From contig OZ316892.1 in assembly GCA_973895155.1 (NCBI GenBank), positions 9,466,283 to 9,530,282 of the forward strand: DNA of 64,000 nucleotides. The letters run 5' to 3'. This stretch comes from Marsupella aquatica (lineage: Eukaryota; Plantae; Marchantiophyta). Both the position numbers and the translations under genes were made by a program. Position 1 is the stretch's first letter, and every line of letters begins with the position of its first letter. The notes beneath the pieces are model-generated. The model ran no database searches. It was not told the DNA's origin and worked only from the letters and a program-made list of their open reading frames with translations. This document shows positions 1 through 64,000 of this stretch, one piece after another.

Positions 1-1302
1 TGTTGTCAAAGGACACCGCATGTTCAGGGGAGAACCACATCCTGAGATGATTTGGTTCTGTCCCAATAATGCATGCCATAAGAGTCGGCCCCGTCGTAAT
101 GTGGTGAATCTTCCCCCGTTTCCTCATACCCTGCCCGTTTTGAAGGGCACAAATCTTTCGGAAGCTGAGGTCCAATTCCTATCTCAGCAAGGGATTGCGA
201 TCAATCCAGAGGCCGGACGTCAGGCTCCTCCATCTCCATTTGACTTGCGAATCAATGTGAATGTTTTCCCTGAGAAAATCAATCTCCTGGAGACAAATAT
301 CCGCCTTCGGAGTAGGAATGGTAAAAATATAGTCCCACGTTCAAATCTTTCACAAGGACACAACAAAAGAATTGAATCTGCAAACAACGAGTTGATGACA
401 CTTATTCAACAGTTTGATGTTTCAATCGGAAACTCTTGGGGCAAACAATTTCAGATCCAGACCCAAGAGAAACTTCGTACGGCAAACACTTACTGGGTGC
501 AGATTTGTATTTTCCCCTGCTGTTCTTGTGAGGACTTCTATCGTCGCCATTCTCATGGATGGCCTTTCATGCCTTGCAAGCATCTATATTGGGTTTATAC
601 CAACGTCCTCAAACTAGATGTCGTGGATTCAACTTTGGCTAGTCGGCCAATTTTGACTGTAGGTGAGGTGAGGCTCATTCTAGCTAGGCAGAATTCTCTA
701 AACTTATAGACTAGAGATTTAGTAACGTTGAACGGCTCCAACCTCATTTGTCGCATTGCAACGTTTCATTTCTTTTCAACGATCACATTTGGTTAATATA
801 TATGGCTAGCGCTCGGCGCTAGCATAAGTTTGTCCCGTTCTGAGTGAATCTCTTTCATTTCATGGGCCGGATGGATTCTTTAAAGTACTTGTGTTTGAAA
901 CCAAAATTTTCGTTTCTTAACATTCTGGGAATGGAATTCTTCTCATCTAAACTCTTACACTTGTAGGTATTTTTGCAATAAGTTTATTGCAATGGGCTAG
1001 AAATCTTGGTTTGTTTTTTGTTAGCGCCTAGCGATATTATAGAATACAGTTCCGATTCCGATGATATTTTTAAGATAAGTAACATTTTGAGTGTGTTTCG
1101 TATCAGCAGCCAGTGTATGGTTGGACCCACTCGATGGTTTATGTATATTTGGTGGAGAAGTGACTGCATTTAGTTGTTGTAAGGAACCCGATCAAGTGTT
1201 ACCTTTCGCTAAAATGTGGGCTCAAAACTTCAAAACATTCATGGTACAGGTTCCTGTTTTCCTGTTAACAAGAGTTCTGTTTTCCTGTTTCCTCGACATT
1301 CA
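1..1302 (+). mobile_element. 3' end of a second, diverged copy of the MULE-like element (truncated by window edge)
   Basis: ORF 20-709 is collinear with 26351-27106. The element-specific palindrome occurs at 807 and 1022. The terminal ttcctgttt motifs at 1250-1292 resemble 27620-27690. The exact end is approximate because the left TSD is outside the window. Confidence 0.75.
20..709 (+). CDS. C-terminal part of MULE-like transposase with SWIM zinc finger
   Basis: CSCEDF...MPCKHL SWIM motif (CxC-xn-CxH); clear paralogue of 26351-27106. Confidence 0.8.
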   Translation: MFRGEPHPEMIWFCPNNACHKSRPRRNVVNLPPFPHTLPVLKGTNLSEAEVQFLSQQGIAINPEAGRQAPPSPFDLRINVNVFPEKINLLETNIRLRSRNGKNIVPRSNLSQGHNKRIESANNELMTLIQQFDVSIGNSWGKQFQIQTQEKLRTANTYWVQICIFPCCSCEDFYRRHSHGWPFMPCKHLYWVYTNVLKLDVVDSTLASRPILTVGEVRLILARQNSLNL

Positions 1303-1313
1303 CTGAGAAGCGG

Positions 1314-1800
1314 GTGGACAGGTCTGGAGCAACTAGAGAAGAATCTGTACAGTATGTAGGGGCCTTGACAGATATCTTAGTACTGAATTACGGCAGCTTG
1401 AGGAAAGAGGTGATTCTTTTCAAGGGGAAATGGGCAGATCCATCATGGACTCCTAAATCCTCTGCCAGTATGAGGTATTCTGAGTCTGGTCTTTGGCAGG
1501 TGAATTTCCATAGAGAACTGGGTGTGTCCAAGAAAATGGATTACGTTTTCCCAAAGCAAGTGGAGCAGGTTTTCTTCCACCCCAATGAGAAGGGGATAGC
1601 ATGGAGAACAATCCTCCACAAAGAATCCAGGTCCACAAGGGTGTTAGGTGATTACACAGATGTTGATTTCCATGCTACAATGGAAAACAATGCCAAATTA
1701 CACATTGAATTGGCTAAAGCCTGTAGGACTAGAGCAAATCCAGGACCAAGTACTGGTCCCAAACGAGGCAGAGATGCAGAGGGATCTGCAAGAAAGGGTA
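1314..1800 (+). pseudogene. CACTA TnpD C-terminal region (DUF4216-like) of CACTA-0
   Basis: QYVGALTDILVLNYG...VILFKGKWAD...SGLWQVNF...YVFPKQVEQVFF...WRTIL matches the YG.i.eI...Y/lFkc.W/F..p.qv.QvFy pattern; separated from the rest of TnpD by the MULE copy. Confidence 0.75.
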
Positions 1801-3464
1801 GGCCTAAGCAGCGAATAGGTTTTAGGTGTGTGAAGTCCATAGATGGACTACATGTATGGACTATATATGAAATCAGACTAATGTTTTGCCCATTTGTGCA
1901 GTTGGTGAATGCAGCCTGTGAAAGGAAGATTGCAGGGGTTGTCACATCCTGTGAATGCTTATGAGGAGGCCCGAAAGCGGAACATAGAGCATAATGTCAG
2001 CATTATGCGTGATCTAGGACTGGGGCCAAACTGCATGCTGATGTGTGTGTTAAAATGTCTGTTGCAAATTTGATTCAGTAGATATATGGAGGTGTCAGGT
2101 TCATGTTCTGTTTTCATATTCCAGATTGGTCTCATACTAGTATGGAACCTGTACATAAGTACCATTATTATTGTGTTGTAGATTCTGCTTGCATGTATGT
2201 TTGATCTGCATTGGTGTATGTTGATGATTGCTTTGTTCCTTAGAGGCCCAACCACACATGTACAACGACAGAGAGAAAAGCCTGCATTGGTGAAAGGTAC
2301 TTCAACTGGAACATTGCCAAAGAGGAGGAGCTCTAGACTATCACAAGTTACCAAGGTGAACATGGCAGAGTCTGGTGATGATGGCTATGCCAGTGCTGGG
2401 TATGACACTGAGGATTCTGACATTGGAGGGTCAGAACCTGAGAGTGAACAGCAGGTAATGCTTGAACTTCATCATCCTAAACCCTAAATCCTTGTCCTTG
2501 TTTCAAAGTATTTGTTAATATGCCTACGTTGTCCATGATGTATGTATAGAAACAAAATCGTGGTCCTAAGAAGACTGGGCCTGGTGGAGGTGGGCTGGTG
2601 AGATGTTGGAAAGACCCAGACATTGGACTGTTATATGAAAGTGAGTGGATTGTACTGATATACCTTTTCAGTGTGTTTGGAAGTTGATATTCTACATTTT
2701 CCTAAAATTCACTGAAGTGCTTGGTGGTGTGTGTTTGTTTAGTGGTTCCATCAGCATCTGAAGGCAGATCAGGTCAATCTGACGTACTACATTCCAGAGG
2801 ATCTTCAAGTAATACAAATCACTACAACACTACCGACCCCTTTTGCGAACCCCGTCCCATCGCAACTAACAAAGGACCAAATTATGAAATTCCGGTGTTT
2901 GCGAAACGCTACGCATCGCAACCCTTTCGCATTCTTTGAAACCCATAGCTTCGCAATCGGACTTTCGCAACCCCTTCGCAACACCTTCGCACACTGCGAA
3001 ACTTATTTTATCGCACATAAATCACATTTATGCGATCTCGACAGACTCTTTATCGGTTTGCGACGCGCTTTGAACTATAACTTATTTTTGAAGCTGTTGT
3101 CTTGAAAATTCCGTTGCCATTCATATGGTATTGCATAACTGCGTCAGTCAGGGTGTCGCACAATTGCGGAACCAAAAGTATCGCAATGTTCCAATACTCA
3201 ATGTATGGCAAGTTTGCGATAGTATGGCGTTCGCATGTGTTTCGCAAGGATAGTTTGAGGGCTGGGTTTTGTATATTTGGGTTCATAATTGGGTTGGGGT
3301 CTTATTGCTCCACATGAAGATACCAAAGCAAAACTTTATATATGCCAAAAATCCCTGAATGTACAAAAATTAGGGTTTTCTAAAACCCTATGGGGTATCA
3401 AATACCAAGACACTGTCCTTTGACTAATCCATATGCCATATGGAGTGAACTACATCTGCATCCT

Positions 3465-5509
3465 CTAGAATGGAGCCCGCCTACTCCTCTTTGCTGGCCT
3501 CTTCCCCTTGTCCTTCTTGCTTTGGGCGGGACGAGCTGGACGGGAGGGGGGTGGTGGTGGTGGTGGCTGCTGCTCCTCCCCATCTGGCTCATCCTCATCA
3601 TCGTCATCATCCTCATCATCATCCTCCTGGTCTCCTGGTGTGCTAGGTGTGGCAACACTCCCTGCCCCTCTGGACCCACTCGTGGTGGCCCCGGTAGTGT
3701 CCCCATCATCAGCGCCGCTATCCTCCTCACTGCTATCCTCACTCCCCTCCTGCTCCTCCTTATCTTGCTTCCATGTCACAAGGTTAATTCGGGTTTAGGG
3801 TTAATAGGAAAAATGTATATACCTTATAAATGGAATGGGTGCGGGTTTAGAAAGGGTACTACAAATCACTCACACTAGCCAACTCTGCATCAACCAACTC
3901 AAAGAGATGTCTGGCCCCATGCTCTGCCCCTATCTCCATCTCCTTTGTTGTTATCTTGCGGCGGTACCTCTTATACTACCACAAAAAAATGAAACACCAA
4001 AACATAAGGGGCCCGGGTTAGTAACTAAGGGTACTTAAGCAAAAAAGGCATCCTAAAAAGGGTAAAAAGGGTACCCTAACCAGAAAAAAACCCCATTACC
4101 CTAACAAACATTTGTCACTCGACACTAAACGTTTTTCAAAATGAAACAAGCTTTGCGAAACTCCCACCTTCGCAAATTCAAATATATTTAAGTTTGCAAA
4201 ATAGACTGCGAATCGGATTGCTTCGCAATGGCTTCGCAAACCTTACGGGAAAAAGGTTATAATAGAGTTTGCGAAACAATTGCGAGGCAACCCGCTTCGC
4301 AATTGTTTCGCAAACTGTGCTTTTAAAAAAATCCGAGAAATGGCTAAGGCACGCAATGTGTCAGGGTGACCTAAAACGAAAGGGGAGGCCATAAGGGGTA
4401 AAGCAGAGGTCTGCGAGGGGCATTGTAGGCAAGCAAACAACAATTGAAGGCGAAGGAAAAGAAGCAGGGGAGGAGGGGAGAGGACTCACGAAGGTTGCTT
4501 TCAGGCCGGGAAGTCCACCTTGCTCCATCTTGTGTGTGGTCTTGGGGCGTTTGCTGACTCGGTCTGCTGCAAGGATGAACTTCTGGGGTGGTGTCCCCAC
4601 TTCATCCACGATGTGCTGCAGCTGAGAGACCTTCTCAGCCAATGCCTTGAGGTCTTGGTCTGACATCCCGGCCTGAAGTGCCTTGGCCTCCTTCTCCTTC
4701 CAGAATTGGAGGTCCTTGGCTGCTTTCAGCTGCACCTCGACCTTATAGAACGCGTTCCACACATCCTCTATGAATTGCACTGGCCTCCTCACGTTCCTGT
4801 ACTCCTGCAAGCTTGCCAGGTAGGCCCTCACCTTCCTCCTATCATGGTATCGTGCTTGAGACATTGAATTTGAAATTCTATCTGCAAGCCACTGGTCATC
4901 AATCTCTGCTCCATTTCTGAATGAATCTTTGACCTGAGTCATTACTTTCCTCTGCTCTGCTCTGCTTAGTTTCCCCCACTCAACACCTCGTGCATGGCTA
5001 GTCCTCACAACAAGCCTGATAGTGCTCTTTGCCCCAGTGTAGGCCAACTCAGTAGGAATGCCCTCAACCAAGGCAATCAATGGCAGCTTCTTCCTCTCTT
5101 CCTCCTTTTTCCGCTGCGCCTCACGTTGTGCTCGAATCTCATCTCGTTCCTCCCTTCTCCTCTTCTTTTCGAGGGCTGCAGGAGAGAGTACTCCTGCCTT
5201 AGCCCTCTCCTCCTTCTTTCGTTTCTTCTCTCTGGCCTTCTCCTCAGCTGCAGCCTTTGCCTCTTTCTCCCTCTGAGCCTGCCCTGCTGCAACCCCGGTT
5301 TGCAAAGCTTGCCCTAGAATTGCACTCAAAGAAGCAATCCCAGCTGGTGTACTCAAATCCAAATGGCTCAGCTGTGTGGCATTGAGATGCTCGGCCATCA
5401 AATTTGTCCATTGATTACTCTCCTCATTCCTGTTCCCTCCATTGCCATTGCCACTCCCACTCCCACTTGCCCCTGCCCCATCCCCTCCACGCCCTCCACT
5501 AGAATCCAT
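3465..5509 (-). CDS. TnpA-like/accessory protein of CACTA-A, multi-exon (about 5509-4490, 3975-3875, last exon ending at 3465)
   Basis: Gly-rich N-terminus, charged coiled coil and helical domain ending THKMEQGG (resembles the H..G..g motif of Ptta/Transposase_24 proteins). GT donor at 4489. Acidic last exon ending RRAPF*. Homologous to 40018-42060 and 47860-50873. Confidence 0.65.
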
Positions 5510-5979
5510 AGCTATCCAACACCAAGCGCGCGCAAGCTCTCCTCCTGCCCTCCCTCACTTCAAAAAACGTCGAATGGGCCTCGTAACCCGGCGGGAAGGT
5601 CCGAATGCCTAGACAAAACACATTTGCGACGCAGTCCGCATCGCAATTTGCGAATCAGCCCGCTTCGCAACTAGTATCTCAACTTTCCAAAACCAATGCG
5701 AAACCACACGCTTTGCAAAGCCTTCGCAAAGCTGCAGAGACGCGAAAAAACGCTCTCGGGCTCTGTTTTTCCGAAGCTGTTGCGAAACATTTTGCTTCGC
5801 AAATAATGTGACCAAATTCTGAAGCAGGTTGCGAAGCAGGTCGGTTCTCAATATCGTGGCAATTCCTGGTGAAATTTTTTTTCACATTCTTTCCCTCCTC
5901 CTTTTGTTTAGGCCATGTAAGTTATACTATGCCCTTTTGTGTAATTAAGAAATTCTGCCGTTTCAAATCCCGACGTTTG

Positions 5980-6445
5980 TTAGGGTTGGGTCTTGGATGA
6001 AGCTGGTTTTTGTAGGGGTTAAAAGCGAGATTACCAGTCAAACTTTCCGTTTTTTAAGCTATACATGGTGTGGGTGTAGGCTAATTTTGATAAGAGTTGG
6101 GTTTTGGTTTAAAATTAATAAGTGAGGAAAGGGTTTAGGATTAAAGTTGGGTTTGTGTTTAGGGTTTAAGTCTTTAATTTTGGGTTTAAGCAGGGTTTGC
6201 ATTTATGGTTGTAGGCTTTTAGGGTTCAAGCAAGGGTTTAGGGTTTAAAACAAAAGAGAGGAAGGGGATTGGGAGTGAGGGTCTAGGTTTTTGTAATAGG
6301 TCAGAGGTTTGGGGGTGAGGGTTTGGAAAAGGCAAAGCAAGGTTAGATGAGATTAATGTTTTAGTTGTTTTACCATGGGTTTTATGGGTTTTAATGGATT
6401 TTATGGATCTTTTGGGTTTTAATGGTTTTTCCATGGGTTTTATGC
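5980..6445. repeat. Degenerate telomere-like (GGGTTT/TTTAGGG) tract in the divergent promoter of CACTA-A
   Basis: Many ggttt/tttaggg units with strong G/T strand bias. Confidence 0.6.
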
Positions 6446-6875
6446 TAACAAAGGAGGAGGAGCTATGACAACTTGCAGGGTGCGGCACTTTTGCATGAAT
6501 TGATACTAGCTAATGCGTATGCATCGTGAGAGCCCGGGCATCTGGAGGTACGGACTAAAATAGATGGGTCTAGTTAGGCTTATTCATGTAATTAAAATTT
6601 TTGGTTCCCACTATCTATAAAGAGGACATGTATGTAAGGTGTTCGCTTTGTGTACTTGCAGCTTTTCTCATACTTCCAGATTCGGTTCATTATTTTAGAG
6701 CCACAAGACCTATTGGCACCGCTGAGCCTGGGTCTCAGAAAGGTATTTTTTAGTGTTCCTTTTGTGTTTGGTTTCATGTCATCATTACTTGAGAACTTAC
6801 ATTTGTCCAGCTTGATATTGTGATGTTATTTGGTAATAACCCCTAACTTGCAAATTATACATCTTTGTAGGGGCA

Positions 6876-7109
6876 ATGTCTTCATCTTCTGAGATCTCCA
6901 CCACAGATTCTTCCTCCTCCGATGAAGATATACCACCTCCTCCTCAACCTCACACGACTGCACCTCCTCCTCGTGGTCCACCCCGTCAGCTTTGCCAATG
7001 TGCCAAATGCGTGGGTCAGGTTTCCCAAAAGTCCTATATATGCACCCAACATATTGAGAGATATGGACGTTACGGACGTCATACAACAGGGGCTTCCTCA
7101 TCCCATGTG
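6876..7109 (+). CDS. Exon 1: Ser/Pro-rich leader plus Zn-ribbon-like transposase-associated domain (shared by SET and TnpD isoforms)
   Basis: CQCAKC...HIERYG resembles the CxCxxC...HL...G N-terminal domain of CACTA TnpD. 234 nt with phase-0 donor GTAAGT at 7110. Homologues at 51737-51970 (also 234 nt) and 33938-34171. Confidence 0.75.
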
Positions 7110-7210
7110 GTAAGTGTTTACGCCTTAGTTTCTACCCTATTTCCACATCGCAATGGTGAAGGTTTTTAATTTCACACCTCTTGTTGTTTGTTTTGGTTTG
7201 GGTGGAATAG

Positions 7211-7950
7211 GTATCTAGTAGGCCTAGACCTGCGGCATCAGCACCTTATGTCCCATCACAAGGTGTTCTAGATGCTATAGGCAATGCATTCTCACAAGCC
7301 TTGGGTCCAGCAACAGCCCCCTCCAGTCCTAGGGCAGTTGGGGGTGAGCCTGTTGTCCCAAGAGGGAGAAAGCGTTCCAAGAGACGGCCCCGAGGGGATA
7401 CTGATTTGTACAAGGCAGTGGTTACCGGTAGGTGGGGTGATTGTGAGTTTACTGGCAGATGTGTTCCTATCATCAAGGACTGGGATCCCCAGACTCTTGG
7501 TTTGCCACAAGAGCTTTCCTATGGTGAGGAGGTAGAGGTTTGGGGAAGACGTTGGGTTATCAAACCTTCCACACTTGGGGATAGACATGGCTATGGAGTT
7601 TTTGCTTGTGAAGACATCATTGTGGATACCGAGAGTGGTAGTGGTGGACGTGGTCGAGAAGGACCTACGTTGTTTCCTTATGGTGGACCCATCTACAAGA
7701 GAAGACATTGGAACATGATCCTTGCACAACATCCTGAGTGGAAGACTTATGCCTTGGAGTTAGATACTTTTGATGGAAACACTAGGAGGTATAGTGAGCA
7801 GCGGGTGATAGATGGGGACCCCATACGAACTGGGAATATAGCTGGTTTCATAAACAGTACTGTGGGGACTCGCCCCAAGCGTAGGCAAAATTGTGAGTGG
7901 GTTTTCATTGAGGGTCCTCCACCAGCCCCTTATGGCCATACACATGGCGT
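7211..7950 (+). pseudogene. SET-domain exon of CACTA-A (C-terminally truncated)
   Basis: Motifs GYGVFACEDI, LFPYGG and IDGDPIRTGNIAGFINST...NCEW. Acceptor AG at 7209-7210 is in frame with exon 1. Lacks the IRAGQELFCDY end seen in CACTA-C. Confidence 0.8.
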
Positions 7951-10900
7951 TTGGCCACATTTTGTATTTACACCAGTACCGATATTATTTCATGTTTGCA
8001 CACCCCCATATATTCTTCTACATGTTGTAACTATTTGCTTTGTAACTTTCAATTGTTTGCATTGTTTTTAGAATGTGCGACCCTCTCAAAATATGTTACC
8101 GCGAAGATTGAGAGTAGCATATCGGGAAATGGGTATGCTGGAAGAAGGACAAGGCTCTGAGTCACATTCCTCATCAAGTGACAGTGGAAGCAACAACCCT
8201 GATCGCAATGTACCCAGAACATATGAACAGGTTATTGATGACCAAGATAGAGCCATGGATGATTTTATGGTTGATTGGTTTGGTGTTGACGTCCTTGGTG
8301 ATGATGCTGAGGTGTCTGCTGATCAAGGAGGTCATGTGCCCCCCAATGATCCACGACCAAGACATACCCCTGAGGGACAGCGCCAATGGGAGGAAGCAGA
8401 GGAACATGCCCGAACTCCTATCTATGAGGGTGCTCGTTTGAGTCGTCTTTCTACTATCTTGGGGTTGATGAATCTACAAGCCAAACACAAGGCAAGCAAT
8501 GCCTTGTTATCTTATATGTTTGCACTTTGCCATGACCTTATGTTACCTTCTGGCAATGTGTTGCCAGGAACTTGGAAGGAGGCCAAGCGTGTTCTCTCAT
8601 CAATTGGCATGGAATATCATATCATTCATGCATGTGTGAATGATTGCATGTTATTTCATGGGGCCGATGAGAAGAAGACACAGTGTACTGAATGTCATGA
8701 GCCACGGTAAGACCCCAACATGATTACAAAGAAGGTGCCAAGAAAAGTTGTTCGTTGGTTTCCCATCATTCCTCGATTGTTGCACATGTACAGGTGTTCT
8801 GATTTGGCAGAGTTGATGGTATGGCATAAGACTCATCGATCAGAGCCTGGTGTTATGCGGTTGCCAATTGACTCTCCTGCAGTCAAACATATTGAGGAAA
8901 CATGGCCAGACTTTGCACATGATCCTCGTCATGTGAGGTTGGGATTGGCATCTGATGGGGTTAGTCCTCATGCCCTTGGAGGCAAGGGAAGACCTACATC
9001 AGTTTGGCCTGTGGTTGTGATGAATTACAACCTTCCACCATGGCTATCCATGAAGAAGGGGTTCCTCTTGCTGTCTTTGATTATTCCAGGTCCAAAAAAG
9101 GTGAAGAACTTTGACACTTATTTGGCACTATTGAATTGAGAACTCCAAAAACTGTGGGGTGGAGTGTGGGCATATGATGGCAGGAAAAATGCAGGAGGCA
9201 TTCCACGTGTATTTAAATTGAGAAGGGTAGTTTGTTGGACAATGCATGACTATCCTGGTAAGATGACTTTTTGACCATATGCCACCCTTCTTTGATATGC
9301 TCTTTAATATACTTGTTTGTCATGTGACAACCCTAACATTTAGTCTGGTTTTATTTTTGGTGTAACCAGGATTTGGCTTTGTCTCTGGATTGCAAACTCA
9401 AGGGTACAAAGCTTGCTCCACCTGTGGTCCACAATTGCAAGATATGGCAATTTGGTCCCCATGGCTTAGGAAGATTGTTTACATTGGGCATACAAAGTTT
9501 CTTCCGATGGGGCATGAGATGAGGTCTGACCCACTTTTATTTTCCTCCTTTGACATGCCCCTTGGTGATATGCGGGAAATTCCGGAACCAACAACTTTTG
9601 GGCATTGGAAGTCACTAGCTGATAGGGTGGCAGACCCTGATGATCCCCTCACCTTTGATGGTACTGGGTTGACGAGGTGGAGTATACTAGCCAGTTTGCC
9701 CTATTGGTCAGAGTTGAAGATCCGCCATCTTTTAGACCCCATGCACATAGAGGGAAATGTGGGGAAGGCGTTGATAGCTCATTTTTATGGGGAGAAGGAC
9801 ACTAACTTCAGGGAGGCATGTGAAGAGTTGGAAATGCATCCAGATGTATGGGTACAAGTTGATCCTGCCACAGGTTTGGAACATCGTCCTTCTGCTCCTT
9901 GGGTGCTTAGTGTTGGCCAAAGATGTGAATTCCGGAATCGTATAGGGGAGATGCGGTTTCCTACAGGCTATGGTGCCAATTTGAGGAAAGCTTTTGGGAT
10001 GGAGGACAATCACAAATGGCCACGGTATCTCAAGACACATGACTATCACCGCTTATTGCAGCATATATTGCCAGTGGCAATTATAGGGTTGGGGACCAAA
10101 GAAGTGCAAGATGCCATTTGGTCATTGGGTCGTTTGTTGAGATGGATATGCTCAAAGGAGATATATGTGGAAGAGATTCCTGGAATGGAGGTATTGGCTG
10201 CTGAGGTGGTTTGCAAGTTGGAGAAGGCCCTCCCTCCTTCCTTCTTTGATTGTCAGGTTCATTTACTTGTGCATCTTGTGAGGGAGGTTGCCATTGCTGG
10301 TCCAGTTCATTGTCGATGGATGTACTGGCTTGAGCGTTACATGTCAGTCTTGAAAGCTTATGTACGTAACCGTGCACGAGTGGAGGGAAGCATAGCTACA
10401 GGATACTTGGCTGCAGAGAGCATGTTTTATTCTAGTAACATCTTGGCCACCATTGATCGGACTTTACCACGTACTTGGATGGAGGAGAGGCAAGAGGAGG
10501 AGGACCGTTTAACAGGAGCAAACAAAACAAGCATGCTTACATCAACAGAGTGGACACAGTTGAATACATTCATGTTGAGTAATAGCAATGTCATGGATGA
10601 ATGGAGAGAGTTTTATGACAATGCCAAAAGAATGAGTCAAAGGGCAAGGATTTTTCCTAAGTTGCATGAGTTTATGAAGGAAAAGTTGGTTGAGTTGGAT
10701 GGCATTTTGGCACAAGGAGGAGATGTCTCACAGTTTCCTACTATGACAAATGACATTCGGACCATTGTTCATGGCCCTTTGAGAGTGGTAACATCCAAGA
10801 CGGCCATGTGGACCCAAGGGAGACACTTCAGGTTTCACTAGTTCCTAACCTTGTTTTCCATATTCATGTACTACTACTTAAGATATAGTAATCATTTTAC

Positions 10901-13628
10901 TTAAGATAAGTGTGTTTTTCTCTTTTGGTATGAAAGGTTCCTCATAACATGATTAGTGTTTTTTGTGTAGTAGTAACAATATATGGGTCTTGTTAATTTC
11001 AGGATTTCTTCCCTAGATGAGAAGAGGGCTCGTACTTTTGATTGTGGAGTTCAAGGGCAGTTTTGTCAGGACTCCCGGAGTAGCCGACATGACAGGAACA
11101 TTGTTCGTGATGTTGTGCCACACTATGGGAAGATAGAGGAGATTTTGGTGGTCTCATATGACAACCAATCTAAGTTTGAGGAGTATGTCTTCAAGTGCAA
11201 GTGGTTCAAAGTGAACCTTGTTGGTAATAATCGCACTGTACTCCAAGATGAGAGTGGGTTTACACGGTTGAGGATGAGGTGTTTACAAAAGGCAGTAAAT
11301 AGCAAACAACAAAATATAATAGGAACTGGTAACAGCAAAATTTCCTGTTTTGGGAGCACATTTCTCCTGGTATTGTGGCAAAATTAAAAAAATCCGTTCC
11401 TAAAATACTGATAATTATGCGATGCCAAATATTAGCGCCGGGAGTCTACAGGAAAAATAATCACAAACGCATCATGCCGAATACTAGCGCCGAGCGTTAA
11501 AACCCAAAATAATGACACATTAATCGCCCAAACATGCCGAATACTAGAGCCGGCCGCTTCCAATTCTTTGTGCAGAAAATCACGAGAACCTAGGATTGAT
11601 GTTCAGGCTGAGATCCAAGTAGAAACCAAACATTAATAATAGTCTAAGTTCAATATCAAAGCACAGAGATGTAGGACTTAACCAAGGTATCTGAGTCATA
11701 ACTTCTAAAGGGAAATTGAAAGAAAAGAAACCCGAGATTTTTTATTTAAGTGAAACATATTGTCCTCGGTGTACAAATATTTCTACTTAGGAACACTAAA
11801 GTTTCCAGAACAATTGTAACTAGCGCCAGGCGCTAACACTCCCGGTGGGTGCCTCCTCGTACAATGTCCTATCTCGAAGAGTGACATTCATCATCAATCC
11901 CAGAGTCCTGACAATCTGGATCTTGGTGGAAACCATCTAATTGGAAGTTGACATATGCTCTCGTGGGCCGTTGATAAACTGGCCTTCCATGGAATCGAGA
12001 AGGAGAAAAATGAGAGAAATGGACTTTGAAAGAAACAATAGTATGTCAATAAGGGGCTTGGATTTATCGTTATAGGTCCTCTTGTCGGTACTAGTCTTTG
12101 AGTGAAAGCCAAATGACACTAGGGCGGAAACGACAAATATCAAACGGAAGCTTCCGACGTGTTTTTTGGGTAGCGGCGGGCGCCAATTAACCAAGCCGAG
12201 GAACCCACACAAAGGACGGTACTCAAGACCACATTAACCATTGAATGGAAGGGGCAACATCCCTAAAACTCAATTCATTTTTAATAAATTCAATAGCGCC
12301 CGACACTAACAAAAACCAAGGGCATACTCGTACAGTTGGGAGGAAGTTTGACCTGAGAGAGGAGAAAATTGCTACCCTTCAGAGTCAGATTCTGAGCTCT
12401 CATTCTGGGAGCTATGAGATCTGTCAGTCGACTCTGCCTCATCATCAATATACTTTCTTCTAGAAACATCATCTACGTAGGGGTTCCTCATGAACTTCCT
12501 ATCTACTCCCCTAAGAAGCCTAAGTCCTTTTGTTTCCCAGTAGAGCGTTCTAAATTTCTCTACCTTCCTCGCGACGTTCTCAGCGTATGATGGCAACACA
12601 AACGGCTTCTCGGGAGTGATGATTACATTTCGAGCCACTTTCCTCCGGAGTTGAAACCGTTTTCTTTGGTTCCATTCTGACCTGCTCAAAAGAGAAGCAG
12701 AAGAGAAAGAGGAAGTAAGTACTTAACCGATAGAACTGGCGGAATTGAAGATTAGCCAACAATTGAAAGGATAAAGGAGCTTACGAGAGACGAAAATTAC
12801 TCGGAAGACTCTTCGCTGTCCTCCGTTGACCCATCATGTCGGGTTTCCTCTTTCCCGCCGTCATTGACATCCTCAGGAACATCATCTTCTGGCGTCCCAT
12901 CATCTTCGTCCGAATCAAAGTTGAGGACAGATCTAAGTCTATCTTTCTTTTTTCGTCCGGTTATTTGAGGAGGGGGAGGTTGTGTCTCCAAAGGTTTGGG
13001 AGAAATGAGGTCCAAAAAAATCCTCGAAGTGGTCTCAACAAACTCCCGACGATTTTCTAACCCGATGACAAAATGGCCCGAGTAATCCCCAGCAATGAAC
13101 GTACTACCTGAGCCAACGGTCCAATCAATTACAATATCCTTAGGTATTGTAAAGAGTTCAAGGACAGTTTGCATAAAACCAACCGGCAATCGGGAATTCC
13201 CAGTAAAATGGAGTTCAGGACAATGATCTTCCTTCAAAGATTGTAGCCCAATAAGGTTCGAGATTGAAGGATCTTCAGCGCTAGATAATGGCTTGAATCT
13301 TGGATCCTTTGGGACCTTTCCTTTAAAAGAAAATCGACAAAATATGTCCAGTCTAAGAGTGAAGACCTGCAAAAGTTGACGAACCAACTGGATTTCAAAA
13401 ATCTTTTACTCATGAGAGAAGACCTCCTAAGAAAGAAAGAGTAGCGTCGGGCGCTAGTATAGCTATACTGAGAGAGAACATTTACCTGGACATCTGTCTT
13501 GGATCTGTACATTGGGACAGACATGAAAACGTTGTGCGTATTGATGCACATGAACTTCTTGGATTGCTGACATGCAGAAATGACCTGGGAAATCTGATCG
13601 TGGTCATCCGAGTATAAGATAGCGAGCA

Positions 13629-14103
13629 TGTTGGGTATTTACTCTTACGTCTAGGTTAGGTATGACGTGGTTGGTACAACAACGTGGGTTGGTACAACTA
13701 CGTGGTTAGGTACAACTACGTGATTAGGTACAACTATGTGGTTAGGTACAACTACGTGATTAGGTACAACTATGTGGTTAGGTACAACTACGTGATTAGG
13801 TACAACTATATGGTTAGGTACAACTATGTGGTTAGGTACAACTAAGTTGCACACTATATCATAAGAGGCATGTGTGCTTGGAGAGGTAGAACCAAGGCTC
13901 ATTGTTATGGAGCCACTTGAGAGATAGGGAGAGCTTACACTGTGGAGACTCGGTATAGCCGACGGGCTTAGAGTTCAGTAAAGCTCTCTTGTGTGTTCCC
14001 GTGGACGTAGCCTCAAGGAGGTGAACCACGTATCTCTTGTGTCGACTATTGTGCGTTGGATGGTTCATGGGCTTGCCGTTGCGATCGTCGTCTATGCTCA
14101 ACA
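13629..14103 (+). repeat. 5' LTR with internal 18-bp tandem array
   Basis: TGTTGGG...CTCAACA; near-identical to 18956-19430; (TGGTTAGGTACAACTAYG)n at about 13667-13845. Confidence 0.97.
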
Positions 14104-14105
14104 AT

Positions 14106-14117
14106 TGGTATCAGAGC
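14106..14117 (+). promoter_or_regulatory. Primer binding site for initiator tRNA-Met
   Basis: TGGTATCAGAGC 2 nt after the 5' LTR. Confidence 0.95.
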
Positions 14118-14555
14118 ATGCTTGGGAGGTGACGTGTGTTCGTGACGGGATTTCATGATGGTTTTTCCAGCGTTGAGTGTTGGTGGATTATCCAGAGTTC
14201 CATCGCATGGAACTTGGAGTTTATGGGCTCAACGGATAGATCAGGGCAAGAGCTTTCTAACGGTGTGAAGAAATCGTTGAACGGAGCTCGTGGTGCAGAG
14301 AGATCTAAGTTTTCGTCGTTCTGGATTTTGTGAAGAAAGTTGGCAATCGACTCGGAGGGAGAAGCGTCAAGTGTTTTGACTCAACGGAGAGATTGAGGCA
14401 AGACGATTGTTTTTGAGTCCGGGATTGGCTCTTTGATGCAAAGAGGAAGGCTAAGCAAAATCAATTACCTTGTTGGACTTGGTGACGACACCAAGTGCAA
14501 TTGATCAACATTCGTTGTTGACAAGGGGCAGAGAGAGGAGCAGGAGGAAGAGCAC

Positions 14556-15491
14556 GTGACACCGATACCATCACCGGTGCGGCGTGTGGTGGAGGAAGCA
14601 GTACTACTACCGGAGCTCACGGTAAAGAAGAAGATGGGGACTTTCAAGCTTGGGGGACCCAAGTATGAAGTGACAAAGTATGATGGGCGCTCTGACTACT
14701 TGCTATGGGAGAAGCAAGTGAAGGGAGTGCTTTATGCGTCAGGGATGGGCCAACTGCTGAGCCCTCGTGAAGACGATGTTGATGAGAAACAATGGGACCG
14801 CATGCAGGAGCAGGGAGTGTGGTGTGTTACACTCTATCTCATGCCTCCCATCATCAAGCAGTTAGGTGCACATAAGGATTGCATGTCCTTGTTTGCGGAA
14901 TTGCAGAGCAAGTATCACCGCAAGGAGTTGTCGAACCGGCTCTACACTTCCTACAAACTGATGAGTTTCAGGATGAAGGAATCTGGTACGAAGTTGCAAG
15001 ACCATGTGGATGCTTTCAACGACATGGTCGTTGACTTGGAAAACCTTGGGGAGACTTTGAATGATGAGACGAAGGCTCTGCAGCTTCTTAGTTCATTGCC
15101 TCCACCTTACCAGTCCCTATCACGAGTGTTGTTGCATCGTGATAGGGATACCATTTCATACAATGACGTGGTAAGTTCTCTGCTTAGTGATGATCTTCAG
15201 CAGAAGATGCACATCACGTCACAGCCTTCATCATCTGGAGTTGCCCTCAATGTTAACCGTGGGAGGAGTATGCAGCGACCAACTGGGGACCGTAGAACCC
15301 AGTTTAGATCTAAATCCAGATCTAAGTCCAAGGGTAAATCCCCTCAGAGGAGGCAGGTGACATGTTGGAAGTGCAACCAAGTTGGACACTTCAAGCGAGA
15401 CTGTAAGGGAAAGGCAGCGGAAACTTCATCGGCAAATGTGGCTAGGGCTGATGGAGAAGCTGATTTACTCAATGATGAGTATGTTTTATGA
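14556..15491 (+). CDS. gag: Copia Gag (likely start ATG at 14635)
   Basis: KYDGRSDYLLW motif, UBN2-like core and zinc knuckle CWKCNQVGHFKRDC. Confidence 0.93.
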   Translation: MTPIPSPVRRVVEEAVLLPELTVKKKMGTFKLGGPKYEVTKYDGRSDYLLWEKQVKGVLYASGMGQLLSPREDDVDEKQWDRMQEQGVWCVTLYLMPPIIKQLGAHKDCMSLFAELQSKYHRKELSNRLYTSYKLMSFRMKESGTKLQDHVDAFNDMVVDLENLGETLNDETKALQLLSSLPPPYQSLSRVLLHRDRDTISYNDVVSSLLSDDLQQKMHITSQPSSSGVALNVNRGRSMQRPTGDRRTQFRSKSRSKSKGKSPQRRQVTCWKCNQVGHFKRDCKGKAAETSSANVARADGEADLLNDEYVL

Positions 15492-18400
15492 AGCCGGGGG
15501 TATGCCCTGTGCACGTCATCTAGGAGAGCAGATGATGTGTGGATTCTTGATTGTGCTTGCTCTTTTCATATTTGTTACATTCGTGAGTTTTTCAGTTCTT
15601 ACTCTGTTTCAAACGGTTCAGTTCTGATGGGAAATGATCACTCCTGTCAAATTGAGGGAATTGGGTCTGTGAAGATTCAAATGTTTGATGGCGCTGTGCG
15701 CACAGTGTCCGGAGTCAGGTATGTACCTGGCATGCGTAAGAATCTGATTTCACTCGGTGTGTTGGATTCAAATGGTCATCAATGGAGCGTTATTGATGGT
15801 GAACTTCAAGTCAGGTCGGGAGAGACAGTGATTTTGAAGGGGAGTAGACAAAAGAATTTGTATGTGTTACAGGGCAATACTGTATGTGGAGAGGCCAATG
15901 TAACCAAGTCTCACGAGGAGATGACTCAACTGTGGCATTCACGGCTAGGCCACATGAGTGAGAAGGGTTTGGCTATCTTACGGAAGAATGGACTCATTTC
16001 TGATTTGCAATCTTGTAAATTAGAGTTTTGTGAGCATTGCATTCTTGGAAAGCAACATCGTCGTGCTTTTGGTGTTGGAACTCATCGTTCCAAAGCGGTT
16101 CTTGAGTACATACATAGTGACGTGTGGGGTCCATCCCCGACTCCCTCACACTCTGGAAAGTTGTACTATGTATCATTTATTGATGATTACTCAAGATTTG
16201 TGTGGATTTATTTCATGACGCATAAGTCTGATGTCTTGTCCATTTTTAAGAAGTGGAAGGCCCAGGTGGAGAATCAGACTGGAAACACGATCAAGTGTTT
16301 GGATACAAGGGTGAAGAGTCTGAGGTCAGACAACGGCGGGGAGTACACTTCAATGGAATTTGAAGAGTACTGTTCAGAACAGGGGATAACTCGCCATCTC
16401 ACCATAGTTTATACTCCGCAGCAGAATGGTGTCGCTGAGAGGCTCAATCGGACACTGTTGGAGCGGTCACGGAGTATGTTGAGCCAATCAGGTTTACCAC
16501 AAGAATTTTGGGCAGAAGCTGTCAATACCGCAGCTTATTTGGTAAATCTTTCTCCTTCTAGTGCTATCAATTTCAAAACGCCGTTTGAGATGCGCTATAA
16601 GCGGCAAGCAGACTATCATGGCTTGGTAATTTTTGGAAGTGATGCATATGCTCTCACACCAAAGCAGAATAGGACCAAGTTGGATCCTACCTCCAGGAAA
16701 TGTGTTTTTCTTGGGTACCAGAGTGGTGTGAAAGCCTATAGGCTATGGGATCCTATTGCTTGTAAGCTCGTTGTCAGTAGGGATGTTTCCTTCAATGAAT
16801 CCAGATTATTGAAGGAGGGGGAGAATACTCAGGTCTCCCGTACTGACAAAGGAAAATCTCCTATCCCGGATCTCGTTGAGGGGGAGATTGGTTATGAGGT
16901 GCATGACCGGAGAGAAGGAGTTGCTCCAATTATGGAGTTGGTTCCTATGCCAGAGGAACCAGAGGAGTTTGTTGATGCTGGTGAGCAACAAGTGGATGCT
17001 GTTGAGCTTCAAATTGTACCAGCACACGCAGATCAACCGGAGTCATCGGCTAGAAGAACATCTGGTCGCACTGTACGCGCTCCATCAAGGTATGGACAGT
17101 GGGTTGATTCATCTCAACTGCAAGAGGATGATTTTACAGCTGATGATGAGGGTGATGCGTTAATTTTGGAAGAAGGAGAACCTTCTTCATTTCATGAGGC
17201 AAGTGCTTCAAAAGAGAAGCAGAAGTGGACTGCAGCAATGCAAACGGAGATGCAGTCACTAAAGGACAACAAAACTTGGGAGCTTGTTAAGCTGCCTAAG
17301 GGTCATCAAGTGGTGGACAACAAGTGGATTTACAAGCTGAAGAATAATTCCATAGGAGGTGGATCGAAGGTCTACAAGGCTAGATTGGTAGCAAAGGGAT
17401 TCACACAAGAGAAAGGTGTGGATTACAATGAGGTCTTCTCACCAGTTGCTAAGTACTCTACAATACGACTATTGTGTGTACTTGTTGTAATGTTTGGTCT
17501 GCTCCTAGATCAGATGGATGTTGTCACAGCTTTCCTCTATGGCACATTGGAAGAGGTGATCTTCATGAGACAACCGCTAGGTTTTGTGAAGAGAGGACAG
17601 GAGGAATTGGTTTGCAGATTGCTGAAATCCTTGTATGGGTTGAAGCAGTCACGAAGACAGTGGAACAAGCGGTTTGACGATTGGATTCGGTCACAAGGTT
17701 TTCACAGAAGTGTATTTGACCCTTGTGTGTATTTGAAACCGGTGAAGAATGTTGTCTTTGGGTTCATTGTTTTAGTACTTTATGTGGATGACATGCTAAT
17801 TGCAGCCAAGGATAGGTCTGAGATTGTTAAGCTCAAGGCACTGCTTAGTGCAGAGTTTAAGATGAAGGACTTAGGGCCAGCTAAGAGGATTTTGGGTATG
17901 GAGATCACTAGGGACTTGGAGGCTGGCAAGCTATGGTTGACGCAGAGCAGTTATGCGAGGAAGGTAATTGCAAGGTTCAACATGGAGAATAGCAAGCCAG
18001 TAAGTACCCCGTTGGCTCCACACTTCAAGTTATCATCAACGTTCTGTCCTACGGATGACACAGAGAAGGGGTTGATGTCAAAGGTTCCATATGACAAGGC
18101 AGTGGGGAGTCTCATGTATTTGATGACTTGCACTAGACCTGATCTTGCCATGGCTATGGGCAAGGTGAGCAGGTACATGTCGAATCCAGGGAAGGTACAC
18201 TGGGAAGCAGTGAAGTGGATTATCAGGTACTTGAAGGGTACCGTGGATCATGGTCTTTTATTTGATGTGAATGCAAAGAATGCTAGATCATTGATTGGCT
18301 ATATAGATTCTGACTATGGACAAGATTTGGACCGAAGGAGATCAACAACAGGATACGTGTTCACACTTGGCGGTGGATGCATAAGTTGGAGGTCTACTTT

Positions 18401-18764
18401 GCAGAAGTGTATTGCTCAGTCTACTACAGAAGCGGAGTATGTTGCAGCTGCGGAAGCAGCAAAGGAAGCGATTTGGTTGGATAGACTTATCACTGAAATG
18501 GGATTGCCACAGGGGAATGTGAAGCTCCATTGTGATAGTCAAAGTGCGCTCCACCTTGCTGTGAACCAGGTGATGGACAGCAGAGTGAAGCACATTGACG
18601 TCAGGTACCATTTTATCAGGCAGGCTGTGTCTGATAAATTGTTTGAGCTAGTCAAGATTGATGGTAAACTCAACCCGGCTGACGCATTTACCAAAGTGAT
18701 TCCTTTGGAGAGTTTCTCTAGACACCGTGACGTATTGCAGGTTTTGCAATTGCATCACAAGTAG
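15492..18764 (+). CDS. pol: Copia Pol (protease, integrase, RT, RNase H), same frame as gag after a single TGA
   Basis: Motifs WILDCACSFH, WHSRLGH..CEHC, HSDVWGP, RSDNGGEY, QQNGVAER, YKARLVAKG, LYVDDM, DSDY, KHIDVRYHF. Confidence 0.97.
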   Translation, partial: SRGYALCTSSRRADDVWILDCACSFHICYIREFFSSYSVSNGSVLMGNDHSCQIEGIGSVKIQMFDGAVRTVSGVRYVPGMRKNLISLGVLDSNGHQWSVIDGELQVRSGETVILKGSRQKNLYVLQGNTVCGEANVTKSHEEMTQLWHSRLGHMSEKGLAILRKNGLISDLQSCKLEFCEHCILGKQHRRAFGVGTHRSKAVLEYIHSDVWGPSPTPSHSGKLYYVSFIDDYSRFVWIYFMTHKSDVLSIFKKWKAQVENQTGNTIKCLDTRVKSLRSDNGGEYTSMEFEEYCSEQGITRHLTIVYTPQQNGVAERLNRTLLERSRSMLSQSGLPQEFWAEAVNTAAYLVNLSPSSAINFKTPFEMRYKRQADYHGLVIFGSDAYALTPKQNRTKLDPTSRKCVFLGYQSGVKAYRLWDPIACKLVVSRDVSFNESRLLKEGENTQVSRTDKGKSPIPDLVEGEIGYEVHDRREGVAPIMELVPMPEEPEEFVDAGEQQVDAVELQIVPAHADQPESSARRTSGRTVRAPSRYGQWVDSSQLQEDDFTADDEGDALILEEGEPSSFHEASASKEKQKWTAAMQTEMQSLKDNKTWELVKLPKGHQVVDNKWIYKLKNNSIGGGSKVYKARLVAKGFTQEKGVDYNEVFSPVAKYSTIRLLCVLVVMFGLLLDQMDVVTAFLYGTLEEVIFMRQPLGFVKRGQEELVCRLLKSLYGLKQSRRQWNKRFDDWIRSQGFHRSVFDPCVYLKPVKNVVFGFIVLVLYVDDMLIAAKDRSEIVKLKALLSAEFKMKDLGPAKRILGMEITRDLEAGKLWLTQSSYARKVIARFNMENSKPVSTPLAPHFKLSSTFCPTDDTEKGLMSKVPYDKAVGSLMYLMTCTRPDLAMAMGKVSRYMSNPGKVHWEAVKWIIRYLKGTVDHGLLFDVNAKNARSLIGYIDSDYGQDLDRRRSTTGYVFTLGGGCISWRSTLQKCIAQSTTEAEYVAAAEAAKEAIWLDRLITEMGLPQGNVKLHCDSQSALHLAVNQVMDSRVKHIDVRYHFIRQAVSDKLFELVKIDGKLNPADAFTKVIPLESFSRHRDVLQVLQLHHK

Positions 18765-18944
18765 AGTTTTCTTAAACATTCATTGTAATTACTGATATAT
18801 GCTCTTCCTCATTCCTATGTATTAGGCTACGGCTTAGTTCTGGTTTGCTCTAGTTAGAGAGGGAAACCGGTTTGGTTTCTGTCCAGAACTTCCCGCTGAG
18901 GGATCATATACATTGGCAGTATTACTCTCCCCTAGACCAGAGTC

Positions 18945-18954
18945 AAGGGGAAGA
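18945..18954 (+). promoter_or_regulatory. Polypurine tract
   Basis: AAGGGGAAGA just before the 3' LTR. Confidence 0.85.
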
Positions 18955-18955
18955 T

Positions 18956-19430
18956 TGTTGGGTATTTACTCTTACGTCTAGGTTAGGTATGACGTGGTTG
19001 GTACAACAACGTGGGTTGGTACAACTACGTGGTTAGGTACAACTACGTGATTAGGTACAACTATGTGGTTAGGTACAACTACGTGATTAGGTACAACTAT
19101 GTGGTTAGGTATAACTACGTGATTAGGTACAACTATGTGGTTAGGTACAACTATGTGGTTAGGTACAACTAAGTTGCACACTATATCATAAGAGGCATGT
19201 GTGCTTGGAGAGGTAGAACCAAGGCTCATTGTTATGGAGCCACTTGAGAGATAGGGAGAGCTTACACTGTGGAGACTCGGTATAGCCGACGGGCTTAGAG
19301 TTCAGTAAAGCTCTCTTGTGTGTTCCCGTGGACGTAGCCTCAAGGAGGTGAACCACGTATCTCTTGTGTCGACTATTGTGCGTTGGATGGTTCATGGGCT
19401 TGCCGTTGCGATCGTCGTCTATGCTCAACA
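18956..19430 (+). repeat. 3' LTR
   Basis: Same length as the 5' LTR; only about 2 substitutions seen by eye, both in the 18-bp array. Confidence 0.97.
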
Positions 19431-22400
19431 GAGCATTCCGTCATCGGAAAGGAAAGGGTCCATTGCCCGAAAGAATGATTCGGCTGCTGTGTGATCTGTG
19501 ACATTCCATTTCGGGACCCGACGGTCAACAATTGTGGGTTTCAAACCAGTTGGGAGATAGATGAAACCCGCATTCACCCCAAATGATCGTTCCTTCCCAC
19601 CTCGAATGATTCCTTTATCTCTACACCCCGATTTGATCAAATCCTTACCCCACTTCTCAGCGTCTGAGACCCAATCTGGCTTCTCTTCCTTACTAAATGC
19701 ACTATCAATAAATTCTGCCAAGCTTGATTCAACCATACAGTGTCTTTTGAGTTTGGTCTTGAAAGTCCCCACATCCCGTTGGATACCGGCCCTAGAAGCA
19801 TTATCTCGCGAAGATTCCCAAACATCGATGGTCCTTTTCTTCTTCTTCTTTGTGCTTGTAGCATCCACAGGAACTATAACCTTCCCCTTCTCAACAGGGG
19901 TGATGGGGTCTGGATTGGCACCAGTGTTGGCCTCAGAGACTTCTGGTGTTGCATCGACTTTTGTGTCATCCGTGGCGGCATCAGATTTTCGACCACCTAC
20001 CCAAAATGGTGTCAAGCATAGAAAGAGTGTTAGCGCTAGGCGCTGACCAAACACCCACATTAATTTTGGGAAATAAGACACATTAAACTCACGACACATG
20101 ATAGCGCCAGGCGCTAACAAAGAAGGAAGTCGGAAAAAGGAGGTGTAGATTACGTTTTTTCCCAGACTTGGCACTAGCACTTGCCACAGGGGCATCCGCC
20201 TTGGCTTTGGCTCTTGGTTTTCGGCTTCGATCAACATCAACCACTGTGGTTTCGCATTTTTTTTGCAACTCAGTCGTCGACGAGTTGACGTCCCCCTCAA
20301 TTCCTTGCTTCATGTCGGAGACAAATTGTCTCGGAACTTGGGATTTAGACAGTTTATGGAAAGCATCCTTCTCAGTGTCGTCAAAAGGAGAATCCCATCT
20401 GTCGGTGTCAAGATACCAATGGCAGTGAATTCTCTCCCACTCTAACAATTTCCTCGGTGGAAGTATACCCTCAGCCGGATACATCGAATACAGTTCGGCC
20501 AAAATGTCTCCATCTGCGCAGATGACCCAATTCTGGAAAGCAGTTGGGTAAGCCCAAAAATAGTCAGGCTTCACAATCTCCATGTGCATGAAGAAACGAT
20601 AGACATATCGTTTCGCTTGCTTTTGATTCTTGAGTGTGTAGTCTTCCTTGTCCGGGTACTTGGACATCCACATCGTATTGAAAAACTTACCTTTCACTGC
20701 ATCCCCAAATTTTTTGAAATCATTGCACACTATTTCAACGAGTGAATCATAAGACTCACACTTCCATTCCTCCAATCGATTGGAAGGAATTATTTCACTG
20801 ATTTGCTGGAGGGCAGTCTGCAGCATACCAATAGCAATTCCCTCCACGCTATTCCAAGTTTGCCAAGTGTGGCACCACTACTTCACAGGGTCATCACTAA
20901 CACTTTGTGGATGAAAGAACTGCTTCCTGAGCTCTGGCGTGCAATGCGCTACTAACAAAGTGCTCCTCACTTTGGGGTCGAGGGCGGAGACTGCTGTAAA
21001 TAACCTAGCACGATCCATGGTACAAACAACCGCATCCGGTTTCTTCTCGCGTTTGTTCACCTCGGTCATCGGATACATCTCAGCACAGGTTGTCATGAAG
21101 TCTTCAAACTCTGGACTCAACAAGGGAGTGATCTTTGAGACCTTGATCGCCCAATCTTTCGTTGCTTCTTTCATCATGACCGCATGTCGTTTGGATGTCT
21201 CTTCCTAAGACCAAGGATTTCCCTGAGCGGTAGCCGACTCCATGTCCATCTTGAATTGTCGAGAATAGGATTTAATCTTATTCTCGCATAAGATATACAA
21301 AAGTGCTTCTTGAGGCATTTTCTTGGAATACCATGATCCTTTTCGAGTCTTCTGCATCACCTGCCCAAACTTCTTGAAGTTTGCCCCATCGATGATTGAT
21401 TTGTAGTATTCTAGATCGTTGGACAAAATCCTCTTAATTCGGTCTGCATCAAGTATCCAGGAAGGTTCCACCACGGCCTGTCCAAGTCTACAGAAGAATT
21501 TGTCAGTCAATAGCGCCAGGCGCTAGTAAAACTACGCTATAAAAGATAAGGATAAGTGAAATTCAACGAGAGACTTACTGGTTCACAGTATGCATAGCCG
21601 CCTCAATTTCAATCAAAGATCCCTTTTCACCCTTGAAGATAGTACATTGCACACGCGGGTGATACTTGATATCTTCCGGATTTTCTTTCGTAACGATCGA
21701 CCATGCGTAAAGTCGATGGTTACCGTCAAAAACATAAAACATCTTATCTTGTAACACCATGAAGTCTGGATCGGCCGCACATTCAGCTTCAAACTTCTCG
21801 TTCTCGGCCACCCACATCAGGTCCCAGGAAGCTCGAATTTTTGGAGTACATGTCTGGACATTTCCATTCGAATCTGTCGGCTGGACATAGAACAACATTC
21901 CGATTTTTGAGTTGTATCCTGTGCTACGAAAAGAGTCCTTCAACTTTTCAATTGAAGGACTTCCCTTCTGTAAGGTGCGGACAACTTCCATGTGAACCAA
22001 GCGGCACATTGGAATCCTTGGGGGGTCTTTGTCGTGCCCTCAAAAATCTTTGCCAAACACCATAACGTGCTTGGAGATAACGTCGGACATCGTCAGCGAC
22101 ATTTCTCCTCGATCTTCCATAGCGTATGTGTCAAGATCGTCCATCTTTGCTCTCCTGCTCTTCGGAAATGTGACTACAGAGACTATTTCGGGAGCTTGGG
22201 ATGTTGTAGACCTTGTCACTCGACGACTGTAAACAGATCCAGAAAACGAGCACTCGGATGTCTGCGAATGGATCTGCTCTCTATGCCCGTTAGCACTATA
22301 CCCATGCGAGGTAGTGGGGAGAAGGTCCATGTTTCTCAGACACGAAGTGCTTCACGATCGTGATGAGTACCTCATTCATACCGTACTTCTTCTAGAGAAT

Positions 22401-23283
22401 TCTTGCATGAAGAACCTCCGAAACGGAACCTAAATACAGCGCACAAGGGAGGGGGGGAGAGTATCATCTCTAAACTATCCCCTTGCTACATTGATATCTA
22501 TCTCTTGAGTGCCACTTGTCAATTCTGGATTAGTTGTCCGAATACCGTTGGCATATCTTCGACGTTACGCGACCTAACGTTACCGTTGAATATGACCGTT
22601 AAAGAACAATTCGTTGAATTTAATATATATTCCTAGTTCAAATCTGATATTGGTCAATAGTAGCGCCATGCGCTACTCAAAATCATCAGAATTTAAACCA
22701 TAAAATTTCCCAAAGTTAGGTCAACATTCACCCTCAAGTTACAATAAAAATCCAAATGAATACAATTTTTGAATATTTTTCCATAAATGAATGTCATGAT
22801 TACCGTTTTGGATTAGCGCCCGACGCTAATATTAAATGGGCACATTTTGGTAATATTTTAGATAATATTAAAAAAATTAGCTACAAACATTTAGTATTTA
22901 TTCTGAAACCCCGGATAAAACATTCCATTTTTATACCATAATTTACGGTGTGTGTTTGAGTAGCGCCTACTCATATATTTCACCATTTTGGGTCCATGTT
23001 GAAGGTAGGATGTTTGAGTAGCGTCGGGCGCTACTCAATTAACATGATTTAATTAACATGATTATGCTCTTTGGAAATGGACATCTTAGGCTCATTAGTG
23101 TAAATGTCGTTGACATAACGACAAAAAACATTTATTGTGTCAGATGTGCTTTCGACCGGTAGTGTTTCTGTCGTATTATAACGGCTCTGACAAACGGATT
23201 ATTCACTATGAATACCATTGTGTACATTCGAAGACGTCATTCATTATTGTGAACTAAGTGTTTTTGGGTTGGATGATCTTAAA

Positions 23284-26200
23284 ATGTCAAGGTCAATCGT
23301 TCTGACGCGTCCGTCTACCGGTGACCTTGTATCCATTCCATTATCGGCCAATGACGTATACAAGCAAGTTAGTGAGAATTATCTCTGTGGGCGCTTTGGT
23401 TTGCATTTGAACGACATTGAGGACATTTTGGAGGAGGGAAATGGAGATGAAGCGTCTAATTTCACTGCTTCTTTTGATGTTGATGACGGGATTCGTTTTT
23501 GGCACCTGAATGCAGGAATTCGGTATTCTATTGTCATTCAAAAACCAGTCGCATCCGATCTCCCATCTTCATCCAAACCCTTTGTTGATGTTATCCTGCT
23601 TTCAGATAGCGACGATGATGGACCTGCTTTGCCTGAGCGTAGTGCTAAATCCCCTCACACCGTTGTTAAACAGGAGGTTACCCCTGTTAAACAAGAGGTT
23701 ACAGCAGTTTTTACCAAAAATTCCATTGTGTATCGGAGAAGTGCAATGGATACCATTCTCAAGTCAACTGGTTCCAGTGAAATCTTGAGGTTCATCGCGG
23801 CTGGGGACTTCTTCCATGAACAAGTTGACTGTTTGCCAAAGAAATACATTGATGGAAATATTGTATTCGAGTTGCCTCCTGCGACGGCAGCTCTTTCGAA
23901 GGGGTCACGTCTACGCGACATGGACCGGTCAAAGGATTGCTACATCTGGACCAGAATATTTCCTACATCAGCTAATGTTCATCCCAAGAAATATTGGGAA
24001 TTTGGTAAAGTAACGTGCACTGGTTCCATTGAGTGTAGGAATAATACGTGCGACTATTTTTAGTGGAAGAAATGGAGGAACCAGAAGGCCTGGGGTGGAA
24101 CCCCCAAACTTGGCGGGCAACATCGTGTTGGCTCCTTCATTGACGAAGGTGGAGTTGTTTGCCAATTTTGTGATCAAGTTCCATTTTGTGTCCAATCCTG
24201 TCGAGCAAGGTTATTTTACATGTACCCCCAGGTTCTAGTTGACTCAGAAACCAATACTCACATGTCCCGCTTGGCAATTCATATGGGGATCCACAACCAT
24301 CCTTCAAGAAAGGTGTTTTCTCGGAGCGCAGAGAAGATTGTTGAGGAGGTTATCAAAAAGAAATTGGAAGGAAATCCAATTTTCACCCCTGCTGGTGTAA
24401 AAAATGTGGCGACAAGGTCCTTTGTAAAGTCCTTGTGTGAAAGTATGGAAGATATTCAAGATATTGAAGAAACAGAGATATTTGAGTCTCTCATGGTAGT
24501 TTCCACACCCCAGAAGTTTGCGTCCCTCTTTCGTAGTGTTAGACAGGACCAGAAAGGTCGAGGTGAACTAGATTTTCTTGTTCGGTATCAAAGAAATATC
24601 AACATGCCTTTCCTCCAAAGGTACCTCCTACCAGGTCAAGGATCTCAAGAAGACCGTCCTCACATATTCAAGATGACTTCGATCGGCCATGGATCAGGCG
24701 TCGATCTTTTGAGACAAATGCAACCTGGTGGAAGTCTCAAAGGTGCTTGGGTAAGTTTTGATGTGATGAAACGGCTTACAAAAGACTGGGTTACTTTTAG
24801 TGCGCATATTTATGATCACAACTATCGCGCTCTATGTACCTTATTCACCTGCGAACTAAAAGCAGAGGATACAGAGTCGTTCAAGAAGGCTTGGAGACTA
24901 ATGATTGAGGTGTCCAAAGAGAATGGATTAGAAAATCCGATTATTCATGGATTCATGGCGGACAATGCTCAAGCTGGTTGGCTGGCAGTCCGAAATGTCT
25001 TTTTTGGAGGGCATCCAAACCCTGAGCATGAGCGAACTGACGCATTCCATTTCTACCAAGCCTTCCATCGCCATTCGATTGAAGGAGTGATTGAAGATAG
25101 TCAAGCAGAGCATCGTAGGCTTTGGGATAAGATGCGAAATGCCCCCACGTTTGTAGAGGCTTACAGAATTTCAAGGGAGATTGATTTGTGGTGGCAGTCG
25201 GGTAACTGTGTCCCCGGGAAGCTCCGGATGCTCCAGAGTTGGATTTCATGGTGGGTCGTCAGGTGGAGACAATGGGGAAATTTTATTCGTTTGGTAAGTT
25301 AGTTTACTTTGCTTTCCGCTCTTTAGGTATTGCAGTGCTATATTCTCATTTCAAAATGTTTGTATCCATATTCAAATATTACAATACCATAGCATCCTTT
25401 AATACTAGCGCCTGGCGCTATCATTTATTCAAACTGTCATATGACACAATAGGACGAAATAATTTGTCCCTTAATGTACAGTGCCAGTTTTGACTTCTAG
25501 GGACAGAGTCCACTTCACTAGCGCCCGACGCTAGTGTTTTCTTGTTCTGTAACAAACACTTTATTCTATGTGATTGCAGAACAAGAGTGTCAAAGAAGGG
25601 GCTAAGATTCCTAATTGTACAGGATCAGAGTCCGTGCACGCAGGTATGAAAGCATGGGTAATGAAGAAAAAGGTTGGGCTCTTTGAGGCATGTGAAATGG
25701 ACCAAAATCGAGCTATTTCTCAGGTTGCTGCTTACACTGCGTATCGGAAAGGGTTGCATAGAGGAAAAGGTCCCACAATTTGGGAACTCGCTTTCCGATC
25801 AGCGGACCAAGCAGGCTCCCCCAAGTTGTATGAAAACGCAATGAATATGCTACTGTCCAACGCTGCCAAGTTTGACTTGGAGAGACATGCACCTCTCAAT
25901 GGAGACGTTGTCACCAAGTCTTTGAAGAGGAAAGGACATGCATCTGGGAATATCTCACCACAAGACTCCCATAGGCATGATAAAATCCTTGTCACCTCGC
26001 CCAATACTAGATCGATGAAAAGGAAGAATCTTAATCGCACGGCGTTTGATGCTATCCCTGGCCCCATGCCTCAAGTTGATCCTGTTGTTAATTTGTCTGG
26101 AAGTGACATATCGGGCGGTGGAGAAGATGTTGATTTCAATACCCCTCCTGCTCGAGACCGAACGCGTTCAACGAGGCTTCCCCAGACTGCTCCCTCCGTG

Positions 26201-27106
26201 CTTCAGTAACCGTTACAAGAGTGTCCTGTCCGTGAGACGGAGGTTGCTCTAGCTGCATGGCAATTACGTCGAACTTCAAAATTTGGCGCTGGTCCTCAGT
26301 GCAACGGATCATTTTCCCGTAATTCTGAAAGAGATGAGTGTCGCAATCGCGTGAAAAAAGTTGGATTTCCCTCACCACATGGTGTTATCGGAATTGTTGT
26401 CAAAGGTCAACGGATTTTCAGGGGGGAACCCATAACCAAAATGATTTGGTTTTGCCCAAACAATACATGTTACAGAAGCCGCCCGCGTCGAGGTGTCTTG
26501 AATTTTCCCCCTTTCCCTCATGTTCTTCCCGTTTTGAAAGGGACAAATATTTCGAAGGACGAGCTGCAATATCTTCTTGACAACGGAATCTCCCTAGTGC
26601 GCGGAAATGAACTTACAACTAGACCCCCGTCAGATTTTGATCTTCGAATCAATGTCAATATCTTTATAGAACATGTGAATCTTCTCAAACCCAATGTTCG
26701 TCTCCGAAGCCGGAATGGGAGGAATATGGTTCCTCGGTCAAATCTTACCCAGGGTCACATGAACAGAATTGCGTTTGCAAAAAAACAGACGATGTATATT
26801 CAGGGAGAGTGGGATGTTGCGATTGGGAATGCATGGGGAAAACAGTTTAAAGTGCAAACGCACGAAAATATGCGGACGCCAAATTGTTACTTTGTTCAAA
26901 TTTGCATTTTCCCCACTTGCTCGTGTGAGGATTTCTACCGGCGACATTCCCGGAAACATCCATATATGCCTTGCAAACATTTGTATTGGATTTTCCTTAC
27001 CGTTTTCAAACTAGACGTTGAGGAATCTACATTGACCAGCCAACCAATTCTCATTGTTGGAGAGGTTTGGCTCATATTAGAGAGGCAAAATGCTCATCAT
27101 TTATAG
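23284..27106 (+). pseudogene. MULE-type DDE transposase with N-terminal WRKY/GCM-like Zn finger and C-terminal SWIM (exons about 23284-25293 and 25580-27106)
   Basis: Motifs CQFC..C...IHMGIHNHP, VSFDVMK (D1), FMADNAQAGWLAVRNVF (D2), DAFHFYQA (CxxH position), GSESVH (E) and SWIM CSCEDF..PCKH. Listed ORFs join in frame across stops at 24061 and 26207 and a GT-AG intron at 25294-25579. Confidence 0.8.
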
Positions 27107-27649
27107 CATGAATCATGATGATGTAGGTTGTATTATTGGTCAAAACGGTTATATTGATTTTGTCGTATGTCAACGGTATAGTGTTATTGATGTCGCGTCA
27201 TGTTTTGTTAGCGCCAGGCGCTGGTAAATTTTTCGTCTAGGCTACACCGTTAAATGTCATTGTGTTGTGATTTATGTTCTCAACGCCAACTATTTGTTTC
27301 CTTGAATAACGATAAGATAGCGCCACGCGCTAGTCAATCCGTTGTTCGCTTTTATTTTGGACCACATAATGACATAAAGTTTTGGGCTGCGTTGATTTTG
27401 TATTATTTTCATATATTTTGTTGCCGATTGTGGTGGGACCTACCATTTTGTGCGCATTCCTTAACATTTTTATGTATGCTCCCCCTTGTTTGTGTTGGGA
27501 TATAAGGTTCAATTATTATGTGGTTCAGCAATTCATTACAAGGTATCCTCCCTCACCGCAATGGACTAACTCCAACTTCAACAATTCTAAATTGCTGATT
27601 GTGTGTTCTTTCCCCTGGTACAAGATGTTTTTTCCTGGTAACAGCATAA

Positions 27650-27678
27650 GGCAAACAGGAAAAGTATTTCCTGTTTGC
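27650..27678. other. Subterminal hairpin of the MULE
   Basis: GCAAACAGGAAA-agta-TTTCCTGTTTGC, a perfect 12-bp stem about 20 nt from the right end. Confidence 0.8.
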
Positions 27679-28907
27679 TGTCTCCGTCGCTATACCCTTG
27701 AGGACAAGTGCCACTAGTTTTCAAGCATCTCATTGGCAAACGTCAGAGCCATTTACTTTCCCATCTCACTTGGAGCAATGTTTCTACGTTCCATACCCCT
27801 TAGACCCAGAGTGGTCACTTGTCATCACATATGTGCCACGGTCTCGTTCCATTGTTTCAGACAAGCCAGACACTATTTTTGTGTCAGATGTAGAGGACAT
27901 TGAAGGTGACCAAGTGTGAGAGACACTTATGGATATTTAAACCAAAAATCTATATCATGGATTGTTCATGTTGTTTCTTAATTAATATTTCATACACCAT
28001 TAGTGTGGTAGGTATTTTCATTTTGGACTCCTACTTTCAAAAGAGGTCATGCATATAAGTGACATGGGTACTCCCTCCCTTATCCCTCCTCCCTCTTTGA
28101 ACCCAAACTCTCCTTCCTCTTCCAAAAACTCCATAGCTTTTTCTCCTCCCTCCCTCTTCGCTAAAGTCTCTCCTATTTTTAGTAAACCCTCTTTGGACTC
28201 CCTTCTTCCTCTGTCCCTCATCCACCTTCCAACTCCCTTCCTCCCTCTTTCACCTTTCACCTCCCTCCCTCCTCCTCCCCCATTCAAACTCTAACCTAGA
28301 TGCACACACAAGTCTAACATAAACGTTTGCGAACTGTTTGCGAAACTAAACAAATCCCAACCAAATCGCAATTCTGCCATTTAAACCGTTTCTCAATTAT
28401 TCCATACTATACGCTTCACTATTTTGCGATATCCAGACCATCTCACCTTTACCATCCACATCGTTTCGCACATTTGCCATACAAACCCATCGCAAATTGT
28501 TTGAAGCTAACCTTTTCGCAAACATCCTCCAATACTAATTGTTTCGCATCATTAATGTTACCGTGGTTTCGGACTTTCAGCGCGGTCGCGGAGCCTTCGT
28601 AATGTGTTTTGTAATCTCTGTAGTTTCGCAAAATATTGTGATACAATAAAGTTCCCAAAATGTTTGCGATGCAAATCGCATGGAAGACCAAAGTTGCGAT
28701 ACCACAAGTATCGCAAATTGCGATGCGTATTGAGTCATCAACGGTTTGAAGCATCTGGAATCGCAAACGTGTGTCCGGACGCAAATGAGCTTCGCAAAAG
28801 GGCAAAATATGTTGTAGTGAATTTGCTCGTCATGCATATGCAAGTGCATTTGCTCAACTTTTCAATGTACATATTTTCTGAGTGAAAGCATGTGTGTGCA
28901 TTGCAGG

Positions 28908-31900
28908 CGGGGCCTCTGAGATGCGTAGGGAACGAAGGCATGCTAAGAAGCAGTTTGATAATGCTGCCAAAGTACAAAGGAATCAGGGAGATTTGCCCAA
29001 ACACATTAAAGTGAGTATTGTACTTTTTTTGAATGTAGATTTAGACATAGATCCTCTCTGTTATTGTGTGTATAAAACTTGGACTATGCATAAATTCCAG
29101 AGTTATGAATTGACATTGCATGTGAAATGCAGATTTATGACAATGATATTGATGATTCTGATCCCAACAAACAGTACTGGTTGGAGGAACTTCGTGGCAA
29201 TGTACTCAGAATCTTTGAAGTATCAAAGCCAAAATGGACTGATCATCCACGAGTTCATGTAACCAGTGTGTGGAAGAACATGGTAGCTGAGTGGGAGTAT
29301 GTGGGTGGGGAATTTATTGACAACAAATTCCAGAGTCATTGTCGTGGCATATTGAAGAGAGAGCGCCATAAAATGCATGTTTACTGGAAGAAAGTTTGCA
29401 ATGAGGATCCAACCAAACCTGGGCCATCTGGTGTTGATCCAAAGAAATGGGCAGCTTTGGTATCTCATTTCACCAGTCCAGCATTGATATCTTTGAGTAA
29501 ACAGATGACTGATAAAAGAGCACGAGTGCAAGATACCAGTCACTTTGGTAGAGGAGGGCATGCTGCAGCAGCAAAGAGAATGGTAAACTGTCTATATCAT
29601 TTTCACTATCAATTCTGTCTTGTTTGTGAATCTTGATGAAAATAGACTCTGAGTTTCTCATTCATTGTGTGTTTGAACAGAAGCAGAAGAGAGGATCAAG
29701 CCCAGGTATATCTGACCTGAAAGAAAACCTTGGTAGTCAGGGCTCATTGCCAAAGGTGACAATGAGCCCATCATTGGCAAGTGCAGAAGGTCAGACTGGT
29801 AGTTTTTTGGGAGCAAAGGTGAGCCCGTCATTGGCAAGTGGGGAGGGTAAAAGCCCTAGCTTATTGGGGCAAGGATACAGACATGGATCAGCTGTGAGTA
29901 TTGCCATTCCAATCTGATTTGTACATCATTTTCCATTTGATAGAGTGTTGTAACACGATTTCGGACCGACCGAGAAGTGTGTCGGAGTTCTCGTTTAGCC
30001 CGATCCTGTTTTTTTTCTAAGGCAATGCTATGACCGATAAAACTGGCAAAAACTCTCCGAAATGCCACTTTCCTCCATTGCATCGCCGCGGGAATGCAGG
30101 GAGCGATACGTGCATCGGGTTTTACATTCCGTCAGTGAAAAAGTACGAACTGCGAGTAACTTGGTCCGAACCGCGTAATCCAGGAACGACCACATACTAA
30201 CCCAGGTAAAGGGGAAACTTAACCATGGTTAAGGGGAAATTAACCATGGTTTAGAGCGTCTCCTATATAAAGAGGAGCGGGCTGCTCATAAAATGTTTGC
30301 TTTCGCTAGGGCAAATATCTCCTGACTGAGAGTGAATACCAAACTCCCATCGAGTCTTACATTCCTCCCAAGCGATTCGACTCTTTCTACCGAAAACCCA
30401 ATAAATTTATCGGAATAGCCATTCCTGTTCAAGTTCTCCATGTAAGACTAACTAGTCATTTAGTGTAAAATGTCCAGATCCGAGTGGACTGCGGTAAATT
30501 TATCGCATTCTGCATTTCTTTGTTGCAATCATTTGATCCAGTGTTTAGAGAGGTGTTGCCTTCATTCCGATAAATTTATCGGAGTCTTCATTCCTTTCAT
30601 GGAAAGAGGAGTAATTGAGAATCCGATAAATTTATCGGAGTTGTCATTTTTGTGATTGAATTCAGGGCTTAGGTATCTGAGGAAGTCATATTTTCAATTC
30701 GAATGCGGAGTGCGATAAACTTATCGCATCCTCCTGTGCAAAAAACTTATGGGCGATGGCCCTTTTATAGTGTCTGTTGAGGGGTTGGCCCATGTGTCCA
30801 CTTTTGATTGGCTGTCACCCTAAACGACAAAATAGCAGAAAAGGGTATATTTCTTGGATTTCCAATTTCATTCTCACACGTGCATCATGGCAAAATTATA
30901 TAGTTTTGAAATTGAAGCGATAAATTTATCTGATGTTGGTATTGCAAAAGTGGTTCCTTCATATGGAAGTTGCAATTTGAAATTGAAGCGATAAATTTAT
31001 CTGATGTTGGTATTGCAAAAGTGGTTCCTTCATATGGAAGTTGCAATTTTGAAATTGAAGCGATAAATTTATCTGATGTTGGTATTGCGAAGAGTTTTCT
31101 TCATATGGATAGGAATTTTGAAATTTAACCGATGAACCGAAGGATCTTAGTATTGTCGACTAGTATTTTTGTCGCCCGTAGTTTTTGCGATAATTTTATC
31201 GGACTGCGCATTGCTGTTGAAAGAATGGCATGTTGACTATGGTCACTTGTGGAGGTAACTGGTCAATTGCAGAGGTAACTGCAAGGTAAGTTTGACAAAC
31301 CGTGCAGTAATTCTTATCGACTGTGATGTAAAATATTTTTGGTAAATATCCAAAAACTGAGAAAACTGAGATTGGGTCGGAGCTTTCATGGCTCAAATCC
31401 GGAGTCCGATACAGTTATCGCACTTGGCTCGAAACATGGATATGGATTTATAGATAAGACCATTCATATATCTTCGGAGAGCGTGAATATGAGGTTGAGG
31501 AGAAAGTTTTTCGGATCTAATGGTTCCTTGATAATATGAATGTTTGTTAGCATGAATTTCATTGGTTTTGATCATTATTAAATTTGCTGTTTCAATCCGA
31601 ACTCCGATACGAATTACATTATTTCCCCAAAAATGTGTTTTTGATGAAAAAAACTGCCGATTTCGCGAGATTTGGCGGAAAATGAAAATACACTTCTCGT
31701 TTAGAGGAAATAGTTCTCGTTCGGTCCAAAATCGTGTTTTGTGTCGTTTGTTAGTTTGACAGTGAGAATGTTGTGTTGGTTTGTGCTTCATTTACAGACC
31801 CCACATTCAAAAGAAGAGATCACTGCCATTGGGGCTGTCAAATTGGATGTCGATGAGTTGAAAGGCACTGTGAAGGAGTTGACAAACATGATGACTATAT

Positions 31901-32858
31901 GGATGGCACATCACTCCAGTAATGCACAAGTTCCAACATTTGTTCCTAGTCACAATAAGTTGACTGCAGCTACCAAAGAAGGTAGTAGAAAACGATCTCT
32001 TACTTTTTCAGGTGATAATGGAGGTAAAATTCTCTATCATCTATTCACTGTCCATTCAATGTAATTATTGTGGTGTATATATGTCATTGTATGTTTATAA
32101 TGTTTTTGCATGTTCTAGTGTGATTATATGTTGGTGGTGTATACATGTTTGTTTATGCATTTCTCTTGTGTGTGTTTTATGACAGCATCTTTAGGGGAGC
32201 CTCCTGTATCGCAGGGAAGACCAACTGACACAGCTAACAATACTCTGAAGCAAATTGAATTGGAAGTGAACCTTTTGCCATCTAAGTTGCCCAAAGAAGC
32301 CATTTCAGATGCCTTTCAGTTACCAGAGGATAAGTCGACTCAGTTGACACCAAATGTAACCCCAGAATCATCTGAGTTGCCAAAAGAAACTCCTGTTCCA
32401 AGTGAGCATGATGACACTCCATCAACTAGAAAGGGAAAGAAGAAAAGGAAGAAAGGATCTTCAGCAAATGCATCACCTGCACAGAAGAAACCAATGCAGT
32501 CTCCTAACCCCATTGCAAAGGTAAATGTGTGTTTGATTTGAGTGTTCTTCTATCTTTCAATTTCTGTTTATTGCATTTTTAACAAAATGTGTCACAGTTT
32601 GCAAGAGGAGATTTGGTGAAGATGAAGAGCGTTGTGGACAATTCCATGATAGTGGCAGAAGGTGAGGTGATAGGGCTGCCAGGAGAAGATAAGTTTCATT
32701 GTGCAGATTTTGAAAGCCCTTTCTTGCGAGTGCGTGTGATTGAAGTGTTTGTAGATGTGGCATTGCCATTTGCCAATGTAGGGGAGAAACAGTCTGAATT
32801 ATCTGATGTGAAAGGGATGAATGCCCTATGGAACTCTAGATTGCTTAAGAAGCAATAG
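28908..32858 (+). CDS. TnpA-like gene of CACTA-0, downstream exons (about 28908-29010, 29133-29582, 29681-29893, 31798-32023, 32186-32520, 32598-32858)
   Basis: KWAALVSHFTSP...KRARVQDTSHFGRGG (Ptta/Transposase_24-like) and terminal IVAEGEV...LRVRVIEVFVDVALPF...ALW (Tnp1/En-Spm C-terminal-like); GT-AG boundaries. Confidence 0.7.
29952..31738. mobile_element. Non-autonomous TIR element (1787 bp) in an intron
   Basis: 27-bp TIRs AACACGATTTCGGACCGACCGAGAAGT and AGTTCTCGTTCGGTCCAAAATCGTGTT (3 mismatches); 4-bp TSD TTGT at 29948-29951 and 31739-31742. Confidence 0.85.
30904..31125. repeat. Tandem repeat, 71-72 bp unit x3, containing palindrome GATAAATTTATC
   Basis: GAAGCGATAAATTTATC recurs at 30914, 30985, 31057. 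Confidence 0.9.
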
Positions 32859-33937
32859 AAATAGCACTCTGTCAAAAAACACTAGACATGATAGAATCAG
32901 CTCTGTTTTTCTATAAAACATGCAGAGTGATTGGTATGTCAGGTTGTAACAATTGACAATCTAATATTATTGATGCCAATGTAATTTTGTTTCATAAATT
33001 TGCATTGAGTTCAATAGTTACTATGAGACTTATGAAGGTATCTTGTATGAATGTCAATTGGATTTGTGATATATATGGAATGTTTCTTTAAGTTTTCATT
33101 CAGCAAATCTATTGAATGGCTTCGTAATGTATGATTTTTGAATGACATGAAGTTTTATTTATCATGATCACTTAAATTTGAATTTCTCCAAATCATTGAC
33201 TATTTCACCTAAATGACTGGCTAGAATGACTGATGTAATGGTCATTATCCACTACTATCTTTGTGACCAATATGACTCAACTCTGGTCATTAAAGACATA
33301 GACTAAATGATTCAAAGAATGACATATACAATAACCGCTCTCATGGTCATTATAAACAAGTCCACTATGACTCATTTTATGTCATTCAAGACATGTCATT
33401 AATGACTAATATGTATCTTTATGTGTCTCCTCCTAATTGAACCACGTGTCTTAATATGACTTGTTTATATCGTAGTCATTTTGGACACGTCCAAAATGAC
33501 CCAAATATATTGTCAAATGGTGAATCCTCTTTGAACCATGTGTCACTATTTGATTTGTTTTATAATGTTATTTGTTTTTTGATTGCCACGTGTCATTGTG
33601 TGATTGGGTACGGGGACCGTCGACGGTCAACGGCAATTGACCGTCGATGGTGATTTGTGTCGTCATTTTGGACCGTTCAGCATTTATGACCATATCATAA
33701 AAACCGTCATTTAGGATAGTATGAAATGACCACATGATTTTAGCGTCATTTGTCCAAAAGGACCGTGACCAAAATGTCCGTTGTGACGCATCTGGAAAGA
33801 CAAGAATGATTGCGTCATTGTTTTGTTAAAAAGACCTGATTAACAGTCATTGTTTCCGTCATAAAATACATTGTTTTCTACTAGTGCTAGCAAGATTTAC
33901 AAAATAAAATGGAAATCATAATAATTTTACAACTCAC

Positions 33938-34171
33938 CATACGGGATGAAGAAGCTCCCGGTGTAAGACCTTGATGTTGGCCATATCGAGCAATGTGCTC
34001 CGCACATACATATGACTTTTGGACAACCATCCCCACACATTTTTTACAACCACAAAGTTGGCGTGGTGGACCACTAGGTCGACGTACGGTTGGTTCAGGC
34101 TGAGGAGGAGGACGACTTTCTTCATCGGAAGAGGAATCTGATGTGGTGGAAGTTGTAGAGGATGAAGACAT
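33938..34171 (-). CDS. Exon 1 (Zn-ribbon-like) of the SET/TnpD gene of CACTA-B
   Basis: MSSSSTTSTTSDSSSDEE...CGCKKC...HIARYG, homologous to 6876-7109. Confidence 0.8.
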
Positions 34172-34604
34172 CTGACAAGTATAGCAATTGGAAGGCGATT
34201 AGTAAAAACTTCACCAAAACCATCATTGATAATCCCTACCTAAACATATTAAAAAGAATTGACAGAAAAATACCTTTATGAGACCCGGGCTTAGCAATGC
34301 CTTGACGGATCTTGTGGCTCAAATTTCATGAACCAAATCTGGAAGAAGGAGGGGAAAATCTGCCAATATACAATGAATTAAGCCATGCCTTATGGTGAAC
34401 CAGAAAAAAGGATGATAGATTGTAACCCTCCATATTTACAGCAATGACTAGAAATGCATGAGAAAACGTTATACCTTTCAGATGCCCGGGCTCTCGCAAG
34501 GCATGATCATGCATTAGCCAAAACTTTAAAAAACATGGGGAAGTGCCCTACAACGCCAAAGAGTTTTCCACTCCATGTTAATGAGATAGAGAAAGAAATA
34601 TAAG

Positions 34605-35560
34605 TAACCCAAACCCTACCCTAAACCCAAACCATGAAATGAAACCTTCATTAAAACCTAACCCAAATCCCTCAATCACCCTAAACCCTTACCCTCACCC
34701 TAACCAATACCCAAATCCCTCATTAAAAATTCAAACCTTTACCCTAAACCCAAACCCCTACCCTAAACCCAAACCATGAAATGAAACCCTTCATTAAAAC
34801 CTAACCCAAATCCCTCAATCACCCTAAACCCTTACCCTTATCCTAACCAATACCCAAATCCCTCATTAAAAATTCAAACCTTTACCCTAAACCCAAACCC
34901 CTACCCTAAACCCAAACCATGAAATGAAACCCTTCATTAAAACCTAACCCAAATCCCTCAAGCACCCTAAACCCTTACCCTTATCCTAACCAATACCCAA
35001 ATCCCTCATTAAAAATTCAAACCTTTACCCTAAACCCAACCCAAATCCCCCAATTGCATATAAAACCCTTACCCTATCTACACCTTACTTTACCTATATA
35101 GGCCAACCCCCACCCCTATAGTTATTCTAAACTTCACCCTAACCCCTACATTGAGGCCCTTTTTAAAAACTTAAGCAAAAATTGTACCCCCTCAATTAGA
35201 ACCAAATCCAACCCTATAGCATGTTACACCCCAACCCAAACACTTACATTAGAAACCCAACCCCTTTAAAAAACCACAATTAAACCCCCCAACTAAAAAC
35301 CAAACCCAATCCCTTTAAAAAATAACCACAATTCAACCCCTCAACTAAAACCAAACCCAACCCCTGTAATTACTCACAACCTAATGCAAACCTCTACCTT
35401 GAACCCTAAGCCAAACCCATTAATTTAAACCCTAAGCCAAACCCATTAATTTAAACCCAACCCTTTTATTCCAACCTAACCCAAGTTTTAACCCCCTTAA
35501 TTAAACCAAATACTCCTACATTAAAACCAAATATAAACCTAACCTTTGTTAACTTATATT
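34605..35560. repeat. Telomere-like CCCTAAA-rich tract including a 142-143 bp unit x3
   Basis: ACCATGAAATG recurs at 34631, 34773, 34916; many AAACCCTA/CCCTAAA motifs. Confidence 0.85.
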
Positions 35561-35969
35561 CTAGTTATCCTTACAACCCAAACATCCATTGACACCCCTT
35601 CCATGTTAACTTATGGGCACTTAACATACCTTAAATGTCGTTGTGGATATACAGTAACCTTGAAAAGCTAAGATTAAGTGCAAATTTTTAAAATTTTCTG
35701 GTCGCTAAAGTTTAAGTTCACTTAAACTTACATTTTTTACGCCTTTTAGTAAGATACGATCTTACGATCTTACGATCTTATTACCTTACGAGTTACGAAC
35801 TTACGCGGTACTAGAAGATTACGCCGTTGCAAGACTAATAGGCGGAAAGTACACTACGAGCCGCATCGCGTGAAATCTTACGACCAGAGCGAATCACTCT
35901 CTGCATGACTATTTCCGACGCTTACAAGCATCGCTCCGCTTCATCTGATCAGCATCCACCTCAAGATTT

Positions 35970-38396
35970 GTGAACCCGAGAGCTATGGCAACATTCGATT
36001 GTGATGAGGAATACCTCATTGATTCTGTGGCAATTCCAAAAGCGCTCGTCATCAGGCTCCCCAGGACCGAAGAGAGCTATGAATCATTACGCCAATCCTT
36101 GAGAGAGCTTGGACTGGAGAAATTATTACAACTACCATGGACTTCAGAGTTGGACACCTACCTGGAAGATTTTGTCAGAGGATCAATTGTCGCCTCACCT
36201 TCGCCTACTTCTATTCGAGGACGGCCCAGCAAATGGACCATAGATCACTTCGCGTATGCTTTTGGATGTTCTGCTGACGGAGAAGCGCTACTTTTGCCCA
36301 AGGATGATACATCAACTCCATACTTTTCAGGTACCCGGAATAAGAGAAATGGCTGGAATGTGAGTCAATGCAATCATTTGGAGCTAAGAATTCTTTTGGA
36401 ATTTTTGGTTCCTATTTTTCATCCCAAGAAACCAACTGTTTGCTCCATTTCTCTGGCCAATACCATCATCGCTGCGCACAGTGGTAGAGTAAAGGTCAAT
36501 TGGGCTTTGGTATTTTTCAATGTTGTGAGGGATCAACTTCGGACATTAAGGGCAAATCAATCAACTCAACTGCAAAACTATCTAGCCCAGCTATACTCCG
36601 CTTTTGATTGCTCCCTTCCTGAGGAGGTGATGGAGAGAGATTATCTTATGGAAGAAATCTCCAAGTTGTGGGAACAAGATGAAATTATGCCTACTACAGC
36701 AGAAGAGGCAAACGTCATATCGCCAGCTTCTCCAGGCAGCCGGGCAAGTCTTCACAATTCAAGTCCTTCAGATGAGGTACCCATGGACCTAGAAGCACTT
36801 ACTATAGATGCTGAGATGATAGACTACCCAGGGATCCCCTCACCACCCCCTTCCACAGGAATTGGGGAGTTTCCTATTCGACTTGCACAGGACGACTCCA
36901 ATCAGACCCTGATCAGTAAGGTGTGTGCTTTGCTCAACTGTGACTTTCATTCACTGTACGAGACCATTGAGCAATTGCGCCATGACGCAGTGACACAGGT
37001 TCCTCCTTCTGCACTTTCATCTCCGGATCATGAGAATTCGCCATCATCTTCACCTCCAGCAGAAATTCAGCTCTCCCTAGAGGAACTTTTTGCTGTTAAG
37101 ACTAGGGCTCAAATCTCAGTTCCATCCCCTACGGACTTGAAGGAGACCTCACCTACAAATTCAGAGCCTCCTCCCTGCTCATCTGTAGAACATCACTCCT
37201 GCCTTAAGATTGTCCATGAGTTAACTACTATGTTAGGCTGCCGTTCAGAAGAAGTCACCTCCATAGTCGATGAATTTCTTGATAGACCTGAACCTTCACG
37301 CTCCCCACTGCCATCCTCTCAGTTTCCCTATAGTCCTGATTCAAATTATGAGCCTACTGATAGTCTACCTCATAAATCTTTGCACCCCACACAGCACTTC
37401 TCTCAGCAAGGATTTCCCTTTTCTGAAGATTCTGAACCTCCATCCACACCAGAATACTTCTCTCCCTATGATATTCCAGTCTGTGACTCACCAGATCAGG
37501 GATTCGAAGGAGTTAATGCAGCCTTGCGATCCAACCCCAACCTTGTTGCAGTTGTCACTTCTTCTACCCAGACTCCTAGAAACGCTATCATCTATAAAAT
37601 GGAGTCTAGAACACCAGAGCAACAAGTCCAGAAGTATGTCACCACTTGTAAGGTTATGCATGCCAATACACCGCCTATAAGTGAGTTCTGGAGGTTTTAT
37701 TATTTGAAGAAAGCAAAGGCTAGCTACATTTTTGATCTCAGGATGATTGGTACCTCTCGCGTGGAGTTGGCTCAGTTTGATGAGTACTGGACAGATTCAG
37801 TCTACTTCCGACCTATACTGGCCGTTATGTTTCTACAAGGTGATGTTGAAGTTGATGACCCGGATTTAATCCTGGCCTATTTGGAAAATATAGCCGCTTA
37901 TGCTTTAGATTTCTTACTGATTTTTCTAAAACAGAGCAACAAGTCTACTACCCCTGATCACTCATATATTCCTACTGGACCCAAGGTTATCCTTACTTCA
38001 ACCACTTCTTATGAAGACAAGCAGCGAGTATGGAACAACATCAGCACGCAGCAGCTAACAAACTACACTCGCTACTTCCGGGATGTGCAGTGGAAATTAC
38101 AATCCTCCTACAACAAGATGCTGAGTACAGAAATGTTCTTACAATTCTACCCATCTGTCTACGCCAACTCGTGCAATTGTTTAGATGTCATAGGCATCTT
38201 ACGGGAAGCAATCAGAATCAACCAGTGCTTTTTGGAGAAAAGGATGCCACTTATGTATTGGGGAAGACAGATGAGATGTCTACCTTACATCCGGGATCAA
38301 CCTCACTGTGATGAAGTAAGGGAAGCTATTCGGACGCGCACTATTTGGAAAGTAGAAATTAGAGAACCAGAGGATATTCGACAACCAAAAGATTGA
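35970..38396 (+). CDS. Uninterrupted ORF of about 800 aa, unknown function, in a putative insertion (about 35636-39493)
   Basis: Intronless long ORF (first ATG at 35985) with globular N- and C-terminal parts and a Ser/Pro-rich middle. The N-terminal block resembles, from memory only, accessory ORFs of bryophyte LTR retroelements. Absent from the equivalent position of CACTA-A. Confidence 0.7.
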   Translation: MNPRAMATFDCDEEYLIDSVAIPKALVIRLPRTEESYESLRQSLRELGLEKLLQLPWTSELDTYLEDFVRGSIVASPSPTSIRGRPSKWTIDHFAYAFGCSADGEALLLPKDDTSTPYFSGTRNKRNGWNVSQCNHLELRILLEFLVPIFHPKKPTVCSISLANTIIAAHSGRVKVNWALVFFNVVRDQLRTLRANQSTQLQNYLAQLYSAFDCSLPEEVMERDYLMEEISKLWEQDEIMPTTAEEANVISPASPGSRASLHNSSPSDEVPMDLEALTIDAEMIDYPGIPSPPPSTGIGEFPIRLAQDDSNQTLISKVCALLNCDFHSLYETIEQLRHDAVTQVPPSALSSPDHENSPSSSPPAEIQLSLEELFAVKTRAQISVPSPTDLKETSPTNSEPPPCSSVEHHSCLKIVHELTTMLGCRSEEVTSIVDEFLDRPEPSRSPLPSSQFPYSPDSNYEPTDSLPHKSLHPTQHFSQQGFPFSEDSEPPSTPEYFSPYDIPVCDSPDQGFEGVNAALRSNPNLVAVVTSSTQTPRNAIIYKMESRTPEQQVQKYVTTCKVMHANTPPISEFWRFYYLKKAKASYIFDLRMIGTSRVELAQFDEYWTDSVYFRPILAVMFLQGDVEVDDPDLILAYLENIAAYALDFLLIFLKQSNKSTTPDHSYIPTGPKVILTSTTSYEDKQRVWNNISTQQLTNYTRYFRDVQWKLQSSYNKMLSTEMFLQFYPSVYANSCNCLDVIGILREAIRINQCFLEKRMPLMYWGRQMRCLPYIRDQPHCDEVREAIRTRTIWKVEIREPEDIRQPKD

Positions 38397-40017
38397 AGCA
38401 GACCTGCAATTTTGTTAAGTGTCAGAGGCAGTTTCAGTTACTGTACCCCGCTTGATTTTATTAGACATGTTTTAAGATTCCAAAACTCATCAAGTCTTTT
38501 TCAGTAGACAGCTTATACATAGGAAAACACATTGGCAAAGTCTCAATCACTTTGGATTGTAGTTAGAAAGTTAGAAATACTTTAGTTTGCTGAGTTTTTC
38601 TATATCATTAAGTTCCCGCGACTACGACTTTACGATCTTACGATATTATGATCTTACGAACCTACGTTTTTACGAATTACGATCTTACGATACTACGGTA
38701 AACTTAACTTAGTTAGTTTTAGACCTTTTCATACTTAGTTTTCATTTTTGACTTCTTGAGGGTTTTGAAGGGTCATGACTCTTCAACCCCCAAGGGTTTT
38801 TCCTCGATGTTTTTCACTATAAGTACCTTCCACTTCTAATAAGCAGCAGTAAGTAAGTCAGACATGACTTGTCGCCCCTTGGTGTTGTCCTTGTGATTTT
38901 GGACTTTTTGAAGTTCAGAGCAAGCAATCCTAGGAGGGACTTACCTCCTTCTTGTATTTTGGAACCCAAATACTTGAAGTAAAACCTCAGTTATGAATCT
39001 CGTGAATTATAATGTCAGATTCCGCTTTGGTGACACATTGTAATCTCACAAGTTCTTAGAGTTAACCCATTGAGTTTAAGTTGCATTGGAAATGATGTTT
39101 TCACCTTCATGTTGCTTAGTACCATCTAAATGCTGAAGTATTTATCCTTTTAGATCTTGACTAAGTATCACTTAGGAAGAAAGGTCAAGACATGTTGCCG
39201 GCATTTTAAAAGGATACTCCAGTATGCAGTTTAGATCTGAAAGCCGTGTGGATTTGAATTCCCTTAAAGTCATTCCATTATTGCTTATGTCTAAGGAGTA
39301 ACCTTGGTATATTCCAAACTCCCTTAAGCATACTCTAAGAGATTTTTCCTTGTGTTTTGTTAATTGCAACCTTTTGCTTAATTGATGGTTATATGATGTT
39401 GAGTTATCATCAAAAACTGCTCACCGCTGTGGAGCGATCTTCAAAGTACCTAATTAAAGTAGTCAAGATTGATTACTATGTGTGACACAACAGCTTAAAG
39501 CTTTATTTTTAGTTTATTACATCAAACCAACCCAATCTTGTTCTCAACGGGAACGAATACCGAGTTTAGAGACGTAAAAGAGTTCTTTTGGTTCTCTATA
39601 GCAAACTACAGTCGTTTGACAAACCTTAATAGCCATTTGACACCCCAAAGTGTTTTCCAACCCTGAACCGATAAGACTTGCCTCGCAAATTATTTCACAA
39701 GTTAGAGAATCTTTTTGCGAACCTACGGCCTTCGCACTTACTTCGCAAAAACAGAGGCCGAGAATGATTTTTTGGGTCTTCTGCGGGTTGTGATGGTCTT
39801 GCGAAGGGAATAGATTTGGAAGTGCCTCGCAAGTTGCAAGACTATTTGCGAGGGCACGGGCTTTGCAGTTTCCCATGCGTATGTCATCGCAAACCCGTTT
39901 TTGAACGGCGTAAACATCGGCGGGAGCTTGCATTCGGGCTCATTTCAGTTTTTGAGCAAGACGAGAAGGGCCGGGGCGCGCGCGACCGTACGAGGGAGAC
40001 TGTGAGAGAGGGGAGCT

Positions 40018-42060
40018 ATGGCTACCGGTGAGGGGAGTGGAGGGCAAGGTGGTAGTGGTAGTGGTAGTGGCAATGGGGGAAATCCAAAGAAAGAGAAGAA
40101 TGCCTGGGCAGACTTAGTGGCCCAACATCTCAGTGCTGCACAATTGGGAGAAGTGAATCTCAATTCTCCAGCAGGGTTTGCCTCTTTGAGTGCCATTCTT
40201 GGACAAGTTTTGCAAACTAGGATTGTAGCAGGACAAGCTACTAGAGAGGGGGAGGAGAGGGCCGCAGCTGAAGAGAAGGCTAGAGAGAAAAAAAGGAAGA
40301 GAGAGGAAAGAACTAAGTCGGGAGTTGCCTCTCCTCAAGCCCTAGAGAAGCAGAAGAGAAGAGAGGAGAGAGATTCAATTCAAAAACAGAGGGAGGAGCA
40401 ACGTCAGAAAGAGGAAGCAAGAAGAAAACTTCCATTCATTGCCTTGGAGACGAGTGGGACTCCAACTGAGCTTGTGTATGCAGGGGCTAAGAGCACAATC
40501 AAGCAGATTATCACAAGCAATTTCTCACAAGGCATGCAGTGGGGGAAGATTGAGAAGGCAGAGCGAAAGAGGGTCATCAACCAAATCAAGGATGCATTTC
40601 GCAATGGGCCTGACATAGATGAGCAATGGTTGGCAGATAAGATTTCAAATTCTATGTCTCAAATATGATAGCATGACAGGATGAAGATTAGAGCCCACCT
40701 GAAAGACTTGAGATCATACAGGAACTTGCGCAGACCCCTCCACTTCACCGAGGACATCTGGAATTTGTTTTACAAGATTGAGGTGCAAATTAAGGCAGCT
40801 CACGAGTTGGAAGAGTGGAAGGCCAATCTAGATCGAGCCTTGAAAGCAAAGGAGGCCGGGAAGCTCCCCCCTGACCACGACCTGAAGCCACTTGAGCAGA
40901 AGGTAGCTGAGATGCAGAAGGTGGCCGACCAGGAGGGAAAGCCACCCAAGCGTTTCACAGATGCAGCCAAATGAGTGAAATCCACCCCCAATCCAGTCCA
41001 CAAGTTGGGTCAAGGTGGGCTCCCCGGCCTCAAGTCACACTTTGTGAGTGCCTCTTGCTCCTCCCTAACCTCTCTATTCCTTTCAGAGTTGTGCAATGCA
41101 AGTGAATGACATCCCCAAATGTTCTTGTTGTTGTGCATGCTTGCTTGGTTACTAGTTTAGGGCAACTCTGACACTTAGAATTTTTGGCAAATTTTTAAAA
41201 ACTCTCGGGAACACAGTTTGCGAACGTGTTGCGATGCGCATTTGTTTGCAAACCCCTCGCAAAGTCTATCATGGACTTTTTCCATTTCAATTTTCCGATG
41301 CCTTTGCGAACAAATGCGCATCGCAAACTCCATCGCAACGCCTTCGCAAAAAATGTGGTTCGCAAGTTGCCATGCTTATAGGTTCGCAAATTTGAATTAA
41401 AAATTTTTTTTGGGTCGTGTTTAGTAGTTGAGGATTTAGGCGTCACTTGTGGCTATATATAGGGTATGCTTAAGGGCAAATTTAACCAATTTTAATTGGT
41501 TTTATGCATGGCAGTGTCGGAGGTATAAAAGGAAGATATCAAAAAAGCATATTGAGGTGGCGATAGAGCATGGACGAAAGTACCTCTTTGCGATGGTAGA
41601 CGCCGAGTTGGCTACTGTAAGTGTCTAAGTGTGAACCATATGACTAGCATGCGAACATTGTGAGTGACCCTTTATGTCTTGCGGAAACTAATGATATGTA
41701 ATGGATGCAGGATTCGGATGAGCTTGAGGGGTCGGGTGCTGATGTGAGCAGTAGTGATGACGATGAGGGGGCTACTCCTGGTACTAGTGGTGCTTGGGGG
41801 GGAGTAGTCGTGAGGTAGGTTCTTCCCACCGTGGTAGTGGTGGTAGTCGTGTGTCATCAGCACACGTTGATGACCAGGGGGAGGAGGAGGACCCTGAGGA
41901 TGAGGAGAAGGAGCAGGAGGGGCAGGAGGAGCCAGAGGAGCAGCAGGAGCAGGAGCGCCGACGGCCATCATGCACCCGTCACCAACAGGATCCCCGGAAG
42001 GATAAGGGCAAGAAGCCAGCCAAGAAGCCAACCAAGAGGAGCCGCAAGAGCCCATTCTAG
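40018..42060 (+). pseudogene. TnpA-like/accessory gene of CACTA-B (exons about 40018-41043, 41514-41617, 41711-42060)
   Basis: Collinear with 5509-3465 (LVAQHLSAAQL, AAAEEKAREKKRK, WLADKISNSMSQ, terminal RKSPF*); stops at 40666 and 40972. Confidence 0.8.
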
Positions 42061-43722
42061 TTATTTTGTAGAGATACATGCATGAGAGTGACTTGTCATG
42101 CCGGAGCTTAGGGTAGGAAGAGGCAGCATAGGTTTAGAAGGGCGGACCTAGCATCAGATATTTCCCCCCTCTTGTCCATGTATAGGGTTCTTTGAAGCCC
42201 TATCATTTTGTTCATGCTTTTCCATTTTATAAAACAACAATTTTGCCTTCCACATTGGGTCCCAAGGAAAACCCCTCGCAAATAATGTATTGAATCCTTT
42301 GTGATCATAATTTTGCAAACCCTTTAAGAACTCATTCCCATCGCACAATATAAACCCCAAGGCGTCACACTTTTTGAGTCAATTCACTTCAGAACTTCAC
42401 ATCCAAATATGTCGGGTTTTTGTGATACTTCTAGGATCGCACTTTCCTAATCGAAACCGTTCACAAACTTCTGAAATCACCGGTATCGCTCTTTGTCATA
42501 CAATCCCCATGAATACAATTGAACTAGTATCTTTCGCAAATATGATGCGATGGTAAATCCTTCTCAAATATCGATGCCCGCGCGGGACGTGTGCGTGTAT
42601 GTTTGCGAACCTTATGCGACGTATAATGGATCGCACAAGTATTGAATCTTGCAAACCTCTCAGCTTCTCAGTTTGCCATGGTGTTGCGATACCGTTGCGA
42701 TGGTCCGCGTGCGAAGTTATTAGGTTTGCAAAGTGCGAAGGTGGTGCAAAGGTGGTGCGATGCACGTATGTTCGCAATGGCCAGAATGATGAAAATCAGG
42801 GGCTTGTTAGTTGCGATGAGATTGTCTTCGCAAAACCGGCCGATAGTGTTGTAGTGTTTCCCTTTGTATTTTTCTAGAATCCAGTTTCGGGCTTCATGAA
42901 TTCATGAAGCTTTTGGCATCATCATTTCCCAGGTTCGGGCCCTTCATGAATTCATGAAAGGGAATAAAGTATACTCGGGAAGAATCTGCTCTAAACCTAA
43001 AAGAAGTGATTCAAAATGGAAAGAAAATGGGTTAAAGACAGACCACTCAATCTAAAAAAATTCCCCAAAACATAGTAAAATGAAAGCCAAAATGGTTGAA
43101 AATGCCACAAGTTCAAAAAAGGATGAAGAATATGAGGATAAAATGAGTAAAGCTCTAATCCCGAGTCCTGGTAATATTTCTGTAGGAAAAAACATATGAT
43201 TTTTGAGTGCCTGGAAAATTTGGATTAGTGAAGATGAACCATGGGGACTAAACCTAAAAATGATTTATTTCTCCATGTAAACTTGATTAAGTAGTAGGAA
43301 CAAACAACCAGAATTTAAGGGACATACTCTGAGATTACTAATTGAGTACTGCAATAAAGGGAAAAAGGAGTACTTAAGAAGCAGGCCACTAGAATACCTA
43401 TGATACCCAACGAAACTAAAAAATCACCACTCCAACAAAAGAATGAGATCCCACTTAGTACCCGAGAGCACTTGAAAATTGTTATGTCATGAAAGTCTTC
43501 ATTAAACTTAATCTTTCAAACTTGTTGATCTTATTTCATGAAAAGATTTGCCTAATAATTGAAATTTTTTTCATAATTTGTTATTTTGTAAATTTAATCA
43601 AATAGCCAAATAAGTATAAATAGGGCTCCTCTATTCATGGAAACATGTCATTTCATTTGTTTCAAGTTGAGTAATTTTTGCTCCTTTCTTTGTTTTTTGT
43701 ACGTTCAGTTCAGGTTTTTGAA

Positions 43723-45204
43723 ATGGCTGCATGTTATGAGTCAGACGATTATTCGGATGGTATTTCCGATGATGTTTCTTTTCCAGACGGTCCTTGTAAC
43801 GTTCTTTCTCCAGAACCACCTAGAAAAACCACCCTTTTAGATATGCCTCCCCCAACTCCAACGAGTAAGTTGAAACAACATTCTAGATGTGTCCCAAATA
43901 GTGGGAAAAACCTTGTTGCCCCTTCTAGAATTGTTCCTAGTGATTCTTCTGATTCATTTGAGAGCACTAGTCCCCCTGGCCGTCAGGTCCTATCCCATCC
44001 AATTGACACTAGTATTGATTTGGGTGTTCGACGCAATAGTTTTCAAGGGAGTGGACAGTTGGGAAAGCGGACTCATGAATTCATGAAGACCGATTCTAGC
44101 AAGTTGCCTAAAGCATCAATTGCAGCCTTAGCACCTGATTTTTGTGCATTTCGAAAAGGTCAAGGACTACACCAATTAAGCACCAAGAGGAGAGAGTCAG
44201 TATTGTCGACCAACATCTTTCAAATTCCAGGAAGGTGTAAGAGCTTAGACAAGAAGATCTTTTGGGAGTGAGAATAACTCTAGCAAGGAAAGGATCGTGA
44301 CGAGAAGATCACCGCCACCCTTGGATTGTTTGGGTCAGGTTGGAAGCGGATCCTTGCCAGGAAATTTGAAGGGGAAGAAGAAGGTCTTGGAAGAGGTTTC
44401 CAGGAAGAAGTTCAAGGAGCCTAGTGGTGCCAACATCTTTTGTGATTCAGATGCTAATCGATCAAACTCTGGCCTAGTGAGAGTTAAAGAGGAGCCGTTG
44501 AGTCCAGTTGTTCAGATGAAAAGGGGGACATCTGGAACCCAAGGTGATGAGTTTGTGGAGATCATATCATCTTCTAGTGAAGAGTCTTCCTCAGAGAGTG
44601 AAGAGGGGCATCTGGGGTCGCAACCTTTGGCATACAAACGCACCTCAAATGTCACTTTGTGTGAAACAAAGTTGAAAGAGGAGGATATCAAGAAAACAAA
44701 TCGTAAGTACTGCTGCCAACACCATTGCCTGCTCAATCTCTCCTGCAACAAAATTCGTGAGGCGCGTTCAAAGTTTTTGAGACAAAAATCACAAGATCGG
44801 TCTTTCTCTTTGCAGTGGCTTATCAAACGAGAAGAAAGTGAAGAAGGGAAGCAGACAGTGACTTACACATTTGGACAAAGGGTTCTTTGTTGAAAGGCGT
44901 TTAAAATTATATTTTGTGTAGGGAATCAAAGATTGCATAGAATCTTACGATTGGATAATCAAGATCTAGGGTATTCAAAACCAATTGGACGACCTCCATC
45001 GATGGCCAAATTAGTGTTGGTTAGTTGGTTGAGATCATTTTTTGAGACCCGTGTGGAGACATTACCCAATAAAGATGTTTCACATTTGCCAGACAATTAT
45101 TCAAAACTAGAGGTGTGGAAAATTTATGATTCCACTTATGTTAGCAATGATGGATACTCAAAAACATCCTACAGACAATTCTTGAAAATCTGGTCTCAAG
45201 AATT
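43723..45204 (+). pseudogene. N-terminal part of a degenerate Sola/DUF7869-type transposase-like gene, truncated
   Basis: CCQHHCL..., LC*KAFKIIFCVGNQRL, WLRSFF..VETLPNKDVSHLP, SYRQFLKIWSQEF resemble N-terminal motifs of this transposase class; several stops; the catalytic region is missing. Confidence 0.45.
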
Positions 45205-47859
45205 CAGCCCTGGGCCCTCACTCTTAGCATATTAAGTGAACCCCCCCGAGAACAGAACCCCCCCCTTGTACCCCTTCTTAATATTTTTATTGTCATTAAA
45301 ATATCTCTTGTTAGTATAAAAATATTAATTTTCACTGTTAAATTTGACCCTTTTGTAACTTATAAAAGAGTTTTTTGAGTAATAGAAAACACCCTTGACT
45401 TTTTAAAATTATGAATGTCATATAACATGTAAACAATTCAAAAACATAGATGGTATTTATACCTGGACACTTGAGAGTGGATCCACTATGTTCAAGTATA
45501 CTTTTATATAGGTCAATAAAATTAGACCAAATAATAGTATCTTTGGTTGCTTATAGACCTCATAAAAGTGAACTAAATTAACACTAGAAGGATCTAACAA
45601 AGGGAAGATTATGCTCTACTACCCTGGTCAGGAGGAATAATGGCATGATTGTATACTAATGCTAAAATAATTTATCCTGAGATTGGGCTTGAGATAAATA
45701 GGGCACGCCTTCAACCCTTTGCACCAAATGTTCAGTAAAGTTCTTGGCAGTTTCTTTTGAACCTGATGCATCAAACCATAGATTAATAGTTGATTTTAGA
45801 CAATACTCATAACACAAGGAAATCATTACTCAGAAATATGGAAATAGTACCATCAGATTTTCTTTGGCTGTAATTATTACTTAGACATGGTGGGTAATTT
45901 TCCTGTCATCTCTGCAATCAAACAATTGATTACAATATAAGAGACAATATCAAAATCATATTCAAAGCCTTTCATAGTAATCACATACTTGAAAGGTACA
46001 TACAATAACATTGAAAGTTGCTTACCCTATTGTATAAGATTATTGAATTTTGTTTTTGGCAAAATTATCAAGAGCAACTGCATCATCTGGATGCAATTGA
46101 AAAATTCCTGGACATAGTGGATCCACTGTCAAGTGTACTGTTGATATAACACAGTCCAAATCGATGAATTGTGGATCACACACATTGTAGGCAAATTTAT
46201 GCCTACTAGTTCCAATCCGAGAAAACCATTGGAACATAATTTTACATGCCTCCTCACCACCAGGCCTATCAAGCAAATCCAAATCACTTCTTGCTCTGTC
46301 CATTTTCCCACCATATTTTTTGTGTATAGATTGAATTCTGCCTATCCACCACATATATTTTGGTGTCGTACTTGAAGACATTACCACAGCTGCACCTTTT
46401 GGTCTCTTTGGATTTGGAAGAGAATCGTCTGGTCTACTGCCACCTCTCTTTCCTCGTCCTTTTCCTCGCACTGTTCGTGAAATTGCTTCTGAACTTCTAG
46501 TTTCAGGAGCACTGTATGTATCATCTAGGAATAGTACTCCACAGTCGGAACCTACTGTAACAAACATTGTTTGAGCACTTGCTCTAACATTAGGTTTGTC
46601 CACTAAATTATTGAAGTAGTGATTTTGCTTTATCCGAGTTAATCTGTCTTTACTGAGGAGAGGGTTGAGGGTCAACTGGCTGACCAAAGTACTTTTGTAA
46701 ATTGATCAATTTCGGTATTCTACTGTTGGCTTCACATCCTGTTTTGCTGCTCCATATATCAAGTCAGAATGCATGATCCCCATGGTGGCCTCCATTTGAC
46801 CAGCAACTCCCTCTACATCTGGGTCTGTATATATCAAAAGTTGTTCTATTGGGATAGGAGACTCAGAGTCCTCTTCTGCAACTTCTGTTTGAGCCAATAA
46901 GGATGCACGCTCATGAGAGGTTGTTTGACCTTCCTCAGATTCCTCCACATCCCGCCCTCCATCTACTAATGTATCAACATTCACATCACACCAACTACCA
47001 AACTTGACCCCTTTAGCTTCCATCTTCCATGGGGAATTCCACCACACCTTGTCTCTGCAAGATGTCACTAGTACATTTTAGGGTCATTTACCGATATTTA
47101 CACCATCGGACGCCTTCGGAAAAATGCGACGCCATTTTTGAGGTTTCCGATTCTAACTGGATCGCTCTGTCCGATACTCCCAGAATCGGATACGGACCAT
47201 CGGACCTGTTTCGGACCACCCAATACCAATACTATCGGACATTGCATATCTAGTGCAATCGGATACATTAGCTGTCCGATGTCACAAGAGCCGGAAGAAG
47301 CCTCTCCTTGCACTAGGTGAAGATCTGTTGTCCGACAGTTATCCGTATGAATTTGCAAGGCATATTGCCTTAAAATCCCCATCGGACATTGCGATGGTGG
47401 AATCAATGGATGTTCCGATAGTGTTGGTATGGGAATTTGACATATAATTTGTATCGGAACATACGAAATGGAGGGATTCGGAAGCAATGGAGGGGTGCGA
47501 TAGGAGAAGTATCGAAAGATTACTCAGGAAAGACCTAGCTTCATTGCAACATTTGGTTTCTTGTGGGGATTTTTTCTGTTGGGGTTGAGGGTGGTTCTTG
47601 GGGGAATTTATGCAATACAACATAGAGGGATTTGTTAAAGATGTTGAAGAGGTATTTGAAAGACAATGCCAATAGAAGTAATTAACACAAGAAGGATATA
47701 TGGCCACAAAGGGTACTCAAACTCCAAAAGGGAAACATACCCCAAAATGTACAAGAGTGATCCAAGTACTGGGATCACAAAAGTAAGCACATCCAACTCC
47801 TAATCTCGTCTAAGTCTAAGGCTACGCAGTATGTCTCTATCTATCTAAGCTAGTCTAAG

Positions 47860-50800
47860 TCAAAATGGAGCATGTCGTCCCTTCCTCTTTTTGGAATGAG
47901 TCCGAGGTGGTGGGGGTACAATACTAGTCTGGGCAGGAGCCTGGGTGAATGGGGGCTCGTCCATGGTGACTTGGTCCACAACATCTGGCCCCTGTGTAGA
48001 GGTCATAGGAGGCACTGGACCCACGCCACCACCACCACCATATGACGCTAGGGAGTCATGGGAAGGTCCGCTCCCCCCACTTGCATGGCAAGTATGAAAG
48101 GAAGCTGCACCACCCCCACTAGCCCCATTGCCAACGGACTGCCGTGATGTACCACCCCCGCTCCCTCCTGAATGGCCAAGGGCAATATGAGCACCCCCAG
48201 TCTGGGTTGAAGGGTGAGAGACACCAACTCCACCGGCTGTACTCCCTCCTAACTGGCCAGGGGCAGGTCGACGACCCCCAATGCGGCCTGAGTGGTGAGA
48301 GACAACACCGACACTACCTCTACTCCCTCTACTCCCTCCTGACTGACCCTGAGCACTAACATCGCCCCCAATGCGGCCTGAGTGGTGAGACACACCACCG
48401 ACACTAGCTCTACTCCCTCCTGACTGACCAAGAGCAGTAACATCGCCCCCAATGTGGCGTGAGTGGGGAGAGACACCAGCAACACCACCACTCCCTCCTG
48501 ACTGGCCAGGGGCCCTAACACCACCCCCTGTCGAGCCTGAGTGACGAGAACCTCCCGAGCCACCCCCATCTGCACCAGAGTGCTGTGAGCCTCTAGAACA
48601 CCCTTCCCCATGAGGCTCTAATCGGCCAGACTCACCAACAGCATGTCGCTCATCTCGCGACACATGCCGAGTGCCTCGAATATCAGCTCTGCCACTAGCC
48701 CGTGACCGGCGCCGGGGACCCTCACCACCTGTGCCAGCAGCCCGTGAGTCACGTCTGCCACTAGATCCAACCCCTATGGCTCTAGGCTGGTGAGGGGTCC
48801 CACTAGCACCACCCCTACTGGTCCTAGTATATGTCGCACGAACATCCGCTATAGGGCCACGACGGGTCGACTGAAGAGCCCTAGCACTACCCCTAACTGT
48901 ATCAGACCGGCGAGGAGGGGGTATGGCCACAATCCCCTCCTCTGGGTCCGACGACTGTGAATCAGATTCGTCGGATCCCCCACTGCTATGCCCTGAGCCC
49001 TCGTCCGCCGAGTCCTCACCCTCCGATCCCTCCTCGTCTGAGCCCTGCATATATCCAACCAACCACCCAAATTAGTATACGCTTTTTAGAAATAAACTTC
49101 AACACCCCATTAAGACATTGCATTAAAAATAATCTCCTTACCGAACCCAGCTCCTCCTTCAAGTGAATCCGAAGAGCCCGTGGTCCTTGTTTCTTAGCCA
49201 ACTCCCTCTCTTTTGGCAATATTGGTCGCCCATGCTCGCGCTCCTGCCCCCCTCAAAAAATGCACCGACAACCAAATTAGTCCCAATTAGTGCCACCGGG
49301 TCACACCCCAATTAGATCCACACTGGATCACTCACCCCCAACATGTTTTAAAATGGACAATGGAACCAACCACGATAATCCGCAAGGGTAACCGTCAAAA
49401 AATTTGAAAATTCAAATTGTCCGATTACTTTCCGATTGTTTGTCCGATAGCATAAAGGTCGGATTGGAATCGGACACGACGTCCAAAAAAGCCATAGCAG
49501 TATTTCCGACTGTCCTTCCGATTCTACTACTATCGGACCACAATCGGAAATAGGGCCCCGACAAAAAAAGATGGAGTTATCGATCGCATGCATAGCGCGC
49601 TTGCAAGGCCCGCACGGCTTGACAATAAGAGGGGACTTTGGGCCGGGGCTCTTCAGGCAAAGAAGGGCCTCAGGTGATCAGGTGAATGGAGGGAAGAGCT
49701 TGGAGAGAGGAGGTGGAGTCTACTTACAAATTCTGCCTTGAGACGCAGCGACCCGCCCTGCCCCATTCTGTGAGTGACTACTGGGCTGTTCTCAACTCGA
49801 ATCAATGCCTTTTGCATATGTGAGGGAGGGTCCCCAAGCTGAATTGACTTTGCATCCCAATGTTGCAGGTTTTGATCAGCATGGCGGGTGTCAATAGTCT
49901 CCCCTACCTGGGCCCTCACTGCAAGGACTTCTAGCTCAGCTTGCCAGTATCTCCTTGCCTGCCAGGCTCGAACCTGCAGCTCGGTCTCAATCCAAGCTGG
50001 CCATACCTCCACAGGAATATCATTTGGGCACCCTTTTTGCCTGATCACCTCCTCACTGTCCTTGCACTCACCAAGGTACTTCCTCAGCTTCTCCCTGATG
50101 TGATTCCTTCTGTCTGCAAGGGATAGACTGATTTTCTTGTTTAAGAACCTGTCATCAATGAATGAGCCATTGCAAAAATGTTCCTTCACCTGCTCACGAA
50201 CTCTGAACTTCTCTCTTTCCTTTTTCTTCCCCCAGTAATCTAACACTCCAAAATGGGATCTAAGTACTTGCCCAAGCTGACTCCTGAAAAGATTATAGCT
50301 CTTGGCCCTCGGAGCTCCTCCCTCATTCAAATAAATTTTTGGCCTCTTGCTTCTCTCCTCTGCTCGCAGCTTCTCCTCCTCGGCTCTTTTCCTATCTGCA
50401 GCCCGTGCCTCTCTACGTAAGGCCTTCTCTCTCTCTCGTGGTGAGAGGGCCTCCACAGGTACAGTCTCCTTCTCCTCCCTTCTCTTCCTCTTCTTCTCTT
50501 TCTCCCTAGTACGCTGCCTCTCCTCAAATGTTTTCTGAGCTTCAGCAAGAACAGTGCTCCTAGAAGAGTCTAGCAATCCTTGTGTCAATGCAGCCACCTT
50601 TTGCGCATGCTCTATGGAGAGCCCTACCTGCTTATGGAAAATTGCAGCCATGATCTCCCCAAAGTCTTCTGATGGCCCTGCTCCATCCCCAGTAGCTCCT
50701 CCAGCCCCACCTTGTCCGGCTCCTGACCCTCCATCTCCACCATCTCCTTGCCCTCCAGCTGTTCCTCCGAATTCTATTCCTGTCCCTGCTCCTGCCCCTC

Positions 50801-50873
50801 CCCCAGCCCCTCCATCGCTCCCCTCCATAGCCATTTGCTCTTCGCTGCCGTGCGCCACGTGCTTGTTTTTCAC
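47860..50873 (-). CDS. TnpA-like/accessory protein of CACTA-C (exons about 50834-49726, 49245-49142, 49044-47860)
   Basis: Same layout as in CACTA-A/B (Gly-rich start, coiled coil, THRMGQGG, small middle exon); expanded Gly/Ser-rich repeat last exon ending RHAPF*. Confidence 0.7.
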
Positions 50874-51736
50874 AAAGACATGAACTCCCGACTGTTTTTC
50901 GATGCAAAGCCCGACTCAAGTGCGTTCGCACTTAGGTCGGGTGCCCTAAAAATGCTTCCAACTACTCATCCGATTCTATTTACATCGGAAATTCCCATTA
51001 AAACTGTATCGGAGATTGTATCGGATGAACATCGGACCCCTCCTGCGAAGCACTAACCTAAGGCTCTTCCGATATAGAGAACATGGTAAATGAAGTTGGT
51101 CTTTCTTTGGATGACACTACGTTGGTTCTATGTGTTGGCCAGGGGTTCTACGGATAGGGCGGACCATCGGAGCCGTGGTATCCCGAGTCACATGCATGAT
51201 TTTGGAGGTGGTTGGTATGTATAAGGGTTGCGGGTTATTGTTAAAGGTTACTCCAAATTTTTAGGGTGGCATTTAATTTGGAGTGCCAAATACAATTTGA
51301 CCTAGCTAACTTTATGCATCTTGCATTCGGAATTTTGCAGTTCCTTTTTGCGGAGGGTTAGGTTATTGCGATTATTTTGGGTCCATTTTTGCAATGCATC
51401 ATGCACAGTGAGAGCCCGCACATCTGAAAGGTATTACCACCTCTACAATGTGAGCTATATTTACTATGAAGCATTACCTATAATTACTATGAATTATTGA
51501 TATTGGTGTACCCCAATTAAGCTCAAGTGTACTTGTGCAGCAATTTCAGATTTGTCTTAGAATATAATCTAAGGCCAAGATCCTAGTCGGCACTGCAAAG
51601 CGCGGGTCTCATTCAGGTATTATTGATATGAAAACATCTATATGTTTTTTTTGCCTTCATATTTATTGCATTGGTCTTACATATTTAATTCCCACAATGG
51701 CACATAAAAGGTTATTTTTGTATGGGTGATGGACAG

Positions 51737-51970
51737 ATGTCTTCTTCCGAGAGTTCAGAGTCGGATTTTGACTCAACCTCTTCATCTTCTGAGGGGGACA
51801 TTCCTCCCCCCCCCCCTCCAAGGCTTCAATGTCCTCCTCCTCTAGGACCTATTCCATGTTGGTGTGCCCGATGTAAAGGCATGGTGGTTCGTCAAGCCTG
51901 GGAAGCCATTGAGCATATTGAGAACTATGGCAGACACGAGGGCAATTTACCAGGATATTCTACTCGCGAG
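51737..51970 (+). CDS. Exon 1 (Zn-ribbon-like) of the SET/TnpD gene of CACTA-C
   Basis: MSSSESS...CWCARC...HIENYG; phase-0 donor GTATGC at 51971. Confidence 0.78.
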
Positions 51971-52068
51971 GTATGCACAATTAATTGCTCTTGGAGACAT
52001 TGACATGTACAATTTGCCACATTGCACCCATACATTTATTAATTGTTGGTTTTTTTGTGATTGAATAG

Positions 52069-52985
52069 GTGCCTCGTAGGACCCCTCCTCCATTGGTCTC
52101 TAATGACTTATGGGTAAATACGCTTTTGGCTGGTGCAAGAGAGTTGCTTGCATCATCATCAGCTCCCTCTCCATCTAGCCCCCCCGTGTTCAGCCAGAGA
52201 GTGTAGCAGTTCCATCTAGGGTTGGACGCACCCGAGCACGTTCCCAGAGACAACGTCGCAGTTATGAACCCTTGCCAGGCACTCATGAGATTGAGGAGCA
52301 AGTTGTAGGCCGTACTCTTAGAGTGCCACCAGGAGAGGACTATGTGGAAGTGGAAGGGAGGTTGGGGTTGTCATATGTCACCGAGAAGGCATTGACAGTG
52401 TTGAAGGATTTCTCGTCTGATAGATTCAAAATACCCCCTGGCCTAACCACTGATACCCCTATCCACATATGGGGTCACCAATGGATAGTGAAGGCGTCTT
52501 CCCTTGGCCCTGACATAGGATTTGGGGTGTTTGCCTTGGAGGACATTGTGGTCCCGCCCAAGCCGTGGCCCCGAGGTTATGATGGTGAGCACCTATTTCC
52601 ATACATTGGTCCTGTGTATACTTCAAAAGGTTGGAACATTCTATTGCGCCAACACCCATCGTGGGGTGTCTATGCATTGCAAATGGATTCTGATCCAGAT
52701 GAGCTCATACGGAGGCCTTGGCATTCTCGGATGATTGATGGCGACCCTGTTCGCTCCGATAATATAGCTGGGTACATCAATAGTACTCGTGGTAGAGGGA
52801 GAGGACTTAGGCCTAATGTAGAGTGGATTCAGATATTTGGTCCACCTAGAGAGCCTTACTATGTAAAACATATGGATGATCATGTCATGACTGTAGCCAT
52901 TACAACCATTAGGGCTGGCCAGGAGTTGTTTTGTGACTATGAGTGGGATAGGCCCAAGAAAGCATTGCTTTCTCGCCCCATGTAG
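52069..52985 (+). CDS. SET-domain (lysine methyltransferase-like) exon of CACTA-C
   Basis: Full set of SET motifs: GFGVFALEDI, LFPYIG, IDGDP...NIAGYINST...RPN, IRAGQELFCDY. One frameshift in a C7 run at 52179-52185, upstream of the domain. Confidence 0.85.
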
Positions 52986-53227
52986 GGCAGACATATATGT
53001 ATATATACCACCTTTTTGTTTAACATAAAATACATGATACAGGTTTTCAAACTAAATTGGTTAGTTGTGTAAGTCAATCTTTGATCAAGGTTTGAAAGTA
53101 TACTAGTAGAATGTGTAAAGAGAATTGTAATTTTGCGGGGAAACCAAAAAGCCTATACCTTTAAACACTTGTCTCATTGCATGTGGCCCTTCTAATATAA
53201 TATGTATGTTAATTTGTGAAATGTTAG

Positions 53228-56200
53228 AATGCATATGTTCAACCAGATATGGGGGTATTATCACGAGCAATGCGGCAACACCTTGTTGAGGCCATGGGTG
53301 ATTGGCGTAGGGCTCAAGCATCAGAGAATGAAGATGCCCCTCCTGAGCATGTGTCTAATGCCACCGAAGATAGACTTGAGGAGGAGAGGGCCATGGATGA
53401 TCTTATGCACCAGTTCTATGACGTGGAGGATGGTGACCATGATATGGGTGATGCATTTGACACCAATGCACATCCTCATGGTGGCAATCCTTCACAAGGT
53501 TCTTCCTCTAGACAATGGGAGGAAGCTCGTGACCATGCGCAAACATGAATTTTTGAGGGGTCACAACTATCTCGGCTCTCAGGAATAATGTTATTGTTGA
53601 ACTTGCAGCAAAGACATGGAGCAAGCAATCTCCTTCTTGATGATCTCTTCAGGACCTTGCATAGTCGTATTTTGCCAGAAGGGAACTGCTTGCCTAGTTC
53701 ATGGAAAGCGGCAAAAAAGGTGTTGAAATCCATAGGCCTCAAATACGAAGTCATACATGCTTGTGTGAATGATTGTGTTCTGTTCAGGGGCGAACACAAA
53801 GATGCCACTACATGTCCTACATGTGACCAACCGAGGTATCGAGAGGACATGCTGACTGGAAAAGTAGCACAGAAGGTCATGAGGTATTTTCCTCTTATCC
53901 CCAGATTACGGCACCAGTACCGATGTGCAGAGTTGGCTGAGTATATGGTGTGGCATTCCAAGAACCGGTCAGATATGAGTTCAGATCGGCCAACCATGCG
54001 TATGATGGTGGACTCACTTGCAAGTAGGTTTGTGGAGGACCGATGGGGTGACTTCAAGACAGACCCACGTCATGTACGACTAGGTTTGGCATCAGATGGG
54101 ATCAGCCCCTTTGCATTGGCCGGGAAGGCCCAACCATACTCAGTTTGGCCAGTAGTCCTTACAAATTACAACATCCCTCCATGGATGGCCATGAAGAAAG
54201 GTCATTTGATGCTCTCAATGATTATCCCAGGCCCCAAGCAAGTAAAAAAGATTGATGTTTACTTGCAACCATTGTTGGAGGAGCTTCAACAACTATGGAG
54301 GGGAGTGGATTGCTATGATGGTCGAGTGCTGACGGGTGGTTTACCTCGTGAATTTAAATTAAAAGCCATCGTTATGTGGACCATACATGATCTTCCTGGT
54401 ATGTTAAAATATACCTTCCCCAATATTATGCATGGTTTTTTATGGTAGATAATACACTATAGGATAATGTTATATAAAAAAGTTTGTCTGGCTATTGTTT
54501 AATGTATTGATTGTGTGTGTTGTAGGATTTGGATATATCTCTGGGTTGCAGACATCAGGATACCGAGCCTGCCCAACTTGTGGTCCTGATTTGGAGGGAG
54601 TGGCACGCCCTAAGTCTACCACCCTACGGAAGATAGTTTACATTGGTCACACAAAGTATCTCCCCCCAGAGCATGAATGGAGGTGTGACCCATTCTTATA
54701 TGACACGGATGATGGCCAACCAGACACACGCCCTCAACCAGTGCCAAGGGATCCACACTATTGGAAGGAGGTATGGGATAGAGTGACAGACCCAGATGAT
54801 CCCTTACCATTGGCCTGGTGTGGCATGACTCATTTTTCTGCATTAATGTCAAAGCTGCCATATTGGGCTGAGATGCCAATTAACCATTTGTTTGACCCTA
54901 TGCATATTGAGGGGAACGTTGGGAGGTCATTGATTCGCCATCTATACGGAGAGAAAGACAACAACTGGAGAGAGAGTTGTGAGGAGATGGGGATGCATGG
55001 TCCTCATGGTTTTTGGCCATCTATGGATCCCCCTAATGGCCCCCTTACTATTCACCCTCCTTGGGTATTGACCAGAGGTGAGCGGATTGAGTTCCGCAAT
55101 CGTATAGGGTCAATGAGGTTTCCTACGGGCTACGGGGCCAATCTGCGCAAGGCATTTGGGGGACCAGACTGTCCACGTTGGCCAGCTTTCTTGAAGACCC
55201 ATGATTACCATCGTCTACTACAACATGTCATTCCAGTGGCCATCATTGGATTGGGTAGTGAGGATCTTCGTGATGCCCTGTGGTCATTAGGTAAGCTCTT
55301 GAGGTGGGTGTGTCAAAAAGAGGTGAATGAGGATGAGATTGCAGCTATGGACCTGTTTGGAGTGGAGGTATTGTGCAAGTTGGAGAGGGCACTCCCTCCT
55401 TCATTCTTTGATGGCCAAGTTCACTTCCTCCTACACCTAGTGCGTGAGGTTGGCATTGCAGGGCCGGTACATTGTCGTTGGATGTACTAGGTAGAGCGGT
55501 TTATGGGAGTGATGAAGTCATATGTGTCAAATCGTGCGAGAGTGGAAGGTAGCATCGCTGAGCGTCATCTTGGAGCAGAGAGCATGTTTTATTGTACAAA
55601 CATTGTAGCTACACTTGATCCCAGTGCACCAAGGGGGTGGATAGACGAGGCATCAAGGGAAGCCGACTTTGAAGATGACCGTCTTACAGGGGCAAAGGGA
55701 GAACGACTTTTGGGCTCAGCTGAGCGCCTTCAAGTCACTACATTTATGTTGTATAACTTGCCTGAGATTGCGGGAGATTGGACAAATTTTTATGAGGAGG
55801 AAAAGGCAAATAGTCATCGGCCACACATCTTCCCCAAGTTTGTCCCATACATGAGGGCAAAGTTGACCGAGATTGATGCCTTGTTGGAGCAAGGGGAGAG
55901 CGTGTCAGACTTCCATTTGGTTACAGACAGCCTTCGCACCTTGGTTCATGGACCATTACTCACGGTGACAACTCGGACCGCCATGTGGTCAAAGGGAAGG
56001 CATTTTTGTGTGCAACGGCTTGATGATAAGAGGGCAGCTACACAGGATTGTGGGGTCATGGGTTGGTTCACCCAAGATTCACAAAGTAGCACATCTGATA
56101 GGAATCCAATACGCTCTACAGTGGCCCACTATGGCAAGATTGAAGAGATATTGACAGTGCATTATCATGCACACACCACTTTGGAGGAGGTGGTGTTGAA

Positions 56201-56483
56201 GTGCAAATGGTTTTGGATGAACCTTGTTGGCCATAACCGAACTTGCAAAGAGGATGCTTGTGGGTTCACACGGTTGAAGACAGGTACAAATAGTGTCATT
56301 AGCTCAACTTGGAGAACCTCTGATCCATTTGCATTCCCCCACCATCTTGAGCAGGCCTTCTATCTTCCGTATCCCGATGATCCTGAGTGGTCCATTGTCA
56401 TGACTTATATTCCACAATCACGATCCATCATCCAGGAGCAACCCAATGTGGTTGTAGTTGAAGATTTGGACCCCGTGCCTTGA
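53228..56483 (+). pseudogene. CACTA TnpD/Tnp2 transposase of CACTA-C (exons 53228-54398 and 54526-56483)
   Basis: Motifs IHACVNDC, RLGLASDG, NIPPW, DPMHIEGN, KTHDYH, GPVHCRWMY and a DUF4216-like end; single-codon stops at 53546 and 55488. Confidence 0.94.
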
Positions 56484-59400
56484 GGTCCTTGCTAGCTAGT
56501 GTAACTTGGGATTAATCGCGTAGGACCCCTCCATATGTTTATTTTTACCGGCATTATATATATCATTGTTGTATTTCATGTTCCCTCTACTATGAAAGGG
56601 ACCAGATTTCTTAATAAAAATATGAGTATTTGTTTTCCACACCATATCCGATACAATGAACATCGCATAATTGTCAGAAATATCTTACCTTAATTCTGAA
56701 ACCTTGTCCGATTCAGTCTGCATCGGACCCCTCTTAACAGTTATCGGATACTTGTCCGATACATTTCCGTTACTAATCTTATTGGAAGACATCCGATTCT
56801 AAATCTAACGGAAAGAAGGACCGTTTACATTTGCATCGGAAGGTTAACATGCGATTCAAAAAGAATGGCAAATTGCGTTACTATTGAAGTCGGACAATTC
56901 CGATGCATTTCCGATTTGTTTAGTATCGGACGGCTGAGCTGTTGCGATATCGGAGCATCGGAAAAATGCTGAAAATGTACTAGTGTGTGGAAGGGTTCAT
57001 CTGTAACTCAGTGCACGCATTTTGGGCAAGTTGGAAACCTTCTTGTAGAGCAATCACTATTTCTTCATTTGTTTCAATCCCTGCATAGTCTATTTGATCT
57101 GCTACAATAGGAATCCCTATCGGGATTGTAGTGAGCTTCATCCAAATGTTTTCATGTTTTTTGTGGCTCTTCCCTGCACCCATCATTCCTTCAGCCAGAT
57201 CCATTGCAGCCAATCGATTTCGATTGGTAGCACATTCTACTAACTCAGCCAGGTCATAACTTTGTTCATGACCATTCATACCTCCTACAGCAGAGAAAAA
57301 CTGCTCACAAACATCTGACCCAGTCAAATGCAATGGCACTGGAAGATGTCGAAAATTGTCCCTAAATTGGATTACCAATAGGACCACAAAATGAACTGAC
57401 ATCTGAATGTCAAGGAAGCTTTGCATGGGAATGCAATTTTTTGTGAAACTGATTGGTTGTGTATTCCCTCCCATTGAATGGTTTCCATGAAAGCACCATT
57501 GACGCCATAGTCTAAAGAAGAACCCAACCTTCCCACAATGGACAATCCTCTGTCGCAAACTCAGACTAGTGTTCAGAAATATGTCAATGTAGTCTGCACA
57601 TATCCTAGTGTAAACTTCTGTTCCAAGAGTCTGTTCAACTCTTGCATCACCATGTTGACGAAGCATCCGTAAGGAGGACTGTACTTTGCGGCTACATAGT
57701 CGTTGTGCACTAGCCCAATTTTGCCTATCTTTCCTTGACTTGTCCTCTTCATTCAAGCCATGATCACTATTCAGGTACAATTTGTAACAGGTTATGATGT
57801 GACTGAGGTTCGCCATTTCTGCTCCTAATTTCAAAATACGAGAAGTGGAATCCAATGGGTTCACTAGCTTCTTCCCATTATGAATAAAGTCTTGATCATG
57901 CAACCCATATGCATGGATCAATGGTCCAACAATGGTCATAGAGTGGGTCAATTTCCAAGCTTCCCACCTCAGGTCCTGCCTTGGCCCCGGTATCCCACTT
58001 CCAGAGTAGTCTTCCAACATAAGCTTTCTCCTCCGTGCATCCCCATCGCTAGCATGACCCAATAAGGGTCCCGCTGACTCTAGGCAATGTGTAGTCCACA
58101 GTGACGCTAGGCTATTCCATTGTCGCCTGACCCATGGAGCATCAAACTTGTTACATGTGCCAATCCCCATGATGCATAATCGAGGAAACCCAGCAACAAG
58201 GGCATTTACTATCAAACATCTTGCCTGGTGCGCTACAACATAATTGTCAAAGGCATCTGCAATGTTGTTGAAGCCAACTTCTCCTTCCCCCACTAGGATC
58301 TCCAAGCCAACACTACACTCATGGTCAATTTTTGTCCCACAAAATCCAAGAAGGGTGTCATGTTTGGGCAACCATCTGCAATCAATAGCAGGTGGGCTCT
58401 TCATTAGTTGTGTTCAATTTTTGTGTGTACCACAAAACAATCTTGAACAAAAAGAATAACCAGAGCAAGAGGAGTAAATGAGTAGTCACCTCACAGTCCT
58501 CTTCACACAAGTCTCATCCTCTGCCAAAAAGCATGGAATGGGTCCTTGTATATTTAATCGAGCTTTCAGTTTGGAAAATATTTCCGCAACAAACTGAAAT
58601 TGCTCTGCATGAATTCCAGCACGAAACACTGCCATGCCTCTTCGGTCCCGTTGAAGGGTGTTGATGGTAGGACCAATTCCATTGGTTGCAAGACAATCAA
58701 CAACTCGCCTTCCACCATGTAAAAATAGTGTTTGACAAAGGAGCTTGGTTCCCGGCTTAAATCGATATCCTGTCTTTTCCCTATTGATGTTTTGTGCTAT
58801 GTCAGACAACATATCCCATAGAGCTCCTCTCCCACCAAAGGCACCTCGTTTGTGTGCCAATATTATTGAGTGACAAAATTTCAACAAAATTGCTTTGTTT
58901 GGTTCCTCATAGTGAAGACACGCTTCACTAATATTGGGGACTAGAGCCTGTGCCATGAGCAACTTGTGACTCAAGATTCTTTGCAATTTTCGCTCTCTCA
59001 AAACTTGGTTCCTGTAACTTTTAGCCTGATACTGGACCTCTGGAATAGTCAAGTAATCTAAGCGCCTACCTTTCCCAGTTGTTCTAGAACCTCTTTTCTC
59101 AAGAGCTTTGTACTCCCTGTAAACCCTGAGTCGAAAATCCTGCTCTGTTTTTATGCTAAAACACTGCGAGCAGGTCAAGTCTATAAACCCACCACCAAGT
59201 TCTGATATTCGTCTACAATCTTTGTGTCTAAATAAACCAGAAATCACACAACTTTCCTGAGTTATCAAACACCACACCTCTGCCCTCACTATGGGCTCTG
59301 CATACCAGTTGCCATCTAATTTAAGCTGGTCATTTAAGATCTCCTTGATAGGCCTGGTATCTGAACCATATTTCACCACATCACGCCATAGACCCCAACA

Positions 59401-62400
59401 TAGTAAAGAGAGATTGTCAAGTATACCTTTGTCTTTTGAACTAGAATTGGAAGCTCCTCCACTTGAGGGGCGAGTTAAGAACCCAGCTATTTTTTGTTGT
59501 TTGACATCTCTTCCATCTGGCGCACGAGGTCTTCCAGGCCGACCACTATGCACTGGGTTGCCCCTAGCAGGCCTTTGACTTCTTGTGACATAATTGAGAT
59601 GACTCAAACATCCCACATGGGCTTCCAAATTGGACTCTAGATTGCGTTGTTTTGGAATCAATGTCAGGTTTTCAGCACAAAACTCACAACGAAGCTTGAA
59701 CTTGGCCAACTCTATAGGCTCTTTGTCCACATCACCTACTACTGTAAATGTGTCTTGCCCAACAATCCCACCAACAATCTGAGCTGAGTTGATCTTCTCC
59801 ACAATCTTGACATGTTGATCAAGTATGGCTCTATCATCCAGAGTACTAGCTTTAGCTCTCTGAGCAATCTCTCTGTGATCCACTTTCTCACCCCTGTTAG
59901 ATGCTACACATTGAGCATGCTTTTTGGATGGCAAGTGTTTCACTCTGAAGTTTGTAAACACATTATTGACCATAGTTTTATCCACACCCTTCACATTGCT
60001 ACATGCAACTGCTTGATATCTGTAGTCACACTCGCAACACTCAATATGCCCACGAGGCACACCATCCTTGTCCCAGGTTCTGACTTTCCATTTGTGGTCC
60101 ACACACTTAAGAAAAGTCATCCACTCTCTCAACTTTGTCACAGAAGTTTCCCATGCTATCTTGAGGTCCTGAGACATCAATTCAGACTTTAGGCTGATTT
60201 GAGGCTCAACCTCCTGGGATGAGGGTCCACCTGTAGGCTGGTTCTCTTGGGATGGGGCCCCGGATGGGGCACTCGCAGGCTGGGTCTCTTGGGATGGAGA
60301 TCCACCTGCAGGCTGGTTAGAGGGTTCATCTATTGTAGGAGTACCAACTTGGTCTCCACTAGATGTGCTACAAGGTCTATTGGACGCATGGCTGCTTCCA
60401 AGAACTTGTTGTGACCCATTCTGCACATCTCCTTGGACAAAATTGTTGGGGTATTTTGGGATAATGACAATCTTTCCACCACAATCCTCTACTAGATTGT
60501 ACCTCTCAAATTTGTCCAACATTCTACAAGCAAGGTTGATGTCCATGAAATGGAACTCAAAGTCAAAACCTGACTCCAAGTTCTTTCTAGCATCATAAAA
60601 GGTTTCACCAATCTTGTAGCTATAAGATGTCAAGGGTTTACGTTCCCCTGACTCTGAGTCTGCTTGAAAAACAGTGGCAGGCGGCATCCTCTGAGTCCCA
60701 TGTTTAATTCCCTATCCAATTGACATATGCTAAGGGCATAGGCCTGCAAACATAGAACAAGACAAGAGAAAAACACCACAATCAAAATGGACACAATTGG
60801 AACACCTCAAAGAGTTATGGGTTACTTTGTAAGGACCCATTCAATGACAATAGCATGGGCATTTTTGAATTTTTGGCCTCCTACAAGCAGCCTAAGGAAA
60901 CCCACATGTCAAGACCGCATCCACTAGACCAATTCCACAAGGGCCTTGCCCCATCCCGGCCATTTCTCGTGGTTATTGGCTTGTCTAAGATCCATTGCAG
61001 CTTTCTCCTTTCGGGTGGGAAGGGACGTACCCTTTGCATGCAAGGACTCTGGTTTCAGCGTAAGCACAAGAGAGTATGAGATCTACACATGGCCATTTAA
61101 GCTTGTCCCAGTTGAGCTTGTCCTAGTCTGTGCTTGGTCCATGTGTAGTCGGGGCCAGGCCCATCACTCCAATCTCTCTCCTTGACATGTGCAATGGGTT
61201 GTTTGGAATTTATTTACTCACAGACTCGCTCAGAGAGGCTGGACCTTGCTTGAATAGCGACATCCCTTGGACAACCCAAACCCTATGGCTAGGCTCTAAG
61301 CAATCCTTACCCCCCCCCCACTTCCAGGCTACCTGCACCTGCTTCACCTCCAAGGAGCGCTAGATTGCCAGGGATGAAATCTGGCAAGCTCCACTGAGGG
61401 CATTACTTCCCCAGTGGTCTCCTTGGATTTGATGTACCCTGCAAACAATCCTATATCTACAGCAAAAAGACAAAGCATAATTCACAAAACATAATGAAAT
61501 GCTTACCTGAGCAAACACACAAAGCCCTGTTTGTGAGCAGATTGATAAAAAAGACAACAAGCAGGAATCAATAGTACAAGAGACAACAAGCATGAATAAG
61601 CAGCAGTGATTCGTCACATACTTGTGTATTTGCAATGACTGCTTGAACGAAAACTAGATCCACATTGGAACTCGACCATGATAAGCCTGCTGCAGACAAA
61701 CAACAATGAGTGAATGGAGATGCACAAAGCAACAACTAAATTCCTGGACTTTCTTGGCAGTGTAAAAGCTAGCAATGGACAAAACAGAGATAACAAGCAA
61801 TTAGAAAACATACCTGAAGTATAAAAGTGCCAACAATAACTCGAACAGGGGTGGCATTCATTGATAGTAACTATTCTTATCTGCAATAAACTTCAAGACC
61901 TACAAATCCACCAACAAAGAGAATCTTACAGGATATCAACAAGATATATACCACGGCTAAAGAGTTCACAGGGCAAGAGAAAAATCTACATGGGGTACCT
62001 AGTATCCCACAACACACTTGATGCACATATAGGACGGCAAGACTCAAAATCTACCGATGCAAAATACTAGACAGACTAGCTAGTAGACAATCTAACTTGT
62101 CTGAGAATCTGCATGGAGCCTTTCTATCATTTCAATGGCATCATAAGGCTTGTCAATCCTCAATAAATGGATATATAGAACAACCACCTACAAGCTTTTT
62201 CTGCCTCTGGTTTATCCAGACGGTTGCGATCCAACTTGACTCCAACAAAGAAAAGCCCTTGATCTCCTTGTGCAAATCACTGACGCACCAAAGGCAAGAG
62301 CAAGGGTGTCCTTTGTTTGCTTACAAAGAAACCCTCTCCTCCTCCTCTGTAGATGCCAAGCGCTCTTCCCTAGCTGATTCTTGGTCTACATCTCTCCTCT

Positions 62401-63458
62401 TTGTTCAGCTCTTCTCCTCCGTGGCCTGGTCACCAGCAACCTCCAACAAACTCCTGCATCCCGTCCTGCATGCCTTCTTGCCTAAGGCAAATCATTCAAT
62501 GAATCAATAAATCAAAGAATTTTTGAAAGGCCACATAATGTTTTTGAGCAATTCCTGTACTCTCTGAATAATGCAGTGGGATACTACTATGACAGATTGA
62601 TAGTATTCTTCAACATGCACTTACAAGAACTTAAAGTTGGTAGTAGGGTTGTTGACACGATTGAGAAGCTGCACGCTATGGTATGATGTGGTATGCTACC
62701 AGAGAATTTGTTGTTTTGTAGGGACCCTGTGTGCCACTAGAAAGACAATGTAGTCGCATATCACTAGCTGAACATCAAATTGTGTAATGATCGGCATAGA
62801 TTGTAGACCCGATTCTATATGGGAAATCAATCTGCATGTAAATGCGTAAGAATGTGACAAAGAACTCAAAAACCACCTTGATCAGCTGGACCTTCAGATC
62901 ACTCGATCTACAGCACCGTCTGTAGCACTCCCTTGATGCTAGATCCCACTACTGTAAAGTCCACCAACCTGTACAACACGACAATGTTTATTGGATGTGA
63001 GGAAAACAAACACCACCACTTAATGCAAGCGGGAATGCAAGCCTAAAAAGCTGGCAATAACATCCCACATTGGACGGATGGCACTAAAAGAATGCAAGCC
63101 TGAAAATATCACCTGGAATAGTCGCAACTCAAGAATCATCGCCTACTTAATTTGCCTATCCCTACTAATGCTATGGTTCACTCATCACGTGAAGACGTTT
63201 TAATAAGAATGCAACTATGTGACAAGGTGAGGCGGATCAGATAGAGGTACTTCACGCTAGAAGACAGGGCCAATGCAAATAGGGTGAGATGATTAAAGAG
63301 TCCACACGAAGAGAAATGTACCCGGAAATGTATCTACTCTAGACTGCTAAGACATGGGGCTCGGGGCCGAAGGTTTCTTAGCCGATTGTAGAGGTGAAAC
63401 CAGGGGCAAAACATTCTGAAGACTAGCCAGTACATGAAGTCATGACCAGGTCCAGTCA

Positions 63459-63555
63459 CATGCACCCGCTCTTAGTTGCAGACCAGCTCACTTTGGCTCC
63501 AATCGCATGCACCCGGCTCTTAGTTGCAGACCAGCTCACTTCCGCTCCAATCGCC
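63459..63555. repeat. Short tandem duplication, about 49 bp x2
   Basis: CATGCACCCG(G)CTCTTAGTTGCAGACCAGCTCACTT...GCTCCAATCGC occurs twice. Confidence 0.8.
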
Positions 63556-64000
63556 GCTCCAATCCAAGCCTTGATCCGGGTCGACTCCTATGCTTGAACA
63601 TTTGGGTCAAAGGTAGCTAGTAGCTCACATCTCTAGCTCACTAAAACTCAGCTTCAACCAGTTGGCCATGCTCGAACATTTGTCCATGCTCGAACATTTG
63701 TTGATCCACAAAACTTGGCACAATGTCTTCAGCCCTACACTGCGGAAGTTTTCCTGCAGCCCCGCCTACAGCTCACACCTTCAATGCACGTAGGTTGTAG
63801 GTCCAACTTCCAGGCTGCACCTTGCAGGATAGCAGGAACATTGTACAATCATAGATCGAACGTCCAGGTTGGCTTCTCCCACTTGAACATTTGAGTTTCA
63901 ACTAGGTTACACATCACCCCATGCATAAGCACAATTATAGCAAAATGTATGTGAACACTTTGGTGTCTGTCAGCCAAAGTGAATGTACTTGAGGTGAGGA

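Follow-up and report, generated by a model that had tools for sequence, protein, structure and literature searches.

In maize En/Spm, alternative splicing of a single transcription unit yields the tnpA and tnpD mRNAs; the transposase ORF lies within tnpA intron 1, and a DNA-binding protein is the other product (PMC2613891). SET genes have been reported on HarbingerS and Phytophthora MuDR elements (PMC12730594), as well as among Helitron captures and in PAG2 of red-algal Plavaka elements of the EnSpm superfamily, where PAG2 also carries an N6-adenine DNA methylase domain (bioRxiv 10.1101/2025.02.11.637652). In these two sources, the SET genes figure as separate accessory genes, and our comparison with them is one of descriptions. 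In the literature that we searched, we found no plant CACTA element described as having a SET exon, in agreement with the preliminary description of this locus, which had considered such an arrangement unreported; transposon-borne SET genes themselves are known. A SET domain and a transposase also meet in SETMAR, a primate SET–mariner transposase fusion formed from a domesticated host gene and a dead mariner copy. To our knowledge, transposons with chromatin enzymes of their own are rare, and we know of none that has been mechanistically worked out in land plants. Bryophyte transposons are silenced partly via histone methylation.

Here, we analyze a window of 64,000 nucleotides from the liverwort Marsupella aquatica (contig OZ316892.1) that contains decayed copies, designated A, B, and C, of a bryophyte CACTA (En/Spm-type) transposon. 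A SET exon lies downstream of a Zn-motif exon and upstream of the TnpD exons, and in the reading that we prefer, with a probability of roughly 55%, the predicted splicing joins the Zn exon either to SET or, likely, to TnpD. The element resembles En/Spm in its CACTA termini, located at one end per copy, its Transposase_21-type TnpD, the placement of a large ORF for one product inside an intron of the transcript for the other and, as proposed here, a 5′ exon common to both products. It differs in that the accessory SET exon would sit in the first coding intron of the transposase, with a common coding Zn exon; moreover, alternative splicing has been shown for En/Spm, whereas it is predicted from DNA for the bryophyte element. 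With HarbingerS, MuDR, Helitron, and Plavaka, the last belonging to the same superfamily, it shares the condition of a DNA transposon with a SET gene that may act on chromatin. Unlike those separate genes, the cargo here consists of one exon within the transposase gene, joined to a transposase-type Zn exon, and found in land plants. As in SETMAR, a SET domain and a DNA transposase would be linked by splicing at one locus, although here the SET exon belongs to a multi-copy mobile family and has its own stop.

CACTA copies in the window

Pfam searches identified TnpD-type DDE transposases (Transposase_21, DUF4218/DUF4216) in copy A (PF02992, 1.2e-27; PF13960, 4.8e-33) and in copy C (PF02992, 7.7e-40, together with PF13960 and PF13952). 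Copies A (5′ end, 2820), B (one end, 42856), and C (3′ end, 57133) each have a terminus of the form CACTACAA. The 5′ terminus of A (2820..2832, plus strand) reads CACTACAACACTA and recurs in B at 42856-42844; it is followed by subterminal TTCGCAA or TCGCAA motifs, which are repeated within 200 nt of the termini of both A and B. The 3′ terminus of C (57121..57133) reads CACTACAATCCCG on the minus strand, and a candidate 5′ end of the same copy, with two mismatches to the terminus, lies at 43387. A search by terminus did not find a 3′ end for A. At most one end was identified per copy, and the 3-bp target duplication is therefore not readable from A, B, or C. A divergently oriented 397-codon ORF in A (4364..5554, minus strand) is kept in B (40081-41094, plus strand) and C (49656-50915, minus strand), whose versions are 55% and 36% identical to it, respectively; it matched nothing in Pfam or the ESM Atlas.

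Copies A and C are both dead: A has a truncated SET domain and two stops in TnpD, and C has a frameshift in the SET exon and one stop in TnpD. Comparison of A with moss copies gave dN/dS values of 0.18 for exon 1, 0.26 for SET, and 0.16 for the TnpD exon, and SET compared between two moss subfamilies gave 0.36, values that show each of the three coding parts to be under purifying selection; the A-versus-C comparison was left out, its synonymous sites being saturated.

The Zn-motif exon and its predicted leader

The exon layout proposed in the preliminary description can be read directly in both A and C, with exon 1 donors at 7110 and 51971, SET acceptors at 7211 and 52069, and TnpD acceptors at 8072 and 53228. 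In A, the first coding exon (6871..7109, plus strand) opens behind an acceptor AG at 6869-6870, has its ATG at 6876, and continues for 78 codons with no stop up to a phase-0 donor, GTAAGT, at 7110; a predicted intron of 101 nt (7110..7210, plus strand) separates it from the SET exon. Exon 1 of C (51737..51970, plus strand; 234 nt) begins with the ATG at 51737, the start that the proposed layout had implied, and ends at a phase-0 donor, GTATGC, at 51971. Exon 1 of B (33938..34171, minus strand) is likewise 234 nt long and has a GTGAGT donor; neither SET nor TnpD lies downstream of it, and the intron that follows is broken at ~33886, where one end of a different CACTA-type element lies. The exon length, both phases, and both acceptors are kept between A and C even though their proteins are only 41–60% identical, a degree of conservation beyond chance.

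What had been taken for the first exon is indeed the first coding exon, but in the transcript it probably comes second, as a predicted leader with its own donor lies upstream in A, B, and C. In A, this predicted non-coding leader (6648..6742, plus strand; start undefined) ends at the donor AAG/GTATT, with the GT at 6743 (here and below, a slash within a sequence marks a splice boundary). Copies A and B are similar at the nucleotide level across 6648-7115, and GGGTCTCA..AG/GTATT is conserved upstream of the 234-nt exon in an alignment of all three copies.

The C-x-C-x-x-C ... H ... G motif ascribed to exon 1 is present in A, B, and C (alignment A1). Its interpretation as the N-terminal motif of a TnpD-type transposase held in a weakened form. 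The transposase-associated domain PF13963 (Transpos_assoc), whose usual place is N-terminal in TnpD, was the top family for 6 of 12 exon-1 peptides, with a best E-value of 0.0016. Exon 1 of B aligns with it over residues 39-67 (profile positions 36-64 of 74) at E = 0.0077 and 16.8 bits, and the database protein P0083 scored 14.9 bits, both below the 27.7-bit cut-off; exon 1 of A and that of C, each searched alone against Pfam, returned nothing relevant and no PF13963. The same domain was absent from the downstream TnpD exons in the Pfam search, and exon 1 found no usable match in the ESM Atlas. Exon 1 thus weakly resembles PF13963, with a motif akin to the CxCxxC..H core of that domain, at a level below the Pfam cut-off.

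The SET exon

In copy A, the SET exon (7211..8071, plus strand) opens at the acceptor aatAG/G and stays open in phase 0 up to the TAG at 8069-8071. Similarity to SET proteins ends near 7942, with the last ~30 codons, including the ELFxxY motif, missing; other genomic copies continue beyond this point with sequence that differs from copy A, as seen in loose ends in DNA contigs. Owing to this truncation, the exon in A has no Pfam SET match. The SET exon of C (52069..52985, plus strand) encodes a complete SET domain with ELFCDYEW in an ORF at 52179-52982. The phase-0 frame entered from its acceptor reaches a stop at 52204, and the SET ORF is out of that frame, which indicates a frameshift in or close to the C-run at 52178-52186. 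The ORF of C scored 28.0 bits against Pfam SET (PF00856; gathering score 22.4), and relatives scored a borderline 17.7-22.9 bits. In both A and C, the first in-frame ATG of the SET exon is codon 169, and an in-frame TAG stands immediately upstream of the exon; the SET exon is therefore without a translation start of its own in this window.

The fold was assessed on an intact relative, P0015, rather than on the window copies. Its AlphaFold model has block-mean pLDDT values mostly of ~90 or above over residues 150-350, and Foldseek retrieved SET8, LegAS4, MLL1, and ATXR5 at E-values of ~1e-7 and a probability of 1.0, identifying a SET fold in the predicted structure; a sequence search of P0015 against the PDB returned nothing at E-values up to 1. 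Set beside SET8/SETD8, MLL1, ATXR5, and LegAS4, P0015 thus has the same modeled fold at 16–24% identity. The family alignment (A3) keeps the G-x-G, F-P-Y-x-G, and E-L-x-x-x-Y motifs, including the GxG, Y-x-G, and ELxxxY signatures common to those enzymes, but it differs from them in having GYINS in place of NHS, with a nearly invariant Ser (S296) for the His of the NH motif. Canonical SET domains have an NH(S)xxPN motif, with His at the position of this Ser. Methyltransferase activity in this family is uncertain, given the replacement.

Conservation of the layout in other bryophyte lineages

The exon 1–SET–TnpD layout recurs in 65/65 confirmed moss-like metagenome loci; in a scan for spliced copies, all 65 were DNA with the intron present, and four sequencing runs over the stretch similarly gave unspliced DNA contigs at high repeat depth, in which neither predicted junction (7109>7211 or 7109>8072) appeared as a joint. 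Among the moss-like loci, the exon 1 donor is GT in 49/49, and the SET acceptor is AG in 22/26 and AA in the other 4. The exon 1–SET intron measures 116, 117, or 118 nt in 25/26 loci and 101 nt in one, and is thus not kept to a multiple of three. The TnpD acceptor, in the form catAG/AAT followed by seven codons and an ATG, is present in all nine loci that reach it, so that both acceptors assigned in A and C are also conserved among copies elsewhere.

At the protein level, 24 of the 35 database proteins that carry exon 1 run on into SET at the same junction (...SSSRM/VSSRPRH in P0015). P0008, representing 360 member sequences, is among the proteins in which exon 1 leads into SET, as is P0036, where the two share one ORF of 423 aa on a Logan contig of 2141 bp; gene models of Calypogeia, Sphagnum, and Riccia share the junction as well. 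Because the first in-frame ATG of the SET exon comes as late as codon 169 and gene models use the same junction, the splice from exon 1 to SET is strongly implied. In four exon-1 proteins, all of them gene predictions, some SET-exon sequence precedes TnpD: part of the SET domain in P0014, and the linker in P0123, P0126, and P0127. A direct exon 1–TnpD join occurs in 0/35. The shared Zn exon envisaged in the preliminary description is thus well founded in its position and on its SET side, whereas no database protein with exon 1 contains the join on its TnpD side.

TnpD exons and a possible second gene

The first TnpD exon of A (8072..9257, plus strand; Transposase_21) opens at the acceptor ttttAG/AAT, has an ATG at codon 8 (8093), contains in-frame stops at 8708-8710 (TAA) and 9137-9139 (TGA), and ends at a donor, G/GTAAGA, at 9258. 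Further TnpD coding sequence (9370..11384, plus strand) supplies the C-terminal part of Transposase_21 and DUF4218 in ORFs at 9366-10838 and 10977-11384. The corresponding exon of C (53228..54398, plus strand) has the acceptor gttAG/AAT, an ATG at codon 8 (53249), an in-frame TGA at 53546-53548, and the donor G/GTATGT at 54399, and is followed by coding sequence for Transposase_21, DUF4218, and DUF4216 (54525..56480, plus strand).

Between acceptor and ATG, the seven codons encode N-V-R-P-S-Q-N in A, against N-I-R-P-S-E-D in the moss loci. They stay in frame behind an in-frame TAG, their R and P codons show synonymous third-position changes, and one moss locus has an in-frame 3-nt deletion within them. 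In the Riccia gene models P0123, P0126, and P0127, an acceptor lies five codons ahead of the same TnpD Met. From these conserved codons behind the TAG, and from the weak PF13963 likeness of exon 1, we infer a splice from exon 1 to TnpD. Against this stands the ATG at codon 8, found in A, in C, in 9/9 moss loci, and at the corresponding position of the Riccia models; its recurrence in every lineage would be expected of an independent translation start.

That ATG is an argument for two genes, in which exon 1 and SET would form a two-exon accessory gene and TnpD would be expressed from its own ATG, through a promoter in the spacer or by another route. The contig ORF calls P0019-P0021, which begin at the TnpD ATG, the conserved stop that closes the SET exon, and the want of any direct exon 1–TnpD join among the 35 proteins all fit such an arrangement. 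It sits less well with the short distance from the SET stop to the TnpD acceptor, ~150 nt in the moss loci, or with the retention of TAG/AAT and seven in-frame codons ahead of the ATG in moss and liverwort-like copies alike, some of these codons having changed synonymously. It would also leave TnpD without the N-terminal Zn motif, to which exon 1 has a weak likeness. On balance, we consider two separate genes somewhat unlikely.

Other interpretations

The SET exon might instead be a captured fragment of a host gene, similar to Pack-type elements, with no role in the element and with splice sites that are mere leftovers. Both A and C are dead, the similarity to Pfam SET is borderline (21.7–28 bits), and the His of the NH motif is absent, all of which suit a passive passenger. 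Yet its place, phase, and open frame are kept in liverwort-like, Calypogeia, Riccia, and Sphagnum copies, and the SET dN/dS of 0.26–0.36 is that of a constrained sequence. A search of 1.84 billion proteins with the SET exon matched only 87 representatives; no host paralogue family stood out among the 26 inspected, of which 9 carry exon-1 or TnpD sequence, and, of the 10 checked by name, 9 were Riccia sorocarpa gene models. Capture without function is, in our view, very unlikely.

A Zn-SET-TnpD fusion protein as the sole product, an outcome allowed for in the preliminary description and suggested by gene models that join SET to TnpD (P0014, P0061, P0070, P0090, and P0104), is hardly credible and was rejected, since a SET stop codon is conserved in C, the moss loci, and complete gene models, the junctions of the fusion models disagree (the four of five that are readable leave SET at differing internal points, and all five are without part of SET), and a GTGAGT at 7893-7898, inside the SET exon of A, is in phase 1 and would not join in frame to the TnpD acceptor, whose phase is 0.

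Proposed mechanism and implications

In the preferred reading, with the Zn exon shared by both products, one promoter, followed by a non-coding leader exon, would drive the unit. Splicing of the Zn exon to SET would yield a Zn-SET protein of ~350 residues ending at the stop of the SET exon; splicing to TnpD, with the SET exon skipped, would yield a transposase whose N-terminus bears its usual Zn motif. The layout thus predicts that one exon places an identical Zn-motif N-terminus on the transposase and on the SET enzyme. If the SET product has methyltransferase activity, the element might, for example, mark or protect its own chromatin through the targeting domain common to both products. The preliminary description envisaged that this domain could co-target the two products or let them heterodimerize, which would be a further possibility.

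More broadly, an old moss and liverwort CACTA lineage may use alternative splicing to put its transposase's Zn targeting exon on a SET lysine methyltransferase that marks the element's own chromatin, a tentative proposal that we hold to be unlikely as a whole. Should the SET protein be inactive or the splice absent, the finding would be a conserved accessory gene of unknown role. If the proposal is true, a chromatin-writing enzyme would be sent to the same DNA that the transposase recognizes, providing a natural case of a mobile element that aims a histone-type methyltransferase at itself, and the arrangement would represent a second mode of product diversification within the En/Spm superfamily.

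Exon organization of the three CACTA copies

Reading and translating the window bore out all coordinates of the preliminary description, which had predicted that a zinc-motif exon (exon 1) is spliced to either a SET exon or the first transposase (TnpD) exon. In copy A (plus strand), exon 1 extends from an ATG at 6876 to 7109 (78 codons; donor GTAAGT), and the SET exon, with its frame open throughout, from 7211 (acceptor aatAG/, the slash marking the boundary) to a TAG at 8069–8071 that doubles as the acceptor (ttttAG/AAT) of the TnpD exon, which starts at 8072. Copy C, on the same strand, has exon 1 from an ATG at 51737 to 51970, followed by acceptors at 52069 (SET exon) and 53228 (TnpD exon). 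As A and C share merely 41–60% protein identity, their common exon length, phases and acceptors do not reflect a recent duplication. Exon 1 of copy B (34171–33938, minus strand) keeps its 234 nt and a GTGAGT donor; its intron 1 is broken from ~33886 downward on the minus strand, where a different CACTA-type element has its end inserted (CACTAGTAGAAAACAATG, with numerous AATGAC-like subterminal repeats behind it). A non-coding stretch shared by A, B and C and running up to ..GGGTCTCA..AG/GTATT precedes the coding exon, and "exon 1" is therefore probably a second exon preceded by a leader.

Domain content of exon 1 and the SET exon

The CxCxxC..H..G motif is present in exon 1 as described, and its assignment to the TnpD type finds a likeness that stays below threshold: PF13963 (Transpos_assoc) ranked first for 6 of 12 exon-1 peptides at sub-cut-off scores (best E-value 0.0016), copy B likewise scored below the cut-off (16.8 bits, profile positions 36–64 of 74), and exon 1 of A and of C, each searched alone, gave no PF13963 match.

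The SET exon of copy C matched Pfam SET above threshold (28.0 bits). That of copy A gave no Pfam SET match because its homology ends near 7942, a point past which other genomic copies run on with different sequence; complete relatives terminate in ...DELFTHYEW. The AlphaFold model of an intact related protein, P0015, is confident in its SET part, and its Foldseek matches were SET8, LegAS4, MLL1 and ATXR5 (E ~1e-7). Across the family alignment, G-x-G, F-P-Y-x-G and E-L-x-x-x-Y are kept, with GYINS in place of the NHS motif of canonical SET domains. A consensus-like GTGAGT also lies at 7893–7898, within conserved N-C-E-W codons of the SET exon, at the position homologous to the one from which gene model P0014 exits that exon; being in phase 1, it does not match the frame of the TnpD acceptor.

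Conservation of the splice sites and phyletic spread

Scanning metagenome contigs recovered 65 loci of a moss-type family, genomic in all cases, which together with the liverwort-like copies of the window give splice-site counts across lineages. Both acceptors are kept among copies, as expected from the proposed pair of splices: the SET acceptor AG in 22 of 26 loci and the TnpD acceptor (catAG/AAT), with the seven codons and ATG that follow it, in 9 of 9. The exon 1 donor GT is present in 49 of 49, and the intron before the SET exon measures 116, 117 or 118 nt, with a single 101-nt case. The seven pre-ATG codons encode NIRPSED at the moss loci versus NVRPSQN in copy A, with two codons differing synonymously and a 3-nt in-frame deletion at one locus; an in-frame TAG lies directly upstream of them in all. 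The dN/dS values obtained by comparing copy A with the moss copies were 0.18 (exon 1), 0.26 (SET) and 0.16 (TnpD exon). The dS of copy A to loci L041, L035 and L054 is ~1–1.5 and that to copy C is saturated, placing A nearer the moss-type copies; either the sublineages would be very old, or the element may have moved between bryophyte lineages.

The SET exon has merely 87 representatives among 1.84 billion proteins (E up to 0.001), and of ten whose names were checked, nine are gene models from Riccia sorocarpa. Exon 1 is found in proteins of Calypogeia fissa, of several Sphagnum species and of Riccia.

Predicted splices from exon 1

The exon 1-to-SET splice is close to forced in the window, since the SET exon lacks an in-frame ATG before codon 169 and has a stop just upstream. 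Accordant joins occur in 24 of the 35 database proteins with exon 1 (mostly gene predictions), among them P0014, in which part of SET is fused to TnpD. Two others (P0013, P0111), read manually, pass from exon 1 into the beginning of the SET exon, three (P0003, P0005, P0010) are unspliced read-throughs on short contigs, and six are Riccia models ending in or after the linker, three of which (P0123, P0126, P0127) enter the TnpD exon 5 codons ahead of its Met. A 423-aa ORF on a 2141-bp Logan contig (P0036) holds the zinc motif and SET in a single frame.

The predicted exon 1-to-TnpD splice is plausible: phases match, the acceptor and the codons upstream of the ATG are kept, and TnpD would otherwise lack a zinc motif. 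A direct join was found in 0 of the 35 proteins, and translation of TnpD from an independent start, the ATG at codon 8 of its exon that is kept everywhere, fits equally well. The observation behind the either/or splicing is confirmed and its interpretation partly supported, the SET branch being the firmer.

Element identity, decay and surroundings

The downstream exons match Transposase_21, DUF4218 and DUF4216 and are those of a CACTA TnpD transposase. A CACTA terminus (CACTACAA) with TTCGCAA subterminal repeats lies at 2820 (A), 42856 (B) and 57133 (C); both ends were found for none of the copies in the window. Copies A and C are dead: in A the SET exon is truncated and the first TnpD exon contains in-frame stops at 8708 and 9137, and C has a frameshift near a C-run (52178–52186) and a stop at 53546. 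Every copy also bears, upstream of the leader, an ORF of ~400 codons in divergent orientation whose N-terminus is rich in Gly and Ser (4364–5554, minus; 40006–41094, plus; 49656–50915, minus), 35–55% identical among copies and without match in Pfam and Atlas searches; it is a candidate second element gene, possibly a TnpA counterpart.

Elsewhere in the window, a Copia-type LTR retrotransposon (13629–19430), its 475-bp LTRs 99.6% identical and its gag and pol reading frames open (Retrotran_gag_2, rve, RVT_2), appears to have inserted recently. A TnpD C-terminal fragment (1–709) is 67% identical to 26395–27106, with a further TnpD C-terminal match at 27698–27895 and a weak DUF4216 match at 1269–1961. 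Palindromic TAGCGCC..GGCGCTA repeats at 807–1038 recur at 11481–13456, and self-comparison placed tandem repeats at 34606–35042, 30904–31136 and 48161–48549. Long ORFs without Pfam match occupy 35949–38393 (plus, 815 codons), 56983–58413 (minus, 477) and 58489–60711 (minus, 741).

Relation to known systems

In En/Spm, tnpA and tnpD are products of alternative splicing, with the transposase ORF within intron 1 of tnpA (PMC2613891). HarbingerS and Phytophthora MuDR elements are known to carry SET genes (PMC12730594), as are Helitrons and, in the form of PAG2, red-algal Plavaka elements (bioRxiv 10.1101/2025.02.11.637652). Our full-text literature search found no plant CACTA element with a SET exon nested in its transposase gene, in agreement with the preliminary description, which knew of no SET exon in En/Spm splicing. 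The arrangement is a variation on known kinds, and new as a variant.

Follow-up and report, generated by a model that had tools for sequence, protein, structure and literature searches.

What is a ParB-like domain doing in a spliced gene of a plant transposon, and could it act on the element that carries it? The question is raised by a stretch of 64,000 nucleotides from the liverwort Marsupella aquatica (contig OZ316892.1), referred to here as the window. On its minus strand, the frame 22039-21578 reads PRIPMCRL...VRTLQ...IEKLKDSFRSTGY...FYVFDGNHRLYAW...RVQCTIF. The original prediction saw in this frame a ParB/Srx-like domain, followed by about 450 residues of helical sequence and fused to a methyltransferase, all in an intron-containing transposon gene.

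The transposon was correctly recognized: the gene lies inside a MULE-type element for which an empty site has been seen. The element and its principal parts other than the gene itself are as follows.

11275..27697, unstranded: whole MULE-type element, 16,423 bp including a Copia insertion, with no terminal inverted repeats
11268..11274, plus strand: left target-site duplication TTGAGGA, with the right copy at 27698-27704
23284..27106, plus strand: MULE-type transposase gene, exons 23284-25293 and 25580-27106, 1178 aa, with 2 premature stops
13629..19430, plus strand: Ty1/Copia retrotransposon within exon 3 of the accessory gene, with 475-bp LTRs that differ by 2 mismatches and the target duplication GAGCA

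In contigs from runs X1, X3 and X5, position 11267 is joined to 27698 (7 letters are shared in X1), and the frame of a host CACTA transposase reads through once the element is removed. Mutator/MULE elements normally have long terminal inverted repeats and target duplications of 9-11 bp; terminal inverted repeats, considered for this element, are absent from its ends, and the target duplication is 7 bp at most. The transposase has the pattern D..D..DxxH..E and a C-terminal CxC..CxH, which we take to be a DDE-type catalytic pattern and a SWIM-like motif, respectively. Pfam gave no match to it, and the ESM Atlas placed it near MULE clusters (0.93-0.95), with all ten of the ten best named matches in the same family or clan. 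Judged by its sequence, the Copia insertion is young. The family is multi-copy, since contigs in their thousands, 85-100% identical, span the element stretch, Copia included, and leave no bin empty.

The gene in question, here called the accessory gene, stands head-to-head with the transposase gene and has the following exons.

21579..22330, minus strand: exon 1, encoding a low-complexity N-terminus and then the ParB/Srx-fold domain, whose DGNHR is at codons 202-206; one premature stop, 22040-22042
20154..21487, minus strand: exon 2, encoding a helical middle region that may bind DNA; two premature stops, 21205-21207 and 20878-20880
19436..19996, minus strand: exon 3, first piece, encoding a linker and the opening of the methylase-like domain; its motif IV is degenerate (IYLPTG)
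13486..13628, minus strand: exon 3, second piece
12801..13366, minus strand: exon 4, encoding the latter half of the beta-class methylase-like domain, with DWTVGSGST in the region of motif I; Pfam and PHROG matches
12372..12681, minus strand: exon 5, C-terminal tail with the conserved motif P-x-K-x-F-x-LP-x-YAE, in frame

The frame that drew attention to the locus is thus the 3' portion of exon 1, which spans 22330-21579. The five exons total 3666 nt, or 1221 codons, and are separated by four GT-AG introns of 91, 157, 119 and 119 nt, as expected from the description of the gene as intron-containing. An earlier gene model, in which exon 4 contained a stop and there were only three introns, was abandoned when homology to Riccia placed an acceptor at 13367 and revealed the fourth intron and the fifth exon. 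The product of exon 5 matches the C-terminal parts of six Riccia proteins and of L010, and the gene product as a whole aligns collinearly with P0193, a Riccia protein of 1207 aa (E 3e-79), with 27% identity across about 1000 aa. Intron 1 begins at 21578. It appears to be old, since many homologous frames stop at the end of exon 1 and a GT donor is present at the same place in L001, L004, L010 and L011. The TGA at 22040-22042 breaks the frame of exon 1, and the homolog P0001 reads through at this place. With three premature stops and the Copia insertion, the copy of the accessory gene in the window is a pseudogene and the element copy is dead; the value of the locus therefore rests with the family.

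Homolog searches yielded 29 homologs from 2387 candidates; 243 cluster representatives stood at E <=0.001, with 150 among the matches listed. Ten long homologs were looked up, and these came from Riccia sorocarpa (7), Adiantum capillus-veneris (2) and A. nelumboides (1). Another 80 loci, in 44 groups, were found in metagenomes; they were picked by the DGNHR pattern and so were not used for testing that motif. Scans with an exact short pattern found no related loci in viral contigs, and in prokaryotic genomes none was confirmed from a single pattern match. A related transposase lies on the opposite strand in 9 of the 23 loci with at least 5 kb of upstream DNA (5 of 13 groups), the other 14 having no transposase in reach, and this head-to-head linkage persists at about 30% identity.

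The assignment of the exon 1 domain is drawn from predicted structure and not from profiles. The HMM search against ParBc/ParB_N by which the original prediction was to be checked gave no significant match in Pfam, NCBIfam or PHROG. Exon 1 matched no Pfam family, ParB_N was absent from 25 homologs, one of which showed DUF1015 at E 0.019, NCBIfam had no match to the ParB/Srx-like domain, and the PHROG profile 'ParB-like partition protein' reached a non-significant E of 0.01. Sequence searches of solved structures returned noise (galectin-8 at E 0.6 and a ribosomal protein), and those made with P0193 and A7 gave nothing useful. The ESM Atlas led to DUF3723 clusters (0.94) and to a cluster (0.93) in which 11% of the members carry ParB_N. 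An AlphaFold (AF2) model of the domain built from 21 sequences had a pLDDT of 87.5 and a pTM of 0.82. The best ten Foldseek rows for this model were KorB, Srx, ParB and Noc (E 0.04-0.13, probability 0.75-0.96), and the top 13 VIA rows were KorB, sulfiredoxins, PadC, SerK, pNOB8 ParB-N, SbnI, Atu1540, SspE, BrxU, Spo0J, Dnd and Osa, of which we assume the less familiar also to be superfamily members. The best VIA match was KorB (Z 7.2, rmsd 3.2, 95 aligned); Z 5 was reached by 7 of 48,161 chains, and unrelated chains reach Z 2.4 at most. The assignment follows from this uniform superfamily list together with the ESM Atlas lead: by its predicted structure the domain has the ParB/Srx fold, and the reading with which this analysis began is supported.

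All single structural scores are middling, with Z below 8 and Foldseek E above 0.04. An insertion of about 45 residues in the N-domain model is probably the cause.

Within the domain, the residues expected of a ParB fold are kept selectively. DGNHR is invariant in all 21 rows of alignment A3 (A2 minus four short or incomplete rows). Among the 175 rows that cover the motif, a count that includes near-duplicates, 124 have DGNHR and 19 EGNHR. The concern that DGNHR might prove unconserved among homologues is thus dispelled, [DE]GNHR being present in 143 of 175. The phosphate-binding motif GxxR (Box II) retains G in 95% and R in 86% of 175-177 rows, and the final N of the domain is kept in 124 of 124. 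In Bacillus subtilis ParB, E78 and E111 are both reported to be needed for CTP hydrolysis (PMC8494293). When these places are mapped by motif order, not by superposition, that of E78 (GERR) is occupied by N in 99% of rows and that of E111 (ENLQR) by I, L or V before the invariant N. The two hydrolysis glutamates of ParB seem to be absent from the family, and on its residues the protein does not qualify as a canonical ParB CTPase. Comparison of the ParB exon and the middle exon with L001 gave pS 0.83-0.87 and pN 0.27-0.35; for the ParB exon itself, pS was 0.87, which is saturated, and pN 0.27. These values point to strong purifying selection on both exons.

The approximately 450 helical residues that had been foreseen after the ParB domain are found in exon 2 (1334 nt, about 445 aa), and the corresponding segment of a Riccia homolog is predicted with high confidence to fold as helices. 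A longer Riccia model aligned with KorB, N-domain and next domain together, in 195 of 201 residues over positions 26-392 (Z 7.1). The rmsd of this match over the helical region, 7.5, is loose, so a claim of a helix-turn-helix falls short. Folding two copies of residues 15-500 of a Riccia homolog, with the alignment unused, gave an uncertain model.

Candidate sites for such a protein are present in the element itself and in a relative at the edge of the window.

11485..27332, unstranded: TAGCGC-N3-GCGCTA, 15 copies with no more than 2 mismatches
1..1300 (end approximate), plus strand: 3' end of another, diverged member of the family; its transposase C-terminus is 64% identical, and it has palindromes at 807 and 1022

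The 15 copies begin at 11485, 11821, 12171, 12294, 13442, 20031, 20102, 21511, 22661, 22814, 23019, 25406, 25519, 27209 and 27318, and are in introns 1-3 of the accessory gene, the intron of the transposase gene, the DNA between the two genes and either end of the element. The notion that every intron holds a palindrome was discarded, as intron 4 has none. Shuffled sequences gave a mean of 0.07 copies, with a maximum of 1 among 300. None of the 15 is in coding DNA, though this makes up 69% of the element without Copia. Outside the element the palindrome occurs twice, in the second family copy, and not at all in the other 52 kb of the window. Different palindromes mark different relatives: GAAGCC-N4-GGCTTC occurs 12 times in intron 1 of L001, whose domain is 63% identical, AGGTGCC-N6-GGCACCT 17 times upstream of the gene and in an intron of L004, and TATTGGCG-N4-CGCCAATA 7 times in L027. 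None of the palindromes of the window element, L001, L004 and L027 occurs in the loci of the others. Of 51 matches to a fifth palindrome, CCAAGC-N4-GCTTGG, across 24 loci, 35 are at most 2 kb from the gene on its upstream side. These consensuses were picked after inspection of the data, and several of the arrays (L004, L027) are tandem repeats, which inflates their counts. Most of the 47 scanned loci, many of them short or decayed, have no palindrome array, nor was any seen in L010, L011 and L078, which are nearly whole genes with little upstream DNA.

It could be argued that these palindromes serve the MULE transposase in place of terminal repeats, and that the ParB-methylase protein does another job, such as help in assembly or general chromatin binding. 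An element that has no terminal inverted repeats would need other transposase sites, 6 of the 15 palindromes are between the 3' ends of the genes and the termini, and the second copy keeps the palindrome beside a transposase that is 64% identical. Set against this are the other 9, which are in introns and the central intergenic region, and the arrays of relatives, which are upstream of or inside the accessory gene. Also, in the available account of red algae, inverted-repeat arrays accompany a ParB gene on a different transposase superfamily. On balance this explanation seems unlikely.

The C-terminal half of the protein has the fold of a methylase without its usual catalytic residues. Exon 4 matched Pfam N6_N4_Mtase (E 5.1e-07; 30.3 bits, the cut-off being 26.7) and a PHROG DNA methyltransferase (E 4.5e-08), and the domain has the beta order, with the motif IV region at codon 841 and motif I at codon 1011. 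The Foldseek rows include CcrM, M1.HpyAVI and M.BceJIV, at E 0.2-0.8. In the motif [DNSH]PP[YFW] the aromatic residue is described as stacking on the target base (PMC4738411). The canonical motif is absent in every relative seen, the aromatic having become S or T in Riccia and E in L010, L011 and L078. Riccia proteins read D[LM][PS][ST]x in 19 of 19 covering rows, one of which is incomplete, and L010, L011 and L078 read DYPE or DIPE, so that D is kept in both groups. The window subfamily, with IYLPTG, has also lost D, and contigs from four runs hold no variant at 10% or more at this codon. Motif I varies (DWTVGSG, DFAGGWG, DWNASTG, DCHAMTG). In the loci read downstream of the ParB domain, both methylase motifs were found in L010 and L011 and the first only in L078. 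The predicted fusion of a methyltransferase to the ParB domain thus stands as regards fold and linkage, with the qualification that no relative seen has an intact catalytic motif; by its sequence, the domain is not a canonical methylase. The 4mC enzymes of Marchantia, unlike the accessory-gene family, are reported to retain TSPPY.

The protein might nevertheless be a working if unusual amino-methylase that is loaded by its ParB domain and writes 4mC or 6mA at or around the palindromes, and such a mark might block host 5mC. The Pfam score above cut-off, the beta motif order, the D of motif IV in Riccia, L010, L011 and L078, and the CG sites contained in the palindrome would all suit an enzyme of this kind; liverwort is reported to have 4mC enzymes, and the same proposal has been made for a protein of Ectocarpus (PMC12477816). 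The replacement of the base-stacking aromatic by S, T or E in all rows, the further loss of D in the window subfamily and the variable motif I make this improbable.

If the protein shields DNA from methylation, some record might be expected in its CpG content. The observed/expected ratio for CpG is 0.77-0.79 in the genes of the element, 0.64 in the second copy and 0.27-0.49 in 11 other frames of the window, so that in this one window the element genes have about twice the CpG of neighbouring transposons. At codon borders, a count that removes most of the amino-acid bias though codons are not independent, C precedes G in 101 of 396 cases in the element compared to 97 of 987 in the other frames. 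The little-decayed relatives L010 and L011 have ratios of 0.86 and 0.69. The L004 gene, at 0.64, equals its upstream DNA, and five long decayed loci have 0.12-0.35, mostly at or below their own flanks. This pattern fits protection while a lineage is active, and it could also reflect a recent arrival from a less methylated host.

That the gene is a passenger, its palindromes the result of local repeat expansion and its CpG excess that of recent horizontal arrival, is very unlikely, for although some arrays are tandem repeats (L004, L027) and decayed copies elsewhere are CpG-poor, purifying selection on the ParB and middle exons is strong, the head-to-head linkage is kept at about 30% identity, and the 15 palindromes of the window are singly dispersed in unrelated flanks.

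The reading that we prefer, at a probability of about 0.5, is that the protein recognizes the palindromes of its own element and blocks silencing by host CG methylation, as an anti-silencing factor like VirB or VANC. The two half-sites would be read by the helical region of a dimer. Binding of a nucleotide by the GxxR motif of the N-domain would load the protein on DNA or close it there, in the manner of KorB and VirB and probably with little hydrolysis. Methyl transfer by the methylase-like domain is improbable; this part would instead keep cytosines held or covered, or bring in further factors. As with VANC on VANDAL elements, the local DNA would be hypomethylated and the transposase would be transcribed. 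Proteins of the ParB fold are reported to bind CTP, ATP, GTP or nothing, unpredictably from sequence, and 17 of 28 purified examples bound no nucleotide (bioRxiv 10.1101/2025.10.10.680097). Nothing in the present results favours CTP as the nucleotide of the accessory protein, or CTPase activity. One phage ParB activator is said in the available account to function without its NTP residues.

A bolder form of the anti-silencing reading, which we put forward tentatively and consider doubtful, is that of a eukaryotic parS/ParB system: in Mutator elements of land plants, a nucleotide-gated clamp of bacterial type would load at family-specific intron palindromes and spread over the element, and its dead methylase fold would shield CG. 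If true, this would be a sequence-programmed plant anti-silencing device, independent of VANC and parallel to VirB of Shigella. It would bring a DNA-sliding ParB system into a eukaryotic nucleus, give plant transposons a second route, after VANC, to escape methylation, and might be of use in targeted epigenome editing. The family itself offers matched pairs of proteins and candidate sites, with five palindromes, so that swaps of sites and proteins can test the idea directly.

Fusions of ParB-like domains and methylases in algal transposons are already known, from the available descriptions of Ectocarpus and Bostrychia. The element Sola1-1_Ec32 of Ectocarpus, a giant DNA transposon, is reported to encode a 1104-aa protein with a ParB-like domain and an N4/N6 methyltransferase; the gene is transcribed in the direction opposite to the transposase, and its authors suggest that the protein binds the element that encodes it and modifies it (PMC12477816). 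Likened by description, the two share a single protein of about 1100-1200 aa with ParB-like and PF01555 domains opposite a transposase; the host there is a brown alga and the carrier Sola, here a land plant and a MULE. In its available text the Ectocarpus account gives no palindromes, catalytic-motif check or CpG signal (PMC12477816). Of the accessory genes PAG2 and PAG3 of red-algal Plavaka elements, PAG3 is described as having a ParB-like domain, an N-domain, with adjoining inverted-repeat arrays and with PF01555 on the same elements, and PAG-type genes are also reported on Mutator elements of Chondrus (bioRxiv 10.1101/2025.02.11.637652). As described, PAG genes are separate, one fusing ParB to a 2OG oxygenase and another a methylase to SET, whereas here ParB and methylase-like domains form one protein.

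ParB fusions with N6/N4-methyltransferases are also reported from phages and bacteria. Their domain order, as described, is that of the accessory protein, and they are likely to be its ultimate source; it differs from them in a helical insertion several hundred residues long, in its four introns and in a degenerate catalytic motif. With KorB, VirB, ParB and Noc the protein shares the fold of the N-domain, GxxR, a terminal helix with an invariant N, and palindromic sites, VirB being described as a ParB-related, CTP-dependent anti-silencer. It departs from all four in an N-domain insertion of about 45 aa and, by motif order, in N for E78 and I or L for E111, and no clear helix-turn-helix or dimerisation domain was recognized in it. 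Unlike ParB systems, the element has no parA.

The closest functional parallel in plants is VANC. VANC21 is reported to bind a motif in the introns and intergenic DNA of VANDAL elements, from which hypomethylation spreads (PMC5735166), and the VANDAL elements of Arabidopsis are described as having degenerate terminal repeats and an accessory gene (PMC5735166, PMC10398659). Common to both, as far as the VANDAL accounts go, are short family-specific motifs in introns, intergenic and terminal DNA. The VANC motifs are 8-9 bp long and, as printed, non-palindromic, and the function of VANC has been shown, whereas that of the accessory gene is deduced. We know of no homology between the accessory protein and VANC.

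In the literature searched, no description of a ParB-methylase fusion from a land plant was found. New relative to that literature are the land-plant MULE carrier, with relatives in Riccia and Adiantum, the family-specific palindromes and the CpG footprint. The relatives in Riccia carry the UniRef label 'trimethylguanosine synthase', which was set aside as an automatic name, since these proteins match PF01555.

Insertions in the window are nested three deep: the Ty1/Copia retrotransposon lies inside the MULE-type element, which in turn lies inside a CACTA element. The features that bear on this arrangement, and others nearby, are as follows (window coordinates).

2820-28819, CACTA element, with CACTA termini and the target duplication AAT
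13660-13845 and 18990-19170, 18-bp tandem array in the Copia LTRs
7211-8068, SET-like frame of a CACTA element, directly upstream of the transposase
52179-52982, SET-domain frame of a CACTA element (PF00856, E 3e-06), directly upstream of the transposase
11300-11350 and 27620-27680, short TTTCCTGTT / CTGGTAACAGCA motifs near both ends of the MULE-type element
1245-1295, the same motifs at the end of the second, diverged copy of this family
30397-31224, several copies of a repeated palindrome of type CGATAAATTTATCG, outside the MULE-type element
35747-38697, 815-aa frame, with 8-bp TACGATCT-type tandem repeats on either side
56980-60711, minus strand, two long frames of 477 and 741 aa, strongly CpG-depleted

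The SET-domain frame of the CACTA elements may be another chromatin-directed accessory gene, and it recalls PAG2, the red-algal Plavaka accessory gene in which a methylase is fused to SET. The frame at 7211-8068 resembles that at 52179-52982 by eye; a Pfam search with it gave no match.

Pfam searches also gave no match for the 815-aa frame or for the 477- and 741-aa frames. The latter pair, in which transposase-like acidic motifs can be recognized by eye, is probably another DNA transposon.

The TTTCCTGTT / CTGGTAACAGCA motifs are candidate transposase-binding sites. The CGATAAATTTATCG-type palindrome may belong to a different element having its own site. At L008, a metagenome locus, three copies of a near-palindrome, GGGCATAATGGCC, lie around a related gene (locus positions 174, 2643 and 2898).

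Follow-up and report, generated by a model that had tools for sequence, protein, structure and literature searches.

A scan for paired ends in the window, the whole stretch of 64,000 nucleotides from Marsupella aquatica, gave a single perfect 14-bp pair of CACTA ends with a matching duplication, at 47066-56985. The terminal inverted repeats (TIRs) were located at 47066-47079 and 56972-56985 and matched at 14 of 14 positions. The target site duplication was 3 bp (TGT/TGT), and repeat counts gave subterminal TCGGA/TCCGA repeats. CACTA-C (47066..56985, plus strand) was identified as a complete element inserted in a LINE from these ends and from the empty site, whose joint (47062>56986) was found within the LINE in contigs of four of four related runs. 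CACTA/EnSpm elements are recognized by TIRs starting with CACTA and finishing with TAGTG (PMC4158355), and CACTA-C had such TIRs, the 3-bp duplication and a TnpD-type transposase. Pfam matched Transposase_21, DUF4218 and DUF4216 on the 3' side of the SET exon described below (PF02992, E 7.7e-40). Exon 3 (53228..54398, plus strand), entered by a phase-0 AG acceptor, encoded the TnpD-type Transposase_21 region, and the last transposase exon (54526..56483, plus strand) held the end of Transposase_21 with DUF4218 and DUF4216. Both had a premature stop in copy C, at 53546-53548 in exon 3 (position 53548 differs in related contigs) and at 55488-55490 in the last exon (G at 55489 in related contigs). 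A divergent reading frame, ORF2 (49656..50915, minus strand), was TnpA-like by position only. It was conserved in the elements A and B described below and in six further loci, and its product was helical and rich in Lys/Arg. No Pfam family above the cut-off and no fold at E<=0.001 matched ORF2, whose model had a pTM of 0.44. The low-complexity Gly/Ser repeat ORF at 47863..49071 (minus strand), without a family match, is likely a later exon of ORF2.

The transposase gene began with exon 1 (51737..51970, plus strand), which had 78 codons, a Ser/acidic start, a CxxC-type segment resembling Transpos_assoc and a phase-0 GT donor at 51971. A homologous exon was present in elements A and B, and PF13963 was matched only weakly, in copy B (E 0.019). 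A SET exon (52069..52985, plus strand) lay between exon 1 and exon 3, with a phase-0 AG acceptor and its own stop at 52983-52985, and all three splice sites were phase 0 in both A and C. Within it, a Cys-free, family-specific N-flanking region (52335..52520, plus strand) was followed by the SET domain (52521..52940, plus strand), which was delimited by profile, model and alignment and contained GxG, YxG, YIN(S), PN and GxELxxxY, with the terminal Tyr codon at 52938-52940. The flanking region had conserved columns at R9, P34, W46, G47, W50 and S55, was modelled at a pLDDT of 93-98, and packed with the SET core in the model. An earlier sequence-only reading of this DNA had proposed a complete SET motif set here. 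The motifs that it quoted were all found, as GFGVFALEDI, FPYIG, IDGDP...NIAGYINST...PN and IRAGQELFCDY, within the ORF at 52179-52982 on the plus strand, and its remarks that NST replaced NHS and that Cys-rich pre- and post-SET clusters were absent were both correct. The HMMER check that it had suggested gave PF00856 at E 3.2e-6, with 28-28.8 bits against a curated cut-off of 22.4. A six-frame scan of the window with the family profile detected SET exons in copies C and A only.

The reading frame of the SET exon was broken in copy C. Its first 110 nt (52069-52178) were in a frame other than that of the SET ORF, and the change fell between about 52153 and 52210, with a C7 run at 52179-52185. 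The 5' part was identical at 22 of 28 positions to the start of P0011, a continuous homologue. We considered that the break was private to one copy. It was not borne out, as high-depth contigs had the same break. Among the contigs listed, X1, X2 and X4 crossed it gap-free at depths of 471, 97 and 530, values that are not equal to copy number. Because of these contigs, the C-like subfamily seems to have multiplied while carrying the break. For copy C, the one route to a SET protein suggested by the sequence would be an in-frame AG at 52177-52178.

The window contained a diverged relative, CACTA-A (2820..28819, plus strand), with the target duplication AAT and nested insertions at about 11274-27697. 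It had exon 1 at 6876-7109, a SET exon at 7211..7950 (plus strand) with its 3' end lost, and exon 3 from 8072, with all splice sites in phase 0. The earlier claim of a homologous exon at the equivalent position was well founded: the A copy (7211-7948) was 43% identical to C over 176 residues (E 2e-42) and lay between exon 1 and exon 3. Its truncation had also been described, and the last motif was indeed absent. However, the truncation was damage to one copy and not a trait of the family, because 15 of the 24 loci fetched from metagenomes, all of A type, kept the terminal motif with a stop behind it. We also considered that the truncated end served as a splice donor into the transposase, an idea that the complete motif and stop of A-type loci led us to reject. 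Window copies A and C were thus both damaged. A third element, B, on the opposite strand, had exon 1 and ORF2 and gave no SET and no transposase match. Judged from these sequences, the SET product would not be needed in cis, since the C-like subfamily seems to have multiplied with the break and B had no SET exon.

The exon layout was then compared across the metagenome loci (n=24). L024 was left out as a canonical NHSC-type SET, and 23 remained, most of which were copies of one family and so represented few lineages that are not independent. Where the flank reached 520 nt or more, exon 1 was found upstream of SET in every locus (10 of 10). Exon 3 followed downstream in 15 of the 17 loci whose flank was 250 nt or longer, the two exceptions being L017, which is cut inside SET, and L021, a short and distant contig. 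A GT donor followed exon 1 in each of 10 loci, an AG acceptor preceded exon 3 in 14 of 15, and the SET exon was open from acceptor to stop in 4 of the 11 loci that spanned it. Gene models P0001, P0022, P0026 and P0077 joined exon 1 to SET, with independent support from those of Calypogeia fissa and Riccia sorocarpa, plus P0022. Based on this layout and on the phase-0 splice sites, which come from DNA and automated gene models, exon 1 is probably joined in one product to the SET exon, where translation would end at the exon's own stop, and in the other directly to exon 3, giving the transposase. A different arrangement, in which SET is a domain of a single fused SET-transposase protein and no separate isoform exists, is drawn by some automated models of Riccia, where P0049 joined SET to Transposase_21 and P0055 and P0074 ran on into exon 3. 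However, both C and the A-type loci had a stop behind the last motif, exon 1 can join exon 3 directly in frame, and several of the fused models dropped the terminal Tyr, so we regard the fused protein as very unlikely. No longer fused SET proteins were found among 2536 candidates, a count that weighs little. A similar arrangement has been described for En/Spm, where one transcription unit gives transposase or regulator (TnpD or TnpA) by alternative splicing (bioRxiv 10.64898/2026.08.24.746577). However, the alternative product there is described as a helix-turn-helix DNA-binding protein, whereas a SET protein is encoded here.

An exhaustive search was conducted to place the SET exon. It gave 85 clusters at E<=0.001 and 56 at E<=1e-10, and 84 of the 85 representative matches belonged to one distinct SET family, none of them with NH in motif III. 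A family profile was built from 62 of the 126 proteins and the two window copies, and all but 2 of the 126 scored at least 40 bits on it. PF00856 was matched at E<=0.01 in 42 of 64 aligned family members. Most members were nameless, and those named came from the liverworts Calypogeia fissa and Riccia sorocarpa and the fern Ceratopteris richardii. The Ceratopteris members were placed in the family by the sequences of the genes. In a tree of 57 rows, made from family members only with those below 140 residues dropped, C grouped with the Calypogeia proteins P0001 and P0002 (100/99), and C and A fell in one clade of 14 rows (100/99). Two Atlas clusters of Streptophyta SET proteins matched P0001 at a TM of 0.71-0.73. 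In narrow pattern scans, 0 of 52 stretches from viral contigs and 0 of 57 from prokaryote genomes belonged to the family.

NG86 estimates of selection on the exon used both window copies together with 6 loci, chosen among the family's 23 for having an open core. Comparing copy A with the 6 loci gave a dN/dS of 0.18-0.21 (bootstrap limits 0.10-0.35), comparing L001 with 5 loci gave 0.28-0.33 (limits up to 0.62), and a stretch of the transposase, as the control between subfamilies, gave 0.08-0.10. Recent copies within a single family had values of 0.37-2.1 for SET in 10 pairs and, in 3 pairs of the transposase, of 0.34-1.19. Values near 1 among recent copies are as expected for decay after insertion, and because the transposase control was raised there too, the test was informative only between subfamilies. 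The dN/dS check raised by the sequence-only reading was therefore answered in two parts, with purifying selection between subfamilies (0.18-0.33) and values near 1 among recent copies, the latter being, taken to the letter, the outcome that it had named as refuting. Between C and A-type copies, pS exceeded 0.75 and was saturated, with a pN/pS of 0.50-0.53. Of the 31 variants listed inside the SET ORF for related runs, 17 were synonymous, compared with an expectation of 23% (p 1.5e-4). The listing covers the 40 best-supported of 180 rows, the variants are linked, and p is without correction for transition bias.

These data were weighed against the explanation that the exon is a neutrally decaying fragment of a host gene captured by the element. 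The dN/dS near 1 among recent copies, the frame break in C, the truncation in A and the absence from B would fit such a fragment. However, the exon was under selection between subfamilies and occupied the same position in A and C at 43% identity. In addition, all but one of the representative matches stayed within the family, and a single-sequence search of the PDB, which includes the plant ATXR5/6, gave 0 matches at E<=10. The captured fragment is therefore already largely refuted and we give it hardly any credence. The earlier claims of an ancestral, retained part of the CACTA lineage and of no recent host-gene donor held on the same evidence. This SET exon is real, old and under selection, and it belongs to a CACTA lineage found in non-seed plants.

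The structure of the SET protein was predicted with a pLDDT of 91.7 and a pTM of 0.87. Foldseek, which had been proposed as a check of the SET fold, bore it out with 273 PDB matches at E<=0.001 (best E 1.8e-7), led by LegAS4 and SET8, and all PDB rows listed were SET proteins. In VIA-align, Set1, EZH2, ASH1L, SET8, SET7/9, NSD2 and LegAS4 were tied (Z 11.1-12.2, rmsd 2.2-3.5, 117-140 residues). Viral fold matches, 18 rows at E<=0.001, were generic SETs of 13-23% identity. Since the matches to Set1, EZH2, ASH1L, SET8 and SET7/9 tied, the predicted structure favours no SET class, and a histone mark cannot be named from it. The E(z), Ash, Trx and Su(var) classes of plants are described with flanking CXC, AWS, PHD or SRA domains and Cys-rich pre- and post-SET regions (PMC5725981). 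In the 64 family members, Pfam matched PF00856 only, with none of the class-specific flanking domains of the host classes and no DNA-binding or reader domain fused to SET.

The best match by profile and by Foldseek was LegAS4/RomA of Legionella (PDB 8swi, 5czy), which likewise has neither the motif III His nor a Cys post-SET. Its motif III is YINFS, with Phe where His is usual, and it is described as an H3K14 trimethylase (PMC10653858). It was 21-28% identical to the CACTA SET protein and tied with eukaryotic SETs by Z, and these two comparisons gave no sign of direct descent. LegAS4/RomA needs ankyrin repeats, which are absent in the CACTA SET protein. A minimal SET need not work alone, as the RomA SET is reported to be inactive without these repeats (PMC10653858).

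Residue conservation was counted on 64 aligned rows (alignment A3). The GxG glycine (G64) was kept in 58 of 59, the PN Asn (N161) in 61 of 61, the motif III Asn (N149) in 56 of 63 and the Ser following it in 61 of 63. The Glu of the last motif (E197) was kept in 50 of 52 and the terminal Tyr in 47 of 51, and the YxG position was Tyr in 45 of 62 and Phe in 17. NH(S/C) in motif III is the canonical motif of histone lysine methyltransferases. The His of this motif was Ser in the copies here, and among the 96 of the 126 proteins that were matched, motif III was NS/QS in 91, another form in 5 and NH in none. The roles of the SET motifs are general knowledge apart from those of GxG and the terminal Tyr. 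For these two, PMC10653858 and PMC6379669 were used, and the latter treats the terminal Tyr as a mark of enzymatic SET domains. A SET fold alone is no proof of activity. Because the catalytic residues were kept under selection, we consider it fairly likely that the sequences of intact copies encode an active SAM-dependent methyltransferase, and the absent His does not exclude activity, because LegAS4 methylates H3K14 without it. The family-wide replacement of the NHS His, the absence of a post-SET region and the Phe at YxG would also suit a SET fold with little or no catalytic activity, retained to bind lysine peptides or to act as a decoy against host silencing methyltransferases. However, the GxG glycine and the terminal Tyr were retained almost throughout, and with that Tyr marking enzymatic SETs (PMC6379669) we regard a decoy as improbable.

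For an active methyltransferase, the substrate was considered next. A histone substrate and an anti-silencing effect are proposed as the likeliest role, by analogy with VANC, TnpA and the solved structures matched. TnpA has been assigned anti-silencing activity (bioRxiv 10.64898/2026.08.24.746577). VANC of VANDAL elements is a plant transposon protein that acts on the chromatin of its own element, the role proposed here (cited in PMC12730594 and bioRxiv 10.1101/2025.02.11.637652). However, by these accounts it works by sequence-specific DNA demethylation, belongs to the MuDR superfamily and has no SET domain. In the proposed mechanism, one promoter would give two products with identical first 78 residues. 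When the SET exon is skipped, the transposase would be made, and when it is used as the last exon, a small SET protein would result. This protein would methylate lysines, most likely of histones, and the element would stay active. It might be targeted through the exon-1 segment common to both products or through ORF2. We put forward tentatively, and with somewhat less than even confidence, that the SET exon serves as the alternative last exon of a small predicted lysine methyltransferase that marks histones and keeps CACTA active. The fuller proposal is more doubtful: an old bryophyte/fern CACTA lineage would make, from one alternatively spliced gene, both its transposase and its own histone methyltransferase of a distinct, His-less SET class, steered by exon 1 or ORF2 to overwrite host silencing.

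Two other uses of an active enzyme were weighed. It could act on a non-histone substrate, namely the transposase, ORF2 or a host silencing protein, and the residue conservation and selection fit this equally. SET7/9 and SET8, whose substrates include non-histone proteins, tied with the best structure matches, the SET protein had no chromatin-reading domain, and ORF2 was Lys/Arg-rich. However, the majority of the solved matches were histone enzymes, and we hold this explanation possible but rather unlikely. Alternatively, a histone methyltransferase could write a repressive mark (H3K27 or H3K9) and damp the element or neighbouring host genes. EZH2 and Su(var)3-9-type structures matched as well as the activating classes, and transposons are reported to be repressed by PRC2 in bryophytes (bioRxiv 10.1101/2022.10.24.513474). 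As the known plant transposon regulators VANC and TnpA are described as opposing silencing, only a small chance is given to this repressive role.

SET-bearing transposons were already known. Plavaka PAG2 of red algae is likewise described with a SET domain (PF00856) in an element of the EnSpm/CACTA superfamily (bioRxiv 10.1101/2025.02.11.637652). However, PAG2 is, by its description, a separate gene fused with a DNA methylase domain, and Plavaka is another lineage, whereas the SET here was one of the exons that make up the transposase gene in a CACTA with Transposase_21. HarbingerS, oomycete MuDR and Helitrons are further DNA transposons with a SET gene (cited in PMC12730594 and bioRxiv 10.1101/2025.02.11.637652). 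These SETs, compared by description, are accessory genes of other superfamilies and hosts. A SET exon in land-plant CACTA elements was not found in the literature searched, which did not extend to Repbase Reports and subscription journals, and it was not described in the available text of PMC11982613, PMC5725981 (where 'transpos' does not occur) or bioRxiv 10.64898/2026.08.24.746577. The main text of the last names no SET or methyltransferase domains, and its survey of 962 Spm protein structures may include such a domain. What appears new, against the literature searched, is the SET exon within a land-plant CACTA transposase gene and its unusual layout.

Plant transposons with their own anti-silencing factors, and SET-bearing transposons in oomycetes and red algae, had been known, and no paper in the literature searched showed what any transposon SET methylates. 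If the proposed mechanism is true, this would be a transposon-encoded histone writer in land plants. Because the family has small, intact members under selection in bryophytes, whose transposons are repressed by PRC2, the question of self-written histone marks is directly testable there. In addition, transposons are the likely source of some of the proteins annotated in liverworts and ferns as 'SET domain-containing protein'.

The tyrosine of the YxG motif was replaced by Phe in 17 of 62 SET family members in alignment A3, in the column corresponding to window positions 52602-52604. In other SET enzymes, a change from Tyr to Phe at YxG alters the number of methyl groups added. The product may vary between subfamilies of the SET family. 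Diverged members carrying host-gene annotation were P0070 and P0076 of Calypogeia fissa, and P0118, P0124 and P0125 of Ceratopteris richardii. Each of these five proteins may belong to a transposon or represent a domesticated copy. In metagenome locus L024 (491-928), the pattern scan also found a small SET of canonical type, which has the NHSC motif and a Cys tail and is unrelated to the transposon SET family.

A second, divergently oriented ORF (ORF2) was found on the minus strand of CACTA-C (49656-50915) and CACTA-A (4364-5554), and on the plus strand of CACTA-B (40006-41094). It was also kept in metagenome loci L005-L007, L009, L022 and L023. ORF2 was largely helical and directed away from the transposase, and C-type and A-type ORF2 were 29-36% identical. 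Family and fold searches with ORF2 gave no match. The Gly/Ser-rich part of the minus-strand ORF at 47863-49071 was encoded by five 81-nt tandem repeats (48140-48550).

CACTA-B lay on the minus strand at about 33900-42856, shared its TIR with CACTA-A and contained exon 1 and ORF2. Beyond exon 1, neither a SET nor a transposase match was found. CACTA-B was likely a deletion derivative or an interrupted copy. It also carried an additional ORF (35949-38393) with TACGATCT repeats on its borders.

In CACTA-A (2820-28819), the transposase was interrupted by nested insertions totalling ~16 kb (about 11274-27697). These included a Copia-like retroelement ORF (14505-18761), which was flanked by a near-identical direct repeat (13629-13928 and 18956-19255). 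At 30397-31224, TCCGATAAATTTATCGGA-type repeats occurred with 71-nt tandem copies, and this repeat pattern suggested the end of another CACTA-like element.
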